Source: a virus. Taken from it: DNA of 64,000 nucleotides. Under the pieces are notes generated by a model that saw nothing but the letters and a program-made list of their open reading frames with translations, did not search any database and was not told where the DNA came from. Positions within the stretch are counted from its first letter, which is position 1, and the number at the start of each line of letters is the position of its first letter. The position numbers and the translations under genes are program-made. Shown here one piece after another: positions 1 to 64,000 of this stretch. The DNA is taken from the IMG/VR virus record IMGVR_UViG_3300045988_105796, one strand, 5' to 3'.

Positions 1-744
1 TAAATTATATATTACCTCATAAGCATTATTTATCTTAGGTTTATAAGTTTCTAATAATTCCTGATTGAAAGCTCTATCCAGATATAAACCATTCTTCTCT
101 ACAGTTTGTAATACCCTACTAGCAGGCATTATCATATTACGGAAAAGATTATACATATCCTTTTCTATAATCATTCTTTCGAAGAATATAGATAATCTGA
201 AAGTATAATCGGTATCTTGACAACCATATTGACATAGAGGTTCTAATGGTTTTTGATCCCAAGGTATCTTATCAAAACCCTTTTCACTTTCATAGTTAGC
301 AGCCCATGGTAAATATCTTTTTACCATATCTTTCAAACCATTTGGACGTTCTTCATTAAGAACATATTTAGCAAGCATACCATCTATCAAAGTACCTCTT
401 AGATATATACCATATTTTTCAAATATCTGTAAATCGAATTTAGCATTCCAAGCAATTTTAACGATATTCTTATTTTCAATTACTTCATGACCAAATCTTT
501 TTAGAGCCTTTAACCAATTCCATGTTCTATCAGTGTATTTCTTAGTTTCAAAATGATGTAAAGGTATTGAACATCCAAAACCTGGCATACAAGTTACTGA
601 TAATATGGTAGGCTTGAAATCCTTCTTATATATACCTTCTGCATTAGTCTCAAAGTCAATACAAGCATATCTAGTAGACTTACATAATTCTATAAGCCTA
701 TCTAAGTCTTTATATGATTTGATTATTTTATATTTAGTTCTCAT
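1..744 (-). CDS. Family A (Pol I-like) DNA polymerase: N-terminal 3'-5' exonuclease domain and start of the polymerase domain. The gene runs off the left edge, so its 3' end is missing.
   Basis: Not in the ORF track because it is truncated. Manual translation from the ATG at complement 742-744 gives MRTKYKIIKSYKDLDRLIELCKSTRYACIDFETN... It has DFET (Exo I), NAKFDLQIF (Exo II) and YGCQDTDYTFRL (Exo III) in Pol I order, then LQTVEKNGLYLD, which is typical of the start of the polymerase domain. Confidence 0.8.
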   Translation of the reverse strand, partial: MRTKYKIIKSYKDLDRLIELCKSTRYACIDFETNAEGIYKKDFKPTILSVTCMPGFGCSIPLHHFETKKYTDRTWNWLKALKRFGHEVIENKNIVKIAWNAKFDLQIFEKYGIYLRGTLIDGMLAKYVLNEERPNGLKDMVKRYLPWAANYESEKGFDKIPWDQKPLEPLCQYGCQDTDYTFRLSIFFERMIIEKDMYNLFRNMIMPASRVLQTVEKNGLYLDRAFNQELLETYKPKINNAYEVIYNL

Positions 745-764
745 CTCTACATATTACTAAAGAT

Positions 765-809
765 TAAAAATAAAAACGGGTATACCTAATATCACTACTA
801 AGTATACCC
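765..809 (-). terminator. Rho-independent terminator after the TS-fold gene
   Basis: Perfect 8-bp stem GGGTATAC (778-785) / GTATACCC (802-809). On the minus strand it is followed by GTTTTTATTTTT. Confidence 0.5.
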
Positions 810-839
810 TACCGAATAATAACTAATGAGCCACGAACA

Positions 840-1589
840 TTATACCTTATCCTTCATAAGATCATCTATAGATGATTTTAATAAAGGCCAGTCTTTCTTG
901 TAACAATGAAGAGAATCTATAGTATGAATGAGCATACCTGGTTTAACTCCTACCTTCTCTGCTACATATTCCATCATACACCATGCAAGATATACATCAT
1001 CTCCAAAATGTTGAACAAAATCTGAACTTCTCTGATGATAAGTAAGATTTAATCTTCCTTCTCTAACAAAGAAACCATAATATACTGAACAAGGGATTCT
1101 CTTATTACCTTCATAATAATTACAATCATTTCCAGTAAATATAGGGAGAACTGCTTTACGAGTATCTGGATCTGTTTTTAGCAATTCAATAACTGCTTCA
1201 AGAGCTGTAAGATTTTCTCCTCTGTATTTTACAAATCTATTGATACGATCTGCATAAGTATAATCGAATTTACCTTGTTTATCCAAGAATTGTTCCCACA
1301 TATCTTTTCTTTCAAGATAAGCAGTTCCAGGATTAACTGGATGACCACTGATTCTCTCTTTGAATTCCATCTCTGCCCATTTCTTAGCATGAGTGAAAAC
1401 AAATAGGTATTCTACATCAGGTAGATTTGTAATACAGTACTGTTTACAAAATTCTTCCTTAGTAATAAAATCTTCATTACCCTCGATCACTTTGTTCTGA
1501 TAGGTTTTAGGTTTAACCTCTGTACCCATTTCCCAAAGATCTCTGCTCATCTCTGACATGAGCTCTCTTGCATTACTATAAATACGCAT
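840..1589 (-). CDS. Thymidylate synthase (ThyA) fold enzyme. The active site looks like deoxycytidylate hydroxymethylase (T4 gp42-like) rather than a true dTMP synthase.
   Basis: Core IPCSVYYGFFVREGRLNLTYHQRSSDFVQHFGDDVYLAW. The catalytic Cys and the QRS Arg are 20 residues apart, as in ThyA. An Asp sits where ThyA has the specificity Asn (by-eye alignment). The length is 249 aa. Confidence 0.65.
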   Translation of the reverse strand: MRIYSNARELMSEMSRDLWEMGTEVKPKTYQNKVIEGNEDFITKEEFCKQYCITNLPDVEYLFVFTHAKKWAEMEFKERISGHPVNPGTAYLERKDMWEQFLDKQGKFDYTYADRINRFVKYRGENLTALEAVIELLKTDPDTRKAVLPIFTGNDCNYYEGNKRIPCSVYYGFFVREGRLNLTYHQRSSDFVQHFGDDVYLAWCMMEYVAEKVGVKPGMLIHTIDSLHCYKKDWPLLKSSIDDLMKDKV

Positions 1590-1626
1590 GTTTATTAATA
1601 TTTAATTGTTATATTCTTTTATAGAA

Positions 1627-2559
1627 TTAGCCTTTTCTATGTAGCTTAGCTAAATACTTCTTCTTATATTTCTTTCTCTGAGAATAAGTTATACAATTCT
1701 CTGGATATTCAATATCGTCATTTTCTATAACCAAATCTTTAGCTAGTAAAGGCTTATACTCAAATAAATCTGGACGCATTACCTTGAAACTTCTTAGGAA
1801 TACCTTATAAGTAGAGAATTCCTTCTCAGTACCTTTCATGAACTTATCATATACTTCTTTTATTCGGGTATACCATTCAGTGGTTTTATCCATCTTCTTA
1901 GTAACCTTCTTAAAAGATTTATGACCTCCACAGTACATAAGTAATGTTTCTATATTACCATACATCTGAGTAGCAAATATGTTGATCTGTACTCTCTGAT
2001 CTTTACCATAAACATATTCTGCCATTCTTTGTATTAGCAAGAGATCAAACATCAATCTCTTAGTAATCTCAGAAGCTCTCAGTACCATAGTAATAACTGG
2101 TATATCTTCTGAAAATCTCTTACTAAAGGTAGCAGCTAATAAGCATTGCTTACCATTATTATGTTTATTGTGGAAGAGGAATGATACATTGTAGTTTTGA
2201 TTATATCCTACAGTCTTCATCTTTATCTGAGACTTCAATAGATCTAACTGATTAAAGTCTAAGTAATTGTTTAAGAGTACGGTCCATTTTGATTGTGTGT
2301 AATTAAAATGGCGACCAAAATCGAAACTAGGATCAACCCAAGCATTTCTAATTTTAATGAATATGTTATATACTACTGCTACACCTGCATTAGCCACAGC
2401 TCCCTTGTTAAAGAGCTGTGGATCTAATGTTATAAAACCTTCGTTTAACTTCTCCCATGCTTCAGTAGAGGTAGCAAACTCTAAATCATGTACATGTTCA
2501 GAAGCATCAAAGGTCATGTTCTCAAATTTTTTATTCCATCCTCCCATATTAATAACCAC
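1627..2559 (-). CDS. Hypothetical protein; possibly a second, very divergent TS-fold protein
   Basis: Long ORF coupled to its neighbours. The segment GKQCLLAATFSKRFSEDIPVITMVLRASEITKRLMFDLLLIQ loosely mimics the TS Cys...R-S-x-D...(N/D) spacing. Confidence 0.6.
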   Translation of the reverse strand: MVINMGGWNKKFENMTFDASEHVHDLEFATSTEAWEKLNEGFITLDPQLFNKGAVANAGVAVVYNIFIKIRNAWVDPSFDFGRHFNYTQSKWTVLLNNYLDFNQLDLLKSQIKMKTVGYNQNYNVSFLFHNKHNNGKQCLLAATFSKRFSEDIPVITMVLRASEITKRLMFDLLLIQRMAEYVYGKDQRVQINIFATQMYGNIETLLMYCGGHKSFKKVTKKMDKTTEWYTRIKEVYDKFMKGTEKEFSTYKVFLRSFKVMRPDLFEYKPLLAKDLVIENDDIEYPENCITYSQRKKYKKKYLAKLHRKG

Positions 2560-3442
2560 TATTTTGACGGAAATGATTTACTCTGTTTTTCTTAAAACAT
2601 AGAGTATACAAAGTCTTAGGAATAAATCCCATTGTATAGAGATAACCCAGGTACTTAATTAATCCCAATGCTAATTGTTCACTATATCTAGTGATATCTG
2701 TTAATTCCTGTGACTGTTTCCAAGGTTTATTCTTTAAGAAGTTTCTAGATATATTAATATGGTATGCTACTCCCCACAACATATGATCTTCGCAACGATG
2801 AAAATCTTTATTGCTAAATCTAAAAGCAGGTATATATGAATTTACATGATCTACATCTAAGCCCATATCTTCAATATTAGCTTCGCTTAGAAGATTATAT
2901 CGGTAGTCCATATCTTCTAATTCTTCTTCTTTACCTTCAAGATCAAACATATAACTACCTAATAACATTAGATCAAGCATATTCTCAACTTTATCTCTGT
3001 TAATTCTAGCTACTAAATCCTTTAATTTAGCATTAGCATAGTTATAAATATCTTTAATCTCAAGATTAGCATACATCAACAAAGCCATATAAAAAGCCAT
3101 AGCATCTGCCTGCTCTTCATTGGAATTCTGAAGATTATTAGCTACCATTTGCCATTCAGAATCACTAAAGGTTTGGTTATTAAAACCATGATCTTGATAC
3201 ATATCAATAACTGCAGAAGTAGATTCATAACCCTCTGCTGTTTCCTCAATTACTCTTGCAGAAAAATCCTTTAGTACCTGTTGACCTTTGAAAGTATTAA
3301 TATCAATAGGAGGTAGTGGTAGATCTTTTTCGATCTTACCACAATATCCTTGCAATAGTTCAGCCTCTAGATTATATATAGCTTCTAAATAAGCTTCCTT
3401 TTCTACTACTGTAGGTATTTCTCTAATATTTCTAATATCCAT
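2549..3442 (-). CDS. All-alpha NTP pyrophosphohydrolase (MazG / dimeric dUTPase-dCTPase-like)
   Basis: Acidic metal-binding motifs IEETAEGYE and NEEQADAMAF, plus a C-terminal LKNKPWKQ motif typical of dimeric dUTPase-type enzymes. It sits inside the nucleotide-metabolism cluster. Confidence 0.5.
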   Translation of the reverse strand: MDIRNIREIPTVVEKEAYLEAIYNLEAELLQGYCGKIEKDLPLPPIDINTFKGQQVLKDFSARVIEETAEGYESTSAVIDMYQDHGFNNQTFSDSEWQMVANNLQNSNEEQADAMAFYMALLMYANLEIKDIYNYANAKLKDLVARINRDKVENMLDLMLLGSYMFDLEGKEEELEDMDYRYNLLSEANIEDMGLDVDHVNSYIPAFRFSNKDFHRCEDHMLWGVAYHINISRNFLKNKPWKQSQELTDITRYSEQLALGLIKYLGYLYTMGFIPKTLYTLCFKKNRVNHFRQNSGY

Positions 3443-3445
3443 AGT

Positions 3446-4027
3446 TTAATCTCCCTCTATATCGCTTGGATGAGTTGGTTCATATGTTCTACCTCCTTTA
3501 TCACCAGAGCCAAATCCATTAGTACCTCTAGTTCCCCAATTCTTTGATTCCTTTTCATAGGTATCATTATCTATCTCTTCTGGATTTGTAAGATAGATAG
3601 GAGTATGAATCATCTGTACCAAAGGTTCTCCAGCATTTATAGTTACTACTTGAGATGAGGTATTATAAACTGCCAAGTTATATTCACCTACATAAGGAGA
3701 ATCACAAATCTGAGCAGTAAAGATCAAACCTAATTTAGTAGATTTGCCAGATTTATTAGCTACCATCATCATTGAATCTTTTGGCTCTAATAAACCCCTA
3801 ATACCTGAAGGAATCTTAATCCTTGACTGTGGTTTAAGGTGAATCATAGTAACCTTTCCACCTTTTATACTAATGTTGAAAGCAGAAGGATCTGGATTTG
3901 CTTCAAACAAGTCTCCAATAGTTAAATCAGTTGGTACATAGAAGTCTAAACCAGCATCTCCTTCATTGTGACGAGTTGGTGATTTAACCTCTCTTACTTT
4001 TGTAAATCTAAATTTTGTTGTTGACAT
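3446..4027 (-). CDS. dut: Trimeric dUTPase / dCTP deaminase superfamily enzyme
   Basis: GDAGLDFYVP, ANKSGKS, ICDSPYVGEY and GEPLVQM motifs in the canonical dUTPase order. Confidence 0.8.
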   Translation of the reverse strand: MSTTKFRFTKVREVKSPTRHNEGDAGLDFYVPTDLTIGDLFEANPDPSAFNISIKGGKVTMIHLKPQSRIKIPSGIRGLLEPKDSMMMVANKSGKSTKLGLIFTAQICDSPYVGEYNLAVYNTSSQVVTINAGEPLVQMIHTPIYLTNPEEIDNDTYEKESKNWGTRGTNGFGSGDKGGRTYEPTHPSDIEGD

Positions 4028-4295
4028 AATAATATATTATTTGATGTAAAACGTCTCCATAGGTAAGTTCATCTATCTCTTTATATGTAATAGGTATAAA
4101 ATCTTCAGTACCTACGATTTCTTCTAGTTTCTTATTTATATTTTTAATAAAACTACTAACGTCAGTTTTCTTCATAAATACTTTGATAAGTATATCAGAT
4201 TGCTGAACCATGTAGTTTGGATTATTCAAATACCTACAGAATAGATACCAGATATATGGTATCATTTCCTTTATTAGTCCTTCTTGTTTATTCAT
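4008..4295 (-). CDS. Hypothetical protein
   Basis: 95-aa ORF overlapping both neighbours (translational coupling). Confidence 0.6.
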   Translation of the reverse strand: MNKQEGLIKEMIPYIWYLFCRYLNNPNYMVQQSDILIKVFMKKTDVSSFIKNINKKLEEIVGTEDFIPITYKEIDELTYGDVLHQIIYYYVNNKI

Positions 4296-4666
4296 TTCAT
4301 TTCTTTATAAATTTTCCTGATAGTTTTAGTAGGTACTTCATATTTAGCAGAAGTCTTCTCTACTATTTTCTTCCTATCAAAACCTTTTCTCTTTAATCCC
4401 CTAATATATTTCTTAATTGCCTTAACATCTTCGAGGATTTCAAGATCCTTATAATTATTCTCTTCTTCTAATTGTTTACGAGTTTTACCTAATGTCTGAG
4501 ACATCTTCAAACAACATAACTCAGAATCTCCACACATCCTACACTCTTTAGTAGTAAGATTATAACCTTTACCAAAGCAAGGATCTTTATCAGTACCGAT
4601 CTTTGATAAATCAAATGGTTCCAGGGGATCATGTTTAAGTAAATCTACTCCTTTACTCTTTTTCAT
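4292..4666 (-). CDS. Hypothetical protein with a Cys cluster and a basic C-terminus
   Basis: CFGKGYNLTTKECRMCGDSELCC followed by a Lys/Arg-rich tail. Possibly a nucleic-acid binder. Confidence 0.6.
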   Translation of the reverse strand: MKKSKGVDLLKHDPLEPFDLSKIGTDKDPCFGKGYNLTTKECRMCGDSELCCLKMSQTLGKTRKQLEEENNYKDLEILEDVKAIKKYIRGLKRKGFDRKKIVEKTSAKYEVPTKTIRKIYKEMK

Positions 4667-5243
4667 TTTTTATACTTTTAATTCCTTTATTGCAAATAGT
4701 TCTTGTTAAATACTTCTTTCTATCCTCTTGATAGCCTTCTGTATTTGTATATCCACAACATTTCATCTCAGGACAAAACCCTCTATATAAACAGGAAGGT
4801 ACACAATAACGAGCAAGTATAGGCTCTATTTTAGATAGCTCATCTATAACCATATTCCAAGCTAATCTAGTTACTTTATCAGCTCGATTACATAATCTTA
4901 CCTTAGATATGTTAATAAGTTCTTGAGCATTCATATAGAGTATCATATTAACAGGATCTGTTTGTTTTCGTGTAGATCTATCAACTCCAGTTATATCTCC
5001 TCTTGAGGTTGATACAAAAGGCTGAGCATGTACATGTCTTACTAAGTGACCCATGTTACAATAAGGGATATCCTTTATAGTTATCTCAAAATTTAATAAC
5101 CTCAAAGGAGAGTGTTCAGCTACTATCATATCTTCCTTAAAATTCTTGGAAGGTTCTTTCATTAAAGGGGCAAGGTTCTGAGTGAACCTTGCTGCATTCA
5201 GTACATCATTCCAAGATGTTTTACGTATTACGTTTACTTGCAT
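4653..5243 (-). CDS. thyX: Flavin-dependent thymidylate synthase (ThyX)-like protein, divergent
   Basis: AEHSPLRLL and LVRHVHAQPFVSTSR resemble the ThyX HxSxxE and RHRxxSxxxxSxR motifs, but the second Arg and one Ser are substituted. The protein is only 196 aa. Confidence 0.5.
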   Translation of the reverse strand: MQVNVIRKTSWNDVLNAARFTQNLAPLMKEPSKNFKEDMIVAEHSPLRLLNFEITIKDIPYCNMGHLVRHVHAQPFVSTSRGDITGVDRSTRKQTDPVNMILYMNAQELINISKVRLCNRADKVTRLAWNMVIDELSKIEPILARYCVPSCLYRGFCPEMKCCGYTNTEGYQEDRKKYLTRTICNKGIKSIKNEKE

Positions 5244-5264
5244 TATAAATCTAAAGTTAATATA

Positions 5265-5651
5265 TTAAACAACTTCTATAAGTTTTCTCAAAGCTTTGAA
5301 CACTTGGTGATCAGATTTCTTTGAATATAACCAATCCAAAGCCTTTAGTAAACGTTGATCATCCTCTACTGATAGGGTTATGGTTAATTGTCTAAACATA
5401 TCAGAAGGTATATCTTCATTAGGATATTTCTTCTGTAGAACCTTCTCTACATATAACCATTGATAGTTAGCCTTCTTAATAAGGTTAAGATTAGTCCTAT
5501 CCTTCTCCATCTGAGATTTAATCTTATTACAATCATTTAAGATCTCCTTAAATACTTCTCCATGAAGACCTAATAGGTTCTTTACTCTAGTCAGTGTATC
5601 TTTACCAACTAAACATTCTTCTAGTTTCTTTTCTAGTTCTGTACTTAACAT
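5265..5651 (-). CDS. Hypothetical protein
   Basis: 128-aa ORF in the operon. Confidence 0.6.
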   Translation of the reverse strand: MLSTELEKKLEECLVGKDTLTRVKNLLGLHGEVFKEILNDCNKIKSQMEKDRTNLNLIKKANYQWLYVEKVLQKKYPNEDIPSDMFRQLTITLSVEDDQRLLKALDWLYSKKSDHQVFKALRKLIEVV

Positions 5652-5653
5652 AA

Positions 5654-5968
5654 TTACTCTTCGTTTAAGTTTTTAATATTTTTTACTATAATTCCTTGGT
5701 TTTCTATTTCCTGTTGGATATACTTCTCTATCTTCTGAGCTTCTTCATAATTCTCTTCAGATATGAATTGATTCTGTATATCCTTTAACTGTTTTAGGTA
5801 CAGGGTACTTAGATAGTTCTTTATCATGTACTGATTACATAATAATACTCTGTATTTATTATCTAACTCCCGTACCTTATCAAAATAATACTTATGTATA
5901 TTACTTAATACTACTAACAGTAATAGATTGAGTATTATAAGAAGTATACTTATGATTGTATTAATCAT
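5654..5968 (-). CDS. Hypothetical membrane-anchored coiled-coil protein
   Basis: N-terminal hydrophobic helix IISILLIILNLLLLVVL, followed by a charged helical region. Confidence 0.6.
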   Translation of the reverse strand: MINTIISILLIILNLLLLVVLSNIHKYYFDKVRELDNKYRVLLCNQYMIKNYLSTLYLKQLKDIQNQFISEENYEEAQKIEKYIQQEIENQGIIVKNIKNLNEE

Positions 5969-6052
5969 TGCTTTATTTATTAAATTAATAATATGCTCAT
6001 TAGCCTTAAGCTTTATATCTTTCCCTAAAAGAAAAAGATATAATCTATTAGT

Positions 6053-7534
6053 CTATGCCTTAGCCTTGAAAGTATATTTGGTATATAACCTTGCTAGATT
6101 AATCACTTTCAATTTCTCTTGCCTATAGTATCTAGCTCTCTTTTTAGAATGTCTTCCTAAATATCTACCGGGATATTGAATATCATCTAGATAAACTCTA
6201 TTCTTACCCTCATAGGTTCTTACCAATCGTCCAAGGAATTGTATAGATTTCTCCTGTGAGTTCATCCCTGCTGCATTAATCATATATCTCAGTTTAGGGA
6301 AGTTCTTACCTCTGGCAATGATTGTAGTAGATATTAATATATCTATCCTACCTTCCCTAAAATTTTCCATTATACTTTTTCTTATATTAGCAGGAGTATT
6401 TACATGCACATAAGCAACTTTATATCGTAGATCTAGTGCATTAGATAAATACTTATATAAGTTTTCACAGTGTTTAATATATTTGCAAACTATGAGTGCT
6501 GGTAATCTACCATAAGTTATATTATATTTTAACCTATCCAATACTACCTTATAAGAATCTTTGTTCTCAATTACATTGGCATCATATTCTTCTTGATATA
6601 CTTTTATCTCTTTATAATTCTTAGGATATAAATCTATACAGGGTACCAGTTTAACTATAGTGTTAGTTGAATGACCAACCTTTATAGAATCCTTTATAGT
6701 AAACTTAAACATCTCTTTACCAAAGAAAGCCTCAAGATTCATATTCTTAAGTTTATCTTTAGCAAGGTTACTCATATAGATGGTACCTGATAAGCCTATT
6801 CTTACTCGAGTATTATATAGGTGAGTTAAAACGGTTTGGTACATTTTACTACCGGCTAAGTCAGCCTCGTCTACTAATACCATATCTACTTTAGCTAACT
6901 CATTCTGGTACTTCTTAATATTACGTGATATAGATTGTACCATTCCTATGCTAAAGTTAGACCAGTTCTCTACCTTACTACCTTGAATAAAGGTTATATT
7001 TTCATCTGGTAAATATTGCTTAAACTCTTTCTGAGATTGTCTTAGCCAATCAGCATCTTGAGTTATCAATAGTGTTTTAAGTTCTCTACCATAACTGTAA
7101 TATAAAGAAGACATTAGTAAACTCTTACCAAAGTTAACTGCAGCATTTACTACTCCGATATGAAAAGGTATATCTGCTATCTTATATTTTAAGATATTTT
7201 CTAGAGCCTGTAATTGTTCTTTACGTAAACTATAGTTACCAATGTTTTTAACTATCTTAGCTTTAGGTATAGGTCTTCTAGTATCTATGATTTTAATCTT
7301 CAATCCATATTCTTTCAACATTTGATAAACCCTTGGTAACATACCTATCTTAAATACTCCATATTTATTTAAGAAGTGTACTTTACCATCCCAGCCTCTA
7401 ACTTTCCTCATTAGATAAAAAGCTTGAGGATGTTTGATACTAAGTTCATCATATAACTTTACTGCATACTTTTGAGGTATATCTAATTCACACTCATTGC
7501 AGTTTTTAATAATGATCCTATTCATCTTCATCAT
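6053..7534 (-). CDS. Superfamily 2 DEAD/DExH-box DNA helicase
   Basis: Walker A NAAVNFGKS, Walker B VLVDEADL, motif III LSGT, motif VI QFLGRLVR. Confidence 0.8.
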   Translation of the reverse strand: MMKMNRIIIKNCNECELDIPQKYAVKLYDELSIKHPQAFYLMRKVRGWDGKVHFLNKYGVFKIGMLPRVYQMLKEYGLKIKIIDTRRPIPKAKIVKNIGNYSLRKEQLQALENILKYKIADIPFHIGVVNAAVNFGKSLLMSSLYYSYGRELKTLLITQDADWLRQSQKEFKQYLPDENITFIQGSKVENWSNFSIGMVQSISRNIKKYQNELAKVDMVLVDEADLAGSKMYQTVLTHLYNTRVRIGLSGTIYMSNLAKDKLKNMNLEAFFGKEMFKFTIKDSIKVGHSTNTIVKLVPCIDLYPKNYKEIKVYQEEYDANVIENKDSYKVVLDRLKYNITYGRLPALIVCKYIKHCENLYKYLSNALDLRYKVAYVHVNTPANIRKSIMENFREGRIDILISTTIIARGKNFPKLRYMINAAGMNSQEKSIQFLGRLVRTYEGKNRVYLDDIQYPGRYLGRHSKKRARYYRQEKLKVINLARLYTKYTFKAKA

Positions 7535-8357
7535 TTATTTTATTCCACAAACTACCTTCTATAGCATTGATATAATCTTCCTTAGAAGATTCAGAATGTT
7601 TGTACATAAACTTAGTGTAATAACCATAAGCCTTATCATTTACTAAGTTCTGAGGTTCTGGCATACCATTACACCAAGCTAATCCTTCAAATTGAGCATC
7701 TATCCAATTCCTATAATCTATATCTTCTTCGTTACACTTATTAGCTACATCCTTGAAGTAAGCATATAGACTTGGTTGATTGGTATAATCAACTCTAATA
7801 CCAGTTCTGTTTACAATGGTTTTACAATAATAATCATGTATCTCTTTAGTAAATTCAGGATCTGAATCTTCTAATAACTCCTGTTTAGATTGATAAGTCT
7901 TAGAAATTTCTTCAGACATGTTTAATAAGCTGTTAAGATAAGATTTATGATTCCTATTTTTTAATAGGTTTAATCCTGTCTTAATATACTCAATGTAACC
8001 TGCTCGGGTTTCTAATTCAAAATCCTTACAGAAGGTATTACAAATATCGGCTAACTTTTTACAACTTGCCCACAATCTTGGTTGAGATTCTTCTATCTTT
8101 CTAACACCTTTGAACTTCATACTTACTTGAACAGAGTAGAAGATGTTAGCTGCAAGGTTAGCATCACCCAAGCTTGCTAGAGCAATATTATTAGCTTTCT
8201 TTCTATTCTTACTGCTTTTAATCAACATAATTCTAGTATTTACAGCACTTTGCTTAGCATTAACGAAAAAATCCTCCACTGGGAAGGATTTTACACCAAG
8301 TTCTTTTAATAATTCCTTGAACTTAGTTTTTGTTATGTGTATACTGGGATCTCTCAT
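7518..8357 (-). CDS. Hypothetical protein of the replication module
   Basis: 279-aa ORF overlapping the helicase gene. Confidence 0.65.
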   Translation of the reverse strand: MRDPSIHITKTKFKELLKELGVKSFPVEDFFVNAKQSAVNTRIMLIKSSKNRKKANNIALASLGDANLAANIFYSVQVSMKFKGVRKIEESQPRLWASCKKLADICNTFCKDFELETRAGYIEYIKTGLNLLKNRNHKSYLNSLLNMSEEISKTYQSKQELLEDSDPEFTKEIHDYYCKTIVNRTGIRVDYTNQPSLYAYFKDVANKCNEEDIDYRNWIDAQFEGLAWCNGMPEPQNLVNDKAYGYYTKFMYKHSESSKEDYINAIEGSLWNKINDEDE

Positions 8358-8587
8358 TATTTATATCCTCGTATTTTATTTACTATTTCTTTATCAGCTC
8401 TACAAAATATAGTCATACCTAAAGCTGCCGATATAATAGCATAAAGTAGGGTTAATACCACTGATAAGATTCCTTCGGGTATATAGATTACTATTAATAG
8501 AATAACTCCGAACCAGATCAGTATAGCTAATACACTGATTAAACCTATTAACAGGTTGGTTAAAAATTCTTTAATAAATGATTTCAT
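8357..8587 (-). CDS. Small membrane protein
   Basis: 76 aa with two hydrophobic helices. Confidence 0.55.
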   Translation of the reverse strand: MKSFIKEFLTNLLIGLISVLAILIWFGVILLIVIYIPEGILSVVLTLLYAIISAALGMTIFCRADKEIVNKIRGYK

Positions 8588-8628
8588 ATTATTTTTAATT
8601 ATTGTTATATACTAATATTGGATTTACC

Positions 8629-9582
8629 TCAATCCAAAGAGTTCTTGATTCTAATAAGTTCTTGATAGTCTTGGTATCTAGTGTTATATACTAATTTAAG
8701 CACTTCTGTTTTACCAAGATCATTGCAATCTTTACCATCTGGAAGAAACACTACCTTTACTTTCTTAAAATCTACTAATTTTAAGGCAAGGCTTATAGCA
8801 TAATGTTTAGCATCTGGATCAAGTAATATTATAATATGCTCTACTGGAGCTTTAATAATTTCATTTACTTGATAAGCAGATATGGCTTTACCCATAGTAG
8901 CTATACCTCTTTCACCCATAGTCAAAGCATTGATTGCACCTTCACATAAGTAGACTGACTTATACATTTGCATAGCGTCAAAATTGAATATAAGAAACTC
9001 CTTCCCAAGCCCAGTGATGTCCTTATTTGGATTGTTGTATCTTGGACCTGTTCCCATAACGTTACGGGCATTGTAATAGCGAAGCTCTCCATTGTAGTAA
9101 AATGGTATAATGAGATACCCAAATAACGGTCCTTCGTTACAGTACCCAATGCCAAGTCTAGACAATCTATCAATTTGAAAACCTCTCTTTCGGATATACC
9201 TTTGCATTCCAAGAGCCAGTTGACTGGTACCAAAATTGATATTACGGAATCCTTCTGGTAGATATACGGGCTGTTTACTCGGCAACTCGACTTTCTCCTC
9301 TTTAAACTCCAGTTCATCAAAGTTTCCATTGTTCAAATATTTAATAAGTTCACTATACGTTTCTAAGTTCTCTATATCCATTACCATTTGAGCAGGGTTA
9401 GGATGAGAGTTACATCTGAAACAATTACACCTATATAGAGATAGATTAACTCCCATCTTTTCTTCTCTGCCACAGTATGGACAAACGGGTACTCTTAACC
9501 ACCCATGTTTATACTCAAAAGCTCCTAACCTTTTTATAAAGTAGGAGTACAATTGAGACTTAAATTTAGAGGTTATCTTCAT
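8629..9582 (-). CDS. DnaG-type DNA primase (zinc finger plus TOPRIM)
   Basis: Zinc finger CPYCGREEKMGVNLSLYRCNCFRC. TOPRIM residues YLCEGAINALTM and IILLDPDA. Confidence 0.8.
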   Translation of the reverse strand: MKITSKFKSQLYSYFIKRLGAFEYKHGWLRVPVCPYCGREEKMGVNLSLYRCNCFRCNSHPNPAQMVMDIENLETYSELIKYLNNGNFDELEFKEEKVELPSKQPVYLPEGFRNINFGTSQLALGMQRYIRKRGFQIDRLSRLGIGYCNEGPLFGYLIIPFYYNGELRYYNARNVMGTGPRYNNPNKDITGLGKEFLIFNFDAMQMYKSVYLCEGAINALTMGERGIATMGKAISAYQVNEIIKAPVEHIIILLDPDAKHYAISLALKLVDFKKVKVVFLPDGKDCNDLGKTEVLKLVYNTRYQDYQELIRIKNSLD

Positions 9583-9586
9583 ATCA

Positions 9587-9781
9587 TTACCTAGCTCTCT
9601 GATAGATATCGTTATTCTTATCTACAGCAAATAAACCTAATCTTTCTATTTCAGGATTATTTACAATAGTACTAACGGCAACACAGTGTTCTACACCTTT
9701 ATACCTAAAAGTTTTAACCACTGTCCATGATTTTCTGCAACCTTTTAACTTAAAAGTTTTTCCTTTGTGAAATATTCTCAT
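9587..9781 (-). CDS. Hypothetical protein
   Basis: 64-aa ORF, tightly packed. Confidence 0.5.
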   Translation of the reverse strand: MRIFHKGKTFKLKGCRKSWTVVKTFRYKGVEHCVAVSTIVNNPEIERLGLFAVDKNNDIYQRAR

Positions 9782-9999
9782 TTCTGTAATTCTTTGATTT
9801 GTTTACGTACTATCTTCCTTAAGTCCTTAAGATCTGATAAGGTTAGGTTATTTATAACTAAACCCACGTTATTATGAGAGAATTTTATCTCTACAGATTT
9901 AACTCTTGCCTCCTGTTTATTATCATTAAACAAAAGTTTAGTAGGTTCCCTTTGAATAACCGAAGTTATTTTGTAATATTTTAATTTAGATATCTCCAT
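9778..9999 (-). CDS. Hypothetical protein
   Basis: 73-aa ORF overlapping its neighbours. Confidence 0.5.
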   Translation of the reverse strand: MEISKLKYYKITSVIQREPTKLLFNDNKQEARVKSVEIKFSHNNVGLVINNLTLSDLKDLRKIVRKQIKELQK

Positions 10000-11425
10000 G
10001 TTCTAATTCTTTAGCTCTTTTAGGATCAGCATTAGGATTCTTATTAGATTTATTAAACGCTTCATCTAATTTATCTCCATATACTTCATCATATTTTTTA
10101 CGTTGTTCTATAGTAAATTCCTTAGCTTTTTGTTTCTCTATATCTACATGAAATAAAGCTCTTCCACTTGGTTTACCATCTCTCTGTACCACTAGCTCAA
10201 GTCTTTGGATGTTATCTTTATCCTCTTGATCTGTTGCATTAAGACCATATATAACCTGAACATGTCTTACTATATCTACGCATTTAGCAATATCATTTTC
10301 ATCATATCTAGTAGTTCTATGTTTCTTTCCCTCTCTAGTTATATGGTTTGCAGTCCAAACCATATCTAGATCTTCAGCTTCAGCCATATTTTGAATATCT
10401 ATAAATACATTAGATATTCTATCAAAATCTTCTCTATCTCCTTGAGTAGAAGCTAACTTAGCTGCATAGTCTATAATAACTACCTTGATATTGATACCTT
10501 GTTCTGCTAGTTTATGTATAAGGTTAGAAATATAATTACAGTTAGTTGCCATTGCAGGAACTCTCTCTATAACCATTTCTACTCCTAATCTTTGTAGTTT
10601 ACGAGTATGACGGGATTCTATGGCATCGTATTCTCCAGAGTATAATTCTGACTTAGTTTTACCGATTGAAGCTTGTATTACACGATCCATGATTTGATCT
10701 TTACCATTCTCTGTATCAATATATAATACATCTTTCTTCATTCTCAAATATCCTAAGGCTAGATTAACCAAGAAGAAAGTCTTCCTTGCTTTTGGTTTAT
10801 CCAATAATACTCCTACAGAATGAGTTGGAAAACCTCCTGCGTTAGTTAATTTATTCATCTGTCTAAATGGGCAAGGTACTATAGCAGGATCATCCTGTCT
10901 CTTAAACTGTCTTTCTGCAACATCCCTTACTAAATATAAAGGAGCATCATCCTTCTTTGGTTTGGCTTTTTGAAGGATCTTATCTATCTTATGATAATAC
11001 TCTTCATATTGATGGAAGTCATTTAAGTCGAAACTATCATTGAGATTCTTCATCTCAATAAAGGTAGTAAACTGGTATACCTTTTCTTGTATATAATCCC
11101 TATCTTTTAGATGTACATTGTACAGATTATCTACTATACTAAGTATCTTAGGTACATCTTCTTTGGTTACTAGATCTACATACTCTTTACTTTCTAGTAA
11201 TTCTTTAATAACTTCCTTTAATACATTTGCAGAAGGTATTTTATTAGACTTACGTTTAAGGTATTTAACTAGAGCCTCTGCAATTATAGAGTGTTCTATC
11301 AATGTTAAATATCCCGGCTTAATTCTCTTTAATACTAACCTACCTTCTTTATCCTGGATTATAAACCTAAGGATCTCTAATTGAAAGTTAATATCAAAGG
11401 TAAATTTGAACTTTGATTTTTTCAT
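9986..11425 (-). CDS. DnaB-family / RecA-fold replicative helicase
   Basis: P-loop-like LLDKPKARKTFFL, Walker B VVIIDYAAKL, and a position next to the primase. The Walker A motif is atypical. Confidence 0.6.
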   Translation of the reverse strand: MKKSKFKFTFDINFQLEILRFIIQDKEGRLVLKRIKPGYLTLIEHSIIAEALVKYLKRKSNKIPSANVLKEVIKELLESKEYVDLVTKEDVPKILSIVDNLYNVHLKDRDYIQEKVYQFTTFIEMKNLNDSFDLNDFHQYEEYYHKIDKILQKAKPKKDDAPLYLVRDVAERQFKRQDDPAIVPCPFRQMNKLTNAGGFPTHSVGVLLDKPKARKTFFLVNLALGYLRMKKDVLYIDTENGKDQIMDRVIQASIGKTKSELYSGEYDAIESRHTRKLQRLGVEMVIERVPAMATNCNYISNLIHKLAEQGINIKVVIIDYAAKLASTQGDREDFDRISNVFIDIQNMAEAEDLDMVWTANHITREGKKHRTTRYDENDIAKCVDIVRHVQVIYGLNATDQEDKDNIQRLELVVQRDGKPSGRALFHVDIEKQKAKEFTIEQRKKYDEVYGDKLDEAFNKSNKNPNADPKRAKELEHGDI

Positions 11426-11444
11426 TGTCTAGATATAAAGGTGA

Positions 11445-11771
11445 TTAATCATATTTCTCTATTACAGCTGAATTACCACAATAAATTTGTCCTCCATTGC
11501 AAACTTTCGTATGTTTATCAACATAATAAATGCTATAGAGAAATTTTTTCTGTTCACAATCATATTTGATGGATTTAATTACTCCATAAACGACGGTTTT
11601 TTCATCATTTCTCTTCCTTGTAACTGACACGTAATCTCCTACTTTAAAAGGACAATAATGTGAAACCAATTCACTTACAATAGATTTCTTCTCCTCATAT
11701 AGTTCAGAAATCTTTCGTTCTACACTACGTAGCTTTTCTACTATTGTAGTTTCAAGTTCTTCTTTTCTCAT
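11445..11771 (-). CDS. Hypothetical protein
   Basis: 108-aa ORF, first gene of the leftward replication operon. Confidence 0.6.
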   Translation of the reverse strand: MRKEELETTIVEKLRSVERKISELYEEKKSIVSELVSHYCPFKVGDYVSVTRKRNDEKTVVYGVIKSIKYDCEQKKFLYSIYYVDKHTKVCNGGQIYCGNSAVIEKYD

Positions 11772-11886
11772 TTTCTTGTAGCTGTTTTATTTATGTATTA
11801 TAATAGAAATTATAGAAACCAGTATCTTAACTATCTAGAACCACTGACTAATCCTCAGCTCTATGGTTAAATTTCTGAGTATTTAT

Positions 11887-11920
11887 TTGCATATTATATA
11901 TAAAATAATTATATTTGCAA
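11887..11920 (+). promoter_or_regulatory. Bacteroidota-type sigma-A promoter cassette
   Basis: TTGCATATTATATATAAAATAATTATATTTGCAA: -33 TTG, -7 TATATTTG (TAnnTTTG), G-to-G spacing 28 nt, 19 nt upstream of the ATG at 11939. Confidence 0.65.
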
Positions 11921-11938
11921 ACATATTATAAATAATTA

Positions 11939-12598
11939 ATGAGTATGAATAAAATTATTAGCGACGGTTCAGAAATACATCGTCTTAAACCTATGCAAAA
12001 AGGTTATGATGTTGAACTTTTTGATAAACTTTTCAAATTAGTTCAACCGGTAATTAGGAATTTAGTAAGAGGAATTGATATTAGAAGGTTTAATATTACT
12101 ACTGATATCCTTACTTCTCAATTCTATGATAAGATGTTATTCGTTTTTAATAAATATTATGGTACAGTAGATGAAGAACATCTTAAAGCTAATATACTAA
12201 GAGCTTTATCCACTTATAAAAATCATTTATTAAAATATGCCTACAGTGATAAAGCTTCTTTCAATCAAAGTTTAAGATCTTTCGAAGATTTATTTGATGA
12301 TAGTAAAGAGGATTTCTCAGATGAAGATGATTCTACTAAAGTTAAAAATGATATGTGGGATATGTTAAATACCTATATGGATAATCATCTATCTTTAGAC
12401 GCTAAATTAGTATGGGAGATGACAGTATCTCCTACTCCCTTTATAGAAGCCAATGCTAAGTTCGGTAGGATTACCAATAGTTTATTAGTAGAATTCTTTA
12501 ATCTACCTAAAAATAGAACTTCAGTTAGGTATATAGGAGAATTAAGAGAAGAAATATCTCAGACACTAGAACAAGCTAAAAAGGATTTAAGATATTAA
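11939..12598 (+). CDS. Sigma-70/ECF-like transcription factor candidate
   Basis: Region-2-like helices (ELFDKLFKLVQPVIRNLVRG...DILTSQFYDKMLFVF) and a C-terminal HTH-like segment. It is an isolated plus-strand gene between the replication and late modules. Confidence 0.4.
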   Translation: MSMNKIISDGSEIHRLKPMQKGYDVELFDKLFKLVQPVIRNLVRGIDIRRFNITTDILTSQFYDKMLFVFNKYYGTVDEEHLKANILRALSTYKNHLLKYAYSDKASFNQSLRSFEDLFDDSKEDFSDEDDSTKVKNDMWDMLNTYMDNHLSLDAKLVWEMTVSPTPFIEANAKFGRITNSLLVEFFNLPKNRTSVRYIGELREEISQTLEQAKKDLRY

Positions 12599-12608
12599 AC
12601 ACAATAAA

Positions 12609-12636
12609 GGGAGGATCCTATTGCTAAGATCCTCCC
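12609..12636. terminator. Hairpin between convergent genes (probable bidirectional terminator)
   Basis: Perfect 9-bp stem GGGAGGATC / GATCCTCCC. Confidence 0.5.
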
Positions 12637-12663
12637 AATCAACCTAAACTAAAAACAATCAAA

Positions 12664-14106
12664 TCAGACAGAAGCCTTTTTTCTAATATATCTTAATGTA
12701 ATTGCTGGAGGCAATTTAGATAATACCAAGTAATCATTTGGAGTTTCAGAATTATAATCAGATTTTTCGGTTAAATTAGCTGAAGTAATTACTGTACCTT
12801 TTTGTATACCTCTCACTGGGTTATAAGCTATATCTAAGGCCTCACCATTAATATTTTGATTCCTATCTATATAGTTACAAGGCATCAGACTATAAACCTT
12901 CATATCATTATCTTGTCTACCAGCTGCTAATCCTACACCATGATAATGTTTTGGCAGATCCTTACCATTGATTTTTATAGACCAGGTACCATAAGTTTCA
13001 TCTGGGTTATATATAGAACCTACTGTAGTAAGTTCCTGAGTATTACCTAATGGGGTATCTATTCTAATACCTCCTTCTGTATATCCTACTACTATACGAC
13101 CCTTAGCCTTAGAATACTCTTCCCAACCAACGGGTATATTTTCACCTTCAAATAGTATGATAGAACCTGGGGCTAATATTGCTCCATCTATCAAAGTTTT
13201 TATACCTTTAATTTTCTGATTTACTAAATATTCTACATATTCAGCCAAACTCTTAAAGGGTTTACCAGAATCATTTAGTTGACTGTCTACTTCTGAATAA
13301 CCTACGAAATTCTCTAATCTTTGTATAGATTCTGTAAGATAACTATGTATTCTCTGGTTATAGTTTACAGTAGAAGGAAACTTACCCAGGTATGGTATAA
13401 GAGCAAAGTTTTCTTTCTTGTTATTGTCTAAAGAATTAAATCCTTCTCCATATACTCCTAAGAACACCATATTTTTCTGGTTCTTACGATAAGTTTCGCA
13501 AATAGATTCTACCTTATCGATTAAACCCTTATAAGTGATTTTACCATTATAAGCAGGGTCATTATCTTTTGCAATGGTAGCTTTTCTTAAATCTCTAGCA
13601 ATAGGATAGTAATTATCTAAAGATTTTTTATATAAGTCATAAAAATTAAAACTAGAGCTATTCCAAAATGCCCTGATGATAGGTTGGTTCTGTACTGCCT
13701 CTTCTACATAATTGTGTTCTGCAAATAATAGAACCTCTTTAGTTTCTCTACTATTAACTCCTTCAATCTCTAAATGTAAAACTTGATCTCCGGATCTATA
13801 GAGTATACCATCCTTATTAATGAAACAGAAGTTAACATTGTAATCAGAAGGATCTGCATCTTCTCTACATGAAAGGCGATGACTGAATATAGTATCTCTT
13901 ATCTGATATCTTAGAGGATCATAAGAATCTGTATTTGCAGATCCTTCATCTCCATATCCATAAGGATAGATATCTAAACTACTACCATTAATAGTAGCAG
14001 AACCAAATCCACAAATAGGACCTGGTCCTGGTATAAGACCTATGGCTTCTGATATCTCTTTAGAAGAGATTCTACTACCATAATTAAAATACACTTTGTT
14101 GTTCAT
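12664..14106 (-). CDS. Tail fiber / receptor-binding protein with a phage tail-collar domain
   Basis: PGSIILFEGENIPVGWEEY matches the tail-collar motif. It is the last gene of the baseplate operon. Confidence 0.65.
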   Translation of the reverse strand: MNNKVYFNYGSRISSKEISEAIGLIPGPGPICGFGSATINGSSLDIYPYGYGDEGSANTDSYDPLRYQIRDTIFSHRLSCREDADPSDYNVNFCFINKDGILYRSGDQVLHLEIEGVNSRETKEVLLFAEHNYVEEAVQNQPIIRAFWNSSSFNFYDLYKKSLDNYYPIARDLRKATIAKDNDPAYNGKITYKGLIDKVESICETYRKNQKNMVFLGVYGEGFNSLDNNKKENFALIPYLGKFPSTVNYNQRIHSYLTESIQRLENFVGYSEVDSQLNDSGKPFKSLAEYVEYLVNQKIKGIKTLIDGAILAPGSIILFEGENIPVGWEEYSKAKGRIVVGYTEGGIRIDTPLGNTQELTTVGSIYNPDETYGTWSIKINGKDLPKHYHGVGLAAGRQDNDMKVYSLMPCNYIDRNQNINGEALDIAYNPVRGIQKGTVITSANLTEKSDYNSETPNDYLVLSKLPPAITLRYIRKKASV

Positions 14107-14108
14107 AA

Positions 14109-14618
14109 TTATTTCTTTAATTTTTCAGTTTCTATCTGTTCTGCCATACTACTAAAGATGGACTGTAAACTCTTAAACCGCATAGTAATCAGTAAGATTA
14201 AGATCCTCCAGATACTTATCCGGTTTTTAACACCATGTAATACACATATATGACCGTATATGGAATCTATTTCAAAGCCATAGCATAGTACCATAACTAT
14301 AGAAGCTATTATCATAGGGTTAAAGCCAAAGGGAGAACCCAAAGCTTTACCTAAAAAAGCTCCCATTAGTATATACAATATATAATCTATGAACTTATTG
14401 ATAGTTCTCCTACAGGCTCTAGATTTCCTAATAGGAATACCCAGGTATTTACTCTCTCTTGTACCAAACCAAAAGTCTCCTATAACTAACACGAAAGCCA
14501 GTAATATCATCCATCTGAAGTCATATAATAAGTTGATGAATTCTAACCCCATTGGAAAGGTTATTACTCTACGACCAGTGTCAGAATTTATGAATCCTGA
14601 TATTTCTCTATTGACCAT
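14109..14618 (-). CDS. Holin-family membrane protein (LL-H / family-4-like)
   Basis: About 4 TM helices. IGDFWFGTRESKYLG...RKS...INKF and EIDSIYGHICVLHG resemble holin family signatures. Confidence 0.45.
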   Translation of the reverse strand: MVNREISGFINSDTGRRVITFPMGLEFINLLYDFRWMILLAFVLVIGDFWFGTRESKYLGIPIRKSRACRRTINKFIDYILYILMGAFLGKALGSPFGFNPMIIASIVMVLCYGFEIDSIYGHICVLHGVKNRISIWRILILLITMRFKSLQSIFSSMAEQIETEKLKK

Positions 14619-17128
14619 GTTAAATTATCATTACCCATTGTATCAATTAATAAAGGTTTCTCAGACTTATCCAATAAACCAAACTCGTTAGTTACCCATG
14701 TTATGTAAGGAGGTAATATAGTTACATGTAACCAATTTAACTTAGCTACTAAAGTTCTACCATCCTTTAGATTAGCCTTAAAAGTAGTTACACCCTCTAC
14801 AGTTAATACCTTACCCAGATCTACCTTTTCAGTTATATTTTTACCATCCATACGAACAGTTTCCATAATAACCTCTTCACTAGAATCTTGTACGGTATTA
14901 CCCTGATCATCTACTAACCTTAGTATGAAAGGTTCCGTGACTGGACTACTTCTGGTAAAAGTAATACCAAAAGTATTAGCATCAGGCCTATTCTTACCCG
15001 TCCAATAATCACTAGACTTCTTTCCTATTGGAGTAATCTCTAGATAACTTATATGAGGTTTAGTACTACGATTATCTATTACATACCATTTGAAAGAAGC
15101 TTCATCTGTGAATGGAGATTGAATATAGAATAATCCAGCTATATTAGTAGTGATCCTTAATCTAAATTTAGTAGAAGACCCTACATCTGGGATTCTATCT
15201 ATTACAAAACCTTGTCCATCTACCTTAGGAGTTTCACCCTCTCTAGTGCCTATCTTATAAGTTTTACCATCTGGAGTAGTTACAATGTAAGATGAGTTAT
15301 CTTGGTTATTTAGGAAATCTTGAGAGTATTTATTATTACCAACGTAAGCTAATACTAATCCAGTCTGGTTAGACTGATCATCGATATAATCTCTAGTATG
15401 TAAGTTCCAATATCTTATGAACTGTACCTGTATACTCTTATCGATTATTTCTAAAGAAGCTGATTTATTTAAGTCTGGATTACCTTGATCTACACTAAAA
15501 ATGTAGTTATCCATAGATAATGGCTTCCAGGTATCTCCATTCTTTAAGTGAATGTTAGTACCTTTTATAGTAACCGTTAGATTATCTGGAACTGGTTGAC
15601 TGTTCAATGATTCAATATATATCTTTACCTGGGCATCCTTTAACAAATCTATCTGAGTATCCATTACTACTTTAGATAACTTATCTTCCAGTTTATCTAT
15701 AGTAGTTTCACTAGGATGAGTATTACTGTAATAGGTTCTTTTTACATATTTATATCCTAATAATACTTTATATCCAGGCTTTCTGTTAGCAATTACTGCT
15801 TCTACAATTTTAGAAGGATCCTCTTCTATATGAAATTTATAGGTTCCTCCTGCTGTGATATCCCAGGTAGTTATAAATTGATTAGTGCTTTGAGATTCCT
15901 TTATTTCTCCTGAAGCCTCGAAAACTACATGTACAGGTAACTTATTATTACCATCTACTTTATAAGCTTCTATTGGAACAGTTATAGGATTTTCTCCATC
16001 ATATACCTTACCATATTCTCCTATTTTAATAATGTAATAGGTAATGTTCTGATATTTATCATTAGAGATAATCAATGTAAAAGCTTCATTAGGATCATCT
16101 AAATAAAATCTATAAGTATTAGAAACTTTCTTAACCTCTCCTACATCAGAAGGCCTGTATACTGAATTTATATTTAGATATCTTTCTCCATAATATCTAG
16201 ATTTTTCAGAAGTACCTTTTACATAATTAGGATCTTTATTAGGATCTTTACCTACAGTATATATCAAATCACCATACCAAGGAATATCTTTTACTTTCCT
16301 ATTGTAATTATCCAATAACTCAATCTTAACTCTTAAGTCTTCGTCAGGATCTAAAGATAAAGTAGTACCACTTTCTCTACGTACCCATTTACTACCATTG
16401 AAAGTATAAACGTTGAAATGGTAAGAAGTTTCATCATAATTCTTACCATTCAATAGTAACTTAGATATTACGTTAAAAGGTAAGAACCTATCAATGAAAT
16501 TTTTGATAAATTTCCAAATCTTTTTCATATCTCCTAAGTTTTCGTTTATAGTTACATTAAACTCTACTATACCCTTGAAGGATAATACTTGCTGTTCATC
16601 TAAGTGAAGATCTTCATCGAAGGTACCCATATCATAATAGGGCCATATTTTTTTAGAAGGAACATTAGTACGAGGAATAGTACCATCCCTAAAATCATTA
16701 ATCCAGTCAGGACTTATCTGTTTGATAGATACTAATTTAAGTTCATTTTCCTCGTTATTATATAACTTGAACAGTATTTGATAAAATTTCTCAGTTCCTC
16801 TTATCTTATATAAAGATATAGCATACCTCAGTATATCAAATTTTTGTTGCGGGTATAAGTTCAATATTGAAGATGAGATTGGTTTTATAAAAGGAAATTC
16901 TCCAAACCAATACCAAATAAGATCTAGATAATAATAATCAGTATTTTCATCTACATTTAGGAGATTTTCTAGAGTATTATCAGTAGGTTCTTTAATATTT
17001 TCTAAGAAATAATTTCCACATATTTCTAAGAATTTCTCTAATATACCTTTCCCATCATTATCTTTGTAACTATCTGCCTCTTTATAATAAAAGGGCAGAT
17101 AGTTTATTAAATGTTTTAGGTCCATCAT
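14588..17128 (-). CDS. Baseplate wedge protein (P2 gpI-like N-terminus) with a long C-terminal extension
   Basis: Lies directly downstream of the gpJ-like gene. The N-terminus reads LPFYYKEADSYKDNDGKGILEKFLEICG. Confidence 0.55.
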   Translation of the reverse strand: MMDLKHLINYLPFYYKEADSYKDNDGKGILEKFLEICGNYFLENIKEPTDNTLENLLNVDENTDYYYLDLIWYWFGEFPFIKPISSSILNLYPQQKFDILRYAISLYKIRGTEKFYQILFKLYNNEENELKLVSIKQISPDWINDFRDGTIPRTNVPSKKIWPYYDMGTFDEDLHLDEQQVLSFKGIVEFNVTINENLGDMKKIWKFIKNFIDRFLPFNVISKLLLNGKNYDETSYHFNVYTFNGSKWVRRESGTTLSLDPDEDLRVKIELLDNYNRKVKDIPWYGDLIYTVGKDPNKDPNYVKGTSEKSRYYGERYLNINSVYRPSDVGEVKKVSNTYRFYLDDPNEAFTLIISNDKYQNITYYIIKIGEYGKVYDGENPITVPIEAYKVDGNNKLPVHVVFEASGEIKESQSTNQFITTWDITAGGTYKFHIEEDPSKIVEAVIANRKPGYKVLLGYKYVKRTYYSNTHPSETTIDKLEDKLSKVVMDTQIDLLKDAQVKIYIESLNSQPVPDNLTVTIKGTNIHLKNGDTWKPLSMDNYIFSVDQGNPDLNKSASLEIIDKSIQVQFIRYWNLHTRDYIDDQSNQTGLVLAYVGNNKYSQDFLNNQDNSSYIVTTPDGKTYKIGTREGETPKVDGQGFVIDRIPDVGSSTKFRLRITTNIAGLFYIQSPFTDEASFKWYVIDNRSTKPHISYLEITPIGKKSSDYWTGKNRPDANTFGITFTRSSPVTEPFILRLVDDQGNTVQDSSEEVIMETVRMDGKNITEKVDLGKVLTVEGVTTFKANLKDGRTLVAKLNWLHVTILPPYITWVTNEFGLLDKSEKPLLIDTMGNDNLTWSIEKYQDS

Positions 17129-18831
17129 ACAGTTTCATGTATTGAAGTTTTCAATAGAGTAGGATCATCAAATATAATTTGATTAAATCCTTCTTCATTA
17201 TAATCTGAATTAATCGTAGGTATTATAATTTGATATCTACTACCAGGATTATAACTTCCTACGATAGCCATAGAGAATTTAACTCCATTGATGGTATCAT
17301 CTATGAAGATATTGTTAGAGATCTCCTTATCAGTACTAAAACCTCCTTCAGAAGAACGGATGTTAAAAGTATTATTTTGCCCTATAGTTATAATATACTC
17401 AGTAGGAGATTTAACCTCTTCTATATCATTTATTTTAAGATCCAGCTGAGTGTCTCCGTTTATAATCTTTGGCCAAGGAGATACATAGAATTTAGTTATA
17501 TGTAAATAATCTACTGAAGGTAAATTATCTATCAAAGCATATATATCGGATATTCTAACACTACCTCCTAAATGAACATTATTACCAGAATATTTATCTA
17601 ATAAAGCCTGTAATGTCTGTTGATATATCTGGCTATCTTTATATGAAGGTTTACCTGTAATATCTACTACCAAATGTATTTTAGATACTCCAGCTGGATA
17701 TACTTTTATGGTATTAGCTAACATATTCTTACTAGCCAAAGTAGCAGATACCTTATCTAATAGAATATTAGAAACTGGAGTATTACCTTCTATAGGAGAT
17801 ATATATACATTTAGAGCTTTGCCTTGGATTTCCTCTAAAGCAGCTTCTTTTACACCTGGTACTAATCTAACTACATCTAATACATCGTTTCTAGTTACTA
17901 ACATATTCATAGTTCTAGCTTGCATAGCTGCATGAGATCTTAACATTTCGATATCTTCATAATCAAAACCATCTCCAGATGAATAAGGATTATTACATGT
18001 AGCACTAGGTACTAAACTACTTATTACAGAAGGTACGTTTACTATAGAGTTTTTAGTTATATTACCTGCAGAACCTTTGGTTATATAAAAGCTTAAGGTA
18101 ATTTTCTGGTTAGGATCAGGTTTCTTACCAAACTTACCATCTCCAAATACAAGTATAGGATTATCAGCCTCATCAGAAGTAACCATAAAATGTTTATCTG
18201 TAGGACTACTATAAGCAAAAGTTTCTACCTGAATCCAGTTATCTGTACCTAATTGTAATTGTACTCCATTGTGTTCAATCTTATTATCTCCAAGATTATT
18301 GTCTAAACCTATTGGACCTGTTTTATATAGGCTACCGTTCAAAGATGAAGTAGTATACAATTCATGTTGGACCAAAGGTATTTTAATAGAAGCATTATTA
18401 TTATCCCACTGAATATCTTTATCAGTCTGCCAATTGTTTCCTAAGGTATCTTTGAATACAGTACCTTTAGGTATTTTAATCTTAGCACCTGAGTTTGCTC
18501 CTTCTAAATCTCTAGTAACTATAACATCTACTGTAGCAGCATTAGCTAACCGAGGATGGTAATCTACCAATAGACTGTGTCTGACTACACTACTATATCT
18601 ACGAGCTGTAGTCAAGAAGGTCTCTCTAGCCATATTATCTATGTAGTAGTGTAATACTTCAGCTATAGCTGCAAATAAAGAGATCAGGATAATAAAGATG
18701 TTACCCTCAGAAACATCTGTAATTAATTGTCTACCATCCTTATCCTTAAAACTCTGTAGAGCCTCTATCATATCTGCTCTGATATTCTGAAAGGATCTAC
18801 TTAAAGGGTTTGTCCATTTGTTTGTTAACAT
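17125..18831 (-). CDS. Baseplate J-like protein (P2 gpJ / T4 gp6 family)
   Basis: Size and position fit: it lies between the gp25-like and gpI-like genes. Confidence 0.6.
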   Translation of the reverse strand: MLTNKWTNPLSRSFQNIRADMIEALQSFKDKDGRQLITDVSEGNIFIILISLFAAIAEVLHYYIDNMARETFLTTARRYSSVVRHSLLVDYHPRLANAATVDVIVTRDLEGANSGAKIKIPKGTVFKDTLGNNWQTDKDIQWDNNNASIKIPLVQHELYTTSSLNGSLYKTGPIGLDNNLGDNKIEHNGVQLQLGTDNWIQVETFAYSSPTDKHFMVTSDEADNPILVFGDGKFGKKPDPNQKITLSFYITKGSAGNITKNSIVNVPSVISSLVPSATCNNPYSSGDGFDYEDIEMLRSHAAMQARTMNMLVTRNDVLDVVRLVPGVKEAALEEIQGKALNVYISPIEGNTPVSNILLDKVSATLASKNMLANTIKVYPAGVSKIHLVVDITGKPSYKDSQIYQQTLQALLDKYSGNNVHLGGSVRISDIYALIDNLPSVDYLHITKFYVSPWPKIINGDTQLDLKINDIEEVKSPTEYIITIGQNNTFNIRSSEGGFSTDKEISNNIFIDDTINGVKFSMAIVGSYNPGSRYQIIIPTINSDYNEEGFNQIIFDDPTLLKTSIHETV

Positions 18832-18838
18832 ATTTATT

Positions 18839-19228
18839 TTAGTTTAAGTTATAATTTATTAATATGGAACTATCTGTATTGGTAGAGATTAAATGATACT
18901 CTATATGTATAGCTAGCTTATAATCTTCTCTGACTGTAGTAATGTTATTTAGGGTTATCCTATTCTCATAACGTGATATAGCCTCGATTACAAATCTTTG
19001 TATCATATAATTTAGAGCTAAAGTATTTGGTTCTTCTAAACATTGAGTTAATCGGTTACCAAAATCTTCTTGTCTAAATCTAAACCCTACTTCATATAGT
19101 AAGATAGCTCTTAAATTTTCCTCTATTAACTTTGGATCCTCTACCTGGGGATACCATCCAGTTTCTCCTTTGGAGTTCTTCTCTAATTTTATAGGGAATA
19201 AAGCTCCGGTTCCTATGTTATTGTTCAT
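18839..19228 (-). CDS. Baseplate wedge protein, gp25 / gpW family
   Basis: GTGALFPIKL...ENLRAILLYEVGFRFRQEDFGNRL...EAISRYENRI matches the GPW_gp25 pattern. Confidence 0.75.
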   Translation of the reverse strand: MNNNIGTGALFPIKLEKNSKGETGWYPQVEDPKLIEENLRAILLYEVGFRFRQEDFGNRLTQCLEEPNTLALNYMIQRFVIEAISRYENRITLNNITTVREDYKLAIHIEYHLISTNTDSSILINYNLN

Positions 19229-19947
19229 TAGTGTAAAAAAGCTTTATCTGCATAATCTTCTTTATTAAAAGATGATATTGGTTTCGCTGCTTGATTAACT
19301 GTAGGAGATGAAGTATCTGGTCCAGCCTTTACTCCTGGGTGAGTATGGCTGTTATATTTATTTCTTAACTCTTCTACTTCTCTAACCAATTTATTTAATT
19401 TATCAGTTAGACTGTTTATACTAATCAATTCTTCTTTACCATGGTTTGCCTCTATGGTATCACTAGAGTTAAGAAATATTTTATTAGCACTAATTACTAT
19501 ACCATCTTCTTCACTTTTTGCTAGAATAGATAATCTAGTAGCTGCTTCTATATGTATCTCTCCTGTTCTGTCATTTATTAGTACTTTAGTACCCTTTGGA
19601 GTTACTATACCTGATACATCTGGATCATCAAAATCTTCTGGTCTTTGGTTTTCTGCCCAACCATGATAGATCCATAGAGGATTACCTGGATTACCTTTTT
19701 CAAATAATACGTATACTACATCATTCTTCTTAGGTAATGGGAATAATCTAAAACCACTGTTTGCTGAACCATGACTACCAAAAGGGATAGCCCAGGTCAT
19801 CACGTTTACTTCAGGAACATATACTAATAACTGATCAGTATTAGAAGGATCATCTATATCAGTTACTATAGCCCTGTATATGGAGTAAAACCTACCTATA
19901 GATTCTACTCCATTGTCTACTAATTGAGATATTAAGGAATCTGCCAT
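19228..19947 (-). CDS. Baseplate central spike protein (P2 gpV / OB-fold spike)
   Basis: YRAIVTDIDDPSNTDQLLVYVPE...DVVYVLFEKGNPGNPLWI is typical of the gpV/VgrG N-domain. Confidence 0.6.
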   Translation of the reverse strand: MADSLISQLVDNGVESIGRFYSIYRAIVTDIDDPSNTDQLLVYVPEVNVMTWAIPFGSHGSANSGFRLFPLPKKNDVVYVLFEKGNPGNPLWIYHGWAENQRPEDFDDPDVSGIVTPKGTKVLINDRTGEIHIEAATRLSILAKSEEDGIVISANKIFLNSSDTIEANHGKEELISINSLTDKLNKLVREVEELRNKYNSHTHPGVKAGPDTSSPTVNQAAKPISSFNKEDYADKAFLH

Positions 19948-19951
19948 AATC

Positions 19952-22042
19952 TTATCTTTTCTTATTTTTGTTGTTTCTATTCATAGAATCAGAATAATTA
20001 CGAGAGTGATATTTACCCTTTGGAATCTTATCCACAAAAATACCAAAGGTACCATTACTAACAGCTGTCATCTTACCCGTCTTCTTATCTACCTTTAGAT
20101 AGGCCTGTTTCATATGAGGCATATTAGGGTATTTCTTATTGTTATAATGTCTGAGAGCTATGTAATTGGTATATTTAGCTTTCTCCTTAGGATCTGTAAT
20201 CTTATCTCCGATAGCAGCTTCCTCAGCAGTCCAAGGTATATCTAAACAATCTTGCCATAATCTATTATCTGAGCCAGGTTTATAGCTTGGATGAGTATTA
20301 GCTGGAGATCTTGGATTAGTTCCCGTATTGCCTACTGGAGCTTTTCTAAAATCACTGGGCTTATTACCAACAGTAGCAGTAACTCTAGGCTTAACACTAT
20401 CTACAGTACTCTTCTTAGTATCTAATATAGTATGAGTACCTTGGGCACTAGATTTAGTAACCTGTCTTTGTAACTCTATATCACATATATATCCTTGACC
20501 AAATTCAAGGTTATGAGTTACAGTTTTTATATACCAGATTCCGGAATATTTTTTACCTACATTATATAAACCTATTTGTTGTGATATTTCTAAATCAGGA
20601 TTACCTACTACTCTGATAGTAGCTACTAATTGTTTCTCTCTAGCTCCTTTACCCATATTGTGTAAAGCATTCTTTACACCGTTCATAGCTCTACTTAAAT
20701 TCAAAGGACCTTTCTTAGGACCTCCTATTTTCCTGGGCATCATATCATGGATTAATTGAGAACCTGTAACATATACTGAATCTTTACCATATCCATAGTA
20801 AGTCAAATATATGGTTCCCCTTATCTTTTTCATAACTCCATATCCTACTGGATTGATATTCATACCGTTCCTATCTGAGGCTGAATGTTCTAAGGTACTA
20901 TCCTTTACATCCCATACAACATTAGTCACCTGGTAACTTTGTACTCTACAGGAGTTATGTACTCTATTATACCATCTAGATGTAGTTTTTTTAACTAATT
21001 GATCCTTGTAAGCTTCTAAACTTCCTGGCATATTATAATCCTGAGTTCCAGTACTTAGGATTATATGATGTTCTCCCCAGAAAGTCTCTGAATTTTTAGC
21101 AGGTATGTTAATCTTACTTGCCTTCTGAGTAGCTTCATTCAGGTAATACTGAGCTAATTGTTCTCCACCAGGAACATTAGCATATTGTAAATACATTTTA
21201 TAGGATAAATCTATAGTAGGATCTCTGTGTATCAATAATTGATATTGATCAGTTCTACTGGTATTACCATAAGCCCTGTTAGCTCTATCTTGTTTTTCTT
21301 TTTTAATTTGAGCAGGAGTTTTCTTATCATACTCCTTTCTCTTCTTCTTAGCATCCCAAGTAGCTTCTCTCCACCTATTTTCCACTTCCATTTTATTTTT
21401 TAGAAAGTTCCAATAGGAATTAGTATAACCATTATTCAACATGGTTTTTTCTATAGTATCGGTAGGTTCAATGATATGACCATTCTCTATCCTAAGGTTA
21501 CCATAGGTACCATCTGCCAAACCTCTAGTTGGTAAGTTTATATCCTCCTGAGGTAACTCATAGTTAGTAATAGCTTCTCCTACTTGAGTTAAAGCTTTAT
21601 CCAGGGCATTAACTACTGCTCCTAAACCAGCGAAAGGTTTGTATATCTCCTGTATAGTAAAAGAAGCAGATAAGAGTTCTCCATTCTCTCTCTGATAGGT
21701 ATAGTTATGTACAGTTCCTCTGGTATACTTTCTATTGTGAATATGTATGATTCCATCTCTAGAATCTATATACCATGGTCCATCCTTAAAAGCAGTAAAT
21801 TTTTTCTTTAACTGTACCAATACATTATTACCTGCAGTACCTAAAGTACTCTCTAAAATCTCTCTCAGAGATTCATCTGTAACACTAACCTCATTTACGC
21901 CAGAATACCGGTTAGCAAAGAGTATAGTACTTTTTGCAACCGGTTCATCTTTTAAGGTATAAGGTTGTATACTTTCGTAAGCTTGATTGCTTATTACTTT
22001 TTTAGTAGTATCTGAATTAGCCATCTTATTCAAACTTTTCAA
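19952..22042 (-). CDS. Baseplate hub protein (gpD / Mu gp44-like)
   Basis: 696-aa ORF immediately upstream of the spike gene. Called by synteny only. Confidence 0.45.
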   Translation of the reverse strand: MKSLNKMANSDTTKKVISNQAYESIQPYTLKDEPVAKSTILFANRYSGVNEVSVTDESLREILESTLGTAGNNVLVQLKKKFTAFKDGPWYIDSRDGIIHIHNRKYTRGTVHNYTYQRENGELLSASFTIQEIYKPFAGLGAVVNALDKALTQVGEAITNYELPQEDINLPTRGLADGTYGNLRIENGHIIEPTDTIEKTMLNNGYTNSYWNFLKNKMEVENRWREATWDAKKKRKEYDKKTPAQIKKEKQDRANRAYGNTSRTDQYQLLIHRDPTIDLSYKMYLQYANVPGGEQLAQYYLNEATQKASKINIPAKNSETFWGEHHIILSTGTQDYNMPGSLEAYKDQLVKKTTSRWYNRVHNSCRVQSYQVTNVVWDVKDSTLEHSASDRNGMNINPVGYGVMKKIRGTIYLTYYGYGKDSVYVTGSQLIHDMMPRKIGGPKKGPLNLSRAMNGVKNALHNMGKGAREKQLVATIRVVGNPDLEISQQIGLYNVGKKYSGIWYIKTVTHNLEFGQGYICDIELQRQVTKSSAQGTHTILDTKKSTVDSVKPRVTATVGNKPSDFRKAPVGNTGTNPRSPANTHPSYKPGSDNRLWQDCLDIPWTAEEAAIGDKITDPKEKAKYTNYIALRHYNNKKYPNMPHMKQAYLKVDKKTGKMTAVSNGTFGIFVDKIPKGKYHSRNYSDSMNRNNKNKKR

Positions 22043-22616
22043 TGATTATACCTACCTCGTTATTAAATCCACTTTCCATATATTTTAATAGGGTATGATC
22101 TTCTCCAGCAGGTCTAAAAGGTACAGAATGTCTTAAATCAGTAACTGAATCCTTGACTGAAAGTACTGCGTGAGTACCGGTTTCATCAAATGATTGATTT
22201 ACTTCGACTATCTTTAACCTTCTAGGTTTAGAAGACCTTACTTCTCCAGTAGGGAATATATAACCATACTGTACTATGATAGAATCTCCAGGCTGTATAT
22301 CTGATATATCTACTGTATCAGGATCTCCAGTATCTATTTGTATACTACCATAATCTTCTTTACCTTCGCTCATCTTTAATTGGAAAGAGGTTATATAAGC
22401 TCCTAAGGGTATCTGTGTTATAGGATTAACTAAAGCTCCTCCAGTTTGATCAAAGAAAGCTATGTAAGGTTCTGCCATACCCTCAAATAAATGAGGAAGG
22501 TCTGACTTACCTTCTTTAGCCTTATTTACCTGATCTTCCTTCTTAACATCTGAAGGAGCTTTTACATCCTTTTTAGAAGGAACAGGCTTTTTATTTACTA
22601 CTTTAGCTTTAACCAT
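22026..22616 (-). CDS. Tail/baseplate structural protein
   Basis: 196-aa ORF inside the tail operon. Confidence 0.5.
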   Translation of the reverse strand: MVKAKVVNKKPVPSKKDVKAPSDVKKEDQVNKAKEGKSDLPHLFEGMAEPYIAFFDQTGGALVNPITQIPLGAYITSFQLKMSEGKEDYGSIQIDTGDPDTVDISDIQPGDSIIVQYGYIFPTGEVRSSKPRRLKIVEVNQSFDETGTHAVLSVKDSVTDLRHSVPFRPAGEDHTLLKYMESGFNNEVGIIIEKFE

Positions 22617-22617
22617 G

Positions 22618-22875
22618 TTACATAGGTATTATTAATAAATTTCCTATACTTAAATCAAAGGGATCTATTATCCCATTATAATCAGCGATATCTGACCATC
22701 TAGAGGAGTTTCCATAATATTTATTAGAAATACTTTGGAGAGTTTCACCTTCTACTACTATGTGTTGTATACCACTAGAAGTAAAATCTATATCCTCAGA
22801 TCTTTCTAAACTATAATCTCCTTCTAGATAGTCTAGCTGATAAGCTCGAGTGTTATCATAAGGTCCTTCTATCAT
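22618..22875 (-). CDS. LysM-domain tail protein (P2 gpX-like)
   Basis: LysM motif HIVVEGETLQSISNKYYGNSSRWSDIADYNGIIDPFDLSIGNLLIIP. Confidence 0.7.
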   Translation of the reverse strand: MIEGPYDNTRAYQLDYLEGDYSLERSEDIDFTSSGIQHIVVEGETLQSISNKYYGNSSRWSDIADYNGIIDPFDLSIGNLLIIPM

Positions 22876-23861
22876 ATATTTATTCCTTTCGTTTTCTTTA
22901 ATACATCAGGATTTATAATATCCTCATACAGTAAATTTCTTGCACTGGTACGTTTGAATATTAACTCTTGAGTAGCAAGTGATGGATTCATATTAGCCTT
23001 TACATAACCTTTAGCTCTAACTATCTGATTATTATCATCTTTGATTAAGGAATCATTTCTCCAACCAGATAATTTATATGAAGCAGATTGTAATATCCAA
23101 TAATACTGAGTACCTTCAGATATTTTAGTCTGGCCATCTTTCTGTAAGTTAGAGAACATACCAGAATCTCCAAACATAATTTGTAGTAGTGGAGGAGATT
23201 GTTGATATCCGTTTGATTTACTCCACATCTCTAATAACCTACATTTAGCTAATACATCTTGAGGATTAGCTCTATCATTGCTGTACCAAGATATACTAAA
23301 TTGTAATGTAGTTTCTGAACCTGTATAATGATACATAGGAGTATTTCTACCCATAGAATTTATAACTGCCCATGTACCTTCTGAGTTAATTTCAAGTTCT
23401 TTAGGTACAGTTTGTAATTCTATGTACTGTACAGGGTTTGAAAACCAGTTGAATATTAATATCTGAGGTTTTGTTATATTCCGGGCTTCATCTCCATTAA
23501 TGTTTAGTAGCTGTCTTTCACTACTATCTTTGAAATGTATAGTTGGAGCTTTGGTATATTTTTCATCTAGTTCCCTGGCAATTTTATTTAGAGTAGAATA
23601 TTTACCTTTATTAATAGGAGAATAACTTTGACCTTGTGAAGGCTTCCTATAAGAAGGTTTAACATTCTCATTAGGTATTTTTTTATCAATATGATCTTTT
23701 GCTCCAGGTCTAGTTACTCTATCAAGTAAAATCTTAGCTCTCCACAACTTATTAGCCTCACTAGTGAGTACTGTAGATACAGTATCTTTACTAGTGAGGT
23801 CATTTACTCTATCAAATTCTCGGCCAAGTTTCTTACGGCCTTTTAATATTATATTTGCCAT
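22872..23861 (-). CDS. Tail protein downstream of the tape measure (Mu gp43-like position)
   Basis: Called by synteny only. Confidence 0.45.
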   Translation of the reverse strand: MANIILKGRKKLGREFDRVNDLTSKDTVSTVLTSEANKLWRAKILLDRVTRPGAKDHIDKKIPNENVKPSYRKPSQGQSYSPINKGKYSTLNKIARELDEKYTKAPTIHFKDSSERQLLNINGDEARNITKPQILIFNWFSNPVQYIELQTVPKELEINSEGTWAVINSMGRNTPMYHYTGSETTLQFSISWYSNDRANPQDVLAKCRLLEMWSKSNGYQQSPPLLQIMFGDSGMFSNLQKDGQTKISEGTQYYWILQSASYKLSGWRNDSLIKDDNNQIVRAKGYVKANMNPSLATQELIFKRTSARNLLYEDIINPDVLKKTKGINI

Positions 23862-23872
23862 TTCATATAGTT

Positions 23873-25969
23873 TTACATACCATAATCATCCATATCGATA
23901 TTAGGAGAAGGCATATTAACACTTGCATGATCTCCATCAGAAAATGTACCAATAGGCTTACTATTCAAATCAATACTGATTGAAGCAGATTTACCTTGTG
24001 TGATAGCTCTAACTAATTCGGCATCTCTTTGAGCTTGTCTTTGTTCTGCAGATCTTTCTTCTTGTTCTTTACTGTGACTTTCTCCAAACCAATCTTTCAC
24101 TAAATTGAATATACCTGGTAAGAAACTTACAGCTAAAGAAAGACCCATACCCCAAGGACCCATTAAGAAACCTAAACTCTTAGTAGCAATGCTAGCTAAA
24201 CCAGCTCCAGCTCTAGCTAAGGGAACAGCTACGCTTCTAGATAATACTCTTGGTAAAGCACTATTGATAGATCTGTATAAGGGTGTACCATATCTAGCTG
24301 CAGAAGCTACTGATGAAGCTGTAGTAGCTCCAGCTCTAGAACTAGCTACAGCTCCTACCATTAAAGCTTCACTTGGACTTACTATAGTTCCACCCTTAGC
24401 TCCAGATAAAGCTCTATGACCCTTAGCTACTCTATACTCTAATCGGCCATTCTTATTAATCATAGCTACATAACCAGGATTCAAAGGCATCATATTACCC
24501 TTAGAACCTACCATACCAACTCCAGTAGACATACCTTGTACAGTAGCCATTCTGGTTAATATCTGTAAACTAGCAAATAAATGTTGTTCCATTTGCTGAG
24601 TAGAGATATTAGCTGCTTGCATGTTAGTTCTCATAACTCCAGTAGAAGTACCCATTCTAAAGGTATTCTGGGAAATTCTACGAGCTCCCATTACTAACCA
24701 TCCAAAGATAGCTCTAAGAGTTATAAATCCAGTTAACCAAGTAGTTCCACCAAGTAGTATCTTTCCTAAACCAGTACCAGCAAAACTATTGAAAACCTGT
24801 AATAGTGATGAGATATTATTGAAGAAAGGTATAAATACTTCATTCAAAGATTTACCTACAGTCACCTTCAAGTTTTCCCATGAAGATTCTAGCATTTTTA
24901 TAGAACCTTCTGGAGTTTTCATATAATCCTCCATGGTTTGCTCTGTCCAACCTTTACCATCAGAAGCATGGTTGAGCTTATCCATGATTTGGAAATAATT
25001 ACCATTAGTTTGGTAATCCTGTACCAAAGAGTACATAGCTCGAATACCTCTCTGACCAAATAAATTGAAGTAAGTCTGATACATATCTACAGAGCTCATA
25101 CCTTTAGTCTTATCAGAAATAATTTGAATAATTTCTGCCATAGACTTAAGATGACCCTCTGCTGTAGTTAAATCCTTAGGAGCTAATCCTAAAGCTTTCA
25201 ATGTAGCAGCTCCACCTTTCGATTGACCTGATAAAGCTTTGTTGAACATATTCAAAGCATTAGCTAAAGCAGTACCAGCCATAGATCCCTGAATACCACT
25301 GTTACCTAATACTCCAATAGAAGCTACCATTTCCTTAAGATCCAATCCAGACATTCTAGCTGTTGCTCCAGCATATTTTACTGCCTGTGCCAAATCTTGC
25401 ATACTGGTATTAGCAGAAGTTACACCAACACCCATGATATCTGCTACGTTCTTAGCTTTACTTGGATCAAGGTTATACATAGACATGACATTAGTCATCA
25501 AGTCTGCAGTACCTCCCTTTTGACCCATAGGCATACTAAAGATAGCAGCTAACTGAGCAGCAGGTTCTACTGCTCCTTTAATCTGTTCAAAACCCATACC
25601 AGCCATAGCCATAAACTTCTGACCAGAAGTGATATCCATAGCTGTTAGAGGGTTTCTAATATTAATATCCTGTGCCTGTTTCAATAGAGCAACCGAGTGA
25701 TCTACTCCATCGTTGATCATCTTATTTGTAAGGAAGGAGTTAGCTTGTACCTTTGCCGAATATTCAAAAGTAGATTCCAATCCTTTCAATATCTGCATAC
25801 CAGTAGCAGCAGTATTAGCAAAACTAGATTGAGCATCGTAGGCAGTTTGGGTAATACCGTTCATCATGTTATTCCATGATCTCATAATATTACCCGCAGG
25901 AGATGTAAACTGATCCCTTAGAGACATTTGTATACCAACATCTACTAAGGCTGAATTAGATCCGAACAT
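23873..25969 (-). CDS. Tail tape measure protein
   Basis: 698 aa, Gly/Ala/Met/Ser-rich with hydrophobic segments. It lies directly after the frameshifted chaperone. Confidence 0.8.
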   Translation of the reverse strand: MFGSNSALVDVGIQMSLRDQFTSPAGNIMRSWNNMMNGITQTAYDAQSSFANTAATGMQILKGLESTFEYSAKVQANSFLTNKMINDGVDHSVALLKQAQDINIRNPLTAMDITSGQKFMAMAGMGFEQIKGAVEPAAQLAAIFSMPMGQKGGTADLMTNVMSMYNLDPSKAKNVADIMGVGVTSANTSMQDLAQAVKYAGATARMSGLDLKEMVASIGVLGNSGIQGSMAGTALANALNMFNKALSGQSKGGAATLKALGLAPKDLTTAEGHLKSMAEIIQIISDKTKGMSSVDMYQTYFNLFGQRGIRAMYSLVQDYQTNGNYFQIMDKLNHASDGKGWTEQTMEDYMKTPEGSIKMLESSWENLKVTVGKSLNEVFIPFFNNISSLLQVFNSFAGTGLGKILLGGTTWLTGFITLRAIFGWLVMGARRISQNTFRMGTSTGVMRTNMQAANISTQQMEQHLFASLQILTRMATVQGMSTGVGMVGSKGNMMPLNPGYVAMINKNGRLEYRVAKGHRALSGAKGGTIVSPSEALMVGAVASSRAGATTASSVASAARYGTPLYRSINSALPRVLSRSVAVPLARAGAGLASIATKSLGFLMGPWGMGLSLAVSFLPGIFNLVKDWFGESHSKEQEERSAEQRQAQRDAELVRAITQGKSASISIDLNSKPIGTFSDGDHASVNMPSPNIDMDDYGM

Positions 25970-26969
25970 TATTTTAATTTCTTAGCGTTTTCTCTCTGAT
26001 GTTCATAAAAAGCATCAGCAAATATTTTGAATTTATCTCGTACTCTTAACGGAAGACGTAAAAAGCAGAAATAATCTCCTACGTTTATTTCTGCTCTTTG
26101 TAAATACATAAATTGATTTACTAAAGGGATTGCCCTTGGTATACCCTTTTTAATACAGGTTTCATCGGATAACCCCTCAGCATCTTCATTTACGCTTCCG
26201 TTGGAAAGAAAAAATGAGGAGCTCCAAGTATAGGGAAGTTCTCCTTTTCATGAGTTCTTGGATTCTCAATCTCAGTTGTACCTGGCCAAATAGGATCTAT
26301 CTTATGTACAATAGCTCTCATTTCTGCCATCTCTCTGATACTGAATAGAGAGAATTGTTGTACATTATCCCATCTACCATTTACCTCTAATTGTAAACCT
26401 CTTGCAAGTAGTTCTACATTTCTAGTTTGTTTATCTGGAGATAATTGTAAAGCCCAAGATTCCGCATTACCATCCATGAGATTGAATTTAATTCTCTTAC
26501 CCGTAGACAGAGTAACCTCATAGTTCTTGAAATTAATCTGTCTCAATAACTCTAAATCTTCATAAGGTTTAATAGCCTCAGGTTTAGATTCTAGAGCATT
26601 TTCATCTACATTACTATAATCATCAAAGATAAACTCTTCTAGATTCTGCTCATAATAAGTAGGAGTACTTTCTAATGGCCAAGTATATGCAAAGTCTAAC
26701 ATATTTCCTAAAGAGAAGATTCTTACCTGAATCAAGATAGCATATCTATCTCTAATAGGTAAATTTAGGGCATCTTGAGGAGTTAACTTACCTGAAGCAG
26801 TGAAGTCTGTTTTAGTTACTACTCTTGAAATGAAGTTAGTAATGTTCATCAAGTTAGCTGCATCAGCCTGGTTTGATAATACCTCTTCATCCTCTCCATT
26901 TTCCTCTCTGATTGTGTAACTGTAGCCTGTAGGGCCAATAAAAGTTTTTGTTAAAATGTGATCTTCCAT
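25969..26969 (-). CDS. Tail assembly chaperone, long form made by a -1 programmed ribosomal frameshift
   Basis: After a slip at T_TTT_TTC the -1 frame stays open for about 79 codons (FFLSNGSVNEDAEGLSDETCIKKG...HQRENAKKLK). It stops at a TAA that overlaps the tape-measure ATG (TAATG). Confidence 0.6.
26190..26969 (-). CDS. Tail assembly chaperone (short, frame-0 product)
   Basis: Lies between the tube and tape measure genes. It ends ...GAPHFFFPTEA, just after a slippery heptamer. Confidence 0.65.
   Translation of the reverse strand: MEDHILTKTFIGPTGYSYTIREENGEDEEVLSNQADAANLMNITNFISRVVTKTDFTASGKLTPQDALNLPIRDRYAILIQVRIFSLGNMLDFAYTWPLESTPTYYEQNLEEFIFDDYSNVDENALESKPEAIKPYEDLELLRQINFKNYEVTLSTGKRIKFNLMDGNAESWALQLSPDKQTRNVELLARGLQLEVNGRWDNVQQFSLFSIREMAEMRAIVHKIDPIWPGTTEIENPRTHEKENFPILGAPHFFFPTEA
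26208..26214 (-). promoter_or_regulatory. -1 frameshift slippery heptamer T_TTT_TTC
   Basis: The frame-0 codons are CAT TTT TTC. This fits X_XXY_YYZ exactly, 5 codons before the frame-0 stop. Confidence 0.6.
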
Positions 26970-27000
26970 TTGATGTCTTGTTTAAGTTGATTATAAATCG

Positions 27001-27034
27001 AAAAAAGGGAGTAGGATCTAATGACCTTACTCCC
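27001..27034 (-). terminator. Rho-independent terminator after the tail tube gene
   Basis: Stem GGGAGTAGG / CCTTACTCCC (one bulge), followed on the minus strand by TTTTTT. Confidence 0.6.
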
Positions 27035-27041
27035 AGTATTT

Positions 27042-27506
27042 TTAATATTTATCCATAGTACCTACAGAGAACTCTATTTTTTCAATAGTATTCTCTGAAG
27101 CAGTTCTATCAAAGTCTAGTCCAGTAATCTTCTTTGGCCATACTTCTGCATAAGAATGAGTATTTAGGATAGTTTTACCATCCTCAGCCAATTCGTTTAC
27201 AAGTACATTACACCAGTAATCTGTAGGTACTAGACCACCACCAAGAATATGATCCTGGCATGAGAATAACCAATCCCATACCCAAGTATCAGATCCTGAA
27301 GTAGTACATAATTTCTCTACGATAAGAGTACCTATCTTAACTCTACCTGCAGTTTTTACATCCCTGTTGATATCTCCATGTTCTACCTCATCTATTGTAA
27401 GATCTGGTAAACTACATTTCTGACACAGATATGGGTTAATAGGATGTTCTGCAAATTGAAGGCTCCATAGGAACTTCTTACGTGGGTTTTTTACCTTTGC
27501 TCCCAT
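27042..27506 (-). CDS. Tail tube protein
   Basis: 154 aa, immediately downstream of the sheath gene. Confidence 0.65.
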   Translation of the reverse strand: MGAKVKNPRKKFLWSLQFAEHPINPYLCQKCSLPDLTIDEVEHGDINRDVKTAGRVKIGTLIVEKLCTTSGSDTWVWDWLFSCQDHILGGGLVPTDYWCNVLVNELAEDGKTILNTHSYAEVWPKKITGLDFDRTASENTIEKIEFSVGTMDKY

Positions 27507-27508
27507 AC

Positions 27509-29197
27509 TTATTTATCTCCTTTTGGTTTATTACTTAATGATACATCGATTGCTTTAACACTAGAATCGATAGAAAGAGTAATAGTAATCTCCTGCAAAG
27601 CCGTTACATCCTTGAATGAGAATACTACTTTGTATTTACCCTGTCTTACATCGGCTTGGTTATTAACTACCAAACTATCCCAAGAAGTAGCATCTTGATC
27701 ACCCTGCCACTTAGGATCAGTTAGATCATTATTATCTACCCACTGAGTAAGATACTTCTGTACTTCAAGGTAAATTCTAGACCAAGTACTCCAATGATTT
27801 GGTTCCTCTAGATACTGATCAAGTATAGGTCTTAGAGTCTTCTTAATATTCAGGATAAGGCCTGTATTACCTAAGAATCTAAAAGAATCCTTCTTAACTT
27901 GATCTGTGAAGTTATGCCATAGAACAGTTCTCTTACCATAGGAAGCAGTATCCTTGATTACAAATAGGTTGATACATTCATTAGCTAAGCTATTGAGAGT
28001 ATCAAATCTACCTGCAGAACCGTAGTTTACAGAAGCTGGACCATTAGCATCGATTACTACTCCACGATTCAAACCTGCAAATGAACGACTATAGCTGTAA
28101 GTAGATCCACTTGAATCAGCTAAACCTAATACAGTACCGAGTACATCTGAAGGCTGGAGTATACCATAATCGTTGGTATATAAAAGACCAGCACCATAAT
28201 AAGAAATCCACTTAGAATGTCCAATAGCAGAAGCAATTTGATTTTTATAGTTAATCATATCCTCTGCCTTCATTAGGTCAGTGGTTCCTACCTTATACTT
28301 TGGAATCTCAATATAGAACTGGAACTCAGATAGGCTATCTACTATATCCTTAGCTGCTTTATATACTTTAATAAGCTCTGCCTGAGCTAAGTGCTGATGA
28401 GCATGAGATAAAGCTAGATGATATGAATCAAGGTAATCACGAGCATTATCTAAAGCATCTATCCACTCTTTAGAAGTAGGAGCAGATGTTTCTGAAGTAC
28501 CTATGGTGTAGGTATTAGTAGCTGTAAGAGTTACAGTTACATTATTACGAGAACCATCGATCTTTGACAACCAGTTTAATACTGCTTCTACAGAACTGAG
28601 TGATTTACTAGGTTCATTATCTGGAGATACAATAATCTTCAAATAAGGATTATTGGCAATAAAATTACTTAGGCTAAGGTAATCTACGGAAGTATTATTA
28701 TTAGCATCTGAGTTCTGATATACTAAAATAACTCCTGTGTCTAGTACTGTACCATCTGCTCCAACTACAGAATAATTTACAGTATTACCATCTAGCTTAG
28801 TAGTTACTACAAATTCATTACCACTACCAATTGGATCTCCATTGCTTCTAGTAACAGCCTTAAGTGTTACACTTTGACCATTGCAAACGATTTTTAATAG
28901 AGAATCCGTTGAAGCAGTTTTTACTTTTCCAGGAGCAGCTCCTGGACCAACTACTCTAATGATTCTAAGTTTTGAACCACCTCTTAAGGCAGTTTCAATG
29001 TTTGAGATAGAACCATCTGGTACTACCTCTTTTCCGTAAATTCGATGAAACTGTGGAACTGATGTGATTAGTACTGAAGGATCCTTTGCAGGTCCTTTAG
29101 TAGTACGAGCCAAAACAGTAGATATACCAGTAGTCACAGAACTTTGTTCAACATTACGGTTTATAATATCGAACTTAACTTGCGGTGTATTAGGCAT
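27509..29197 (-). CDS. Contractile tail sheath protein
   Basis: 562 aa, first gene of the sheath-tube-chaperone-tape measure series. Confidence 0.75.
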   Translation of the reverse strand: MPNTPQVKFDIINRNVEQSSVTTGISTVLARTTKGPAKDPSVLITSVPQFHRIYGKEVVPDGSISNIETALRGGSKLRIIRVVGPGAAPGKVKTASTDSLLKIVCNGQSVTLKAVTRSNGDPIGSGNEFVVTTKLDGNTVNYSVVGADGTVLDTGVILVYQNSDANNNTSVDYLSLSNFIANNPYLKIIVSPDNEPSKSLSSVEAVLNWLSKIDGSRNNVTVTLTATNTYTIGTSETSAPTSKEWIDALDNARDYLDSYHLALSHAHQHLAQAELIKVYKAAKDIVDSLSEFQFYIEIPKYKVGTTDLMKAEDMINYKNQIASAIGHSKWISYYGAGLLYTNDYGILQPSDVLGTVLGLADSSGSTYSYSRSFAGLNRGVVIDANGPASVNYGSAGRFDTLNSLANECINLFVIKDTASYGKRTVLWHNFTDQVKKDSFRFLGNTGLILNIKKTLRPILDQYLEEPNHWSTWSRIYLEVQKYLTQWVDNNDLTDPKWQGDQDATSWDSLVVNNQADVRQGKYKVVFSFKDVTALQEITITLSIDSSVKAIDVSLSNKPKGDK

Positions 29198-29245
29198 ATT
29201 TTTAATGTTAAAAGTTTGTTTATATAAAATGTTTTGAGTATCGTT

Positions 29246-29941
29246 TTATCTTTGTATTTCGATGTTTAGTTGAGATTCTTTTAATAAGCAACTAATATCT
29301 TTGATTTGAGTAATGTTAGTTTCGGTAATTTTAGTCATTATCAAACCATCTCTTACAGTATAAGTATATACTTTTTCTAACAACCCATGATCTAAATTCT
29401 GATGATCATAATAATTACCTACTTCTATATATAGATTACCTGAAGGACTGATCTTTTGTTTTCTCCACTCTTCTAAGGTTTGATTTATGTAAGGAGTTAT
29501 ATAACCTCTAGCAGGTAAAGCCGTATACATTATATGATGTAGAGTTCTCATCTCAGGTTCAGTCTGAGAACATAGATGTACATCAATTAATATATCTTTA
29601 GTCTCATAACCTAAATCAATTATGTTAGTATTATCTTCATCAAAATCTTCTTTCTCTAATCCTATACTTCCGGGATAATAAGACTTTAATTCTAAAGTAA
29701 TACGAGGGACATCTTTGATACCTCTAGACTGATTATTACCTATACCAAAAACACTTATAAATTTACTACCTATAGCTTCTCTATCCTGATTATACTTTCT
29801 TTCTCCTTCCAAAGTAGGTATAGGAGGATTCTTAGTCATATCAAGATAATCAGTAGGATTTATAGTCAAACCTCGTTTAATGGTTTCATTTAATAGAGCA
29901 ATGTAAAAAGTACGCTCTACAATTTCTTGTGATTCTATCAT
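29246..29941 (-). CDS. Neck / tail-completion structural protein (hypothetical)
   Basis: Lies between the head and tail modules. Confidence 0.5.
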   Translation of the reverse strand: MIESQEIVERTFYIALLNETIKRGLTINPTDYLDMTKNPPIPTLEGERKYNQDREAIGSKFISVFGIGNNQSRGIKDVPRITLELKSYYPGSIGLEKEDFDEDNTNIIDLGYETKDILIDVHLCSQTEPEMRTLHHIMYTALPARGYITPYINQTLEEWRKQKISPSGNLYIEVGNYYDHQNLDHGLLEKVYTYTVRDGLIMTKITETNITQIKDISCLLKESQLNIEIQR

Positions 29942-29944
29942 AAT

Positions 29945-31084
29945 TTAATTCTCCTCCCATGAAACTGAAGGTTCATCCTCAAATGGGTTTGAGTATCTAC
30001 CATAGAAACCATCCTTAAATCCTATTTCAAAAGGTACTTTAGGTATGGTATCTTCATCTAAACCTTTTAATACTATACCATCTATATCATTGCTATTCTC
30101 AAACATTTCTGTATCATGTAATTGATATACATTACTACCTACCTTAATCCTGGTAGCATTATAATAGAAATTTTCTTTAAGAATATTAAAGTTAAAAGAG
30201 GAGAGATTTTCTTCTACTAAGGATATGTTTATATGAGCACTGCTATAGTAGGTATATAAAGTATCTATATACTTATTCTCTGGTTTAGCAGTTTTAGAAA
30301 CATCGTAGTAAATTCTTTTTTGATTATCTTTCTCGTACTCTCCCTTAATACCTGTTTCTTTAATCTTAGTATATTTACAATCTACATATCCTCCTATATA
30401 GTTTTGGATAGGAGTACTATCTTTTAAGGTAATTCTAATATGATATGGCTTATCTGTAGAATTACCTTTTTGTGTATACTTATTAGGCCAGTATATATAT
30501 ACTCTTCCACCTATGGAGGCATAACCCTTAGTAGCATCATCTTTCAACAAATCATCAGGTAAAGTAAAATCACTTACATTGAAGTCAATCATTATACCTC
30601 CATAATAAGCTGTATTTAATATAAAGTCTTCATCAGCTCTTATGTTTAATTTCTTTCTTACACTACTGAGCGATAGCCATTTATTCGTTCGATATTCCCA
30701 GAGGTATATTAAATTACCTACCTTATTCAGGTACTCTGGGTCTTTAGAAGGTATAGTATGTAGTACTCTAAGGGGTTTAGTATAAGGTACAGTAGTTTTA
30801 TTAGATAGATCGTCATATAAATACTTTAATGATCTAACCTCATCTCCCGTGAAAGATCCTGTTCTAGGGGCTACATGTACTAAACCTTCATCTGAAGTAG
30901 GTACATATTTATCTTTAGGTACTTTTAATAACTTCAAATCTACATTAGAGATTACTTTACCCTCTGCTTTTATTTGATAAGTTTCTGTGTAAGAGTTTTG
31001 GTTAGTATTTTCTGTAGGAGAGATTTTTATACTACCTGTACCAGTGCCAGAAACTTTATCTAGTTTAAACTTAGAATCTGCCAT
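29945..31084 (-). CDS. Structural protein (hypothetical)
   Basis: 379-aa ORF in the neck region. Confidence 0.5.
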   Translation of the reverse strand: MADSKFKLDKVSGTGTGSIKISPTENTNQNSYTETYQIKAEGKVISNVDLKLLKVPKDKYVPTSDEGLVHVAPRTGSFTGDEVRSLKYLYDDLSNKTTVPYTKPLRVLHTIPSKDPEYLNKVGNLIYLWEYRTNKWLSLSSVRKKLNIRADEDFILNTAYYGGIMIDFNVSDFTLPDDLLKDDATKGYASIGGRVYIYWPNKYTQKGNSTDKPYHIRITLKDSTPIQNYIGGYVDCKYTKIKETGIKGEYEKDNQKRIYYDVSKTAKPENKYIDTLYTYYSSAHINISLVEENLSSFNFNILKENFYYNATRIKVGSNVYQLHDTEMFENSNDIDGIVLKGLDEDTIPKVPFEIGFKDGFYGRYSNPFEDEPSVSWEEN

Positions 31085-31085
31085 G

Positions 31086-31640
31086 TTAAATTGTATTTCT
31101 AATTTGTTTTCTTATCTCTAGTACTAATTGTTTTTTATATTTGTCTGCCATAGTATTATCCCATAACACTGACCATAAAGGTCGTGAAGGTATTTTACCA
31201 TCTGATGAACCGAACTCTAGTACTTTAGCTACCCAAGTTAAAGTTCTTGGATTTTTATTAGTCCTACCATCAGGTCTAGTTTTAATACGTGATTGAGTTA
31301 ATCCTACGGCTATTTGTTTACCTCTTTGCAAAGGTTTAATGTTTCTATAGTACTGAGATGACCAATATAATAAGGTATGATCTCCAATAGCTTTTATAGT
31401 TTTCTCAGTATGCGGAGGCCAAGATACTCCACTATTTGGAGGAGGCATACCTCTTGATATACACTCTCTAGCTATCTTAGCTAATCTTTCTGCAAATGCC
31501 AAACCAGCAAGCTTATAAGCATTATTAAGTATATTAGGAGTTTCCCTAATAAGCTTATTAGCTTTAGCTTGCTGGTTTCTATTAGCATAGATAACTAAAT
31601 CACCTACTGGAGTAGGTATAGTTACCTGTAATGATCTCAC
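31086..31640 (-). CDS. HK97 gp10-like head-tail joining / tail completion protein
   Basis: C-terminal EFGSSDGKIPSRPLW resembles the (G)xIPARPF motif of the gp10 family. Confidence 0.5.
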   Translation of the reverse strand: MRSLQVTIPTPVGDLVIYANRNQQAKANKLIRETPNILNNAYKLAGLAFAERLAKIARECISRGMPPPNSGVSWPPHTEKTIKAIGDHTLLYWSSQYYRNIKPLQRGKQIAVGLTQSRIKTRPDGRTNKNPRTLTWVAKVLEFGSSDGKIPSRPLWSVLWDNTMADKYKKQLVLEIRKQIRNTI

Positions 31641-33220
31641 TATATTATTGAGTTTTTAATTTCTACATTCCAACTAGACTGTTCAGATTTTAATTTATCA
31701 GCTATAGGTTTTATTAATTTTGAAAATTTTGAAAAATCTTCTGGGCTTAAAGCTTTTCTAACTCCCGGTAGTAAAACTATATTACTGAGTTTACTACTAC
31801 CCTCTACCATATCTCTCAAAGAATAATAAAAATTACTTATATAGTCATCTTCTAAAGTAGAATCAAGGTTAATGTCTCCTTCTAAATATATGTAAACTAT
31901 CAATTTAGTTAATTGTTTACAATTCTTATAGGCTTCCTTATAGTTATTAAATATATACCTTCTATAATCACTATAAGGAAGCCTAATATATGAATTAGCT
32001 CCCACAATATGTATACTAGATGTAGCTGTAGATATACCCGTATTATTGAATAATCTTAGGTATAAATTAAAATATCTAATCAGAGGATCAAAAGGTATAT
32101 TAAAATTATTAAAACAACCCACATCAATGGATCCTATATAAGGACTATGAAATAGTTTGAAATAATCTTTTAAGGTTAATATTCTTGTAGCTTCTCTATC
32201 TATATTAATGTCATATATTTTTAATAGATTGTAAATGGTAGAAATGTCCCCAGATAATGAAAGTAATTTATCTGTAGTATCTTGGTTACTAGATATGTCA
32301 AAAGATAGGTCTATTGATAAATTATAGCCTATATGGGTATTATAAATATTTCCATACATATATAGACCAGTATTTTGAGTTAAAACTACCTCATTGTAAG
32401 TACCATCTACTACCTCTGGAGTTTTATCTGCTAGTACTATAGTATTATTATTATTATCTACCTTTAAGAAAGTTAATAAACCATTCAAATAACGAGGATA
32501 TCTAATAGTATACTCTATATCATGTCTATTATATAAATGAATTAATCGATCAAGGTTTATAAGCTCATTTTTTGAAGTTGGAGCTATAGAATCAGTATAA
32601 TCATAAGGAGAATCAGTTACTAAATCTACTTTGTAAAAATTATATGAACTCATTAGTTTACTGTTCCCTTTTAGATACTTGATCATCTGTTCTCCAGGTA
32701 TAAAGTTAAGAGTATAACTATTACTCATATATACAGGTATTAATACTAATTTGCAAGTAAGATTTCCTTCTCTATTATGAGTATTTTTCAAATATATATC
32801 GAAAGATATTTCGCTATATACCTTACTATAACCATATATTTCATTATAAGGTAATCTACCAAGATACCTTAGATTATCACCATAATTTAATAAAGATCTA
32901 GCTATATTTATTAATTTTATAGGCTTACTACGTTCAAATAAGTTTTCCAGTAATAGGTCTTTATTGGAAAACTTAAACAATATTGTACTTACTATATCAT
33001 TTCTGTAGCTGTCATACCTTTTAACATCCTCCCTATATGAGAATTCTGAGCTATCTGGGATATCCATATAATTAATATCTCCATATATATAACCTATACT
33101 ATGATCTATTGAATTGATTTTGTTATCATATGTTTGCTTATCCGCAAAATTCAAGCTCATATACTGCTTAATCAGCTCCCAGAACTTTGTAAGTCCTGTT
33201 TTATCTAAAAAACTTGCCAT
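31640..33220 (-). CDS. Large Asn/Tyr/Ile-rich structural protein (hypothetical)
   Basis: 526-aa ORF. The N-terminus MASFLDKTGLTKFWELIKQY resembles fiber-type N-termini. Confidence 0.5.
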   Translation of the reverse strand: MASFLDKTGLTKFWELIKQYMSLNFADKQTYDNKINSIDHSIGYIYGDINYMDIPDSSEFSYREDVKRYDSYRNDIVSTILFKFSNKDLLLENLFERSKPIKLINIARSLLNYGDNLRYLGRLPYNEIYGYSKVYSEISFDIYLKNTHNREGNLTCKLVLIPVYMSNSYTLNFIPGEQMIKYLKGNSKLMSSYNFYKVDLVTDSPYDYTDSIAPTSKNELINLDRLIHLYNRHDIEYTIRYPRYLNGLLTFLKVDNNNNTIVLADKTPEVVDGTYNEVVLTQNTGLYMYGNIYNTHIGYNLSIDLSFDISSNQDTTDKLLSLSGDISTIYNLLKIYDINIDREATRILTLKDYFKLFHSPYIGSIDVGCFNNFNIPFDPLIRYFNLYLRLFNNTGISTATSSIHIVGANSYIRLPYSDYRRYIFNNYKEAYKNCKQLTKLIVYIYLEGDINLDSTLEDDYISNFYYSLRDMVEGSSKLSNIVLLPGVRKALSPEDFSKFSKLIKPIADKLKSEQSSWNVEIKNSII

Positions 33221-33253
33221 ATTGTGTAATGTTTTAATGTTTAGTAATTTATA

Positions 33254-33664
33254 TTATAATCTATCATCTACATGAGGAAAGATCATCTCTTGTATCTCAT
33301 ATTCAGTAATAGCTGTTACCTCTGGTACTTGAATATGGTTTACAGCATCTGCTATCAAAGAAGTAAATGTAGATCTAACCTCTTCTTCAGTTTGGTAATG
33401 AGTATCATTATTTAGCTGAGACATTTTAGTAATGTTTCTAGCTCCATTCTCTATACCATCTAATTTAGCTTTTAGCTCATTAGAAAAATTATTCTGAGTT
33501 GCTACACTATCTTGAGAAGTTTTGATACAGTTTTTAATACTTAAGATGAACTCCCAGAAGTCATCTACAGTACCTTGAAAACCATGATGAACAGCATCAT
33601 CATAATAGCCCTGTAGAAGTCTCTGATCTATCTCAGGGCAAGTGTAATACTTACTTGTGTACAT
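33254..33664 (-). CDS. Hypothetical protein
   Basis: 136-aa ORF with a late-type leader. Confidence 0.55.
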   Translation of the reverse strand: MYTSKYYTCPEIDQRLLQGYYDDAVHHGFQGTVDDFWEFILSIKNCIKTSQDSVATQNNFSNELKAKLDGIENGARNITKMSQLNNDTHYQTEEEVRSTFTSLIADAVNHIQVPEVTAITEYEIQEMIFPHVDDRL

Positions 33665-33679
33665 TGTTTATAATGTTTA

Positions 33680-34336
33680 TTATGGTTTACCATTGAAACC
33701 TTCTATGTTCTTACCACAGAAATATTCATTATCTGTACCTTTGAAATCATTGAAAGTTTCCAAATTCTTTCCGCAAAATAATTCTTTTTCAGAACCAAAG
33801 AATCCCTCTTGTTCTTGAGATTCCATAGGTATGTATCTGAGCTTAGTATCTCTATCTCTCTTTAAGATGATAAGTAATACTAAAGCTTCATCTTTAGCTT
33901 GAGCTACTTGAGTATCTCCGGTAGGTTTATATACTAGACCGTTTATAACGAACCTATCCTCTGACCAGTTAAAATCAAAGTAACCATCAGTACCGCTTTC
34001 AGCATCTATACTAGCATTCTTCCAATACCTACCTTTGTCTAAACTTTTAAGGTAATCTGAAGATAATAATATAGATAGATTCTCTTCATCAGTTTCACCT
34101 GAAGTAGATTGTATATTGATAGGCCAGTTTCTAAAAGCATTATAAAAACATAAAGCTTCTATCTTTATCCTATAATAATGAGGGAATTCATCTTCACCTT
34201 GGTATAACATTTGGTTCACATGTTTTGCCCACACTATAGTTTGCCTACCAGCGTCCATATCAAGGAATCTCATTACATTCCTTTTATACCTATCCCAAGC
34301 TCTATTACTTAGGAAGTAACATCCTTTCTTTGTCAT
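33680..34336 (-). CDS. Hypothetical protein
   Basis: 218-aa ORF. Confidence 0.55.
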   Translation of the reverse strand: MTKKGCYFLSNRAWDRYKRNVMRFLDMDAGRQTIVWAKHVNQMLYQGEDEFPHYYRIKIEALCFYNAFRNWPINIQSTSGETDEENLSILLSSDYLKSLDKGRYWKNASIDAESGTDGYFDFNWSEDRFVINGLVYKPTGDTQVAQAKDEALVLLIILKRDRDTKLRYIPMESQEQEGFFGSEKELFCGKNLETFNDFKGTDNEYFCGKNIEGFNGKP

Positions 34337-35250
34337 CTTTTCTTAGGTATTAAAGTAACTCCTTGGTGAGATAATGGAGAAGTTGGATTTGGACCTCCTA
34401 AAACACCTGGATTCCTTCTATTAACTACTCTCGGTATAACTACATCATGAATTTGATCACAGAAAGGTAAGTATATATCTAACCTCTGAGCTAAAGTACA
34501 TAGGTTCTTCCTTAGTTGATCCATTACACCTCCTGGTTGCAATGCTTTCATATATGTAGAAAAGAAGTTTGATACTGAATCAGATATATTATCAAAATAC
34601 TCTACTTCAGTAGGTCCAGTAGTAATCTTCTTTACCCTATCTCCTATTACTCCTTCATCATCTGAATCTTCTTTCTCTTTTTGATTAGATTTAGTTTCAT
34701 TAGTTCTGGTAAGTTCACTTATGTATTTTCCAGTACTAGTTAGTATATTAGTAACTTCTACATTGAGATAATCCCATGCAGCTAGTTCCATAATCAATTG
34801 GTTTTCTAAACCTTCATAGTAGAGTTCATCATTATAATGCTCAATAGGAATTTCTTTTCCTTCCTCTCGATTCACTAGAGGTTGTATATAGAGCTGCCAT
34901 TTATTAATATAAACGTTCTTTTGTTCAAAACTCATACCCTGAGTAATTTCCTGGGGTATATAATTATTCACCAAGTTATAAATACTATCAGGTAAATGTG
35001 TTTTAACTATATCCGATACTATTACAGTTCTAGAAGAGGTTTTATGATATCCAGTGTTTGGATCATTTACCTCTAAGGTTACAGTATAAAAGCCATTCTC
35101 TGAGTAAGTGTGACTTGGGTTTTTTAAGGTACTGGGATCCGTAAAATCACCAAAGTCCCAGGAAAAGATAGCTTTCACTGGGACTTTAGAGAATATTCGA
35201 AAAGATACACCCAGACCTTCAGTTATACATTGGAAGTCTAAGTTATCCAT
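34333..35250 (-). CDS. PKD (Ig-like) domain-containing virion protein
   Basis: FSWDFGDFTDPSTLKNPSHTYSENGFYTVTLEVNDPNTGY matches the PKD signature WDFGDG...HxY...GxYxVxL. Confidence 0.6.
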   Translation of the reverse strand: MDNLDFQCITEGLGVSFRIFSKVPVKAIFSWDFGDFTDPSTLKNPSHTYSENGFYTVTLEVNDPNTGYHKTSSRTVIVSDIVKTHLPDSIYNLVNNYIPQEITQGMSFEQKNVYINKWQLYIQPLVNREEGKEIPIEHYNDELYYEGLENQLIMELAAWDYLNVEVTNILTSTGKYISELTRTNETKSNQKEKEDSDDEGVIGDRVKKITTGPTEVEYFDNISDSVSNFFSTYMKALQPGGVMDQLRKNLCTLAQRLDIYLPFCDQIHDVVIPRVVNRRNPGVLGGPNPTSPLSHQGVTLIPKKR

Positions 35251-35262
35251 GTTTTATTTATT

Positions 35263-35652
35263 TTAAGACATGAGAGCCTCTACAATAGATAGTACAGTAT
35301 CATCTTTCTCTACTGTGATATTATTATCTTCAGCTAAAGCTTTAGCCTCTTCCATAGTGAAAGCCTTTGCAATCTTACCGGCATCCATACCTGCCTCTAC
35401 TAGCTTATCAAACTTAGCCTTTAGAGTATCAGGATCTACCTCATTGACTACTTCGTTCTTATCTGCTACGTACTGTAGATGACCATTGATAAGGGCTTTA
35501 CGAATCTTAGGTGCAGCCAACTGACGTAATGATAGTTCTACTACCTCTCCTCGTACAACTTGAATGCCTGTAGAAGGATCGTAAAAACTATAGGCATTAT
35601 CACCTAATGAAACGTATTTTGAATCTGTATTTGCTGATTTATTTTTTCCCAT
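35263..35652 (-). CDS. Hypothetical head-associated protein
   Basis: 129-aa ORF after the MCP terminator, with a late-type leader. Confidence 0.55.
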   Translation of the reverse strand: MGKNKSANTDSKYVSLGDNAYSFYDPSTGIQVVRGEVVELSLRQLAAPKIRKALINGHLQYVADKNEVVNEVDPDTLKAKFDKLVEAGMDAGKIAKAFTMEEAKALAEDNNITVEKDDTVLSIVEALMS

Positions 35653-35681
35653 TGTTTTAATGTTTAAGTTGATGTAAAGTT

Positions 35682-35722
35682 AAAAACCTCACCCCAGTTA
35701 ATTAAAACTGAGGCAAGGTGAG
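35682..35722 (-). terminator. Terminator/attenuator after the major capsid gene
   Basis: Interrupted stem CCTCACCCCAGTT / AACTGAGGCAAGGTGAG, followed on the minus strand by TTTTT. Confidence 0.55.
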
Positions 35723-35744
35723 AATATTTAATTAAAGCCAGGTA

Positions 35745-36869
35745 TTATTCCAAGTTAACTGACAAATATGGATCGATGTTCATGAATGCTGGGAATCCAT
35801 TTGTAGAGAAGGCCTTATTAGCAGCCATGAGTACAGCAGCATCCTGATACATCTTGCTAAAACCAGTAGTGATAGTAGCATAAGTAGCATTAGTCTGATT
35901 TGAAACGATTCGCTCTGATTCAAGCATAAGCTCCTTAGCAGTAAGCTTAATGAGAGCAGCATTCTTATCTACCATCAAGATATTCTTATCTGGAGTTCCT
36001 GGGTGAATATAGAAGTTAGCCTGGTTAGGAACTGGAGACTTAACATTGAGTGTAGCCTGTGTAGTTCCCTGCTCACGTTTCTTAAACTCTGGCAAATCGA
36101 GCAATTCAATTGCCTGATCTTCAGAACCAATGATATTCTGGTAGTTACGACCAAGACGAGAAGCACGTACCCAGAGACGGAGAAGATCCTTGTAAGTAAT
36201 ACCAGTAGTAGTATTATTTACACCAATTACTGGAGCAGATTCAGAACCGTCGATCATATTACCATTGAGGAGTACATCCATTGCCAATGTATCCATAGCA
36301 TAGCCAAGCTGAATACCAAAGTCACGGAGATATACACCCAATACGTCGATTGATACGTAATCACGAACCTCATCAGTAAGCTTGAAGCCCTTACCAATCT
36401 TAAAGATTGATACCTGCTTCTCACCGTAAGAAATGTCTCCCAATGGGATAGTCTCAGCCTCGTTTACCTTTGCAGGACTAGCGTCAGACATATTTACATG
36501 AGGCATAGTAACCTTCAAACCCTTTACATGCTCTTCAGAAGCAATGATCTCTGGGTAGAAAGGAGCCTTACGAACACCTGTATAGATAGCTGCACGAATG
36601 ATCTCTGGTACCAACCAACGAACATTCTGATCTGGCATAGTGAACAGATTCTGGATGGTAGTCATACGAGGGTTAATACCAACCTTATCGTAGAAAGCAT
36701 CCAAGCTAATACCATATTTCTCCTGTACCATCTCAGACAGACTGATGTCTGTACAGATATGATTACCATCTCCAGCACGGGTAGCGTCCATGAAACGTAC
36801 CATCTCTGGCAAAGCATTGATGAAATCCTGTGACTTCATCTTGCTCAAATCAATTTTATTTTCTGCCAT
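35745..36869 (-). CDS. Major capsid protein (HK97 fold, lambda gpE-like position)
   Basis: 374 aa. It follows portal, protease/scaffold and decoration genes. Its codon usage is visibly more GC-rich and it has its own terminator. Confidence 0.75.
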   Translation of the reverse strand: MAENKIDLSKMKSQDFINALPEMVRFMDATRAGDGNHICTDISLSEMVQEKYGISLDAFYDKVGINPRMTTIQNLFTMPDQNVRWLVPEIIRAAIYTGVRKAPFYPEIIASEEHVKGLKVTMPHVNMSDASPAKVNEAETIPLGDISYGEKQVSIFKIGKGFKLTDEVRDYVSIDVLGVYLRDFGIQLGYAMDTLAMDVLLNGNMIDGSESAPVIGVNNTTTGITYKDLLRLWVRASRLGRNYQNIIGSEDQAIELLDLPEFKKREQGTTQATLNVKSPVPNQANFYIHPGTPDKNILMVDKNAALIKLTAKELMLESERIVSNQTNATYATITTGFSKMYQDAAVLMAANKAFSTNGFPAFMNIDPYLSVNLE

Positions 36870-36902
36870 ATTATTATAATGTTATATGTTCTTTACTTAA
36901 GT

Positions 36903-37385
36903 TTATCGTACCAATACCTGTACGAGTTCATTAGCAGCATCTGCAGGATTGATAGCAATGAACTTAGTTTCTGTTGTAGAAGCAGCTACCTCTACAAAAC
37001 GATCTTGCTTAACAGTTCCTGTAGGCTTTACATAACCACACTGGAATGTAGCACTAGAAATGTAATTACAGATAGCAAAAGCTTCTACAGCTACAGTTAC
37101 CTCTGCAGGGAAATTACGCTGAGCAGCATAAGCTGGGTTTACACTATCAGTAACAGCAATTCCCAAATAAATCTCACTAGCTTGGCCCTTATATGGAGAA
37201 ATAGAACCATCTGTGTTAAGAGCTACTGGCTGACCCTTTACGATTACTTCAGGCTTATGTGTAGAATTATCTACCTTAGCCATGAAAGCCTGGTGCAACT
37301 TATGTGATTCGTGCTTGTAAATTACAGTACGAGGTGTAACCTCTCCCATCAAGGTAAGAGGCTGATTTTTGAAATATACTCCCAT
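36903..37385 (-). CDS. Head decoration / cement protein candidate (lambda gpD position)
   Basis: 160 aa, lying between the scaffold/protease and MCP genes. Confidence 0.45.
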   Translation of the reverse strand: MGVYFKNQPLTLMGEVTPRTVIYKHESHKLHQAFMAKVDNSTHKPEVIVKGQPVALNTDGSISPYKGQASEIYLGIAVTDSVNPAYAAQRNFPAEVTVAVEAFAICNYISSATFQCGYVKPTGTVKQDRFVEVAASTTETKFIAINPADAANELVQVLVR

Positions 37386-37406
37386 ATTATTATATTTTTA
37401 GATTTG

Positions 37407-38924
37407 TTACTCTGATACTTTGTACTGGTTCTTACGAGAGAAGATATTAGCAGCAGCCTTAGCAGTATCAACTGGATTCTCCTTATTGCTTGTAACCTCC
37501 TTCTTATCTGGATCCTCTACAGATGAAGCACGGCTTACATCTTTAGAACCACAGTGATTGCAGTGCATAGGATATGCCTCTTCAAGTTTCTGAGCATAGG
37601 TCTTATTCAAACCTTCCAGAGTTACTACTGGAGTATTTTCTGCCTGGAGCATTACATAGATAGCGTCATTCTCCTTGAAAGAATCTCCCATTAACTTACG
37701 GTAGTTATTGCAAGCTTCCTCACGTAGCTTACTTACATAAGTTTTACCGAGATTTGCCTGCTCAGTAAGTGAAGTCTTCTCGGCCTCGAGATTGGAAATC
37801 TTCTCCTCAAGCTTTGCCTTCTCTTCAGTAAGATTATTTACTGTATCAGTAAGACTTGCCTTATCTGATACGATTTGCTGGATAAGGGAAATAGCCTCTT
37901 CTGGAGAAGCTTCTTTACCTTCTGATAGAGTAAGCATATCCTTTCCGAATAGCTTCTCCAAAAATTCTTTTAGTTCTTTATCCATTTTAGTGTTTGATAA
38001 ATTAGTATTTTCAACCTTGTTATTATTAACCTGTTGAGTATTGTAGTACTCTAAATCAGTTTTATTGTCTAAAAAGAAAAATTCTCTAGTTCCTTTCTCC
38101 TCATGTTCCTTGAAAGCTTCATAGGTTTGTTTTGCAAATGTTGGATTTACAATTTTACCATCTGAACCAATTTTCTGGGCAAAGGTATCAGCACCATGAG
38201 ATACTAAAGAGGTTTCCAAGAATCTTACTATACCTGTACATACCTTACAGATCATATTACCTTCTTTGTCATATGTACCAAGTTTCTCCCAGAATTCTCC
38301 ATCATCAAGCTCTGGATGAGATTTATCCCATGTAAACTGTACAGTTACAGAATTACTGTGTATTGAAGGAGGATCCATTAAGATACCTCTTGCAATTCTA
38401 GGATTAGCTTTCCCATCAATCTTTAGGATTCCATTAATACCTGCTGGTATAGTATAGCCATCTACTTTGTAAGAATCTTGCCATACTACTTTTGAAACAG
38501 ATCCAATGGCATTACCTATGTCTGTACTATGATCACAGTTTACAGTTTGTCCGAGTATTAGAGGCATAGCTGCTTTTAATACTCCATTCCTACTAAAATC
38601 TACAGGATTCCAGTTCTTAGATACAATAGTTTCGGATAACAGTCGGAACATAGGTTCTATAAACTCGTTATCCTTAGGAGTTAGATCCTCTGGCTTCAAA
38701 TCAGGGTAGTATGTATTATAATCAATATCACTACCAAAGAAGCCAAACTTCTGTATACTATCCTTAGAAGTTTTATTCCATGAGAAGAAATTCTCTGATA
38801 ACTTTGTTAAGGGTTCTTTCTCTTGTACAGGAGCTGGTACATTACCCACTAAAATAGAATGGCCAGCTCCAATAACCATAGTCTCATTAAAACTATGATT
38901 ACTTCTGGTTATTGGTTTACTCAT
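37407..38924 (-). CDS. Prohead protease / scaffolding fusion protein
   Basis: Lies after the portal gene. It has a C-terminal coiled coil (NLTEEKAKLEEKISNLEAEKTSLTEQ). Confidence 0.5.
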   Translation of the reverse strand: MSKPITRSNHSFNETMVIGAGHSILVGNVPAPVQEKEPLTKLSENFFSWNKTSKDSIQKFGFFGSDIDYNTYYPDLKPEDLTPKDNEFIEPMFRLLSETIVSKNWNPVDFSRNGVLKAAMPLILGQTVNCDHSTDIGNAIGSVSKVVWQDSYKVDGYTIPAGINGILKIDGKANPRIARGILMDPPSIHSNSVTVQFTWDKSHPELDDGEFWEKLGTYDKEGNMICKVCTGIVRFLETSLVSHGADTFAQKIGSDGKIVNPTFAKQTYEAFKEHEEKGTREFFFLDNKTDLEYYNTQQVNNNKVENTNLSNTKMDKELKEFLEKLFGKDMLTLSEGKEASPEEAISLIQQIVSDKASLTDTVNNLTEEKAKLEEKISNLEAEKTSLTEQANLGKTYVSKLREEACNNYRKLMGDSFKENDAIYVMLQAENTPVVTLEGLNKTYAQKLEEAYPMHCNHCGSKDVSRASSVEDPDKKEVTSNKENPVDTAKAAANIFSRKNQYKVSE

Positions 38925-38926
38925 AT

Positions 38927-40393
38927 TTATCTTGGTTTTGAATTTTGATCTTTTCTCTTAGGCATTGGTTTATTCTTATCCCTTACACCACGATCAGATT
39001 TAGATTTATCATCTTTTCTCTCCTTATCTTCTATACCTATTTTACCATTATTCTGTTGTTCAATAGGTACTCTTGGAGCTTCCTGATCTGGGCTATCATA
39101 ACCCATTTCCTGAGCATATTGTAACATAGATATGATACCATCTCTATATAAGGCATTAAGATTCTGTACCTTATATTGAGTAGCCTGTTGGATTTTTACA
39201 TCATCGGTTACAGTAGCAGGATTCCAAGTAATTTTAATACCTTTATTATTAAATCCAGCAAGTTGTAACTCTAAAGAATATAAGAATTCAAGTACACTAC
39301 CAACTAAACTCTGGATAACCTTTAATTGAGATATGAGTTTAGAAAGATTTATACCAGCTCCACCTTCTGTATTAGTATCAGTAACACCTAATAGTGTACT
39401 ATTTATACCAAGACCGTTAGCTACAGACTGTTGGTTCATTTTCCAAGGTATATCTAGATTACCCATATCTTGAGTAGTAGAATTGAGTTTGAATTCATGA
39501 TCTTCTTTATAACCAACTACCAAACCATCCTTCATACCCTCTTTCATACGTTTCTTGAGCTTAAGTAAATTAATTTCAAGACGACGTTCATATTGATTAG
39601 TACTTTCTGAAGGTCTCTGATCTGGTTTATCCATTAGCACTTCCATGAATCCCAATAGGCCAGCATTTTCCATGATATGTTTGAAATTTATTCTCATATC
39701 AGATTGACCTTTTAGAGAATCTAAGGCTGCCATAAAGGGAGGTATTCCATAAGGTTCATCTGTATCATTGTACATACCTACATATTTATATGTAAGAGTG
39801 TTCAATTTAATATAAGTATCTTTTCCTATAGCCAAGTTTGCATAACTTTTCTGATAAGGAATATATACTCCATCAGATTCCCTCTTGAACATTATACTGT
39901 CTGGTTTGATAAAAAGTACTGTAGATAAACCATCTAGATGTTGATTAGGTACTCCTTCTATAGATATAGCTCCACCAATTAGGAGTTGTACCATCATCTT
40001 ATTTACTAAACCATCAGTACCAGCAGTATAATTAGACCATCTTTTTGAAGCTTTCTTAAGGTGATCTACCATAGCTTCTGCTTCCTTACTAGTATTATTA
40101 GGAAAACCTATTCTATGTCCAGTATTAGCTAACTGATACATATCTTGTAAGGCTTTACTTACATCAGGATTTACCTTATATAAATTCCTAAGTAGTTGAA
40201 TAACTTCTACTCTAAATGAAGGATTTACCATTGTGTTAAAATCCTTCAAAGCATAAGTTAAACCATTACCATCTTCTGGAGCAGAAACTCTACCAGGATC
40301 TATTCCTGTAACTTTAGGTTTCTTTGGTTCAGTGTTACTAGTAGCATCTGGGTGTCCTCTAGTAACTGAAATGTTATAACCGAATATTTTCAT
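38927..40393 (-). CDS. Portal protein
   Basis: 488 aa, directly downstream of and overlapping TerL. Confidence 0.7.
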   Translation of the reverse strand: MKIFGYNISVTRGHPDATSNTEPKKPKVTGIDPGRVSAPEDGNGLTYALKDFNTMVNPSFRVEVIQLLRNLYKVNPDVSKALQDMYQLANTGHRIGFPNNTSKEAEAMVDHLKKASKRWSNYTAGTDGLVNKMMVQLLIGGAISIEGVPNQHLDGLSTVLFIKPDSIMFKRESDGVYIPYQKSYANLAIGKDTYIKLNTLTYKYVGMYNDTDEPYGIPPFMAALDSLKGQSDMRINFKHIMENAGLLGFMEVLMDKPDQRPSESTNQYERRLEINLLKLKKRMKEGMKDGLVVGYKEDHEFKLNSTTQDMGNLDIPWKMNQQSVANGLGINSTLLGVTDTNTEGGAGINLSKLISQLKVIQSLVGSVLEFLYSLELQLAGFNNKGIKITWNPATVTDDVKIQQATQYKVQNLNALYRDGIISMLQYAQEMGYDSPDQEAPRVPIEQQNNGKIGIEDKERKDDKSKSDRGVRDKNKPMPKRKDQNSKPR

Positions 40394-41889
40394 CGTGGTT
40401 GAATAATTATGTTTTGTTTACCTTTTCTAATATGATTACAGATAGCTTTGCCCATAATATCATCATCTGCATATACATCAGTTTCTAAACCGTCTTCAGA
40501 ATCAGAATTACTTTTATGTTTACCCATAGCTACAGGTCTACCTAAGCTATCATAAATAAAAGTCTTAGCCTCGTGAATAAAAAAAGGATCCTTTATAGTA
40601 GTTACTTCATTACGAATATCTGCTTCTAAACCATCAATGATAACGGGTCTGTTACTAGAAGTAGTAAGCCAACCTGGAGCTTTATCCATCTCAGGTCTTT
40701 TCTTACCTTTCTTCTTCAACATTTTCTGATAGTAATAAAGTTTAGGATATCCTTCATTCTGTAAAGCAGCAGTAACTGCTAAACCAACATCATTAGATTC
40801 AGGGGCTAAGGTAGCAAAGTTAAACAATCTACCAGTATCTCCAAGTAATATGGCATATTTATCTACAGGCATTCTACCCTTATATACTGCTTGTTCTTCT
40901 CCAATTTTATCCATACAGGTAAATGATGAATAATCGGAACCTCTACCAGTTGCAACGTCTGCTCCTATAAAATATTCTTTATTTTCCTCCGGTTCTAAGA
41001 ATTGAAGATATTGTCCATTATATCTACGTTTAATAATAGGATAGTCAGATATACAATCTTCTATGGCTTTAATATCAGCCATATCAAATACAGTATTACC
41101 AGAAGATAAAAAGTCTCCATCTATCTCTTGGGCAGTTCTTCTTGGTCCAAGAGCAGATGACATCTGTTCATACCAATCATCATCTCGTTCAGGGTGCATT
41201 CTCCAATATAATCTGAGGGCATTAAAAGGATTACCTCCAGTCAAAGCATTAACCCAAGTGTTATGGTAAAAATTAGCCATACCCATTGGAGTAGAATTAA
41301 CTATAGCTGATCCACCGGTAGATAGTGTTGGGAAAGCAGCTGCCCAAATTTGAGAAGCCCATCTTACGATAGCAGCCTCGTCAATTACCAAAAGAGTAAG
41401 AGATTCTGAACGACCTGCTTCAGATGAAGTAGGTATAGATTCTATGAAAGAGCCATTTGCAAACTCCATCATAGAAGATGATCCAAATTCTCCAGATCTA
41501 CCATTTATAATAGGTATCTGTAAGAAAGGAGGTAAGTTCTTATACATGAACTTAATCTTCTTTAGTACCTTTTTAGCAGTAGTATCTTTAATAGATATGA
41601 TGTTTATCTTAGAATTTGGATGGTACATAGCTAGCCATAAGCAGTACATAGAGATCAACTCTGTAATACCTGCCTGTCTGAACTTAAGTACGATGTTAAA
41701 CCTCTTAAGTACAAATTGGTAGAGTACAGCTTTTTGATAAGGATATAAATTAAAGTGTACTCTACCTCTTACAGGGTGTATCACATATATAAAGGCAGCA
41801 AAGAAAAATACATCTTGTACTACCTTAGATAATATACCTACCTGTTCACTAGTTAGACCTTGTGGAACTTTCAAATCTACTTTAGCCAT
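40390..41889 (-). CDS. terL: Terminase large subunit
   Basis: Walker A-like FRQAGITE, Walker B LLVIDEAA, NSTP coupling motif, and a C-terminal RNase H-like IGADVATGRGSDYSSF. Confidence 0.85.
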   Translation of the reverse strand: MAKVDLKVPQGLTSEQVGILSKVVQDVFFFAAFIYVIHPVRGRVHFNLYPYQKAVLYQFVLKRFNIVLKFRQAGITELISMYCLWLAMYHPNSKINIISIKDTTAKKVLKKIKFMYKNLPPFLQIPIINGRSGEFGSSSMMEFANGSFIESIPTSSEAGRSESLTLLVIDEAAIVRWASQIWAAAFPTLSTGGSAIVNSTPMGMANFYHNTWVNALTGGNPFNALRLYWRMHPERDDDWYEQMSSALGPRRTAQEIDGDFLSSGNTVFDMADIKAIEDCISDYPIIKRRYNGQYLQFLEPEENKEYFIGADVATGRGSDYSSFTCMDKIGEEQAVYKGRMPVDKYAILLGDTGRLFNFATLAPESNDVGLAVTAALQNEGYPKLYYYQKMLKKKGKKRPEMDKAPGWLTTSSNRPVIIDGLEADIRNEVTTIKDPFFIHEAKTFIYDSLGRPVAMGKHKSNSDSEDGLETDVYADDDIMGKAICNHIRKGKQNIIIQPR

Positions 41890-42725
41890 GGATTTAATTT
41901 ATATCTTATTCCAATTTCTATATCAGCTTTTATATTATTATGTGTACCTATAGACTTTTCTAGAGCTCCTTCTAGAGAATAATCTAATCTATTAGTAGAA
42001 ATCATAATACCAGTACCAATATGAAGTTCTTTGTTAAATATTTTATATGAAGTATCTACATACGGTAAAATCCTAACCGGGTATACTCTTTTATAAGTAA
42101 GGCCCGAGTTAGGATTCCAGTTGTAAGAATACCTACTGAGATCCAGGTTATAATCCCTGGTTATATAAGTATGTGATTGAAAATTGTAAGAAGCGAATTG
42201 GATGTTGTTCCTATCAAATAAAATCTGAACCAAAGAATCCTTACTGTAAGTACCGAGATCCTTAAAACTTATATCCGCTAAAACCTTACTACTGTTTACA
42301 GCTGCTGGATTAAAGGAGATATTGTTTACCGAATCAAATTTACTTTTACTAGAACTGGCAAACGTAGTATTTACATGACTTTGGTGATTAGAGCGATCAT
42401 TGAAATCATTGGTATTCCAGTAAGTAATATTCTTTGGGTTCAGATATCCTGAATAATCAGGAGCTAAAGAAAATTCATCCTTTGTTGATTGTACTGTGGT
42501 TTCTTGTTTAGAAGAACCCATGTACTTTTTACTAGCGTTAGTTACTAACTTAACCGTGGTAGTATTCGGTTTTGGTTGGTATCTTGAAAGCTGTTTTGAT
42601 AAGGAATAATTTCTGAAGCAAAGGTATATAGTTGATCCTAATAATATTAGGCATAGGGCTTCTAGGAATAATTCCTTTACCCTAAATAGATTTTTGTGAT
42701 TTATATTTGCCATATCGATATACAT
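41877..42725 (-). CDS. Membrane-anchored, beta-strand-rich protein of unknown function, in the position where a small terminase is expected
   Basis: N-terminal TM LFLEALCLILLGSTIYLCF, an S/T/N-rich linker, then alternating aromatic/polar strands ending IEIGIRYKLNPWLK. It overlaps terL by 13 nt. Confidence 0.55.
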   Translation of the reverse strand: MYIDMANINHKNLFRVKELFLEALCLILLGSTIYLCFRNYSLSKQLSRYQPKPNTTTVKLVTNASKKYMGSSKQETTVQSTKDEFSLAPDYSGYLNPKNITYWNTNDFNDRSNHQSHVNTTFASSSKSKFDSVNNISFNPAAVNSSKVLADISFKDLGTYSKDSLVQILFDRNNIQFASYNFQSHTYITRDYNLDLSRYSYNWNPNSGLTYKRVYPVRILPYVDTSYKIFNKELHIGTGIMISTNRLDYSLEGALEKSIGTHNNIKADIEIGIRYKLNPWLK

Positions 42726-42801
42726 TTAGTGATTTACATTTTCTTAAACATATTCGTACGCGCTCGCATATACGCATATAAAGGCTAAAGGATATATATA
42801 T

Positions 42802-42863
42802 GGGTAATTTAATTAAATTAATATATCTAAAGATATATAATTAATTTAATAAATTATTACCCT
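42802..42863. repeat. Imperfect, roughly 30-bp AT-rich inverted repeat
   Basis: GGGTAATTTAATTAAATTAATATATCT / AGATATATAATTAATTTAATAAATTATTACCC. Confidence 0.6.
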
Positions 42864-42923
42864 AAAAAATATATCTAAAAATAATAATAAAAATTATATT
42901 CTGCCAGCGCTGCCAGAGGCCCT

Positions 42924-43014
42924 GAATAAGGATTAAATTTATAGGTACATTTTTAACCTATAACCTTATTCATCCTTCGGATGAAAGTAACTACCTCGTA
43001 AACTCGGTAGTTAC
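42924..43014 (-). terminator. Cluster of three consecutive hairpins after the methyltransferase gene
   Basis: GAATAAGG..TTATAGGT-loop-ACCTATAA-CCTTATTC; then CATCC-TTC-GGATG; then GTAACTACC-10 nt-GGTAGTTAC, which overlaps the stop codon. Confidence 0.5.
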
Positions 43015-44015
43015 GATAGTAGACATTTCTTAAACCATTTACCTACTTGATATACAGATCCTTTAGCTATGGTATATCTTGCTTTATTCAACCAGTATAG
43101 ATAATTATCTTTATCCATGTAGATCTTATATTCATCTGGGAAACCCATGATATTTTTGAAATCCTTTATACCAAGAGGATAACCATCAGGTCTAAACTGT
43201 CTATCTGCAGGCCTTAAAGTCAATGGAGGTTTATCATACTCTAATCTATATACTCCAGGTAGAGTAGACATCTTAGCTGTCTTAATAGGCCATTTCTTTT
43301 CATCCTTGAAATCAGTTCTCCAAAGTTTCTTAATCTGTTTAACGGTAAGATTTTTCTTTTCAGGTAAAGCCCTATAATCATACATCGCTAATATTTTATT
43401 TAACGGCGGCATATAATTATCATTATTTTCCTTAAAATAGGGACATTCTAGTAATTTTCTAGAGCTTACAGGAGTGTCTACTCTAAATATATTGTCGAAC
43501 TTATTTAAGTAACTCTTAGACTTAATTTTAATTCCTACAATAATTAACCTTTTCCTTGATACTTGTGAATTACCAAAATCTACTACAGAACGTTGATGAT
43601 AAATTAATTTATAACCGGGTACCTGTATTTCAAAAAATTCCTTTGGCAATAGAGTTACTAATCTTGGTAAATTCTCTAATAAGAAAACCTTAGGTCGGTA
43701 TTTATTAATGGCCTGAATAACTAAATTCAAGGATTTATTCTCTTCTGGCTTACCTAATTGTTTAACTTTAGATAACCTCATTATAGAAGAAGCTCCACAA
43801 TCTGGACTTGATATAATTACATCAGCCTTAATATCTGGTAGTTCATTTCTCAAAAAAGGTATATCTCCAAAGTTCAACTTCCACTGTTCTTCATTCTTGG
43901 TATGAAATACGGCTCTAGGTTCTATATTAGCAACTAAATTCTCTTTAAACGGAAACAGCAGGGCTCCTTGCCCTGCTGATACTCCTAAAACCCTTAAATG
44001 CTTCATCGTAGACAA
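43011..44015 (-). CDS. DNA (cytosine-5) methyltransferase
   Basis: Motif I VSAGQG, motif IV SSPDCGASS (catalytic Cys), motif VI FLLENL, motif VIII SQVSRKRLIIVG, GFPDEY, and motif X-like AKGSVYQV. Confidence 0.75.
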   Translation of the reverse strand: MSTMKHLRVLGVSAGQGALLFPFKENLVANIEPRAVFHTKNEEQWKLNFGDIPFLRNELPDIKADVIISSPDCGASSIMRLSKVKQLGKPEENKSLNLVIQAINKYRPKVFLLENLPRLVTLLPKEFFEIQVPGYKLIYHQRSVVDFGNSQVSRKRLIIVGIKIKSKSYLNKFDNIFRVDTPVSSRKLLECPYFKENNDNYMPPLNKILAMYDYRALPEKKNLTVKQIKKLWRTDFKDEKKWPIKTAKMSTLPGVYRLEYDKPPLTLRPADRQFRPDGYPLGIKDFKNIMGFPDEYKIYMDKDNYLYWLNKARYTIAKGSVYQVGKWFKKCLLS

Positions 44016-44296
44016 ACTGAACTAATTCCTACTGCTACAAATGAGGCAAATACTGATACGATAAGCCATGGCCAAAAGAGTTTAACATACTCCTTCAAAG
44101 GCATATCAGTATCAGAAACTACATAATTTACTACACCAAGCACTACAGTTACTACTGATGAAAGTAGAGCTGAGTACAAAATGATCAAACCATCTCCATC
44201 ATAGGTATGGAAATTGAACAAAAAGGTGAAGAAACCCACAAGTACACCCATAACTAACAGGGTGTACCACTTACAAAACCACTTAAATTGTTTCAT
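44003..44296 (-). CDS. Membrane protein (holin/antiholin candidate)
   Basis: 97 aa with 3-4 TM helices, in the endolysin operon. Confidence 0.5.
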   Translation of the reverse strand: MKQFKWFCKWYTLLVMGVLVGFFTFLFNFHTYDGDGLIILYSALLSSVVTVVLGVVNYVVSDTDMPLKEYVKLFWPWLIVSVFASFVAVGISSVCLR

Positions 44297-44314
44297 TGTG
44301 ATTAAAGATTAAAT

Positions 44315-44602
44315 TTATACTAGTGCTAATAAAGCCGAAATAATGATACCATAGAGACCATACTTAAGATCTACCTTATCAAAGAAATCATTAGGCTGTG
44401 AATCATCCCATAATTCTTTAGCGTAGATAATAATTAAACCTATGGTAACACTTAAAAACCAATCTAGCCAAAATATACCAAATAACAAAGTACATATCTT
44501 AAAAGATACTTCTGTTACTAAGTAACCTGCTATACCGTGCCATAGAAGTTCTTGATCTATTTTACATAACTTCTCGGCAATTTTTTGATAAAACTTTCTC
44601 AT
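44315..44602 (-). CDS. Membrane protein (holin candidate)
   Basis: 95 aa with about 3 TM helices. It overlaps the endolysin stop. Confidence 0.5.
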   Translation of the reverse strand: MRKFYQKIAEKLCKIDQELLWHGIAGYLVTEVSFKICTLLFGIFWLDWFLSVTIGLIIIYAKELWDDSQPNDFFDKVDLKYGLYGIIISALLALV

Positions 44603-45195
44603 CTGTAAGTGTCTTTATATTTAAGATAAGCTTGAGCTAATTTAGTATCATACTTATTAGCTGCATAAGAAGGACCATTATAAGATCTTGCAAAAGAAGC
44701 CCAGTTATGGTTATTCAATGCTCCACATAACCGATTATTCTTTAAGAATCTGATAGTTAACATAAGTTGATCTTCTTCTGAAGATCTCATCTTACCTACA
44801 AATTCATCAATATCTTTACAGTCACATTGAGCATAATTCATACCCAGTACCTGGAACATACCCCATGATGCAGATTTTAATGCTGCTGCCTGATTAATAT
44901 TCATAGCGTTAGCTAATCTGATATGTTCTTTATCTCCTCCCAAGTATTTTGATCTATCCCACTTAGGATAAATTATATTAGGATATTGCCTACACAATTG
45001 ATTCAGACGAAGAGTATTTACTGATTGAGATAATATTCTGTAGAAGATATGTCCTTCGAATAAAATCTTAGGTTTACCATTTGGTAAGAAACCTCCCCCA
45101 TTAGATTCTACCTCTTTCACAGCTAATAATGCAGCAGGATCAATTTGATTTTTTCTAGCTATATCAGCTATTCTTTCATTAGTTAATTTTTCCAT
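44599..45195 (-). CDS. Endolysin, N-acetylmuramidase (DUF3380-type) family
   Basis: AVKEVESNGGGFLPNGKPKILFEGHIFY...WGMFQVLGMNY...YNGPSYAANKYD is the characteristic pattern. Confidence 0.8.
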   Translation of the reverse strand: MEKLTNERIADIARKNQIDPAALLAVKEVESNGGGFLPNGKPKILFEGHIFYRILSQSVNTLRLNQLCRQYPNIIYPKWDRSKYLGGDKEHIRLANAMNINQAAALKSASWGMFQVLGMNYAQCDCKDIDEFVGKMRSSEEDQLMLTIRFLKNNRLCGALNNHNWASFARSYNGPSYAANKYDTKLAQAYLKYKDTYR

Positions 45196-45353
45196 ATTTA
45201 TGAAATTGGTTTATATACCTTATAAGCAGTGAGTATTGCTGAAACTCTATCTAGATTGAGCTTAAACTATAGAATTATAACCAAATTATATGCAAAAATG
45301 ACCTTAATCTAACTACAGCCTACGCAAGGATTTAAGTTGTTATCACAGGTTCA

Positions 45354-45387
45354 TTGCATATATAAAATAAATTAGTTAAATTTGCAA
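45354..45387 (+). promoter_or_regulatory. Bacteroidota-type promoter cassette for the rightward small-gene operon
   Basis: TTGCATATATAAAATAAATTAGTTAAATTTGCAA, G-to-G spacing 28 nt. Confidence 0.65.
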
Positions 45388-45418
45388 TCAAATAAAATAT
45401 TTATCAAACATTATTTAT

Positions 45419-45826
45419 ATGGAAATCTTAAAAACAAATGACCAAGTCCTCTATTATGATGGTAAAACTATCTTAGAGTTAACTACTGTAATTCAGGAAT
45501 TAGAGGATTCAACAGTTAAACTCAGCAATGGAGTTATCTGTAGTAATGAACCAGTTAAAAAATCTGGTAACTACAAAAGGAAAGATCACCTTAAAGGATC
45601 TAAGTTCCAAGGTTGGATCAAAAAATATGAAGGTCCTTTAGAGGATATTTACCAAGCCAATCTTTTCCTTAAAAGTTATAAGAAGAAGATTGATAATTTG
45701 AAGGTAGATCTTAATTGTATCAAACTATCAGATCTTATCTATGGTAATGTATCTGCCCAGGAAGTATTAAACATTAGTAAGTCACTCAATAAAATCATAT
45801 CTAAATGCAAACCGTTTGTAAAATAG
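45419..45826 (+). CDS. Hypothetical protein
   Basis: 135-aa ORF, first gene of the plus-strand cassette. Confidence 0.6.
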   Translation: MEILKTNDQVLYYDGKTILELTTVIQELEDSTVKLSNGVICSNEPVKKSGNYKRKDHLKGSKFQGWIKKYEGPLEDIYQANLFLKSYKKKIDNLKVDLNCIKLSDLIYGNVSAQEVLNISKSLNKIISKCKPFVK

Positions 45827-46011
45827 TACTCTGGATTTATCTTATATGTCTTCCAATTTCTCTAATTCTCACCGTAATAAGAGAATATCAGAATTATAAG
45901 GTTAAGGATGCTCCTAATAAAGTATTAGGATTCATATATCACTTCATCACCGTTTGGTTAATTACACCTTTCTTCGTAGTTCACTTAGTTACTAATAAAA
46001 TAAGGAGATAA
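45805..46011 (+). CDS. Small membrane protein
   Basis: 68 aa with two TM helices. Confidence 0.5.
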   Translation: MQTVCKIVLWIYLICLPISLILTVIREYQNYKVKDAPNKVLGFIYHFITVWLITPFFVVHLVTNKIRR

Positions 46012-46016
46012 AGATT

Positions 46017-46328
46017 ATGAGGTTATTTTTCGATAGGAATTTCAGGTTTGGGGGATACTCCCAAACCCCTCAGGAATTATTTGATGGGTACTCAAGGTTA
46101 GCTGGTACTGGTTGCGTATGGGCATTTATCACTATCTTAGGACCTATGGTAGGAATAGGTATGTTATACCTATTGAATAAATCTGATAAGGAAGCTGCAG
46201 TATTAAGGGCAAAGGGAAGGAAAGGTCCTTATGCTACACCAGTTCCTAAATCAGACTATGCCTTAGCATGGTTTTATATCCTGGTAGGTATCATCTGCTG
46301 GGTAGGTATGTATAGTTATTTACGTTAA
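46017..46328 (+). CDS. Membrane protein
   Basis: 103 aa with two TM helices. Confidence 0.55.
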   Translation: MRLFFDRNFRFGGYSQTPQELFDGYSRLAGTGCVWAFITILGPMVGIGMLYLLNKSDKEAAVLRAKGRKGPYATPVPKSDYALAWFYILVGIICWVGMYSYLR

Positions 46329-46339
46329 AATTAAGTAGT

Positions 46340-46819
46340 ATGATTTGTAAGAAGTGTTTATGTAATTATGAGTTAGATGATTTTGATCCTAACTTACTGA
46401 TCCCTAATATTATGAAGGAAAAGGGGTTCTGTTTTAATTGTGCCTATTGGAGTTACCGTCATCAGAATCTGTATCATTTACCAGATTTTAAGAGACCGGA
46501 GGATTTAGGTTATGTAGAAACTAAATTAGCAACCCTAACTATTGCAGATACATTGCAGGTAGTGGATAATAACTTCGAAATGATTACCTTGCATATAAAT
46601 AGGCCTGCTCCAATTAATATGAACCAGCAACCTATTTATCAAGTACAGGGTAAAGAGGGAACCTACCTATTCAACGTAAATAGGGTAACATTCCAAGGTA
46701 AGATTAGTCTTAAGGAACATTTTATACCTAATGCAATATGCTTAGATAATGATGTAGCTCTAGAATTAATTGATAGGCAGTCAACTAAAATCATTAACCA
46801 TTTATATTATAAGTTATGA
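46340..46819 (+). CDS. Hypothetical protein with an N-terminal Cys4 cluster
   Basis: CKKCLC...CFNCAYW. Confidence 0.55.
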   Translation: MICKKCLCNYELDDFDPNLLIPNIMKEKGFCFNCAYWSYRHQNLYHLPDFKRPEDLGYVETKLATLTIADTLQVVDNNFEMITLHINRPAPINMNQQPIYQVQGKEGTYLFNVNRVTFQGKISLKEHFIPNAICLDNDVALELIDRQSTKIINHLYYKL

Positions 46820-47088
46820 AGTTCCGAGTAGTAGAAGTAGATAGTTATCATTCTAACGTTATTAAGGTTTGGTATGAATCTCCTAACCTTACCACTAATG
46901 ATATCATAGGTGAATTGGAGAAACGTTATGAAAGGGTATTAATAGATTTAGCAGAAAGCTATGACCTATTCCATAGGAGCAAGGATCTAGAGACCCAGTA
47001 TACCGAAGATAACGTTACCTGGCATTATTATGGAGATACCTATATCGATTATGTAAATTCTAATTTATTTGAGGGTTATTTGAGATGA
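46816..47088 (+). CDS. Hypothetical protein
   Basis: 90-aa ORF with overlapping stop/start. Confidence 0.55.
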   Translation: MKFRVVEVDSYHSNVIKVWYESPNLTTNDIIGELEKRYERVLIDLAESYDLFHRSKDLETQYTEDNVTWHYYGDTYIDYVNSNLFEGYLR

Positions 47089-47447
47089 TAGAAGTATATT
47101 GGTTATTACATTGGGATAATGAACATCAGATGTTTATTGCCTATCCTAAATCTAAGGATTTAATAGAATCAAGTGATAAGAGTTTATATACCTTACTTGA
47201 TAATATAAGGAGGTATACAGTAAATAGAATGGATACTATTAATCACTATGGTAAGGATATATGTATTTATTACTATATTGATGAGGAATTTATGGATAGG
47301 GTTAAAGTATTAGAAGGTATGACCAAATTTAAGTTTAGTGTATTAGCTAAGTTTGTAGTAGTTTGGTTATTCGCTTTAGGTATTACTATCGGTTTGGTAG
47401 GTTATATCCTGGTAATGTTGGGAGTTATTACCTTTTCAGGTTTATAG
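47085..47447 (+). CDS. Hypothetical protein with a C-terminal double TM anchor
   Basis: FVVVWLFALGITIGLVGYILVMLGVITF. Confidence 0.55.
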   Translation: MIEVYWLLHWDNEHQMFIAYPKSKDLIESSDKSLYTLLDNIRRYTVNRMDTINHYGKDICIYYYIDEEFMDRVKVLEGMTKFKFSVLAKFVVVWLFALGITIGLVGYILVMLGVITFSGL

Positions 47448-47529
47448 GTTTTCAAGGAAGCCCTTAATACGAAGGCCTAAAATTTCCAGGCAGTAAAAAC
47501 GGGGCACGGTTAGTTGCAAATGTTAAAAA

Positions 47530-47581
47530 AGCATATAAAAATAAGGGATAAAAATATTTTTATATGCTTTTCTTTTTTTTT
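47530..47581. terminator. Bidirectional rho-independent terminator
   Basis: Perfect 14-bp stem AGCATATAAAAATA (47530-47543) / TATTTTTATATGCT (47555-47568). It is flanked by an A-run upstream and TTTTCTTTTTTTTT downstream, between convergent genes. Confidence 0.75.
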
Positions 47582-47592
47582 CTGTTTGCTTA

Positions 47593-48060
47593 CTACTCTA
47601 CTAAATTAGAATAGTGAAGTAAAATATTATAATCAGTTACTTTGTTATAATTATCTAAATAAGGATAATTTATTTTCTTATAGTTTATTTCAGAAATTTC
47701 TCTATCTAAATAAAGAATATAATCTAATAATTTTTTATAGCTTAAATCATTTAATAACCACAAAAATTGTTCGTTTAATTTGTGGGTTTGTGGTATGTTT
47801 ATAAAAATACTTTTTGCTTTTATACTCAACAAATTATTTTCAATGATGTTAAATGTTATTTCTGTTTCTAATAACTGATTGAAGTAATTAATTATTTTGC
47901 GCAAAAACATTTCACTATTATAGTTATTTGTTTTTACAAAATATAAAAATAATTGCTTTGTATAGCTATTAAATTCTTTTTGTGCTACTTTTGAAATAAA
48001 AGTATCTATTTTTTCACTTTTAGCATATACTTTTATTATTCTTTTTACGTCCCTATTCAT
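47593..48060 (-). CDS. Hypothetical protein in the AT-rich island
   Basis: 155-aa Asn/Ile/Lys/Tyr-rich ORF. Confidence 0.55.
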   Translation of the reverse strand: MNRDVKRIIKVYAKSEKIDTFISKVAQKEFNSYTKQLFLYFVKTNNYNSEMFLRKIINYFNQLLETEITFNIIENNLLSIKAKSIFINIPQTHKLNEQFLWLLNDLSYKKLLDYILYLDREISEINYKKINYPYLDNYNKVTDYNILLHYSNLVE

Positions 48061-48139
48061 ACCAAAAAAATTTTTTACGTCCTACAAACACACCTAATAT
48101 ATAACCTACTAATAAAGATATAATTATACTTTCTAACAT
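48053..48139 (-). CDS. Possible 28-aa single-TM peptide
   Basis: Manual translation gives MLESIIISLLVGYILGVFVGRKKFFWYE. Its stop overlaps the ATG of the next gene (ATGAATAG). Confidence 0.3.
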   Translation of the reverse strand: MLESIIISLLVGYILGVFVGRKKFFWYE

Positions 48140-48153
48140 AGCTTTATTTTTTA

Positions 48154-48185
48154 TATTAGAGTGCTTAAATTTAAGCACTCTAATA
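48154..48185. other. 32-bp perfect palindrome
   Basis: TATTAGAGTGCTTAAATTTAAGCACTCTAATA, immediately after the stop of the 48193-48600 gene. Confidence 0.8.
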
Positions 48186-48192
48186 AATTAGT

Positions 48193-48600
48193 TTACTTTT
48201 TACAAATATCTAAACCTTTTTGTAAAATTTCTTTTTTTTCTGTTTTTAAGTTCTCATTACAAACAGAACTTAAAGTGTAATCATTTGTAACGTAAACACT
48301 TTTATAAAAATCATTGAATGATTTTATTAATTTATTTTTTCTTTGGTCGTCTTTCTCATCAATTAGAGAAGAACAAAGAGAAAATAACGTGTTACGTAAT
48401 TTTTTACGTAAACTCTTTTTTTCTTTATCGCTGCAATTTTCAAAAATTGAAGTTTGATAAATACTTTCTCTTTTTGTACCTAAAGAAGTTTTCAAAAGTC
48501 CCTGCGTATCTTTTTGCAAATTTGCTAAAATATCTTTTGCAGATACTTTTGAGTTGTTAACTACGTTTACATTCTCTACTTTATTATTTTTCTTTGTCAT
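48193..48600 (-). CDS. Hypothetical Lys-rich protein in the AT-rich island
   Basis: 135-aa ORF with its own promoter cassette. Confidence 0.6.
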   Translation of the reverse strand: MTKKNNKVENVNVVNNSKVSAKDILANLQKDTQGLLKTSLGTKRESIYQTSIFENCSDKEKKSLRKKLRNTLFSLCSSLIDEKDDQRKNKLIKSFNDFYKSVYVTNDYTLSSVCNENLKTEKKEILQKGLDICKK

Positions 48601-48703
48601 AAAATTGCTTTCTTTCGTTTTTTATTTTAATTAGTATTTTCAGTTAGACGATTGAAAGACTTTAGATGTTAACTAACTTTCTAATACTTTTGTTTTTTAA
48701 TTA

Positions 48704-48740
48704 CAATGCAAAGATACGGACTATTTTTTTATTATGCAAA
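48704..48740 (-). promoter_or_regulatory. Bacteroidota-type promoter cassette
   Basis: The minus strand reads TTTGCATAATAAAAAAATAGTCCGTATCTTTGCATTG, G-to-G spacing 28 nt. Confidence 0.6.
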
Positions 48741-49524
48741 TATTTTAGAGAAAATTTTTAGAAAAATCTTCATTTTTGATATAAATCAAGAAAAAATTTA
48801 TTTTTTAATTTTTTAATTATAAAAATTTGCATATTTCAAAATTTATATTATTCACGTGCGTACGTGTATATACATTATATAATATAGAATAGTATTTGAA
48901 AAATCTATATAAACCCTTTTATTTGCGTTTTAAGCGTTTATTTTTTCAAAGAAGTATAATTTTATATCTAAAAATTTTTATAAGCTAATTTCTAATTTTA
49001 TATATTTATCTAATTATATTTTTATTTTTTCAAATATTTATATTTTTAGATTTTTGCTTAAAAATGTAAATATATTTTTGCATAAAAAGTTGGCAGGGAT
49101 GGGGAGGGGATTTGAGGCAAAGTTGTGTAAAATTGGGGCCATTGTTGGTGTATGGTAGTTTTTGTAAGGCGCCTTTATGGATAGTGGCAGGGGTTGTGGC
49201 CAAGCCGGCCCGGGTTTTGTGAAAAGTTCCTGTTAAATTTCGATTTTTCTTCTAAGCAATATATGTATATATGGAAGGTAGTTGGTAATGGGTAAAGTGT
49301 AAATTGATAATTGGGTAACTCAGATAGGAACTGGGATAAGCTTTTTAGGTAACTTGGATTAGCGATATTTCAAATATTGGAGGGCTCATGGTATTAGTCT
49401 AGTGCTTTATATTATGCTTTATATTAATTTGCTTTGCCTGCAAACTTGCCTATTACTATGTAACTCAGATAGCGAAATTAGGAAATATATTAAGGCCATT
49501 AACTGTACCTATGCTACATATAAT

Positions 49525-49554
49525 AAAAAGCCCTTATGAGGAATATCATAAGGG
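49525..49554 (-). terminator. Rho-independent terminator
   Basis: Perfect 9-bp stem CCCTTATGA / TCATAAGGG, followed on the minus strand by CTTTTTATTAT. Confidence 0.65.
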
Positions 49555-49566
49555 TTAGAGTTGGAT

Positions 49567-49836
49567 TTACCAATTGAATGTGAAGGAATTGCCTTCTGGA
49601 GAAGCTTCCCAGTTAAAGTTGTATAGGAGTTCTGGATTTTCTGAGTGATCCATCCAGTTAGCGATGGTATCATCGAGTTCTGCCTGTTCGTCTTCTGTTA
49701 GAGAAGTGTAAGATCTGAATGTTAGAGAGTTCTCTGAGAGGTGAAAGTCATAGAATTCTTCTAGATTGTTTGATAGAGTAGAGATGAGTTCTAGAACTTC
49801 CTGTAGGATCTGGGGATTTAATTTAATTGTTTGCAT
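49567..49836 (-). CDS. Small acidic early protein of the MQTIKLN family
   Basis: Its N-terminus MQTIKLN is shared with the 51148-51447 gene. Confidence 0.6.
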   Translation of the reverse strand: MQTIKLNPQILQEVLELISTLSNNLEEFYDFHLSENSLTFRSYTSLTEDEQAELDDTIANWMDHSENPELLYNFNWEASPEGNSFTFNW

Positions 49837-49879
49837 AATTGTAAAAATTTAATTTGTTAATACTATATTATTTAATCCA

Positions 49880-49913
49880 TTGCAAAGATACTAATAAATT
49901 TTTAATCTACAAA
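49880..49913 (-). promoter_or_regulatory. Bacteroidota-type promoter cassette
   Basis: The minus strand reads TTGTAGATTAAAAATTTATTAGTATCTTTGCAA, spacing 27 nt. Confidence 0.55.
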
Positions 49914-50021
49914 GAAAATCTATTATTAATTTATATATTAAGTGGGCCTTTGATGGTATCTTGAGATAGGTTATGTTCACAGTTAAGCCTGGATTTGTTA
50001 GGTCCAGGCTTAAGAGTTTGA

Positions 50022-50537
50022 TTATTGTTGATCATTAGGATAATATTTGAGGACTTTCTGTATTAGTTCCTGTTCCTCGAATAGTTTGTTAAGATCGAAT
50101 GAGCATTGATCAATGAGTTGTTCGTCCTGTTCCTCGTTTCGATTATCGAAGTCTTGGATGATATTTTGGAGATCCTGGATAGGGATTAGTTTTTCAGGGA
50201 AGTTGTGATTGTAGTAGAGTGCAATATGTTGTATCTGGTTAATGAGATCTGGGATGTAATCGAAGAAGTCATCATCTCCGATGTAGTCTCCTTGTAAGAG
50301 TTCCTGGAGTTGATCTAGCAATTCGTTGTAAGCCTGGTGGGATTCCTTGATATTGAGGGAATAGATGATTTGAATACCGTTGTCTTGGAGATATTCGAAG
50401 AGTTCATAGTTGGATTCCCTGAGATCATAGTCAGCTTCGTAGAGGGTGGAAATGTTTGTTGGGAGATATTCTCCGGTTGAACTTGGGATGATGAATTCTG
50501 AGGTTGAGAAGATTTGATTGTTTGTTAAATTTTTCAT
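50022..50537 (-). CDS. Highly acidic early protein (hypothetical)
   Basis: 171 aa, rich in D/E/Q/Y, in a monocistronic unit with its own promoter. Confidence 0.6.
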   Translation of the reverse strand: MKNLTNNQIFSTSEFIIPSSTGEYLPTNISTLYEADYDLRESNYELFEYLQDNGIQIIYSLNIKESHQAYNELLDQLQELLQGDYIGDDDFFDYIPDLINQIQHIALYYNHNFPEKLIPIQDLQNIIQDFDNRNEEQDEQLIDQCSFDLNKLFEEQELIQKVLKYYPNDQQ

Positions 50538-50578
50538 TTTGATAAAATTTTAATTAATACTATTTGTTTTATTATACT

Positions 50579-50613
50579 TTGCAAAGGTAGTAATAATATT
50601 TTAATTATACAAA
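50579..50613 (-). promoter_or_regulatory. Bacteroidota-type promoter cassette
   Basis: The minus strand reads TTTGTATAATTAAAATATTATTACTACCTTTGCAAAG, spacing 28 nt. Confidence 0.6.
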
Positions 50614-50800
50614 TAATTTATATAAAATATAAATCCAGCTTGAGCTTTGAGATACCTTTGAAGGCCTCACTAAGTCATATCAAAAATAAAAGCCAGCCTA
50701 TTCACATAGACTGACTTCCCGAGTATTAACTAAATTCTATATGAAAGTTTATGTATAAAACCACCGAGTAACGCTTTACTCATTATACAAACAATTCCCA

Positions 50801-51136
50801 TTATATTATAGTCTTTTCTCTCCATAGATTTACTTTGAACTTAATCTTTGTTATGTTCTGTTTATCTTTACTGTAGATAGAGAACTTATATAAGTTGCCT
50901 AGTAACTCTTTCTCTGTCCAAAGTGCAAACTGCAATCTTAAGAATTCTTTTGCACTATATGAGATTCCTTCAGATAATTCTAGAGTGAACTCTATATCAT
51001 CCCAACTTCCTTCCATAAATCTAACCATAGCGTTAAAATCTGGTAAGTAGAGTTTATTGAGAGCTCTGTCTGCATAGTATGCAAAGACTTTGACTTGAAG
51101 TGCATTCTCTCCAATGATAGTTAATGTGTTAAGCAT
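50801..51136 (-). CDS. Hypothetical early protein
   Basis: 111-aa ORF. Confidence 0.55.
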   Translation of the reverse strand: MLNTLTIIGENALQVKVFAYYADRALNKLYLPDFNAMVRFMEGSWDDIEFTLELSEGISYSAKEFLRLQFALWTEKELLGNLYKFSIYSKDKQNITKIKFKVNLWREKTII

Positions 51137-51147
51137 ATCGGTAATGT

Positions 51148-51447
51148 TTAGTAAACTTCTAATGTAAATTTGTAAATCCTAGCTTTTTTGTCATGATTAG
51201 TGTAAATGTCTCCAGCATTATCAGGATCAAGTATAGATGCTAGTGTAGCATTATCCTCTGAATTCAGTCTGTTGATAGATCTGATCTCCCAGTACCATTT
51301 AGATCCGCCCCATTCGAGATTAGGATCTGTAATGTCTTCCAGAGTGATTGTTTGAACTGTTAAGCCGAGAGCTTCAATATCCTTGATTTGTGAAAGGATT
51401 AGTTCCAGTGTTTCTGGATTAGTTGTGTTTAATTTGATTGTTTGCAT
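51148..51447 (-). CDS. Small early protein of the MQTIKLN family
   Basis: N-terminus MQTIKLN. The 5' end of the gene and its leader resemble those of the 49567-49836 gene. Confidence 0.6.
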   Translation of the reverse strand: MQTIKLNTTNPETLELILSQIKDIEALGLTVQTITLEDITDPNLEWGGSKWYWEIRSINRLNSEDNATLASILDPDNAGDIYTNHDKKARIYKFTLEVY

Positions 51448-51489
51448 AATGTTGTTTTATTAATTAATACTATATTATATAATTTCATG

Positions 51490-51524
51490 TTGCAAAATTA
51501 CTATATTTATTTTATATATGCAAA
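51490..51524 (-). promoter_or_regulatory. Bacteroidota-type promoter cassette
   Basis: The minus strand reads TTTGCATATATAAAATAAATATAGTAATTTTGCAA, spacing 28 nt. Confidence 0.6.
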
Positions 51525-51539
51525 TTATTTATTAAATAT

Positions 51540-53060
51540 TTATTTCCTACTAGAGCTCTGAAGATCTAACTAAGGCTATAGAAGCCTCTAAGGCCATCAA
51601 TAGTAAATATGTATATCTCAAAAGGTGAGGCCATCAATAGTATATGGAAAGTCCTCAAAAAATTGAGGCTATTCAACGTACACATGCGTTGTAGTGTAAA
51701 TGGCTTACTAAATAGTATTTGAGGCCTTATATCCCTAATTCCTATTATAGTTAAGTCCCCAGGGCCTATATCTATTACTATAGCAGAGCCTTGAACCAAC
51801 TAAATATCTCCTGCTCAACTAACAAAACAAAGGTAAACCTAAAAACCTAACGCAGTTCTTCTAGTACTTATATAGATATATTATATAAGTAACTTAGATA
51901 GCTCTTTTAGTAAAACTGAGTTAGCTTTCCTTGATATTAGATTTTAATCCTGAGATTAAGTTTTATCGTCAACCTTTAATCCTAATCCTTTAATCCTAAT
52001 CGCCTATATTATATTCCCTACGTAAATATAATATATTCATATTTAGTCCTTGCCTTATACCTTAAAGTATCAATCTACTATCTTCTACTATATGTAGCTA
52101 TAGATTTCTGCTTATTCTCCTAATATGCTTCTTGTCTAGAGCTCTATTTTTAATTTTTAGTATAATTATATGGAGCGTTATTGGGTATTTTTCTAAGAAT
52201 AGGCAATATTTTGGGGCCTTGAATGGTATAAATTTAATCTAAATAGGCTCCGAGATTTATTAAATTTAGGTATAAATATTGCCTATTTGGGGCCTTAAAT
52301 CGTTAAATCCTTTGCCTAGAAAGGCCCTATTTTTATTAAAAATGTACCTAATTTTAGCCTAAAATGGCCCCTAATTTTGTAAAATCTTTTTACTTTTTAG
52401 GCCTTTTTGAGCCCTAAAATGTACCTATTTTGGCTCTGGGATTTAATAAAAATTGCCCCAAAATGTACACTAAATCCTTAAAATTTTGCCTAAATCCTTT
52501 GCCTAAAATTGCCTAAATCCTATAAAAAATGTACCCCAAATCCCTTAAATCCCAGTCCAGGATTTAATAAAAAATGTACATTTTTAGGCAATATTTTGAG
52601 CCTTTTTAGGTACATTTTTGAGGCCTTCCTGGGGTACATTTTTGATGTACATCAAAAATGACAAAAGCTGTCAAACTGAGCCATATTGTTACAGTAGTTG
52701 CTAGGGGTTTACACATCTCATCGAACTCATCCTAAATCCCCGGGGCACCCCCAACATACACAAACGCTCAGTTTATCTACTTCCTGATTATCTTAGATAT
52801 ATCAAAGTCTACTTTTTGTCTAAGCCTAAAATGTACATAAAACACAAAAATAAAAGGGAACCTAAAACATTAACCTTAGTTCTCTTTATATTATATATAT
52901 TACTACTTATATTTATTTATTAGGATTTTTGTTTGTTTGGGGTTGAAGCTCTTCTATATGTGTTAAGTCTTTCATGTATTCTTGGTGTTTTTAGATTGAG
53001 ATGATACATAAGTAATCCCAGTATCTTTATGTAGGATCTGTGATACTGGGATTTGTGATT
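51540..53060. repeat. ORF-free region dense in short word repeats and palindromes. Candidate origin, packaging site or genome terminus.
   Basis: At least 6 copies of AAAATGTAC and at least 2 of its complement GTACATTTT. There are many copies of GCCTAAA(A/T) / TTTTAGGC, TAAATCC, GAGGCC and GGCAATATTTT in both orientations. The only ORF here is a 77-aa one that looks spurious. Confidence 0.7.
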
Positions 53061-53078
53061 AGATTATAATAACTTCAT

Positions 53079-53438
53079 TTATCTTTGTTTGGGGTTAGAC
53101 TCTGGTGAGGGTTGTGTATTGGGCATTGGTGTTATCTTTAAGAGTAGTAGATATACGCTTTGTATATTTACTTGGTTTAGGTTTGGGATTATGGCTTTTA
53201 CATCCTCTCTTACTTCTTCGTTAGTGTAGAAGAAATTTCTTGGTAGGATATGATGGAAGAGGTTGTACTGGGCTTCTGATATGTAATTTAAGGCTTTCTC
53301 TTTAGAATAACCTAAGACTGCTGGAGAGAGATTGCTTATAGAATAATCGAAATTCTCTAGTAGTGCTTCTAGAAGTTCTCTATATTCTGGAGATAAATCC
53401 TTTAGATAGTTGTTTACTATTGCTGTATTTAGTTTCAT
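53079..53438 (-). CDS. Hypothetical early protein
   Basis: 119-aa ORF, last gene of the 55.25-53.08 kb operon. Confidence 0.55.
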   Translation of the reverse strand: MKLNTAIVNNYLKDLSPEYRELLEALLENFDYSISNLSPAVLGYSKEKALNYISEAQYNLFHHILPRNFFYTNEEVREDVKAIIPNLNQVNIQSVYLLLLKITPMPNTQPSPESNPKQR

Positions 53439-53462
53439 AATTCTTACTTGTTTTGGGTTGGG

Positions 53463-53768
53463 TTAGATGATTGCTGTGTAGGCTTTGAATAATGTATCTT
53501 CAGATTGTGTAATCTCTATGATCTTTAGGATATCTGATCTCATTGCTTCTTTGTCTACTAGCCAGGAGCTTGGGATCTTTTGAAGTAAAGAATATAGCTC
53601 TTGGTTTTCTTTACTGGGCTTCTTAAGATGTATATCATCTGGTAAGTCTTTTATGAAGTACTGTAGTACTTGTACCAGGCCTCGTATTACATCTGCAGCT
53701 TCTGTTTTATCTACCTTGTAGTAGTTCTTCAATTCGTAATTGATAATTCTTTTGTTAAATGTAAGCAT
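53463..53768 (-). CDS. Hypothetical early protein
   Basis: 101-aa ORF. Confidence 0.55.
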   Translation of the reverse strand: MLTFNKRIINYELKNYYKVDKTEAADVIRGLVQVLQYFIKDLPDDIHLKKPSKENQELYSLLQKIPSSWLVDKEAMRSDILKIIEITQSEDTLFKAYTAII

Positions 53769-53800
53769 AGGGCTATTGGTTTAAGAGGTCATGTTATAGT

Positions 53801-54124
53801 TTAATTCATTTGATGATTGTTTAATTCCTGTTGTTGAAATATAGCCTTTGCTTTTAGGATAGCATTCTTAAATGGGTCTCCATCAGGCATAGAATCTGGA
53901 TCTAGAAATACTCCTAGTAGTGGAAGTTCTATAAATGATTTCTCTTCATCTGTGAAGTCTTCTATACTCTGGAGATCTTTAATAGAGTAATTGAAGTGAT
54001 TGAATAATAGAGTAATCATTTTGAAGTAGATTGTCTTTACTTGACTATCTAATTCATCTAGTTTGTCTAAAGCTTTCATGATAGTTACTATCATTAAGCC
54101 TGCGTCTTGATCTTTTAGTTTCAT
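53801..54124 (-). CDS. Hypothetical early protein
   Basis: 107-aa ORF. Confidence 0.55.
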   Translation of the reverse strand: MKLKDQDAGLMIVTIMKALDKLDELDSQVKTIYFKMITLLFNHFNYSIKDLQSIEDFTDEEKSFIELPLLGVFLDPDSMPDGDPFKNAILKAKAIFQQQELNNHQMN

Positions 54125-54153
54125 ATTTGTTATATTTTTAATTAACTTTCCTA

Positions 54154-54894
54154 TTAATCATTCTCTAAATCATTGTACATTGCTTCTACATAGTTAACTA
54201 TGCGTTCATATTCTCTTCCAGAAACCAGGGTATCCAGGTTTGCCTTATCTATTAGTTCTGTACTAGTACCGTAGAAGCAGCCTACTGCCCACATTCTGTT
54301 TGACCTGGTGTATGTAAATGATCTTCCACTTGACCAAATATTCTTTCCTACGTAGTAGTCTCCATTTTTACTAATTTCTGCATGACCTTTGATCTCTGCT
54401 TGGTATCCAACTTCTGCATCTCCATAAATCCTAGCATCCTCATAAATCTTAGCATTGCCAAATACCTTAGTATTCCCATAGACCTGAGCACTGCCATATA
54501 CTAGTGACTTATTAGAGATACTAGCATTTCCATAGATTTTAGCATCATCATAGACTTCAGAATCTCCGTATACTCCAGCAGTATCAAATACTTCAGCCTT
54601 TCCATAAATTTGAACATTGTCTAGTATCTCTGCATATCCGTATACCTTTGCATGTTCACATATTTGGACATTATCCATAATTCTAGCATTTCCAGATACT
54701 TCAGCCTGATCATATACCTTAGCATCATCGTGGATCCAACAATCACCCTCATGACTAAGATTTTTTTCATTTTCTATATAGCCTCCTCGTTGTCCTTTTT
54801 TAATTCTTCCAAAGTCTCTTACAGCTTCTATCCTGTACAGCTTGTGATATTCAAATTCAATTACCTGATCTTCAATTAATTTATACTTTTGCAT
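54154..54894 (-). CDS. Hexapeptide-repeat (left-handed beta-helix type) protein
   Basis: 20 contiguous hexads (AKVYDQ AEVSGN ARIMDN VQICEH AKVYGY ... AEIKGH AEISKN), flanked by non-repetitive N- and C-terminal domains. Confidence 0.65.
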   Translation of the reverse strand: MQKYKLIEDQVIEFEYHKLYRIEAVRDFGRIKKGQRGGYIENEKNLSHEGDCWIHDDAKVYDQAEVSGNARIMDNVQICEHAKVYGYAEILDNVQIYGKAEVFDTAGVYGDSEVYDDAKIYGNASISNKSLVYGSAQVYGNTKVFGNAKIYEDARIYGDAEVGYQAEIKGHAEISKNGDYYVGKNIWSSGRSFTYTRSNRMWAVGCFYGTSTELIDKANLDTLVSGREYERIVNYVEAMYNDLEND

Positions 54895-54906
54895 AGTGAC
54901 TATGTT

Positions 54907-55248
54907 TTAGAAGGTTAATATTAAAGTGATTCTTGAAAGCTTCTCTTTATTAGAGATGATTTTTATCTTAGCACTGATGTTGCAATCGTAGTCTTTAGCA
55001 TATTCAGTGTAGTCCAAGATTTCATCCAGGTAGTTTTCTGGAGTTCCCTTGATAGGTTCTTCTGATGTGTCCCATATAAGTAATTCATATAGGATAGTAT
55101 CCTCTGTTAGAAGAGGTTGAGTTGTAGTAACTTTGAGGATTTGAATGTTACTATTCATGTAATTCATTTTGAGAGTGTTAATCTCCCTTTGAATAGTTTC
55201 AGTGTCCAGATAAGCTGGAGTGTTGTTTTTAATAATTGTTGTTTGCAT
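54907..55248 (-). CDS. Small early protein, distant MQT-family member
   Basis: N-terminus MQTTIIKNN. It is the first gene after a promoter cassette. Confidence 0.55.
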   Translation of the reverse strand: MQTTIIKNNTPAYLDTETIQREINTLKMNYMNSNIQILKVTTTQPLLTEDTILYELLIWDTSEEPIKGTPENYLDEILDYTEYAKDYDCNISAKIKIISNKEKLSRITLILTF

Positions 55249-55292
55249 ACTCTTTAATTTTTTATTCGTTAATATCTTAATTATTAATTATA

Positions 55293-55326
55293 TTGCAAAT
55301 TTACTATTTTATTTTTAATTATGCAA
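55293..55326 (-). promoter_or_regulatory. Bacteroidota-type promoter cassette
   Basis: The minus strand reads TTGCATAATTAAAAATAAAATAGTAAATTTGCAA, spacing 28 nt. Confidence 0.6.
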
Positions 55327-55360
55327 TATAATTAATAATTAATTTATAAAAAGCTGAGGA

Positions 55361-55657
55361 TTAGGTAGATTGTATGCCTTGGAAGAGTATCTGATACTGA
55401 TCTTTGAATACAAAATAGTCAAAATCCTTGTAGGTGATTTTAGCCTTTGTCTTCCCTGGATCTAACAGGATCACCTTTAGTTTTTCATCTACTAGTGTGA
55501 TACCCTGTATGTATTTAGGTTTTGGGTATTTTCTTATAGATGAAGTATTATCATCTTTTATAAGAATGGGATATTGCATATATATCGTTTTGTCTTTTAC
55601 CTTGTTAAGTAGAGCGATTATGCAATTTTCTAGTGCATTAGTTGGAGTTATAAGCAT
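55361..55657 (-). CDS. Hypothetical early protein
   Basis: 98-aa ORF. Confidence 0.55.
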   Translation of the reverse strand: MLITPTNALENCIIALLNKVKDKTIYMQYPILIKDDNTSSIRKYPKPKYIQGITLVDEKLKVILLDPGKTKAKITYKDFDYFVFKDQYQILFQGIQST

Positions 55658-55660
55658 AAC

Positions 55661-56143
55661 TTATTTATTTAAGATATTAGAGTACTCTTGATTAAGACCT
55701 TTGAGGTATTGGTTCATATATCTCCAGTCACCCATGATTAGTTTCCAGGGAAGGAGTATCTTATTAGACTTATATGAAGCGTTCTTCCAGTCTGTATATT
55801 TTCTCATTAGTTGAGCATCTACTTGTAGGAAAACATCCTTAGCATTAGATATAGCTATCATCATTGTGTTATATAGGTCAACTGATTCCTGACCAAGATC
55901 TAGATCGAGGAATTCTAAATTGTGTAATACAAAGTCTTTTACTTGTTTGGTAGTATCAAATAAAAGTAAATGTTTAGGAAGATGAAGTTCTTTTCGAAGG
56001 TCTTTACTAATAAGAACTTTTTCGCAAAATTGGATACCGTACCAGGAAGTGTGTACTTTAGCATCTCCGCAGATGAAGGTGTAATACTTAGAAGATAACT
56101 GCTTTTGGAATTCTTCTTTGGATTTGATTTTTAATTGTTTCAT
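55661..56143 (-). CDS. Hypothetical early protein
   Basis: 160-aa ORF. Confidence 0.6.
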   Translation of the reverse strand: MKQLKIKSKEEFQKQLSSKYYTFICGDAKVHTSWYGIQFCEKVLISKDLRKELHLPKHLLLFDTTKQVKDFVLHNLEFLDLDLGQESVDLYNTMMIAISNAKDVFLQVDAQLMRKYTDWKNASYKSNKILLPWKLIMGDWRYMNQYLKGLNQEYSNILNK

Positions 56144-56174
56144 TTTGACTAAAATTTAATTTATTAATACTACT

Positions 56175-56208
56175 TTGCAAATTTAATAATAATATTTTAA
56201 TTATGCAA
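56175..56208 (-). promoter_or_regulatory. Bacteroidota-type promoter cassette
   Basis: The minus strand reads TTGCATAATTAAAATATTATTATTAAATTTGCAA, spacing 28 nt. Confidence 0.6.
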
Positions 56209-56358
56209 TATATTTTAATAATAGCTGAGGCTGAGATTAAGAACTGTATACACACAAAAATGAGGTATCCTGTCTTCCCAGATAAGATACCTCTAGATAA
56301 CGGTGATATTAACGTGATATTCTACTTAAAGAAATGTTGCAGTTATATATGTATAGAA

Positions 56359-56541
56359 TTAATGAGTATGCTGCTTACTTTGTAACTCTAGATATTCCCT
56401 TTGTAAAGTGTAATACTTATGTTTATAGTTGTAAAGAGAATCTCTTGATTCCTTTAGTTGAAGATAGAGCTGATGTGTAGCTCTATCTTTAGTACATCCT
56501 GTTAAAAGGATTATGAATATAGATATTATGATATACTTCAT
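56359..56541 (-). CDS. Small lipoprotein
   Basis: Signal peptide plus lipobox MKYIIISIFIILLTGC. The mature part, about 44 aa, is helical and charged. Confidence 0.6.
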   Translation of the reverse strand: MKYIIISIFIILLTGCTKDRATHQLYLQLKESRDSLYNYKHKYYTLQREYLELQSKQHTH

Positions 56542-56542
56542 G

Positions 56543-56908
56543 TTACTTAACTTGTTTTAGAGTGAGTTCGTAAGTTGAATCATTATGTTCAATAGGAATA
56601 GAAGGTTCTTCATCTAAGTAGAAGTCTTCCCAGTCTCCATCCTGTAAAGAATCCAGATCATGGTATTCTTGAGTAGTTTGGATATATTTCCAGTACTCCT
56701 TAGGAGATTGTTTATAGACTAACCATAGGAGATCCATTTCAGCTCCTCGTAGTCTTCTTTGAATTGCAGTGTTTTCTTTCTCCTGTCGAGTTTCTTCCCA
56801 TGCTTTGGAAAGTCTTCCTGAATAGAAAGCTGCAGTTAGTGAATTACCAAGGATAATACCCATGAAACCTGAGATCAGGATAGTTTTTGTTTTTGTACTC
56901 TTTTTCAT
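56543..56908 (-). CDS. Type II (N-terminal TM anchor) membrane protein
   Basis: MKKSTKTKTILISGFMGIILGNSLTAAFY, followed by a charged soluble domain. Its stop lies one nt from the lipoprotein start. Confidence 0.6.
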   Translation of the reverse strand: MKKSTKTKTILISGFMGIILGNSLTAAFYSGRLSKAWEETRQEKENTAIQRRLRGAEMDLLWLVYKQSPKEYWKYIQTTQEYHDLDSLQDGDWEDFYLDEEPSIPIEHNDSTYELTLKQVK

Positions 56909-56944
56909 AATTGACTATATTAAAATTATTATTTTATTAATTCG

Positions 56945-56978
56945 TTGCAAAATTACTATTTTATTTTTATATATGCAA
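56945..56978 (-). promoter_or_regulatory. Bacteroidota-type promoter cassette
   Basis: The minus strand reads TTGCATATATAAAAATAAAATAGTAATTTTGCAA, spacing 28 nt. Confidence 0.6.
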
Positions 56979-56991
56979 CTTTTTTATAAAA

Positions 56992-57327
56992 TTATTTATC
57001 CTCAGCTGAAGCTAGTTTGCATAGCTCTAATTTGATAACTCTGGAGCCATTGATGTTATTTTTTAAGAAGAGAGTTGATATTAATAGCTCCTCCTCAGGA
57101 AAGATCATTTGGATAAGTACTCCAGGTAGTACTAAAGTAGGTTCTGATCCAGGATAATTCTCTTTAATGTTATCTATAATCGCATGCGCCTGCTTTTGTT
57201 CAGTAGTAGTATTATCTACTATGATGGAAGGTGTTCTTAAAGCATCTACTATACATTTCTGTATATCTTTTAAGAATTCATTCTTAGCTTCTACATAAGA
57301 AGCCTCTACATTTACTTTTGTTATCAT
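56992..57327 (-). CDS. Hypothetical early protein
   Basis: 111-aa ORF. Confidence 0.55.
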   Translation of the reverse strand: MITKVNVEASYVEAKNEFLKDIQKCIVDALRTPSIIVDNTTTEQKQAHAIIDNIKENYPGSEPTLVLPGVLIQMIFPEEELLISTLFLKNNINGSRVIKLELCKLASAEDK

Positions 57328-57332
57328 ATTTA

Positions 57333-58295
57333 TTAATTTAGAAAATTTTCAACTGAAAAACTGTTATCTTCATCCTTGATCTCTTCAGCTTCGTCATACT
57401 GGGTTAGCTCTGGATCAGGTTCATCAGGATCTATTCTCATTTCTATTTCTCTACGCATAGCATGATGATCATATTCTGCTGCTTCTAAAGCTTTTTGCAT
57501 ATTATCCGTAGATTTAGTGATAGCCCTTACATCTATCTTATCTCCTAAACCTTCTTTAGAAGTATCTACTCCCTGCTGTTTAACTGCTACTACTTCAGGT
57601 AGACCTGATAAATCATATTTAGCTTCTATTAGCTTAGCTTGTTCTGACTTATCTAATTCTTTACCATTGTCTTCTAGTATCTTTAGTACATCTTCTGTAG
57701 TAACAAATTGAGCAGTTACTTCATTATTCTCTTGATGAAGTACATTTAATATATTTGTAGTAGATCCATTACCTAAGAATTTAGATACTACTGATTGGAA
57801 ACTAGCACTACTATCCAAGCCCATCTTAAGAGCCTTATTTAACTCAGCAGATATGAAAGGTTTATAAGTCCCTCCCTGTGATTTCATCAATAGATTTATT
57901 TGAGCATTGATCTTCATTCTATCCTCCATAGACCAAGAGATCATCTGTCCAAACATACCTTCTACTATTTGCTGTTGCTTATCAGTATCCCAGATTTTAG
58001 ATTCTAGAAGATTATCCCTCATTCTAATTCTAATTTCATCTACAGATACATCTATGCTTCTAGCAAAATCATATATGTCTATAGGAGCGCCATTAATAGT
58101 ACCATTTGACATCAACCATAGATTGATCATGAACTTCTTTACGTTAGCCATAGATTCCTCTGATTGAGTTATACGAGCTTCTGTAACTAAAGCAGTTAAC
58201 CCATTAGGTCTAGGCATTCTGTAAGTAACTTCTGACAAATTCTTCGGCTTCTTTACGATGTCTCCATTCGAATCTGATGTCTGTGATTTCTTCAT
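57333..58295 (-). CDS. Hypothetical protein with an acidic C-terminus; the start codon is uncertain
   Basis: 320-aa ORF. The annotated start overlaps the upstream ORF by 86 nt. An internal Met (MPRPNG, start near 58217) would cut the overlap to 8 nt. Confidence 0.55.
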   Translation of the reverse strand: MKKSQTSDSNGDIVKKPKNLSEVTYRMPRPNGLTALVTEARITQSEESMANVKKFMINLWLMSNGTINGAPIDIYDFARSIDVSVDEIRIRMRDNLLESKIWDTDKQQQIVEGMFGQMISWSMEDRMKINAQINLLMKSQGGTYKPFISAELNKALKMGLDSSASFQSVVSKFLGNGSTTNILNVLHQENNEVTAQFVTTEDVLKILEDNGKELDKSEQAKLIEAKYDLSGLPEVVAVKQQGVDTSKEGLGDKIDVRAITKSTDNMQKALEAAEYDHHAMRREIEMRIDPDEPDPELTQYDEAEEIKDEDNSFSVENFLN

Positions 58296-58536
58296 ATTTT
58301 ATAAATTTTAGTTTTCTTGTAAGATACATACTAAGGTGACTAATCCATTGGATAGCTATCCACTGATCTTCTCCCTTATTTATTATTATCATAGTCTGCC
58401 CAGAAACTCTATCCCTATTATAGGAAGAGGATTTGCAATTTTTATAGGCATTAACAGGAAAATCCAGGGTTAATTTATAACCCGGGATTACCTTAAAAAT
58501 ATTGCCTAAAAGATCTAAAATATTATCTTCAGCCAT
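58210..58536 (-). CDS. Hypothetical protein
   Basis: 108-aa ORF. Its 3' part overlaps the next ORF. Confidence 0.45.
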   Translation of the reverse strand: MAEDNILDLLGNIFKVIPGYKLTLDFPVNAYKNCKSSSYNRDRVSGQTMIIINKGEDQWIAIQWISHLSMYLTRKLKFIKYEEITDIRFEWRHRKEAEEFVRSYLQNA

Positions 58537-58560
58537 AATGTTGTCTCGTTATATAGGGAT

Positions 58561-58914
58561 TTAACGCCTTTTAGAGTTATCATCAATAAACTTTTGGATG
58601 ACTGGATAGTGCTTTGTTCTATATGGAACTACTACTTTTGCATAGAACATATTCCATAATCTATCGGTTAAGTTCTTTTTACAGAGCTGGTACCTTCTGG
58701 CAGATAAATATTTATAGAAGATTTCCATTTCCTTTACCAGTTCCTTAAAACATTTATAAGGAATTCCTCCTGGCAATTGAGGATTATATTTTGGGTGATA
58801 TTGGATCTTTTCTAGAAAATCTTTCTTTAGTTGACTTATAAACTCAACCCTATTAAATTCATAATTACTTTGATCCATTCTAAATATGCTGATGTAGTTT
58901 TCTGTACTTAACAT
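58561..58914 (-). CDS. Hypothetical protein
   Basis: 117-aa ORF. Confidence 0.55.
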   Translation of the reverse strand: MLSTENYISIFRMDQSNYEFNRVEFISQLKKDFLEKIQYHPKYNPQLPGGIPYKCFKELVKEMEIFYKYLSARRYQLCKKNLTDRLWNMFYAKVVVPYRTKHYPVIQKFIDDNSKRR

Positions 58915-59333
58915 AAGTCTATCTTAAATTTAGTATTATTATAATCGTTCATTAATTCGATCTCTTGCCCTACTTTTAGGATTTGAAATAAATATCCTCG
59001 GTATAAATCTTCATAATAGGAATCCCAGGTTATATCTTTAATCCTAAAAGGTTTTAGAGGCTTAAGTTTAGGAACTCCTGTGATATATAAAATATGAGTA
59101 AAATCTAATGTTTTTCCCATACCTATTTCTACTGAGGATATATCCCTTATCTTTATAGGTATATAATAATCTGGAAGATACCTATTTATATCCTGGAACT
59201 TATTACCTTTTTCATCTTCCAGGGTAAATCCTAAAGAACCTATCTCTAAAGGAGTTTTAATAAGTTCTCCTTCAAGGTAAAAGTCTAACTTACTTTTTCC
59301 TACGTACTGTTTTCTTACTATGTCTGTGTACAT
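58908..59333 (-). CDS. Hypothetical protein
   Basis: 141-aa ORF. Confidence 0.55.
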   Translation of the reverse strand: MYTDIVRKQYVGKSKLDFYLEGELIKTPLEIGSLGFTLEDEKGNKFQDINRYLPDYYIPIKIRDISSVEIGMGKTLDFTHILYITGVPKLKPLKPFRIKDITWDSYYEDLYRGYLFQILKVGQEIELMNDYNNTKFKIDLC

Positions 59334-59589
59334 GTTCTTTTCCTTTTACAAGTTCTTCTAAAGTATCTTTTACCATAGCTTGAACTAATAAGTTAACTGG
59401 TAGATTAAAATATATCTCTATGTTCTTGTAAGAGATATAATGATTAAAGAGTTTATCGAATTTCTTTCTCTTACTTATTTTTAGGCCTTTAGAAACCAAA
59501 TAGGTTTTTATGCACCTTTTATATAGGTCTAGTAATTCTTCCCTATATCTTTTAATTACCTTTTCAGGTAAATTAGGATATTGCTGCAT
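59290..59589 (-). CDS. Hypothetical basic protein
   Basis: 99-aa ORF overlapping the next ORF by 44 nt. Confidence 0.5.
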   Translation of the reverse strand: MQQYPNLPEKVIKRYREELLDLYKRCIKTYLVSKGLKISKRKKFDKLFNHYISYKNIEIYFNLPVNLLVQAMVKDTLEELVKGKEHVHRHSKKTVRRKK

Positions 59590-59605
59590 GGACTATAATT
59601 AAATT

Positions 59606-59636
59606 AACAAAGGGAGGGCCTTATTTCATCCCTCCC
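59606..59636 (-). terminator. Hairpin terminator
   Basis: Perfect stem GGGAGGG / CCCTCCC, followed on the minus strand by TTTGTT. Confidence 0.5.
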
Positions 59637-59673
59637 TACTAAGAATATGATTAAATTCCTCCTTCCTTAGTTT

Positions 59674-60108
59674 TTAAGCAATCTGTTCTGGTTTTAGTAC
59701 TTGAGCCTTGAATGTTTCGTATTCCTTGTTAGCCTTCTTCCATTCCTTGGAATTTTGATCCTTAATTCTTGAAAGGGCTAATTCCAATCGGTGGAGTTCG
59801 TTACGAGTTTTCTGTCTCCAGGTCTTCCTTGCAAGAGTATCTACTACATCCTCTGGGTATTTGTATTTAACCTGTCGGTGAGCAATTACTTCCTCCATGA
59901 TGTTAACTTTCTGTTGATCTGCAACTTCCTGGGTTAACTTCTTCTTAAGGACAACTTCCTTAGATTTCTTTTCCTTCTTAGGTTCTTCTTCCTTAGAAGC
60001 CTTAACCTTTTTGGTTTTCTTTTCCTTCTTAGAAGCCTTAACTTCGTTAGAAACTTGGTTTTTGTTCTCTGCCTTGAGGATAACTTCCTCTTTCGAATTC
60101 TTTTTCAT
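59674..60108 (-). CDS. Lysine-rich (histone H1-like composition) protein
   Basis: KASKKEKKTKKVKASKEEEPKKEKKSKEVVLKKK, followed by a KYKYP motif and a basic helix. Confidence 0.6.
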   Translation of the reverse strand: MKKNSKEEVILKAENKNQVSNEVKASKKEKKTKKVKASKEEEPKKEKKSKEVVLKKKLTQEVADQQKVNIMEEVIAHRQVKYKYPEDVVDTLARKTWRQKTRNELHRLELALSRIKDQNSKEWKKANKEYETFKAQVLKPEQIA

Positions 60109-60155
60109 AATTGACTATATTAAAAATGAATAATTAAATATTTTGTTTTATCTAT

Positions 60156-60190
60156 TTGCAAAATTAATACTTTATTTTTAATCGTGCAAA
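60156..60190 (-). promoter_or_regulatory. Bacteroidota-type promoter cassette
   Basis: The minus strand reads TTTGCACGATTAAAAATAAAGTATTAATTTTGCAA, spacing 28 nt. Confidence 0.6.
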
Positions 60191-60289
60191 TAAAATCATT
60201 AAAAATTTAATAAAAGCTAAGGTTCTATGGGTAGTTATGGTAGGAACTACAAATACAGGGTATAACCATTTAGATTATACCCTGATAAT

Positions 60290-60565
60290 TTATCCTATAT
60301 CAAATCCTTCATATTTAACTTTAGATTTGATCAAATTGTTTTGGATCCAAACTCCTTTACTCTTAGAACTATCTAAGTCTCTAAACATTTCCTTACTAAC
60401 TCCATAATATTTATATAAGCTATATTTCTTAGTAGATGTGCCAAAGATTACATATAATATATTATCTTTCCATGCGTATCCACTTATACGGGTAGAATTG
60501 AGACATTCTCTAAAGGATAGTCCTAAAGAATTACCTACATATCTTACAAAATCTTTTCTTGTCAT
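60290..60565 (-). CDS. KTSC-domain protein
   Basis: STRISGYAWKDNILYVIFGTSTKKYSLYKYYGVSKEMFRDLDSSKSKGVWIQNNL fits the KTSC pattern (I..xGY....L.V.F.....Y.Y.gV....f..l....SkG.). Confidence 0.55.
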   Translation of the reverse strand: MTRKDFVRYVGNSLGLSFRECLNSTRISGYAWKDNILYVIFGTSTKKYSLYKYYGVSKEMFRDLDSSKSKGVWIQNNLIKSKVKYEGFDIG

Positions 60566-60948
60566 ACTTGTGATAATGTAAACTCTGGGTGAAACTTTTT
60601 CATTTGAGCATGTATTTCACTCCATGCTCCAAATACTCCTTCAGAATTATCAATCATCCATACATCTTCCATTCTGTAAAGAATATGAGAGCAGATGAGT
60701 AATTGATATTCGCTTAACATTCGTATCATAGTAGGCATCTCAGTCATTTGAAGATATAGAGATCTTAGAGTTTCTACAGCCTCATCCCATTGACTTTCTG
60801 AAGGAATTTCTAGATACTGAAAAGCTAGATCATCAGGTATACTACGATCTTGAGCAATAGTCATAATTGCCTCTAGTTGTATAGAGGCAATGTTAGAAAT
60901 GATTTTTTCGGTTGGCTTATCCATTACGTGAATTGTTGTAAATTTCAT
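60562..60948 (-). CDS. Hypothetical protein
   Basis: 128-aa ORF. Confidence 0.55.
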   Translation of the reverse strand: MKFTTIHVMDKPTEKIISNIASIQLEAIMTIAQDRSIPDDLAFQYLEIPSESQWDEAVETLRSLYLQMTEMPTMIRMLSEYQLLICSHILYRMEDVWMIDNSEGVFGAWSEIHAQMKKFHPEFTLSQV

Positions 60949-61771
60949 TCATCTTATCCTTTATAGTGTCTGGGAATTTTACATCCTTAAACCATCTGAT
61001 AAAGAATTTACTTGGTTTCTTCTCTGGGTTATTTAATAACTGCCTAATCTCGGTAGAGAACTTAAGTCTTTCAGATTCTATCATGAAAGCAGGGTATTTG
61101 GTAAATCCTACTTTAGAGAATGATAAAGTGTTAGAACTGGTCTTCGCTACCTTGAGAGGCTTTCTACGTTCTTTATAAAGGTAAGGAACTACCTTCTTAT
61201 TTGGGCCATTGATGATACTAAAACCAAATATGATCTGAGGATCAAATTTATCTGCCTTAGGATCTTTAGCTCTCTTAATCTGCCTTACCATCCATGAATA
61301 AGAATTAAGATATTGGCCATTATCGTTAGGTTCTCCAACATCTTTCTTATTAAATTCAAATTCTGGGAAGTGTAGCTTAAACTCTTCTGTAAGGATAAAT
61401 ACAAAACCTATACCTCTTAGGTATGTTACTATCTCTCCCTGAGATTTACCTTCAGATACCATCTTTTCAACATCTGCTAAAATATCTTCTCTTGGAGATT
61501 CTAATTCCTTTACAACAGATGATGTAGGTCTACCTCTTCCTACATTTTCCTTTATAGGTAGAGTACCAGAAAGACCGTCTAAGTATCTCTTAAAGTTTTC
61601 AATATCTTGTTTGTTCTCAAGAGTTACTTCAACTCTTATAGGACCTTTATGCTGAACCTTTGGTCCTGTATTAAGCTCTGTATAGGCATCTACCAATCTA
61701 TCAGATACTGGGCAACCATTTTCTGATAAAAGAGTGATTCTGAGCTTTGGCTTAAAAATTTCTTTTTCCAT
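60917..61771 (-). CDS. Hypothetical protein with an AT-hook-like motif
   Basis: VGRGRPTSS has the GRP core of an AT-hook. The ORF is 284 aa. Confidence 0.55.
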   Translation of the reverse strand: MEKEIFKPKLRITLLSENGCPVSDRLVDAYTELNTGPKVQHKGPIRVEVTLENKQDIENFKRYLDGLSGTLPIKENVGRGRPTSSVVKELESPREDILADVEKMVSEGKSQGEIVTYLRGIGFVFILTEEFKLHFPEFEFNKKDVGEPNDNGQYLNSYSWMVRQIKRAKDPKADKFDPQIIFGFSIINGPNKKVVPYLYKERRKPLKVAKTSSNTLSFSKVGFTKYPAFMIESERLKFSTEIRQLLNNPEKKPSKFFIRWFKDVKFPDTIKDKMNEIYNNSRNG

Positions 61772-61783
61772 ATATGTTTAGAT

Positions 61784-61815
61784 AAAAAAAGGCAGAGACC
61801 TTAGATCCCTGCCTT
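61784..61815 (-). terminator. Rho-independent terminator
   Basis: Stem AAGGCAG / CTGCCTT, followed on the minus strand by TTTTTTT. Confidence 0.6.
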
Positions 61816-61837
61816 AGTTAGTGAGGGTTATATGTGA

Positions 61838-62467
61838 TTAATCCTCTTCTTTCTTAACCTTCTTCTTAGATTTCTTCTCTACCTTAGCTTCTTTAGAAAC
61901 CTTCTTAACCTTCTTAGTCTCTTTTACTGGAGCCTCCTTAGTTTTCTTAGAAGCCTTTGACTTCTTCTCTGGATTCTCTCCCTGAGCAAGTTTACGTTGC
62001 TCGATACGGTACTTCTTCTTCTGATCAGGAGACATCTCCTTACCATTTACCAAAGGATAGTCATACTTGAGAACTCGAGATTTTCTTTCTTTCTTCTCTT
62101 TGGTTTTAGCCTTAGCTTCCTTTGAAGAAATGTCTTTGGCCTCTTTTACTGGTTTCTTCTTAGATTCCTTCTTAGTGAGAGAAGCTTTCTTAAGCTCCTT
62201 CTCTGCTGCCTTAATAGCAGCCTTCTTTTCTTTCTTTGCCATAATTGCTTTCAAATGTTTAGTTTGATTTTTAATATCTAATTGAGGATATATCTTTTCT
62301 ATCTTTTGCCTCTCTTTAGTTAATTTCATGAGAAGCATAGAAAACTCTTTCCCATATTTAGGATGTTTTGAATAATCCTTCATAGGATTGAGATTATGAT
62401 CCTTAAGAAATTTAAGGATTGCTGCTTTAGCTTCCCTAATTTCTGGTGATTTGAATTGTCTCTTCAT
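61838..62467 (-). CDS. Lysine-rich (histone H1-like composition) protein
   Basis: Long KKEKKAAIKAAEKELKK... and KKSKASKKTKEAPVKETKKVKKVSKEAKVEKKSKKKVKK tracts flank a KYDYP motif. Confidence 0.6.
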   Translation of the reverse strand: MKRQFKSPEIREAKAAILKFLKDHNLNPMKDYSKHPKYGKEFSMLLMKLTKERQKIEKIYPQLDIKNQTKHLKAIMAKKEKKAAIKAAEKELKKASLTKKESKKKPVKEAKDISSKEAKAKTKEKKERKSRVLKYDYPLVNGKEMSPDQKKKYRIEQRKLAQGENPEKKSKASKKTKEAPVKETKKVKKVSKEAKVEKKSKKKVKKEED

Positions 62468-62525
62468 CTTTCTTAGGATTTTAATAATTTATAGCTAAAT
62501 CCTTGAATTCTTAGGCAAGTGTTTT

Positions 62526-62894
62526 CTAAGATTTTTCTAATATCTGGGTAAATTCATGGTGATATTTTAATATCTCTATTCTTTGCCCTGTAGATGTAGC
62601 TACCATCCTATAGATATTTTCTATATCCTCTTCTGTTAAATTTACAAAGGTACCTTTATCAGGTTTACCATTTACTAATATATCTACTGTAATAATCTCT
62701 CCTCGGATTTTATCAGAAAGCTTCTTGATTTTATGTACTATCTTACCTTTAGCTCCTATATACTGAATCCTCAAAGATTGAGCTGCTCTATTAGATCCAT
62801 TCTTGATAGCCCTAAGATAATTTTTATGTATTACCTCTAATTGAGCTATATGATCTTTAATATCGATTATGTTTGATTTTATAGTTGATTCCAC
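62526..62894 (-). CDS. Hypothetical protein
   Basis: 122-aa ORF. Confidence 0.55.
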   Translation of the reverse strand: MESTIKSNIIDIKDHIAQLEVIHKNYLRAIKNGSNRAAQSLRIQYIGAKGKIVHKIKKLSDKIRGEIITVDILVNGKPDKGTFVNLTEEDIENIYRMVATSTGQRIEILKYHHEFTQILEKS

Positions 62895-63073
62895 TTTGGC
62901 TTATTTTTCTGTGAGTTAATTTCTTTTATGATTTCATAGGCAATAGATATACAAGTTTCAAGATAATTCTTATCCTCTTGGGCAATTTCCTTATTTTCTA
63001 GTGCAATAGAATAAGTATTTATTAAGTTATCTAGTGCAATTATTATAAGGTTTCTTTTGATATCCTCTTCCAT
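62879..63073 (-). CDS. Hypothetical protein
   Basis: 64-aa ORF. Confidence 0.5.
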   Translation of the reverse strand: MEEDIKRNLIIIALDNLINTYSIALENKEIAQEDKNYLETCISIAYEIIKEINSQKNKPKWNQL

Positions 63074-63087
63074 CGGTTATTATACTT

Positions 63088-63119
63088 AATAAAAGCCAGC
63101 TCCTGGATGAAGCTGGCTT
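63088..63119 (-). terminator. Rho-independent terminator
   Basis: Perfect 9-bp stem AAGCCAGCT / AGCTGGCTT, followed on the minus strand by TTTTATT. Confidence 0.6.
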
Positions 63120-63158
63120 AACCTTTTAGCAAACAGTTTTGAAAGTTGGTGTTAAGGA

Positions 63159-63536
63159 TTAATCCTCATCTTCCTCCTCTTCTTCAGCCTCTGAACCTTC
63201 CTTCTTAGACTTCTGAGCAGTAAGATTACCATGACCTTTCTTTGCCTTAACTACCAAGTTACCTGGTACGAAAGACTCTGATACTGCTACTGGGTTACCC
63301 TCCTTGTCAAAAGCAACTGTAGTTACCATGCAACCAATTGAACGGAGCTTTACCTTTACAGGAGTAGCATACTTCTTAACGAGTACTGTACCATCCTCTG
63401 CAAGGATAACATCGATTTGCTTACCATTTGGACGTTGGCCTGCTGGACGATTCTTAATAGCTTCTAGACGAGCTTTCTTCTTAGCTGCCTTCTCTTCTGC
63501 AGATACTTCTGCCTTCTTTGCTGTTTTCTTTGCCAT
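63159..63536 (-). CDS. Small protein with a basic N-terminus, a beta-rich core and a poly-Glu/Asp tail. Candidate nucleic-acid-binding protein.
   Basis: MAKKTAKKAEVSAEEKAAKKKARLEAIKNRPAGQRPNGK ... GSEAEEEEEDED. The codon usage is visibly more GC-rich, like the capsid genes. Confidence 0.6.
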   Translation of the reverse strand: MAKKTAKKAEVSAEEKAAKKKARLEAIKNRPAGQRPNGKQIDVILAEDGTVLVKKYATPVKVKLRSIGCMVTTVAFDKEGNPVAVSESFVPGNLVVKAKKGHGNLTAQKSKKEGSEAEEEEEDED

Positions 63537-63620
63537 AATTTAATTTGTTTGAAATGTTATTAAAACTACTAACTTATAACTTTTTGATAAATGTGAATAT
63601 GATATTCTATAGTAAGTTAA

Positions 63621-63653
63621 AGAAAGTAGTCAGAATTTACCTAACTACTTTCT
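63621..63653 (-). terminator. Hairpin after the acidic-repeat gene (weak terminator)
   Basis: Perfect 10-bp stem AGAAAGTAGT / ACTACTTTCT. The T-tract is poor. Confidence 0.4.
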
Positions 63654-63661
63654 AAGAGTTT

Positions 63662-64000
63662 TTACTTCTTCTTCTTACCCTTACCTTTCTTTGCAGTAGG
63701 AAGTTTGATACCAAGTTCCTTAGCTACTGCCTTGCGGAGCTTATCTACATCTTCCTCATCGTAATCATCTGGATCGGTGTCAAGCTCTTTGTCATCGCAA
63801 ACATCCTCGAGTTCCTCAAAATCCATTTCCTGGAGAGCCTCTGCAGTAAGTGGTTCCTCCTCTTCTTCCTCATCGTCTTCGTCAGAATCCTCTTCCTCAT
63901 CGTCTTCGTCAGAATCCTCATCGTCATCGTCTTCGTCAGAATCCTCTTCCTCATCGTCTTCGTCAGAATCCTCTTCCTCATCGTCTTCGTCAGAATCCTC
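63662..64000 (-). CDS. Poly-acidic tandem-repeat protein, C-terminal part; the 5' end lies beyond the right edge
   Basis: Manual translation gives EDSDEDDEEEDSDEDDEEEDSDEDDDDEDSDEDDEEEDSDEDDEEEEEEPLTAEALQEMDFEELEDVCDDKELDTDPDDYDEEDVDKLRKAVAKELGIKLPTAKKGKGKKKK*. The ORF-track entry 63745-63981 is a different frame of the same repeat. Confidence 0.7.
   Translation of the reverse strand, partial: EDSDEDDEEEDSDEDDEEEDSDEDDDDEDSDEDDEEEDSDEDDEEEEEEPLTAEALQEMDFEELEDVCDDKELDTDPDDYDEEDVDKLRKAVAKELGIKLPTAKKGKGKKKK
63871..64000. repeat. 27-nt in-frame tandem repeat (at least 5 units, one a variant)
   Basis: The unit CATCGTCTTCGTCAGAATCCTCTTCCT repeats up to the window edge. Confidence 0.85.

Follow-up and report, generated by a model that had tools for sequence, protein, structure and literature searches.

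A gene cassette of a gut phage most likely yields a chemically altered cytosine nucleotide for the phage DNA. It lies within a 64,000-nucleotide stretch of viral DNA, IMG/VR record IMGVR_UViG_3300045988_105796 (hereafter the window). Alongside a thymidylate synthase (TS)-like enzyme and an all-alpha NTP pyrophosphatase (NTPase), the cassette contains a second TS-like enzyme, here termed X, which had previously gone unnoticed and is conserved with the cassette in many unrelated phages. The initial annotation had proposed a cytosine-modification pathway at 840-5243. Every sequence feature that it described is present there, on the minus strand, and the TS fold, the specificity Asp and the pairing with an all-alpha NTP pyrophosphatase speak for the pathway; however, the enzyme does not fit the published hydroxymethylase signature of T4, X was missed and the ThyX-like gene is not decaying. 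The genes concerned are as follows.

1-744, minus strand: N-terminus of a family A DNA polymerase (PolA; 3'-5' exonuclease domain), with YACIDFETNAEG in its translation
840-1589, minus strand: TS-fold enzyme, 249 aa
1627-2547, minus strand: X, a putative diverged second TS-fold paralogue, 306 aa
2549-3442, minus strand: all-alpha NTP pyrophosphatase, dimeric-dUTPase type (dUTPase_2/MazG-clan), 297 aa
3446-4027, minus strand: trimeric dUTPase, 193 aa
4008-4666, minus strand: two small ORFs of 95 aa and 124 aa, the longer one Cys-rich, flanked by the dUTPase and ThyX-like genes
4653-5243, minus strand: short ThyX-fold protein, 196 aa
43011-44015, minus strand: C5 DNA cytosine methyltransferase, outside the cassette

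The TS-fold enzyme

The product of ORF 840-1589 matches Pfam Thymidylat_synt (PF00303; E=1e-20) and phrog_160 (5e-30). TS alignments place Cys167 at the nucleophile position, 20 residues from Arg187, the same spacing as between C146 and R166 of E. coli ThyA. An Asp had been predicted at the position of ThyA Asn177, which sets specificity, and the alignments agree. When HMMER aligns the protein to solved TS structures, D198, the second Asp of 'GDD', falls on the Asn of 'PFNIASY', and the structure of the L. casei N229D mutant outscores the wild type. MAFFT equates ThyA N177 with D179 of T4 dCMP hydroxymethylase (dCH) and with D198, the ThyA and T4 dCH reference sequences having been checked beforehand as 100% identical to their PDB entries. 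In 30 homologues D198 never varies, and the Asp before it in 'GDD' is D or N. Y112, R144, C167, R187, D190, D198, H228 and Y230 are all conserved and align with their counterparts in ThyA and T4 dCH. Where ThyA has His147 the enzyme has Ser/Thr, as do T4 dCH and the HY126 dCMP hydroxylase; MetaGPA ranked this position second for discriminating modified contigs. The ThyA C-terminal tail is absent, leaving a short C-terminus as in T4 dCH and AfhB. This tail has a role in the methylation reaction, sealing the site for hydride transfer (PMC6400193), and its absence thus disfavours a methyl product.

The description 'dCMP-hydroxymethylase-like' suits Asp198 but not two other positions. T4 dCH depends on a carboxylate three residues ahead of the Cys, D145N being inactive (PMC6400193), whereas here this position, that of ThyA Leu143, is an invariant Arg164; the ThyA Gly173 position is likewise an invariant His194. 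Because Arg164 replaces the essential carboxylate, neither the hydroxymethylase label nor a 5hmC product is established. The best PDB sequence match is to the 5-hydroxy-dCMP synthases phage HY126 AfhB and RB69 gp48 (2.3e-11), and T4 dCH does not appear in the top 60 of the 122 matches (E up to 1). The residues of the enzyme predict a dCMP C5 one-carbon transferase.

A probable second TS-fold protein

X is encoded between the NTPase and TS-like genes, with a possible alternative start at GTG 2559, and was not mentioned in the initial annotation. A Foldseek search with its AF2 model (pLDDT 82.6) recovered only TS-family proteins, among them MilA (6e-5), the phage HY126 dCMP hydroxylase, T4 TS and T4 dCH, at TM-scores of only 0.4-0.5, and hhalign gave a weak match of X to the TS-like profile (E=0.004) that lines up the catalytic residues. 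All 71 diverse members have Cys135, Arg157 and Asp168, while Glu160 is kept in at least 90% of members and is absent from the X-like proteins of Muddy and Emalyn; these four residues align with C146, R166, N177 and D169 of TS, respectively. A Pfam scan of the 71 members returned no match. From the fold search and the weak profile match, X appears to be a highly diverged second TS-fold protein. In cultured-phage records X is labelled hypothetical or, wrongly, glycosyltransferase, and those of the cultured carriers report no function for it.

Neighbouring nucleotide enzymes

The proposed all-alpha NTP pyrophosphatase is borne out by its motifs (EExxE, EExxD, LKNKPWKQ and KKxxxNxFRQxSGY), which are shared with homologues in CPAS-15 (dUTPase_2; 6e-27), Muddy (gp48; 5e-17) and Emalyn (gp49; 5e-10). 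The homologue from the Clostridium phage CPAS-15 is a clear dUTPase_2 protein. The window protein itself matches phrog_12184 (1e-13) and, at its C-terminus only and slightly under the Pfam cut-off, dUTPase_2 (E=3e-4). It is a candidate dCTPase/dUTPase that would supply dCMP, its sequence not telling dCTP from dUTP. The trimeric dUTPase was also correctly recognised (PF00692, E=9e-12; TIGR00576, 1e-14; phrog_135, 2e-20) and is present in 69/69 related IMG/VR loci.

The protein encoded at 4653-5243 had been called a degenerate ThyX on account of RHVHAQPFVSTSR. This string is present, but the altered motif, RHxHxQPxVSTSR, is fixed together with four invariant C-terminal Cys in a family numbering over 800 proteins (813 homologues). 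Pfam Thy1 covers the C-terminal part only (2e-6), and the AF2 model (pLDDT 85.8) has a full ThyX fold, matching 142 ThyX structures at E<=1e-3. Counterparts of H53, R78, H79 and R174, mapped to a verified T. maritima ThyX, are kept, as is that of R90 when no gap is placed in the motif. Of 69 related loci only 11 carry the gene, which is accessory in this clade; its product belongs to a distinct, large conserved family and is possibly a minimal flavin-dependent dTMP synthase. The two adjacent small ORFs have no significant family match, and different small ORFs occupy their position in L002 and L003.

Conservation and genomic context

The genes for the NTPase, X and the TS-like enzyme form a conserved cassette, and PolA and a thymidylate-kinase-like gene usually go with it. 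The three genes are kept together in 77/77 and 75/76 close IMG/VR loci. Among ten more distant IMG/VR loci, the TS-like gene adjoins X in all nine with enough sequence downstream of X, and the NTPase lies upstream in eight. In several lineages the X gene and the TS-like gene share 4-14 nt. The cassette occurs in hundreds of gut-virome contigs, in ctfzr933, in Clostridium perfringens phages, in Mycobacterium phage Muddy and in Gordonia phage Emalyn. A dCMP-deaminase gene lies beside it in L006 and Emalyn. In metaviromes, neighbourhoods of TS(Asp), MazG-like and PolA genes are enriched in cytosine-modified contigs (PMC8670742; bioRxiv 10.1101/2024.12.05.627091). A literature search found no biochemical or DNA-composition data for any cassette carrier, and no report of modified DNA for the heavily used Muddy.

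PolA begins directly downstream of the TS-like gene and runs off the window's left end; it also comes after the TS-like gene in L002, L003 and L016. Among the scanned ORFs of the window no kinase or glycosyltransferase came to light, in agreement with the initial annotation. In close relatives a thymidylate-kinase-like P-loop kinase is encoded ~7 kb downstream, past the window's left edge, and the kinases associated with the cassette belong to phrog_761 'thymidylate kinase'. Elsewhere, the C5 DNA methylase (PF00145, 8e-14) has the motifs SAGQGA, SPDCGASS, ENL and QxSRxR and is apparently intact. Such an enzyme would have no substrate if all cytosines were C5-substituted, which argues against complete replacement of cytosine. 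The remark that the promoters are of Bacteroidota type finds some support (9 matches against 2.1 expected).

Parallels with known systems

A number of parallels can be drawn with T4, which employs the dCMP hydroxymethylase gp42, the dCTPase/dUTPase gp56 and the dNMP kinase gp1, together with the thymidylate synthase td. In both, a TS-fold enzyme has a nucleophilic Cys and carries Asp where specificity is set, an all-alpha NTP pyrophosphatase and a nucleotide kinase accompany it, and dTMP has a separate branch. The window enzyme further resembles T4 dCH in its Ser/Thr after the Cys, an Asp at the D169 position, an Asn/Asp before the specificity Asp and the lack of a tail. It differs in having Arg for the water-activating Asp145 and His for Gly175. 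X is obligately linked and has no T4 counterpart, the NTPase is of the dimeric-dUTPase (dUTPase_2) family, the kinase is thymidylate-kinase-like and there are no glucosyltransferases.

AfhB and gp48 (PDB 9iqu, 9iqc), which are flavin-dependent TS homologues, are similarly short, with Asp at 177 and Thr/Ser at 147, and rank likewise among X's best fold matches. The 5hodCMP synthases carry a diagnostic D169N substitution (PMC13326640), whereas the window enzyme has an invariant Asp190 there, and Arg rather than Glu at 143. Clusters of the XP12/PaMx74 type combine TS(Asp) with an NTP pyrophosphohydrolase, a dCMP deaminase and DHFR; they share Asp at 177, the adjoining pyrophosphohydrolase and a nearby PolA, but the PaMx74 enzyme has the ThyA C-terminal tail, Gly173, Asn143 and no X partner.

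The cultured carriers, Muddy (gp49-gp46), Emalyn (gp50-gp46) and the Clostridium perfringens phages CPAS-15, CPD4 and CP3, have the same gene order (kinase, all-alpha NTPase, X-like, TS-like, PolA) and the same TS-like signature (R143, S/T147, D169, H173, N/D176, D177, short C-terminus). Their kinase gene is adjacent, whereas that of the window's phage group is distant; this group adds the trimeric dUTPase, and its clade the ThyX-fold gene.

Proposed pathway

The NTP pyrophosphatase would cut dCTP, and perhaps dUTP, to the monophosphate. Cys167 of the TS-fold enzyme would then attack C6 of dCMP, with Asp198 recognising cytosine, and a one-carbon unit would pass from methylene-tetrahydrofolate to C5. 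In ThyA the C-terminal tail closes the site for hydride transfer; the enzyme lacks this tail, so that its exocyclic methylene intermediate would most likely be captured by water or another nucleophile, not reduced, giving 5-hydroxymethyl-dCMP or a related C5-substituted dCMP; Arg164 and His194 may stand in for the water-activating Asp145 of T4 dCH. X, which is adjacent, often translationally coupled and has its own Cys/Arg/Asp triad, may work alongside the TS-like enzyme, whether by forming a hetero-oligomer with it or by carrying out a second step directed at C5. The thymidylate-kinase-like kinase would phosphorylate the product and PolA would incorporate it into DNA; both genes are encoded just past or at the window edge. 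The trimeric dUTPase would serve the dUMP/dTMP branch, joined in this clade by the ThyX-fold protein.

Alternative explanations

The two TS-fold enzymes might instead reroute the nucleotide pool, making from dCMP a C5-substituted intermediate which becomes dTMP or a related precursor by deamination or other processing, so that packaged DNA is canonical or partly modified. Phage 5mC-selective deaminases do make dTTP from 5mdCTP, deaminase genes adjoin the cassette in L006 and Emalyn, the window's C5 DNA methylase implies unmodified cytosines, and a covalent C6 adduct of cytosine would be chemically prone to C4 deamination, which X might exploit. The cassette in the window has no deaminase gene, however, the dUTPase and ThyX-fold protein could already cover dTMP supply, and an NTP pyrophosphatase with a dedicated kinase is the arrangement of base-replacing phages. 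Rerouting is unlikely.

Distinctly improbable is a dCMP methylase as in XP12, with 5-methyl-dCMP as product and 5mC in place of C in virion DNA. According to Liu and Santi 1992, as cited in PMC8670742, Asp at 177 also turns TS into a dCMP methylase; 5/7 metavirome TS(Asp) homologues adjoining deaminases made 5mdCMP, and the deaminase gene flanking the cassette in L006 and Emalyn is as in 5mC phages. Against this, the PaMx74 5mC enzyme has a ThyA C-terminal tail of ~50 residues, which seals the site for hydride transfer, and Gly at 173 without an X neighbour, whereas the window subfamily is tail-less, has His at 173 and is always X-paired. No DHFR gene was seen near the cassette, though a reductive reaction would yield dihydrofolate. 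That ORF 840-1589 is simply a divergent ThyA converting dUMP to dTMP is very improbable indeed: all its relatives are annotated thymidylate synthase in databases and the dUTPase of the same cluster would supply dUMP, but Asn177 has become an invariant Asp, His147 Ser/Thr and Leu143 Arg, the C-terminal tail is missing, and all NCBIfam ThyA equivalog scores fall far under their cut-offs (in one case 56 against 327 bits). The cassette is probably best explained as one for pre-replicative modification of pyrimidine nucleotides, following the logic of T4 with a different set of enzymes.

Gene organisation

Nucleotides 1-9582 of the window form one run of minus-strand genes, listed here in transcription order.

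8629-9582 (-), primase, first in transcription order
6053-7534 (-), SF2 helicase
between 5265 and 5968 (-), small ORFs
4653-5243 (-), ThyX-like protein
4292-4666 and 4008-4295 (-), two small ORFs
3446-4027 (-), trimeric dUTPase
2549-3442 (-), all-alpha NTP pyrophosphatase (the NTPase)
1627-2547 (-), X, an unannotated protein of 306 aa
840-1589 (-), thymidylate synthase-like (TS-like) enzyme
from ~744 (-), family A DNA polymerase (PolA), running off the left window end

The N-terminus of PolA (1-744, -) is a 3'-5' exonuclease with a DFET motif, and its gene starts ~95 nt past the TS-like stop codon. In relatives PolA is followed by genes for a gp32-like SSB, RecA, FEN, a thymidylate-kinase-like P-loop protein and Mre11/Rad50-like proteins. 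The remainder of the window is a tailed-phage structural module comprising terminase, head, tape measure and baseplate genes. A megablast search of GenBank phages with the window's first 12 kb as query gave no match; the phage lacks any close cultured relative. A crAss-like identity, considered on account of the low GC content (~32%), was rejected because the structural genes of the window include a tape measure and a baseplate as well as a head module of the myo/sipho type.

For the Bacteroidota-type promoter pattern TTTG-N18-22-TAnnTTTG the window has 9 matches against 2.1 expected, a count reached by none of 100 shuffled sequences. Sites of this pattern include the following.

48709-48740, 49883-49913, 50582-50613, 51493-51524 and 60159-60190 (-), promoter pattern
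11886-11917 (+), promoter pattern

Several of the sites, beginning with TTTGCATA, fall between genes in the early region. Among the small early genes there is also a 246-aa ORF (54154-54894, -) resembling hexapeptide-repeat (left-handed beta-helix) transferases (Pfam Hexapep, 7e-10).

The TS-like enzyme

The TS fold ascribed to ORF 840-1589 in the initial annotation is borne out by a match to PF00303 (Thymidylat_synt, 1e-20) with C167, R187, S188 and D190 in place, and the R-S-x-D motif lies 20 residues downstream of the catalytic Cys, as the TS/dCMP hydroxymethylase superfamily requires. HMMER alignment to solved TS structures equates C167 with the nucleophile, R187-S188 with the QRS motif and D198, the second Asp of GDD, with the specificity Asn; in comparison with the TS-like enzyme, L. 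casei TS scores better as the N229D mutant than as wild type. The proposal that Asp occupies the specificity position is likewise upheld by a multiple alignment in which ThyA N177, D179 of T4 dCMP hydroxymethylase (dCH) and D198 coincide, the E. coli ThyA and T4 dCH reference sequences both being 100% identical to PDB entries. Asp at ThyA position 177 directs the enzyme to dCMP (PMC13326640, PMC6400193), and the TS-like enzyme is by this residue predicted to be cytosine specific. D198 is invariant across all carriers of the NTPase-X-TS-like gene run (the cassette) and, together with C167, R187, S188, D190, H228, Y230, Y112 and R144, among 30 homologues of 60-91% identity.

Other positions set the enzyme apart. 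R164 (ThyA position 143) is invariant in the gut-phage family, Clostridium phage CPAS-15, Mycobacterium phage Muddy, Gordonia phage Emalyn, the environmental phage ctfzr933 and the related loci L006, L008 and L097-L106. Position 173 is an invariant His (H194) in the TS-like enzyme, as against Gly in ThyA and dCH; in ThyA both positions lie within 6 Å of C5 (PMC13326640). The protein ends ~19 residues beyond its H-x-Y motif and lacks the ThyA C-terminal tail, which closes off the active site for the reductive step that yields a methyl group (PMC6400193). Its architecture resembles that of the non-reductive enzymes.

Four classes have published diagnostic residues, those making methyl-dU, methyl-dC, hydroxymethyl-dC and hydroxy-dC. 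A canonical ThyA was rejected on account of D198 in place of Asn, R164 in place of Leu143, S168 in place of His147, the missing folate-closing tail and low NCBIfam ThyA equivalog scores (29-64 bits against cut-offs of 108-427). T4 dCH shares with the TS-like enzyme the specificity Asp (Asp179) and the absence of the ThyA tail. The mark of a hydroxymethylase is, however, a carboxylate at position 143, three residues ahead of the Cys (PMC13326640, PMC6400193); in T4 dCH this is Asp145, which activates the substrate water and whose D145N mutant is dead (PMC6400193), and in the TS-like enzyme it is replaced by the invariant R164. The T4 signature also includes a Ser/Thr near the catalytic Tyr, Ser94-x-Tyr96 (PMC6400193). 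In all carriers a Ser/Thr immediately precedes the Tyr (Y110-T111-Y112 in the window), a register unlike S-x-Y. Position 147 is Ser in the TS-like enzyme and Thr in both T4 dCH and AfhB, the HY126 5-hydroxy-dCMP synthase. Where a dCMP hydroxymethylase-like route to modified cytosine had been predicted, Asp177 stands and the interpretation has partial support, but the T4-type signature fails at Arg164.

A 5-hydroxy-dCMP synthase of the RB69 gp48/AfhB type was considered since AfhB is the best PDB match, and was ruled out since D190 is invariant; Asn at position 169 (D169N) marks these flavin-dependent enzymes (PMC13326640). The dCMP methylase of PaMx74, a 5mC phage, retains the ThyA tail and Gly173, whereas the TS-like enzyme has no tail and His at 173, which makes a methyl product less likely. 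The tail as a criterion for XP12/PaMx74-type methylases derives from one characterised lineage rather than a curated definition, and by it the TS-like enzyme has the Asp177 and not the tail. PaMx74, furthermore, has no X. Judged by these residues the TS-like enzyme falls outside all four classes, and no product can be read off its sequence. The leading guess, and no more than a guess, is 5-hydroxymethyl-dCMP, in which case His194 would activate the water.

A second TS-fold protein

The initial annotation passed over X, which lies between the NTPase and TS-like genes. X had no significant match in Pfam, NCBIfam or PDB sequences, the last by both phmmer and profile searches, and matched only a PHROG of unknown function. 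It is nevertheless better conserved (65-85% identity) than its neighbours, and a TS-like core, GKQC135 ... R157ASE160ITKRLxFD168, can be discerned by eye. Modelling of X with AlphaFold from 30 homologues gave a confident structure (pLDDT 82.6, pTM 0.83), which was used in a Foldseek search. Nearly all matches were to the TS family, the best being the CMP hydroxymethylase MilA (E=6e-5), with TM scores of only 0.4-0.5; others included AfhB, T4 TS, T4 dCH and models of phage gp42.

An exhaustive search for relatives yielded ~136 clusters at 50% identity. Comparison by hhalign of an X profile (71 diverse members) with the TS-like profile gave E=0.004 and paired C135 with C167, R157 with R187, E160 with D190 and D168 with D198. 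Single X members match the TS-like enzyme over the same segment by BLASTP, to E=5e-4, and at two loci the TS-like protein itself matches the X profile model at 1e-5. By model and alignment alike, X is a predicted TS-fold protein with Cys, Arg and specificity residue in register. The invariance of C135, R157 and D168 throughout the family speaks for covalent catalysis by X on a bound cytosine nucleotide and against X being a dead scaffold. The Arg-Arg pair contributed by each TS subunit to the phosphate site of the other is missing from X. The longer family members P0277 and P0281, tested as possible X-TS fusions, are not fusions.

Individual relatives hold further features. A second X-like ORF (6545-7312; E=9e-16 to the X profile) lies ~1 kb past the X-TS-like pair in the environmental phage IMGVR_UViG_3300017700_000830. 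In CPAS-15 the X homologue (5833-6582, CPAS15_0021), a member of phrog_34294 (unknown function), carries the label 'colanic acid biosynthesis glycosyltransferase WcaC', while the P-loop kinase beside it, a member of phrog_761 (thymidylate kinase), is labelled 'shikimate kinase'. Both labels look like mis-annotations.

Conservation of the cassette

The order dUTPase, NTPase, X, TS-like is found in 80 IMG/VR loci of the phage group. The TS-like gene follows X at all 77 loci with enough flank, and the NTPase gene precedes X at 75 of 76, while a ThyX-like gene is present at only 11 of 69. X and TS-like genes frequently overlap by 4-14 nt. The NTPase-X-TS-like arrangement recurs around more distant X proteins (23-43% identity) of other metagenomic phages and in the Clostridium perfringens phage CPAS-15 and its relatives. 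The X profile also finds genes upstream of 'thymidylate synthase' in Muddy (gp47, 3e-8), Emalyn (gp47, 7e-9) and ctfzr933 (1e-19). Every TS-like partner has Arg143, Ser/Thr147, Asp169, His173, Asn/Asp176, Asp177 and a short C-terminus, and the NTPases of the carriers are homologous to one another. A phrog_761 (thymidylate-kinase-like) kinase gene adjoins the cassette in CPAS-15, Muddy and Emalyn; in the window's phage group a weaker relative lies ~7 kb downstream, past the left window edge. The conserved gene order and shared residues across lineages show that X and the Arg143/His173 TS-like subfamily are inherited as a pair. X has close relatives on no fewer than 448 IMG/VR contigs, and homologues of the TS-like gene number >1,000. 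In the gut-virome record IMGVR_UViG_3300009959_000002, from the window's phage group, the X protein is 99% identical.

Neighbouring nucleotide enzymes

The assignments of the NTPase, dUTPase and ThyX-like protein made earlier all hold. Although the NTPase scores 21.5 bits against Pfam dUTPase_2, just under the 22.9 cut-off and through its C-terminus alone, it matches phrog_12184 at 1e-13 and has the motifs EExxE, EExxD, KPWKQ and FRQxSGY in common with a bona fide dUTPase_2 protein of CPAS-15 (1.4e-11). By these motifs it is classed as a dimeric dUTPase/all-alpha NTP pyrophosphatase (dUTPase_2, MazG clan). Neither the NTPase nor the ThyX-like protein had a usable match among PDB sequences by phmmer or profile search, the sole hit of the ThyX-like profile, HIV gp120, being an artefact of a Cys-rich tail.

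The ThyX-like motif RHVHAQPFVSTSR reads as first described, but is fixed in a family of >800 proteins and so is not degenerate. The modelled protein has a complete ThyX fold, matching 142 ThyX structures over its full length (E<=1e-3, TM 0.55-0.62). It was compared with the verified T. maritima ThyX sequence, at 11% identity and with an alignment uncertain beyond the RH residues. Counterparts of H53, R78, H79 and R174 are invariant in the family, and in an ungapped alignment of the motif that of R90 is conserved too; R80 is replaced by Val, S83 by Gln, E86 by Val and Y91 by Gly/Pro. The protein lacks ~45 residues of helical insert and has a C-terminal extension, absent from canonical ThyX, with four invariant Cys (CxxxC-x5-C-x5-C, residues 147-163) that may form a metal or Fe-S site. 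The family also occurs outside the cassette, one example being bajarodcaudo virus 1, where thioredoxin and dUTPase genes are its neighbours. We regard the ThyX-like gene as not decayed but as coding for a divergent and probably functional accessory enzyme.

A proposed pathway and its alternatives

The analysis shows the protein folds, the conservation of catalytic residues and the linkage of the genes in different lineages; the pathway that follows is inferred. By analogy with T4 gp56, the NTPase would make dCMP from dCTP. The TS-like enzyme would place a methylene-THF-derived carbon on C5 of dCMP with no reduction, and X would work with it, be it as a partner subunit or by carrying out a second step directed at C5. 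Entry of the product into DNA would fall to the kinase and PolA. The dTMP branch would be served by the dUTPase, either alone or together with the ThyX-like protein. The association of TS(Asp), MazG-like and PolA neighbourhoods with cytosine-modified DNA in metavirome studies (PMC8670742; bioRxiv 10.1101/2024.12.05.627091) supports the general modification reading, and we regard a modified-cytosine cassette as reasonably probable. Weighing against it, a literature search turned up no description of modified DNA for Muddy or the other carriers, nor for actinobacteriophages or C. perfringens phages at large. A pair of TS paralogues was likewise not found described.

The window also encodes an apparently intact C5 DNA cytosine methyltransferase (43011-44015, -; PF00145, 8e-14), with normal-looking motifs I, VI and VIII and a motif IV reading SPDCGASS, P-D-C instead of the usual P-C. 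The related GenBank record MT121964 likewise names a DNA cytosine methyltransferase. Since such an enzyme would be pointless on fully C5-substituted DNA, its presence favours partial modification or a rerouting of the nucleotide pool. The latter, with no or partial genome modification, would also suit the deaminase genes found beside the cassette in some relatives, which fit the known 5mdCTP-to-dTTP bypass; we nonetheless think it unlikely. A 5mC pathway, for which the Asp177 shared with the PaMx74 methylase would speak and against which the missing tail and His173 stand, is quite improbable. That an enzyme with Asp177 and no tail serves plain thymidylate synthesis is barely credible.

Within the modified-cytosine reading, it is tempting but decidedly speculative to suppose that the R143/H173 TS-like enzyme and its obligate partner X jointly make an undescribed cytosine nucleotide. 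Conceivably, the Cys of X could re-form an exocyclic methylene from 5-hydroxymethyl-dCMP and pass it to a nucleophile other than water; alternatively, X and the TS-like enzyme could be the two halves of a heterodimeric TS-type enzyme and share one composite active site.

Palindrome usage in the window was also surveyed. TTTAAA is almost absent (4 observed, 58.9 expected), and ATGCAT (0 against 7.4) and CATATG (5 against 23.4) are likewise avoided, while the GC-containing 4-mers GGCC, CCGG, GCGC, AGCT, TGCA and TCGA show no avoidance. The avoided palindromes carry zero or one C per strand. This pattern fits cytosine modification protecting C-rich sites, but is suggestive at best.

Implications

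Base modifications of phage DNA defeat restriction and CRISPR defences and make phages harder to sequence and engineer; they have also been a source of useful enzymes. The general type of pathway proposed here is already known; what is new is the Arg143/His173 subfamily, its obligate TS-fold partner X and the breadth of their distribution. The TS-like enzyme is always linked to this second TS-fold protein. The cassette is common and crosses host phyla, and its cultured carriers include phages used or proposed for therapy (Muddy, C. perfringens phages). Knowledge of the product would extend the residue code by which phage DNA chemistry is predicted from sequence, and would show whether two TS-fold proteins can cooperate. 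If X and the TS-like enzyme do jointly make an undescribed cytosine nucleotide, an unrecognised DNA base would be present in a set of phages that takes in the therapeutic Muddy, C. perfringens phages and an abundant group of gut phages.

Follow-up and report, generated by a model that had tools for sequence, protein, structure and literature searches.

What does a phage whose genes are otherwise tightly packed keep in a gene-free stretch of about 1.6 kb? The stretch (positions 51448–53078, hereafter the gap) belongs to the early region in a Bacteroides-type phage of the gut, in a piece of DNA that was analysed over its full 64,000 nucleotides (the window); the remaining 13.7 kb of the genome was assessed through a relative. 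No other non-coding feature of the phage's unannotated region is as large as the gap. A first-pass annotation had described it as an ORF-free, repeat-dense segment and listed a replication origin, a packaging site, a genome terminus and a regulator-binding array as candidate functions. The gene order of the phage matches that of the 'Flandersviridae', its genome measuring approximately 77–78 kb where the family median is 85 kb (PMC8008677). In that family a contractile-tail block is followed by DnaB, DnaG and PolA and then by approximately 20 kb of unknown ORFs, the hosts are Bacteroides or Parabacteroides, and the frequency of detection in the human gut, as described in 2021, is similar to that of crAss-like phages (PMC8008677). 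The 2021 paper left those approximately 20 kb unannotated and mentions no non-coding locus (PMC8008677), and no description of the gap element was found in the literature searched. A Bacteroidota host is consistent with the presence of a Shine–Dalgarno-like motif in 10 of 78 genes and with the occurrence of TTTG/TAnnTTTG promoters. Phages of this kind are abundant, judging by records of the thymidylate synthase-like protein (840–1589), which was present in 76 collection blocks, 54 of them with contigs of 50–200 kb.

The gap is best explained as a cis-acting DNA element and not as a gene. TAA, TAG and TGA each occur in all six frames, and comparison with relatives revealed no conserved ORF, which together rule out a recoded gene; the longest ORF, of 77 amino acids with a TTG start, is absent from relatives. 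The description of the stretch as ORF-free therefore stands. No tRNA or tmRNA was found in the gap, and Rfam yielded no match at gathering score anywhere in the window and none at E ≤ 5 in the gap. The genes on either side (53079–53438 upstream, 51148–51447 downstream) are both on the minus strand, so that, as first proposed, this is not a divergent-promoter region. Two elements mark its edges:

53017–53050, minus strand: hairpin CCCAGTATC ... GATACTGGG, just past the stop codon of gene 53079–53438, read from the sequence; upstream edge of the gap

51493–51524, minus strand: Bacteroidota promoter TTTG-N20-TAATTTTG for gene 51148–51447; downstream edge of the gap

The hairpin is conserved and has a minus-strand fold z-score of −4.4, and in one relative (L008) both arms are changed, to CCCTGTATC/GATACAGGG, with pairing kept. 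It has no T-run after it, so it can be called only a putative terminator. The canonical Bacteroidota promoter pattern matched 10 times where 2.7 matches were expected, five of the 10 lying upstream of minus-strand genes, and the pattern scan found no full consensus inside the gap itself. We also considered TATATAAGTA as a genome-wide late promoter and rejected it, as its copies beyond the gap fall inside genes.

Most of the distinctive sequence is concentrated in one part of the gap, which proved to have a regular architecture:

52205–52634, no strand: degenerate 11-bp tandem array of approximately 39 units, defined by periodicity, register print, logo and curvature

52571–52584, no strand: palindrome AAAATGTACATTTT, the point at which polarity flips, from word orientations, inverted-repeat pairs and the register print

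52637–52660, no strand: perfect 24-bp palindrome CATTTTTGATGTACATCAAAAATG at the array edge (inverted-repeat pair I11)

All of the words and coordinates listed in the first-pass annotation are present, nearly all of them within the array, and one copy had been missed (that of GTACATTTT at 52576). AAAATGTAC occurs at 52339, 52416, 52460, 52526, 52571 and 52828, and GTACATTTT at 52576, 52610 and 52634. GCCTAAA is found five times in the gap and TTTAGGC twice; GGATTTAATAAAAA lies at 52439 and 52560, GGCAATATTTT at 52202 and 52587, AAATATTGCC at 52274, GGCCATCAATAGTA at 51592 and 51629, and TTTAATCCTAATC at 51975 and 51989. Counting both strands, AAAATGTAC is present 12 times in the window, compared with 0.89 ± 0.91 in shuffled sequences (none of 100 shuffles reached 12), and nine of the 12 copies fall within 52339–52836. 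The description of the array as iteron-like is upheld, the repeats being far beyond chance and retained in every relative. The spacing, however, is not irregular as had been thought: successive distances between AAAATGTAC copies are 77, 44, 66 and 45 bp, of which the first three are multiples of 11 (factors 7, 4 and 6) and the last exceeds four such steps by 1 bp. An 11-bp lattice underlies the words, the whole core being a degenerate tandem array. It is not a CRISPR array, as had been correctly noted, the units being 11 bp, contiguous and degenerate rather than spaced, near-identical repeats of 24–48 nt.

Each unit consists of a 4–5 bp G/C block followed by a 6–7 bp A/T tract, with a minus-strand consensus of approximately TAGGCAAAATT or TAGGTACATTT and a logo of 3.6 bits; Tandem Repeats Finder picks up only a 22-bp fragment of the array. 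When the sequence is printed in rows of 11 nt, the G/C blocks keep their columns. A periodogram of G/C versus A/T peaks at 11.0 bp with a power of 32 (median 4.9, 99th percentile 10.4), and A/T-tract phasing at 11.0 bp lies 13.6 SD above background; this is by far the strongest periodicity of the 64 kb. Because each unit spans one helical turn, the G/C blocks face one side of the helix and the DNA is expected to be intrinsically bent. In agreement, all eight of the most curved 126-bp windows predicted in the 64 kb lie in the array. With a period of 11.0 bp, relaxed DNA is predicted to adopt a shallow superhelix; only underwinding would turn it into a planar loop, and with slight underwinding the array is predicted to close into loops of approximately 250 bp. 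The array also has polarity, with approximately five units running one way (52585–52634) and approximately 34 the other (52205–52570). Inverted-repeat pairs I2–I10 are centred on the GTAC-centred palindrome at which the orientation flips, and GTAC-centred palindromes bound the array.

We compared the locus across 11 related contig stretches that reach it, from phages of approximately 77–78 kb. A gap of 1.34–1.65 kb is found at the same place in all 11, and it occurs in two non-homologous forms. Form A carries the 11-bp array, the lattice being present in every form A relative, while form B carries four AT-rich dyads centred on TATATATA, with inverted arrays of AAATCC/ATCACAAA words on their flanks. 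The clearest comparison is between L007 and L008, which are 97% identical across 10.8 kb upstream and across 4.4 kb farther downstream and share no homology over approximately 950 nt in the cassette; an all-against-all comparison gave the same split. Outside the cassette, 22 kb of the two are 92–97% identical, with the exception of the gene just downstream of the gap (85%). As judged by these alignments, the two cassette forms are swapped between phages that are otherwise 97% identical. The alignments, together with repeat searches, divide the remainder of the gap as follows:

52841–53016, no strand: variable spacer, C/A-rich and then AT-rich (TATAAGTAGTAATATATATAATATAAAG); the least conserved part of the gap

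52688–52840, minus strand: module 1, a unique segment common to both allelic forms

51643–52687, no strand: exchangeable cassette of approximately 1.05 kb; in form B phages an unrelated sequence takes its place

52010–52200, no strand: non-repetitive 190-bp block with the palindromic word TATAGCTA, adjoining the array; better conserved than any other part of the gap

52005–52037, no strand: AT-rich inverted repeat ATATTATAT-N12-ATATAATAT, read from the sequence and invariant in the form A alignment

51973–52001, no strand: short tandem repeat of CCTTTAATCCTAAT, TTAGGATT-type words, from Tandem Repeats Finder

51862–51894, no strand: AT-rich palindrome AGTACTTATATAG...TATATAAGTAACT, followed by GTTAGGTTTTTAGGTTTACCTTTG on the minus strand, from the sequence and repeat pairs

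51643–51861, minus strand: module 2, a unique segment of form A only, from the alignment of form A relatives

51592–51642, minus strand: two copies of TACTATTGATGGCC, the point at which the two forms become homologous again and a repeated promoter element starts

Module 1 aligns between the forms at 74–78% identity, with the consensus TTTAGGATTTGACAAAAAGTAGACTTTGATATATCTAAGATAGTCAGGAAGTAGCTAAACTGAGCGTTTG...GGGGG-N4-6-GGGGATTT...ACTGTAACAA, and homology between L007 and L008 ends directly after CTGTAACAA within it. At the other end, the homology boundary falls on the TACTATTGATGGCC motif; two of the three GATGGCC copies present in the 64-kb window lie in 51592–51642. Module 2, which holds the 77-amino-acid ORF, is 84–96% identical among form A relatives, and RNAalifold detected no covariation in either module. 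The spacer is 50–91% identical to relatives, with many indels. The short tandem repeat at 51973–52001 (period 14, 2.1 copies, 100% matches) is built of TTAGGATT-type words, a vocabulary common to form B; TTAGG and GGATT are enriched 5–10-fold in both forms. The palindrome at 51862–51894 pairs (D7, D9, D11 and D16) with a similar element approximately 1020 nt away at 52847–52922, and there is a further AT-rich stretch at 52880–52930. The invariant inverted repeat at 52005–52037 is a candidate for an easily melted spot.

Conservation is uneven. The array is 90–94% identical among relatives and the 190-bp block 94–98% identical in all five form A relatives, the block having no conserved ORF and no significant fold. 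Four-fold degenerate sites in the flanking genes are 85–89% identical in close relatives and 62.5% identical in L008. The array and the block thus evolve more slowly than flanking four-fold sites, whereas much of the rest of the gap changes at about the neutral rate or above it. Length differences in the array among relatives are 11, 11, 11, 44, 77 and 88 nt, with two further values of 23 and 56. Substitutions in the array show no preference for keeping the G/C-versus-A/T pattern (0.24 versus 0.37 at four-fold sites), so selection for that pattern is not seen in the substitution spectrum. The gap itself is kept in both forms and across three backbone lineages, with four-fold identity down to 62.5%. 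Form B shows neither curvature nor an 11-bp period, and curvature therefore cannot be a trait common to both forms; its dyad arms retain the words but not the register.

Beyond these relatives the element is hard to find. No GenBank phage matched the gap at the DNA level, IMG/VR scans found one relative, and a 20-mer from module 1 gave only four chance matches among JGI metagenome contigs. The closest phage by portal protein, MT121964 (56% amino acid identity), has no equivalent gap and no 11-bp signal. Words of the same vocabulary do occur upstream of early promoters in this distant relative, and also at 42945–42953 in the intergenic region before the late genes, where they track the phage backbone and not the cassette type.

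Candidate partner proteins were sought in the flanking genes and the rest of the genome. The genome encodes a family A DNA polymerase, a DnaB-type helicase, a primase, gp32, a RecA-like protein, a flap endonuclease and SbcCD, and Pfam and PHROG searches recognised no initiator gene of the Rep or O type in the flanking genes or elsewhere in the genome. The same searches recognised no DNA-binding domain and no small terminase among the early proteins. The 119-amino-acid upstream neighbour of the gap is constant, and its AlphaFold model is weak (pLDDT 68, pTM 0.42); Foldseek against the PDB returned nothing below E = 5, and we set the protein aside as an array binder. No gene within 10 kb on either side co-varies with cassette type. 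The gene just downstream of the gap and the 170-amino-acid acidic protein it encodes were likewise rejected as a cassette partner since they do not sort by form. DnaA boxes (TTATCCACA, with at most one mismatch) are absent from 51448–53078, their count across the window being that expected by chance, while GC skew, which tracks the coding strand, is uninformative.

We favour an origin, or a binding array for a regulator or architectural protein, as the class of function that fits this anatomy, in line with two of the original suggestions. More specifically, we tentatively propose that the gap is a cis-acting, protein-binding DNA array and probably a replication origin or origin enhancer, a reading that is plausible but held at well short of even confidence. 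The anatomy, the phasing, the conservation and the exchange of the two forms are observed; what we infer for the array is protein binding, wrapping and a role in origin function. An oligomerising DNA-binding protein, of the phage or the host, would start at the palindromes and spread over one face of the array, wrapping the DNA; this wrapping would help to open the adjacent AT-rich DNA, and the locus would serve as an early origin or origin enhancer. A T4-like recombination set (gp32, RecA/UvsX-like and SbcCD-like proteins) would then carry replication on, and form B would represent another design for a site of this type. Origin-type features are present at the sequence level: AT-rich inverted repeats (52005–52037 and 51862–51894) adjoin the array, and direct and inverted iteron-like words flank the palindromes. 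Only one other sizeable ORF-free stretch exists, the shorter and extremely AT-rich 48601–49566, and with no initiator recognised, the origin must be somewhere like these two places; 48601–49566 is an equally plausible candidate. Against the origin reading we count the lack of a cognate initiator, of DnaA boxes and of any gene co-varying with the cassette, the uncurved form B, the lack of any preference for the G/C-versus-A/T pattern among substitutions and the near-neutral rate of much of the gap.

The closest analogues are the oriE repeat cluster of phage T4 and the injection stop signal (iss) region of phage T5. T4 oriE contains a cluster of regularly spaced 12-nt direct repeats in the early region, its position is kept in related phages, and it depends on a host-type early promoter, T4 later replicating by recombination (PMC3016281). 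The likeness lies in a repeat cluster in the early region whose place is kept in relatives, and in the gp32, RecA/UvsX-like and SbcCD-like proteins encoded here. The differences are that oriE has far fewer repeats and sits among the repEA and repEB genes, the role of its repeats being unproven, whereas the array described here has approximately 39 degenerate 11-bp units, a polarity flip at a palindrome and a 1.6-kb gene-free setting. Iteron origins such as R6K gamma, P1, F and lambda ori combine short-repeat arrays, intrinsic bending and adjoining, easily melted AT-rich DNA, and their specificity is exchanged as a module. The array, its predicted bending, the AT-rich neighbouring DNA and the exchangeable cassette all resemble this arrangement. 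Iterons, however, are 17–22 bp long, present in 4–9 well-conserved copies and accompanied by a nearby Rep or O gene, in contrast to the approximately 39 shorter and much more degenerate units (3.6 bits) found here, with nine GTACATTTT words and no initiator gene found.

Tandem repeats of about one helical turn are also found in ParR/parC centromeres: R1 parC, for example, has ten 11-bp iterons, and the cooperative spreading of a small protein along such repeats wraps the DNA as a superhelical scaffold. The present array is four times longer and the phage looks lytic; no parM, parA or parR gene was found in the window or, through the relative, in the remaining 13.7 kb. Phased A-tract DNA, as in kinetoplast minicircles and upstream of strong phage promoters, likewise has A/T tracts once per turn and strong curvature, but with a period of 10–10.5 bp rather than 11.0 bp, and the array here is 430 bp long and approximately 700 bp from the closest recognisable promoter. 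Two other classes of element were dismissed: RNA families in Rfam, including the large phage RNAs GOLLD and ROOL, gave no covariance-model match, and type III toxin–antitoxin RNA repeats (ToxI-like) have a period of approximately 36 nt, not 11, and lie beside a toxin gene, no adjacent toxin family being detected here.

Several other explanations deserve weight. An array of the same kind could have a role outside replication: it might act between early operons as an insulator or a silencer, titrate a nucleoid protein or a regulator of the phage or the host, or set the timing of early transcription by pinning a supercoil loop. This is a real possibility, if an unlikely one. The anatomy fits it equally well, the gap is bounded exactly by the hairpin that closes one early operon and by the promoter element belonging to the operon after it, and the same-vocabulary words upstream of MT121964 early promoters and at 42945–42953 would suit it; yet no regulator was found, the array is approximately 700 bp from the nearest canonical promoter, and L007 and L008 have the same early genes despite the different architecture of the two forms. 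We regard it as rather unlikely that the gap instead specifies non-coding RNA, either one long or two small minus-strand transcripts acting, for example, as a decoy against host defence, with the two forms as alternative RNA cargoes in an accessory hot spot. TAnnTTTG motifs on the minus strand (52852 and 51835), both preceded by similar GTTA-GTTTT-AGGTT boxes, would be compatible with such transcripts, as would the G-rich words mainly on the minus strand, a C-G to G-U change in one module 1 helix of L008, and cassette-type variation, which is typical of phage accessory loci. But the TAnnTTTG motifs are not retained in relatives, the 3' half of the module 1 helix is missing from form B, and covariation terms of +0.59 and +0.72 lend no support. 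Besides the absence of any Rfam match at E ≤ 5, form B gave only chance hairpin matches to microRNA models. Sliding fold z-scores are alike on both strands, as DNA dyads would give, the dyad arms of form B do not keep register, and an 11-nt lattice that reverses polarity at a palindrome belongs to DNA in double-stranded form. It is doubtful, too, that the gap is largely non-functional spacer, an 11-bp minisatellite with palindromic debris that expanded between early-gene cassettes shuffled via repeated promoter elements, in a genome where headful packaging tolerates extra DNA. Length changes in multiples of 11 bp are expected from slippage or unequal exchange without selection, and the neutral or faster rate of much of the gap, the substitution spectrum and the shuffling of downstream genes among relatives all fit. 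Such a spacer would nevertheless have to persist at the same size and place in every relative, in both forms and three backbone lineages, within an otherwise tightly packed genome, and the array and 190-bp block change more slowly than four-fold sites.

Two further alternatives concern the handling of genome ends. The T5 iss corresponds to Repeat Region 3 of the left terminal repeat, within a 10-kb terminal repeat, and Davison proposed paired DnaA boxes in this region as the conserved core of the site (10.1101/866236). A comparable cis site here, halting or anchoring the entering DNA after the first early genes, would suit a gap of the same size and texture lying among small early genes with strong host-type promoters, and if packaging started near 42.8 kb the gap would be approximately 9–10 kb from the first-entering end. 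We nonetheless find this distinctly improbable. The assemblies behave as circular, paired DnaA boxes are absent, no A1/A2-like genes were recognised, and both non-homologous forms would have to act as stop signals; the lattice here, moreover, is a strict 11 bp, and the T5 site lies in a terminal repeat, whereas the ends available here are those of metagenome contigs. These ends cluster in the relatives at approximately 63880–64000, a coding tandem repeat, or at 42726–43010, an intergenic region with an AT-rich palindrome and poly-T directly upstream of the gene preceding the large terminase gene, and these sequence features explain the clustering without physical termini. One short contig of 3.5 kb (L023) does end right where the gap starts, 132 nt beyond the gene upstream. 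A packaging site (pac or cos) or terminal-repeat junction, which the first-pass annotation had kept in play, is very improbable indeed. Some pac sites, such as that of Bacillus phage SPP1, do carry bent, repeat-rich DNA, and it remains true that no small terminase is recognisable in the 64-kb window, the gene before the large terminase having no Pfam or PHROG small-terminase match. However, all 11 contig stretches that reach the gap run through it and the large terminase gene (40390–41889) is approximately 9.5 kb away, which makes a terminus or packaging site unlikely; the cassette is, in addition, exchanged between phages with otherwise near-identical DNA.

Returning to the array as protein-binding DNA, and to an origin or origin enhancer as its tentative function, the gap offers a concrete, testable candidate for the phage's origin or another cis-acting control site. 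The 11-bp lattice is an unusually clean natural case of sequence-encoded DNA curvature, extending over approximately 430 bp, and two non-homologous forms at one locus amount to a natural swap experiment. A more speculative idea, which we consider improbable, is that the cassette is a self-contained, exchangeable unit of DNA architecture that controls how the entering or resident genome is kept in the cell and does not require a cognate phage gene. The approximately 40 helical-turn units of form A would encode a loop or superhelix of approximately 250 bp by which a host factor, or a site on the membrane or nucleoid, would be captured, and the palindrome arrays of form B would do the same differently, the possible purposes being staged entry of the DNA, as in T5, or keeping a long-lived episome anchored and segregated. 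If this were true, the two forms would represent specificity or incompatibility types, and the cassette could help to explain the persistent, non-lysogenic carriage of common gut Bacteroides phages.

The stretch 51448-53078, which the first-pass annotation singled out as an ORF-free, repeat-dense gap, was re-examined, and all of the words and coordinates reported for it were correct. Each stop codon is present in each frame of 51448-53078, and the longest ORF (77 aa, TTG start) is absent from relatives, leaving no conserved ORF. No tRNA was found in the gap, nor any Rfam match at the gathering score or at E ≤ 5. The flanking genes read in the same direction, as noted, and the features of the locus are as follows.

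53079-53438, minus strand: upstream gene
53017-53050: hairpin after the upstream gene
52841-53078: upstream-edge segment
52688-52840: module 1
52637-52660: perfect 24-bp palindrome
52571-52584: palindrome AAAATGTACATTTT, at which unit polarity flips
52205-52634: 11-bp array
52010-52200: unique block
51901-52009: spacer
51643-51861: module 2
51524-51493, minus strand: canonical promoter for the downstream gene
51148-51447, minus strand: downstream gene

On the two strands combined, the window contains 12 copies of AAAATGTAC, compared with an expected 0.89; nine of the 12 fall within 52339-52836. Their spacing, previously described as irregular, is in fact set by an 11-bp lattice on which the words lie (AAAATGTAC spacings of 77, 44, 66 and 45 bp). 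When the minus strand of the array (52634 to 52205) is broken into approx. 39 lines of 11 nt, G/C bases fall in the first 4-5 columns and an A/T tract follows them. In the G/C-versus-A/T periodogram the peak lies at 11.0 bp with a power of 32 (window median 4.9, 99th percentile 10.4), and the phasing of A/T-tract centres, also at 11.0 bp, stands 13.6 SD over the window background. The units conform roughly to TAGGCAAAATT or TAGGTACATTT, a consensus with only 3.6 bits of information, so that Tandem Repeats Finder detects just a 22-bp array fragment. Curvature was calculated with an approximate wedge model, which predicts that the eight 126-bp windows with the highest curvature in the 64 kb all lie inside 52270-52650; with twist at 11 bp per turn, 252-bp windows in the array are predicted nearly to close to a circle. 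A 6-bp periodicity peak at approximately 54350 comes from the gene at 54154-54894, whose hexapeptide-repeat (left-handed beta-helix) product strongly matches phrog_7964 (PHROG, E = 2e-91) and is the only early-region protein of clear family.

Relatives were taken from the contigs of 21 homologues of the upstream-gene protein and the one IMG/VR relative, yielding 11 more stretches that include the gap (L001, L007-L011, L013-L016, L021 and L022, with the gaps of L009 and L010 identical and those of L014 and L021 differing at one position); seven of them belong to contigs 76.7-78.5 kb long. In 11 of 11, an ORF-free gap of 1.34-1.65 kb directly follows the upstream gene. The gaps sort into two groups with almost no common sequence. 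Form A (the window, L001, L008, L009/L010, L015 and L016) can be aligned end to end at 75-89% identity, and every member has the 11-bp signal (period 10.9-11.0, power 25-30 in the relatives); array length ranges from 423 to 531 bp, with differences of 11, 11, 11, 44, 77 and 88 nt, plus 23 and 56. Form B (L007, L011, L013, L014/L021 and L022) has no GTACATTTT array, no 11-bp period and no predicted curvature. It carries instead four dyads centred on TATATATA, whose left arms consist of AAATCC and ATCACAAA words and whose right arms consist of GGATT and TTTGTGAT. Common to both forms are the first approximately 150 nt (module 1), a 5-10-fold enrichment of TTAGG and GGATT(T), and the boundary motif TTGATGGCC, which is the start of the downstream gene's promoter element. 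In one lineage a further 128-aa gene lies after the conserved upstream gene and before the gap-opening hairpin (L011 10437-10823, L013 10380-10766); as several relatives, these two included, also have a 128-aa gene immediately upstream of the conserved gene, the additional one may have arisen by duplication or relocation of an early gene.

The exchangeable part, or cassette, spans 51643-52687. L007 (form B) and L008 (form A) have an identical upstream protein and share 97% identity over 10.8 kb upstream and 4.4 kb further downstream, yet approximately 950 nt of their gaps are non-homologous and identity drops to 85% in the next gene. The 170-aa downstream protein of L008 is nearest to a homologue in a form A phage of another lineage, so the cassette and downstream gene were seemingly imported as a segment. 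This acidic protein does not sort by form, and none of the other genes in the 22-kb contig covaries with the cassette. The cassette thus seems to be self-contained, unless it works with a host factor or with a gene in another part of the genome. Repeated promoter elements of approximately 100-140 nt lie upstream of several small early genes (51427-51567, 49817-49938, 48682-48747 and 55221-55347, with further promoters at 50582-50613 and 60159-60190), several with the Bacteroidota TTTG-N19-21-TAnnTTTG consensus. The genes behind them are shuffled among relatives, which suggests that the elements serve as recombination joints.

Constraint was gauged by comparing identity to the window, region by region, with four-fold degenerate sites of the flanking genes (85-89% in close relatives, 62.5% in L008). 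The array (90-94%) and unique block (94-98%) exceed this level, so constraint is concentrated on approximately 650 bp, 52010-52665; modules 1 and 2 and the spacer are close to the four-fold sites, and the upstream-edge segment falls below them. Array substitutions show no bias towards conserving the G/C-versus-A/T class (0.24 versus 0.37 at four-fold sites), and it is therefore repeat structure rather than visible base-composition selection that maintains the lattice.

The window covers most of the genome of a contractile-tailed phage (GC approx. 32%), with nearly all genes on the minus strand. Genes for a DnaB-type helicase, primase, SF2 helicase and nucleotide metabolism lie at 0.8-11.4 kb, and those for the large terminase, portal, protease, major head protein, sheath, tape measure and baseplate at 14.6-41.9 kb. 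The part beyond the window was read in a relative that shares an identical protein; it encodes a family A DNA polymerase, gp32, a RecA/UvsX-like protein, flap endonuclease and SbcCD, and no recognisable initiator. The gene order matches that of the 'Flandersviridae' of human gut metagenomes, in which a structural block is followed by DnaB, DnaG and PolA and then approximately 20 kb of unknown ORFs (PMC8008677); the gap sits within the block of unknown ORFs. A Shine-Dalgarno-like motif is present for only 10 of the 78 genes. There are 10 copies of the Bacteroidota promoter consensus TTTG-N17-23-TAnnTTTG in the window where 2.7 would be expected, and five of the copies are upstream of minus-strand genes (48740, 49913, 50613, 51524 and 60190). 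The only sizeable strand switch is a block of five small plus-strand genes at 45419-47447, within which the cumulative GC skew reaches its minimum (approx. 45-46 kb). At 840-5243, a ThyA-type gene (840-1589) and a weak ThyX-like gene (4653-5243), both thymidylate-synthase-like, accompany two dUTPase-like genes (2549-3442 and 3446-4027). This cluster hints that the phage may replace or hypermodify thymine, in which case the array A/T tracts would have altered physical properties.

Across the window and the out-of-window stretch, the sole other sizeable ORF-free region is the shorter 48601-49566, conserved at 775-993 nt across all relatives. In minus-strand order, a T-run hairpin after the gene at 49567-49836 is followed by approximately 450 nt of C-rich sequence, then approximately 400 nt at about 15-21% GC with the palindrome CACGTACGCACGTG, ending at a canonical promoter (48740-48709). 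This region ranks among the most curved 252-bp windows in the approximate wedge model.

A packaging site or terminus, as first proposed for the gap, is extremely improbable: all related stretches that reach it run through, and the large terminase gene is approximately 9.5 kb away. One short contig of 3.5 kb (L023) does stop 132 nt past the upstream gene. Five relatives' contigs end, as the window does, in a coding tandem repeat at about 63880-64000, and three end in the intergenic region 42726-43010; the repeat, and the palindrome and poly-T of the latter region, are ordinary causes of assembly breaks. The repeat has units of approximately 36-39 nt encoding acidic runs (EDSDEDDEEE...) and runs off the window end, its gene ending at about 63665. 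Region 42726-43010, between a cytosine methyltransferase gene and the unannotated gene preceding the large terminase gene, contains an AT-rich palindrome of approximately 60 nt (approx. 42815-42880), a long poly-T run in the lineage whose contigs end there, and the only non-coding AAAATGTAC outside the gap (42945-42953); in one lineage AATCCTAATCAC words occupy this spot regardless of cassette form. A packaging signal is more likely here than in the gap. The gene before the large terminase has no match to any family; the earlier remark on the small terminase thus holds, without implicating the gap.

We favour a DNA element over an RNA, since one unit per helical turn and a polarity flip at palindromes are what would be expected of a double-stranded DNA site. 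The hairpin at 53017-53050 has changed on both arms in L008 with pairing kept. A non-coding RNA locus is distinctly unlikely: between this hairpin and the promoter at 51524-51493 neither strand has a full promoter consensus, two minus-strand TAnnTTTG motifs at 52852 and 51835 are not retained in relatives, RNAalifold covariation terms (+0.59 and +0.72) give no support, and fold z-scores are similar for both strands. Moreover, form B lacks the 3' half of module 1's only long predicted helix, and its dyad arms retain words while losing register. On the plus strand, a near-consensus promoter at 53044-53087 (TTTG-N24-TATCTTTG, spacer 3 nt over length) is directed antisense into the upstream gene. 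Among DNA elements, one like the T5 injection stop signal, whose region is also repeat-dense and non-coding (1662 bp; 10.1101/866236), is very improbable. A largely neutral minisatellite spacer is improbable, and a binding array with a regulatory or architectural role outside replication is unlikely.

The explanation that fits best, though held tentatively, is an early replication origin or origin enhancer. It would account for iteron-like repeats arrayed in both orientations about palindromes, strong predicted bending, the conserved unique block, AT-rich inverted repeats, and a genome with a T4-like recombination set and no recognised initiator. A protein would extend its binding along one face of the array and so help to open the adjacent DNA. 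The nearest precedent is T4 oriE, in the early region and dependent on an early promoter, with evenly spaced 12-nt repeats whose function is still unproven (PMC3016281). Against an origin, no partner protein was found for the array, the gap has no DnaA boxes, the two forms differ in architecture, and the very AT-rich region 48601-49566 is an equally plausible candidate.

Short-repeat arrays and curved DNA are known kinds of feature at phage origins and control regions. We found no prior description of this element in the searchable literature; what is new is the scale and strictness of its 11-bp lattice, the predicted ring-forming curvature of the array, the occupation of a single conserved locus by two exchangeable forms that are not homologous, and its occurrence in an abundant, little-studied group of gut phages.
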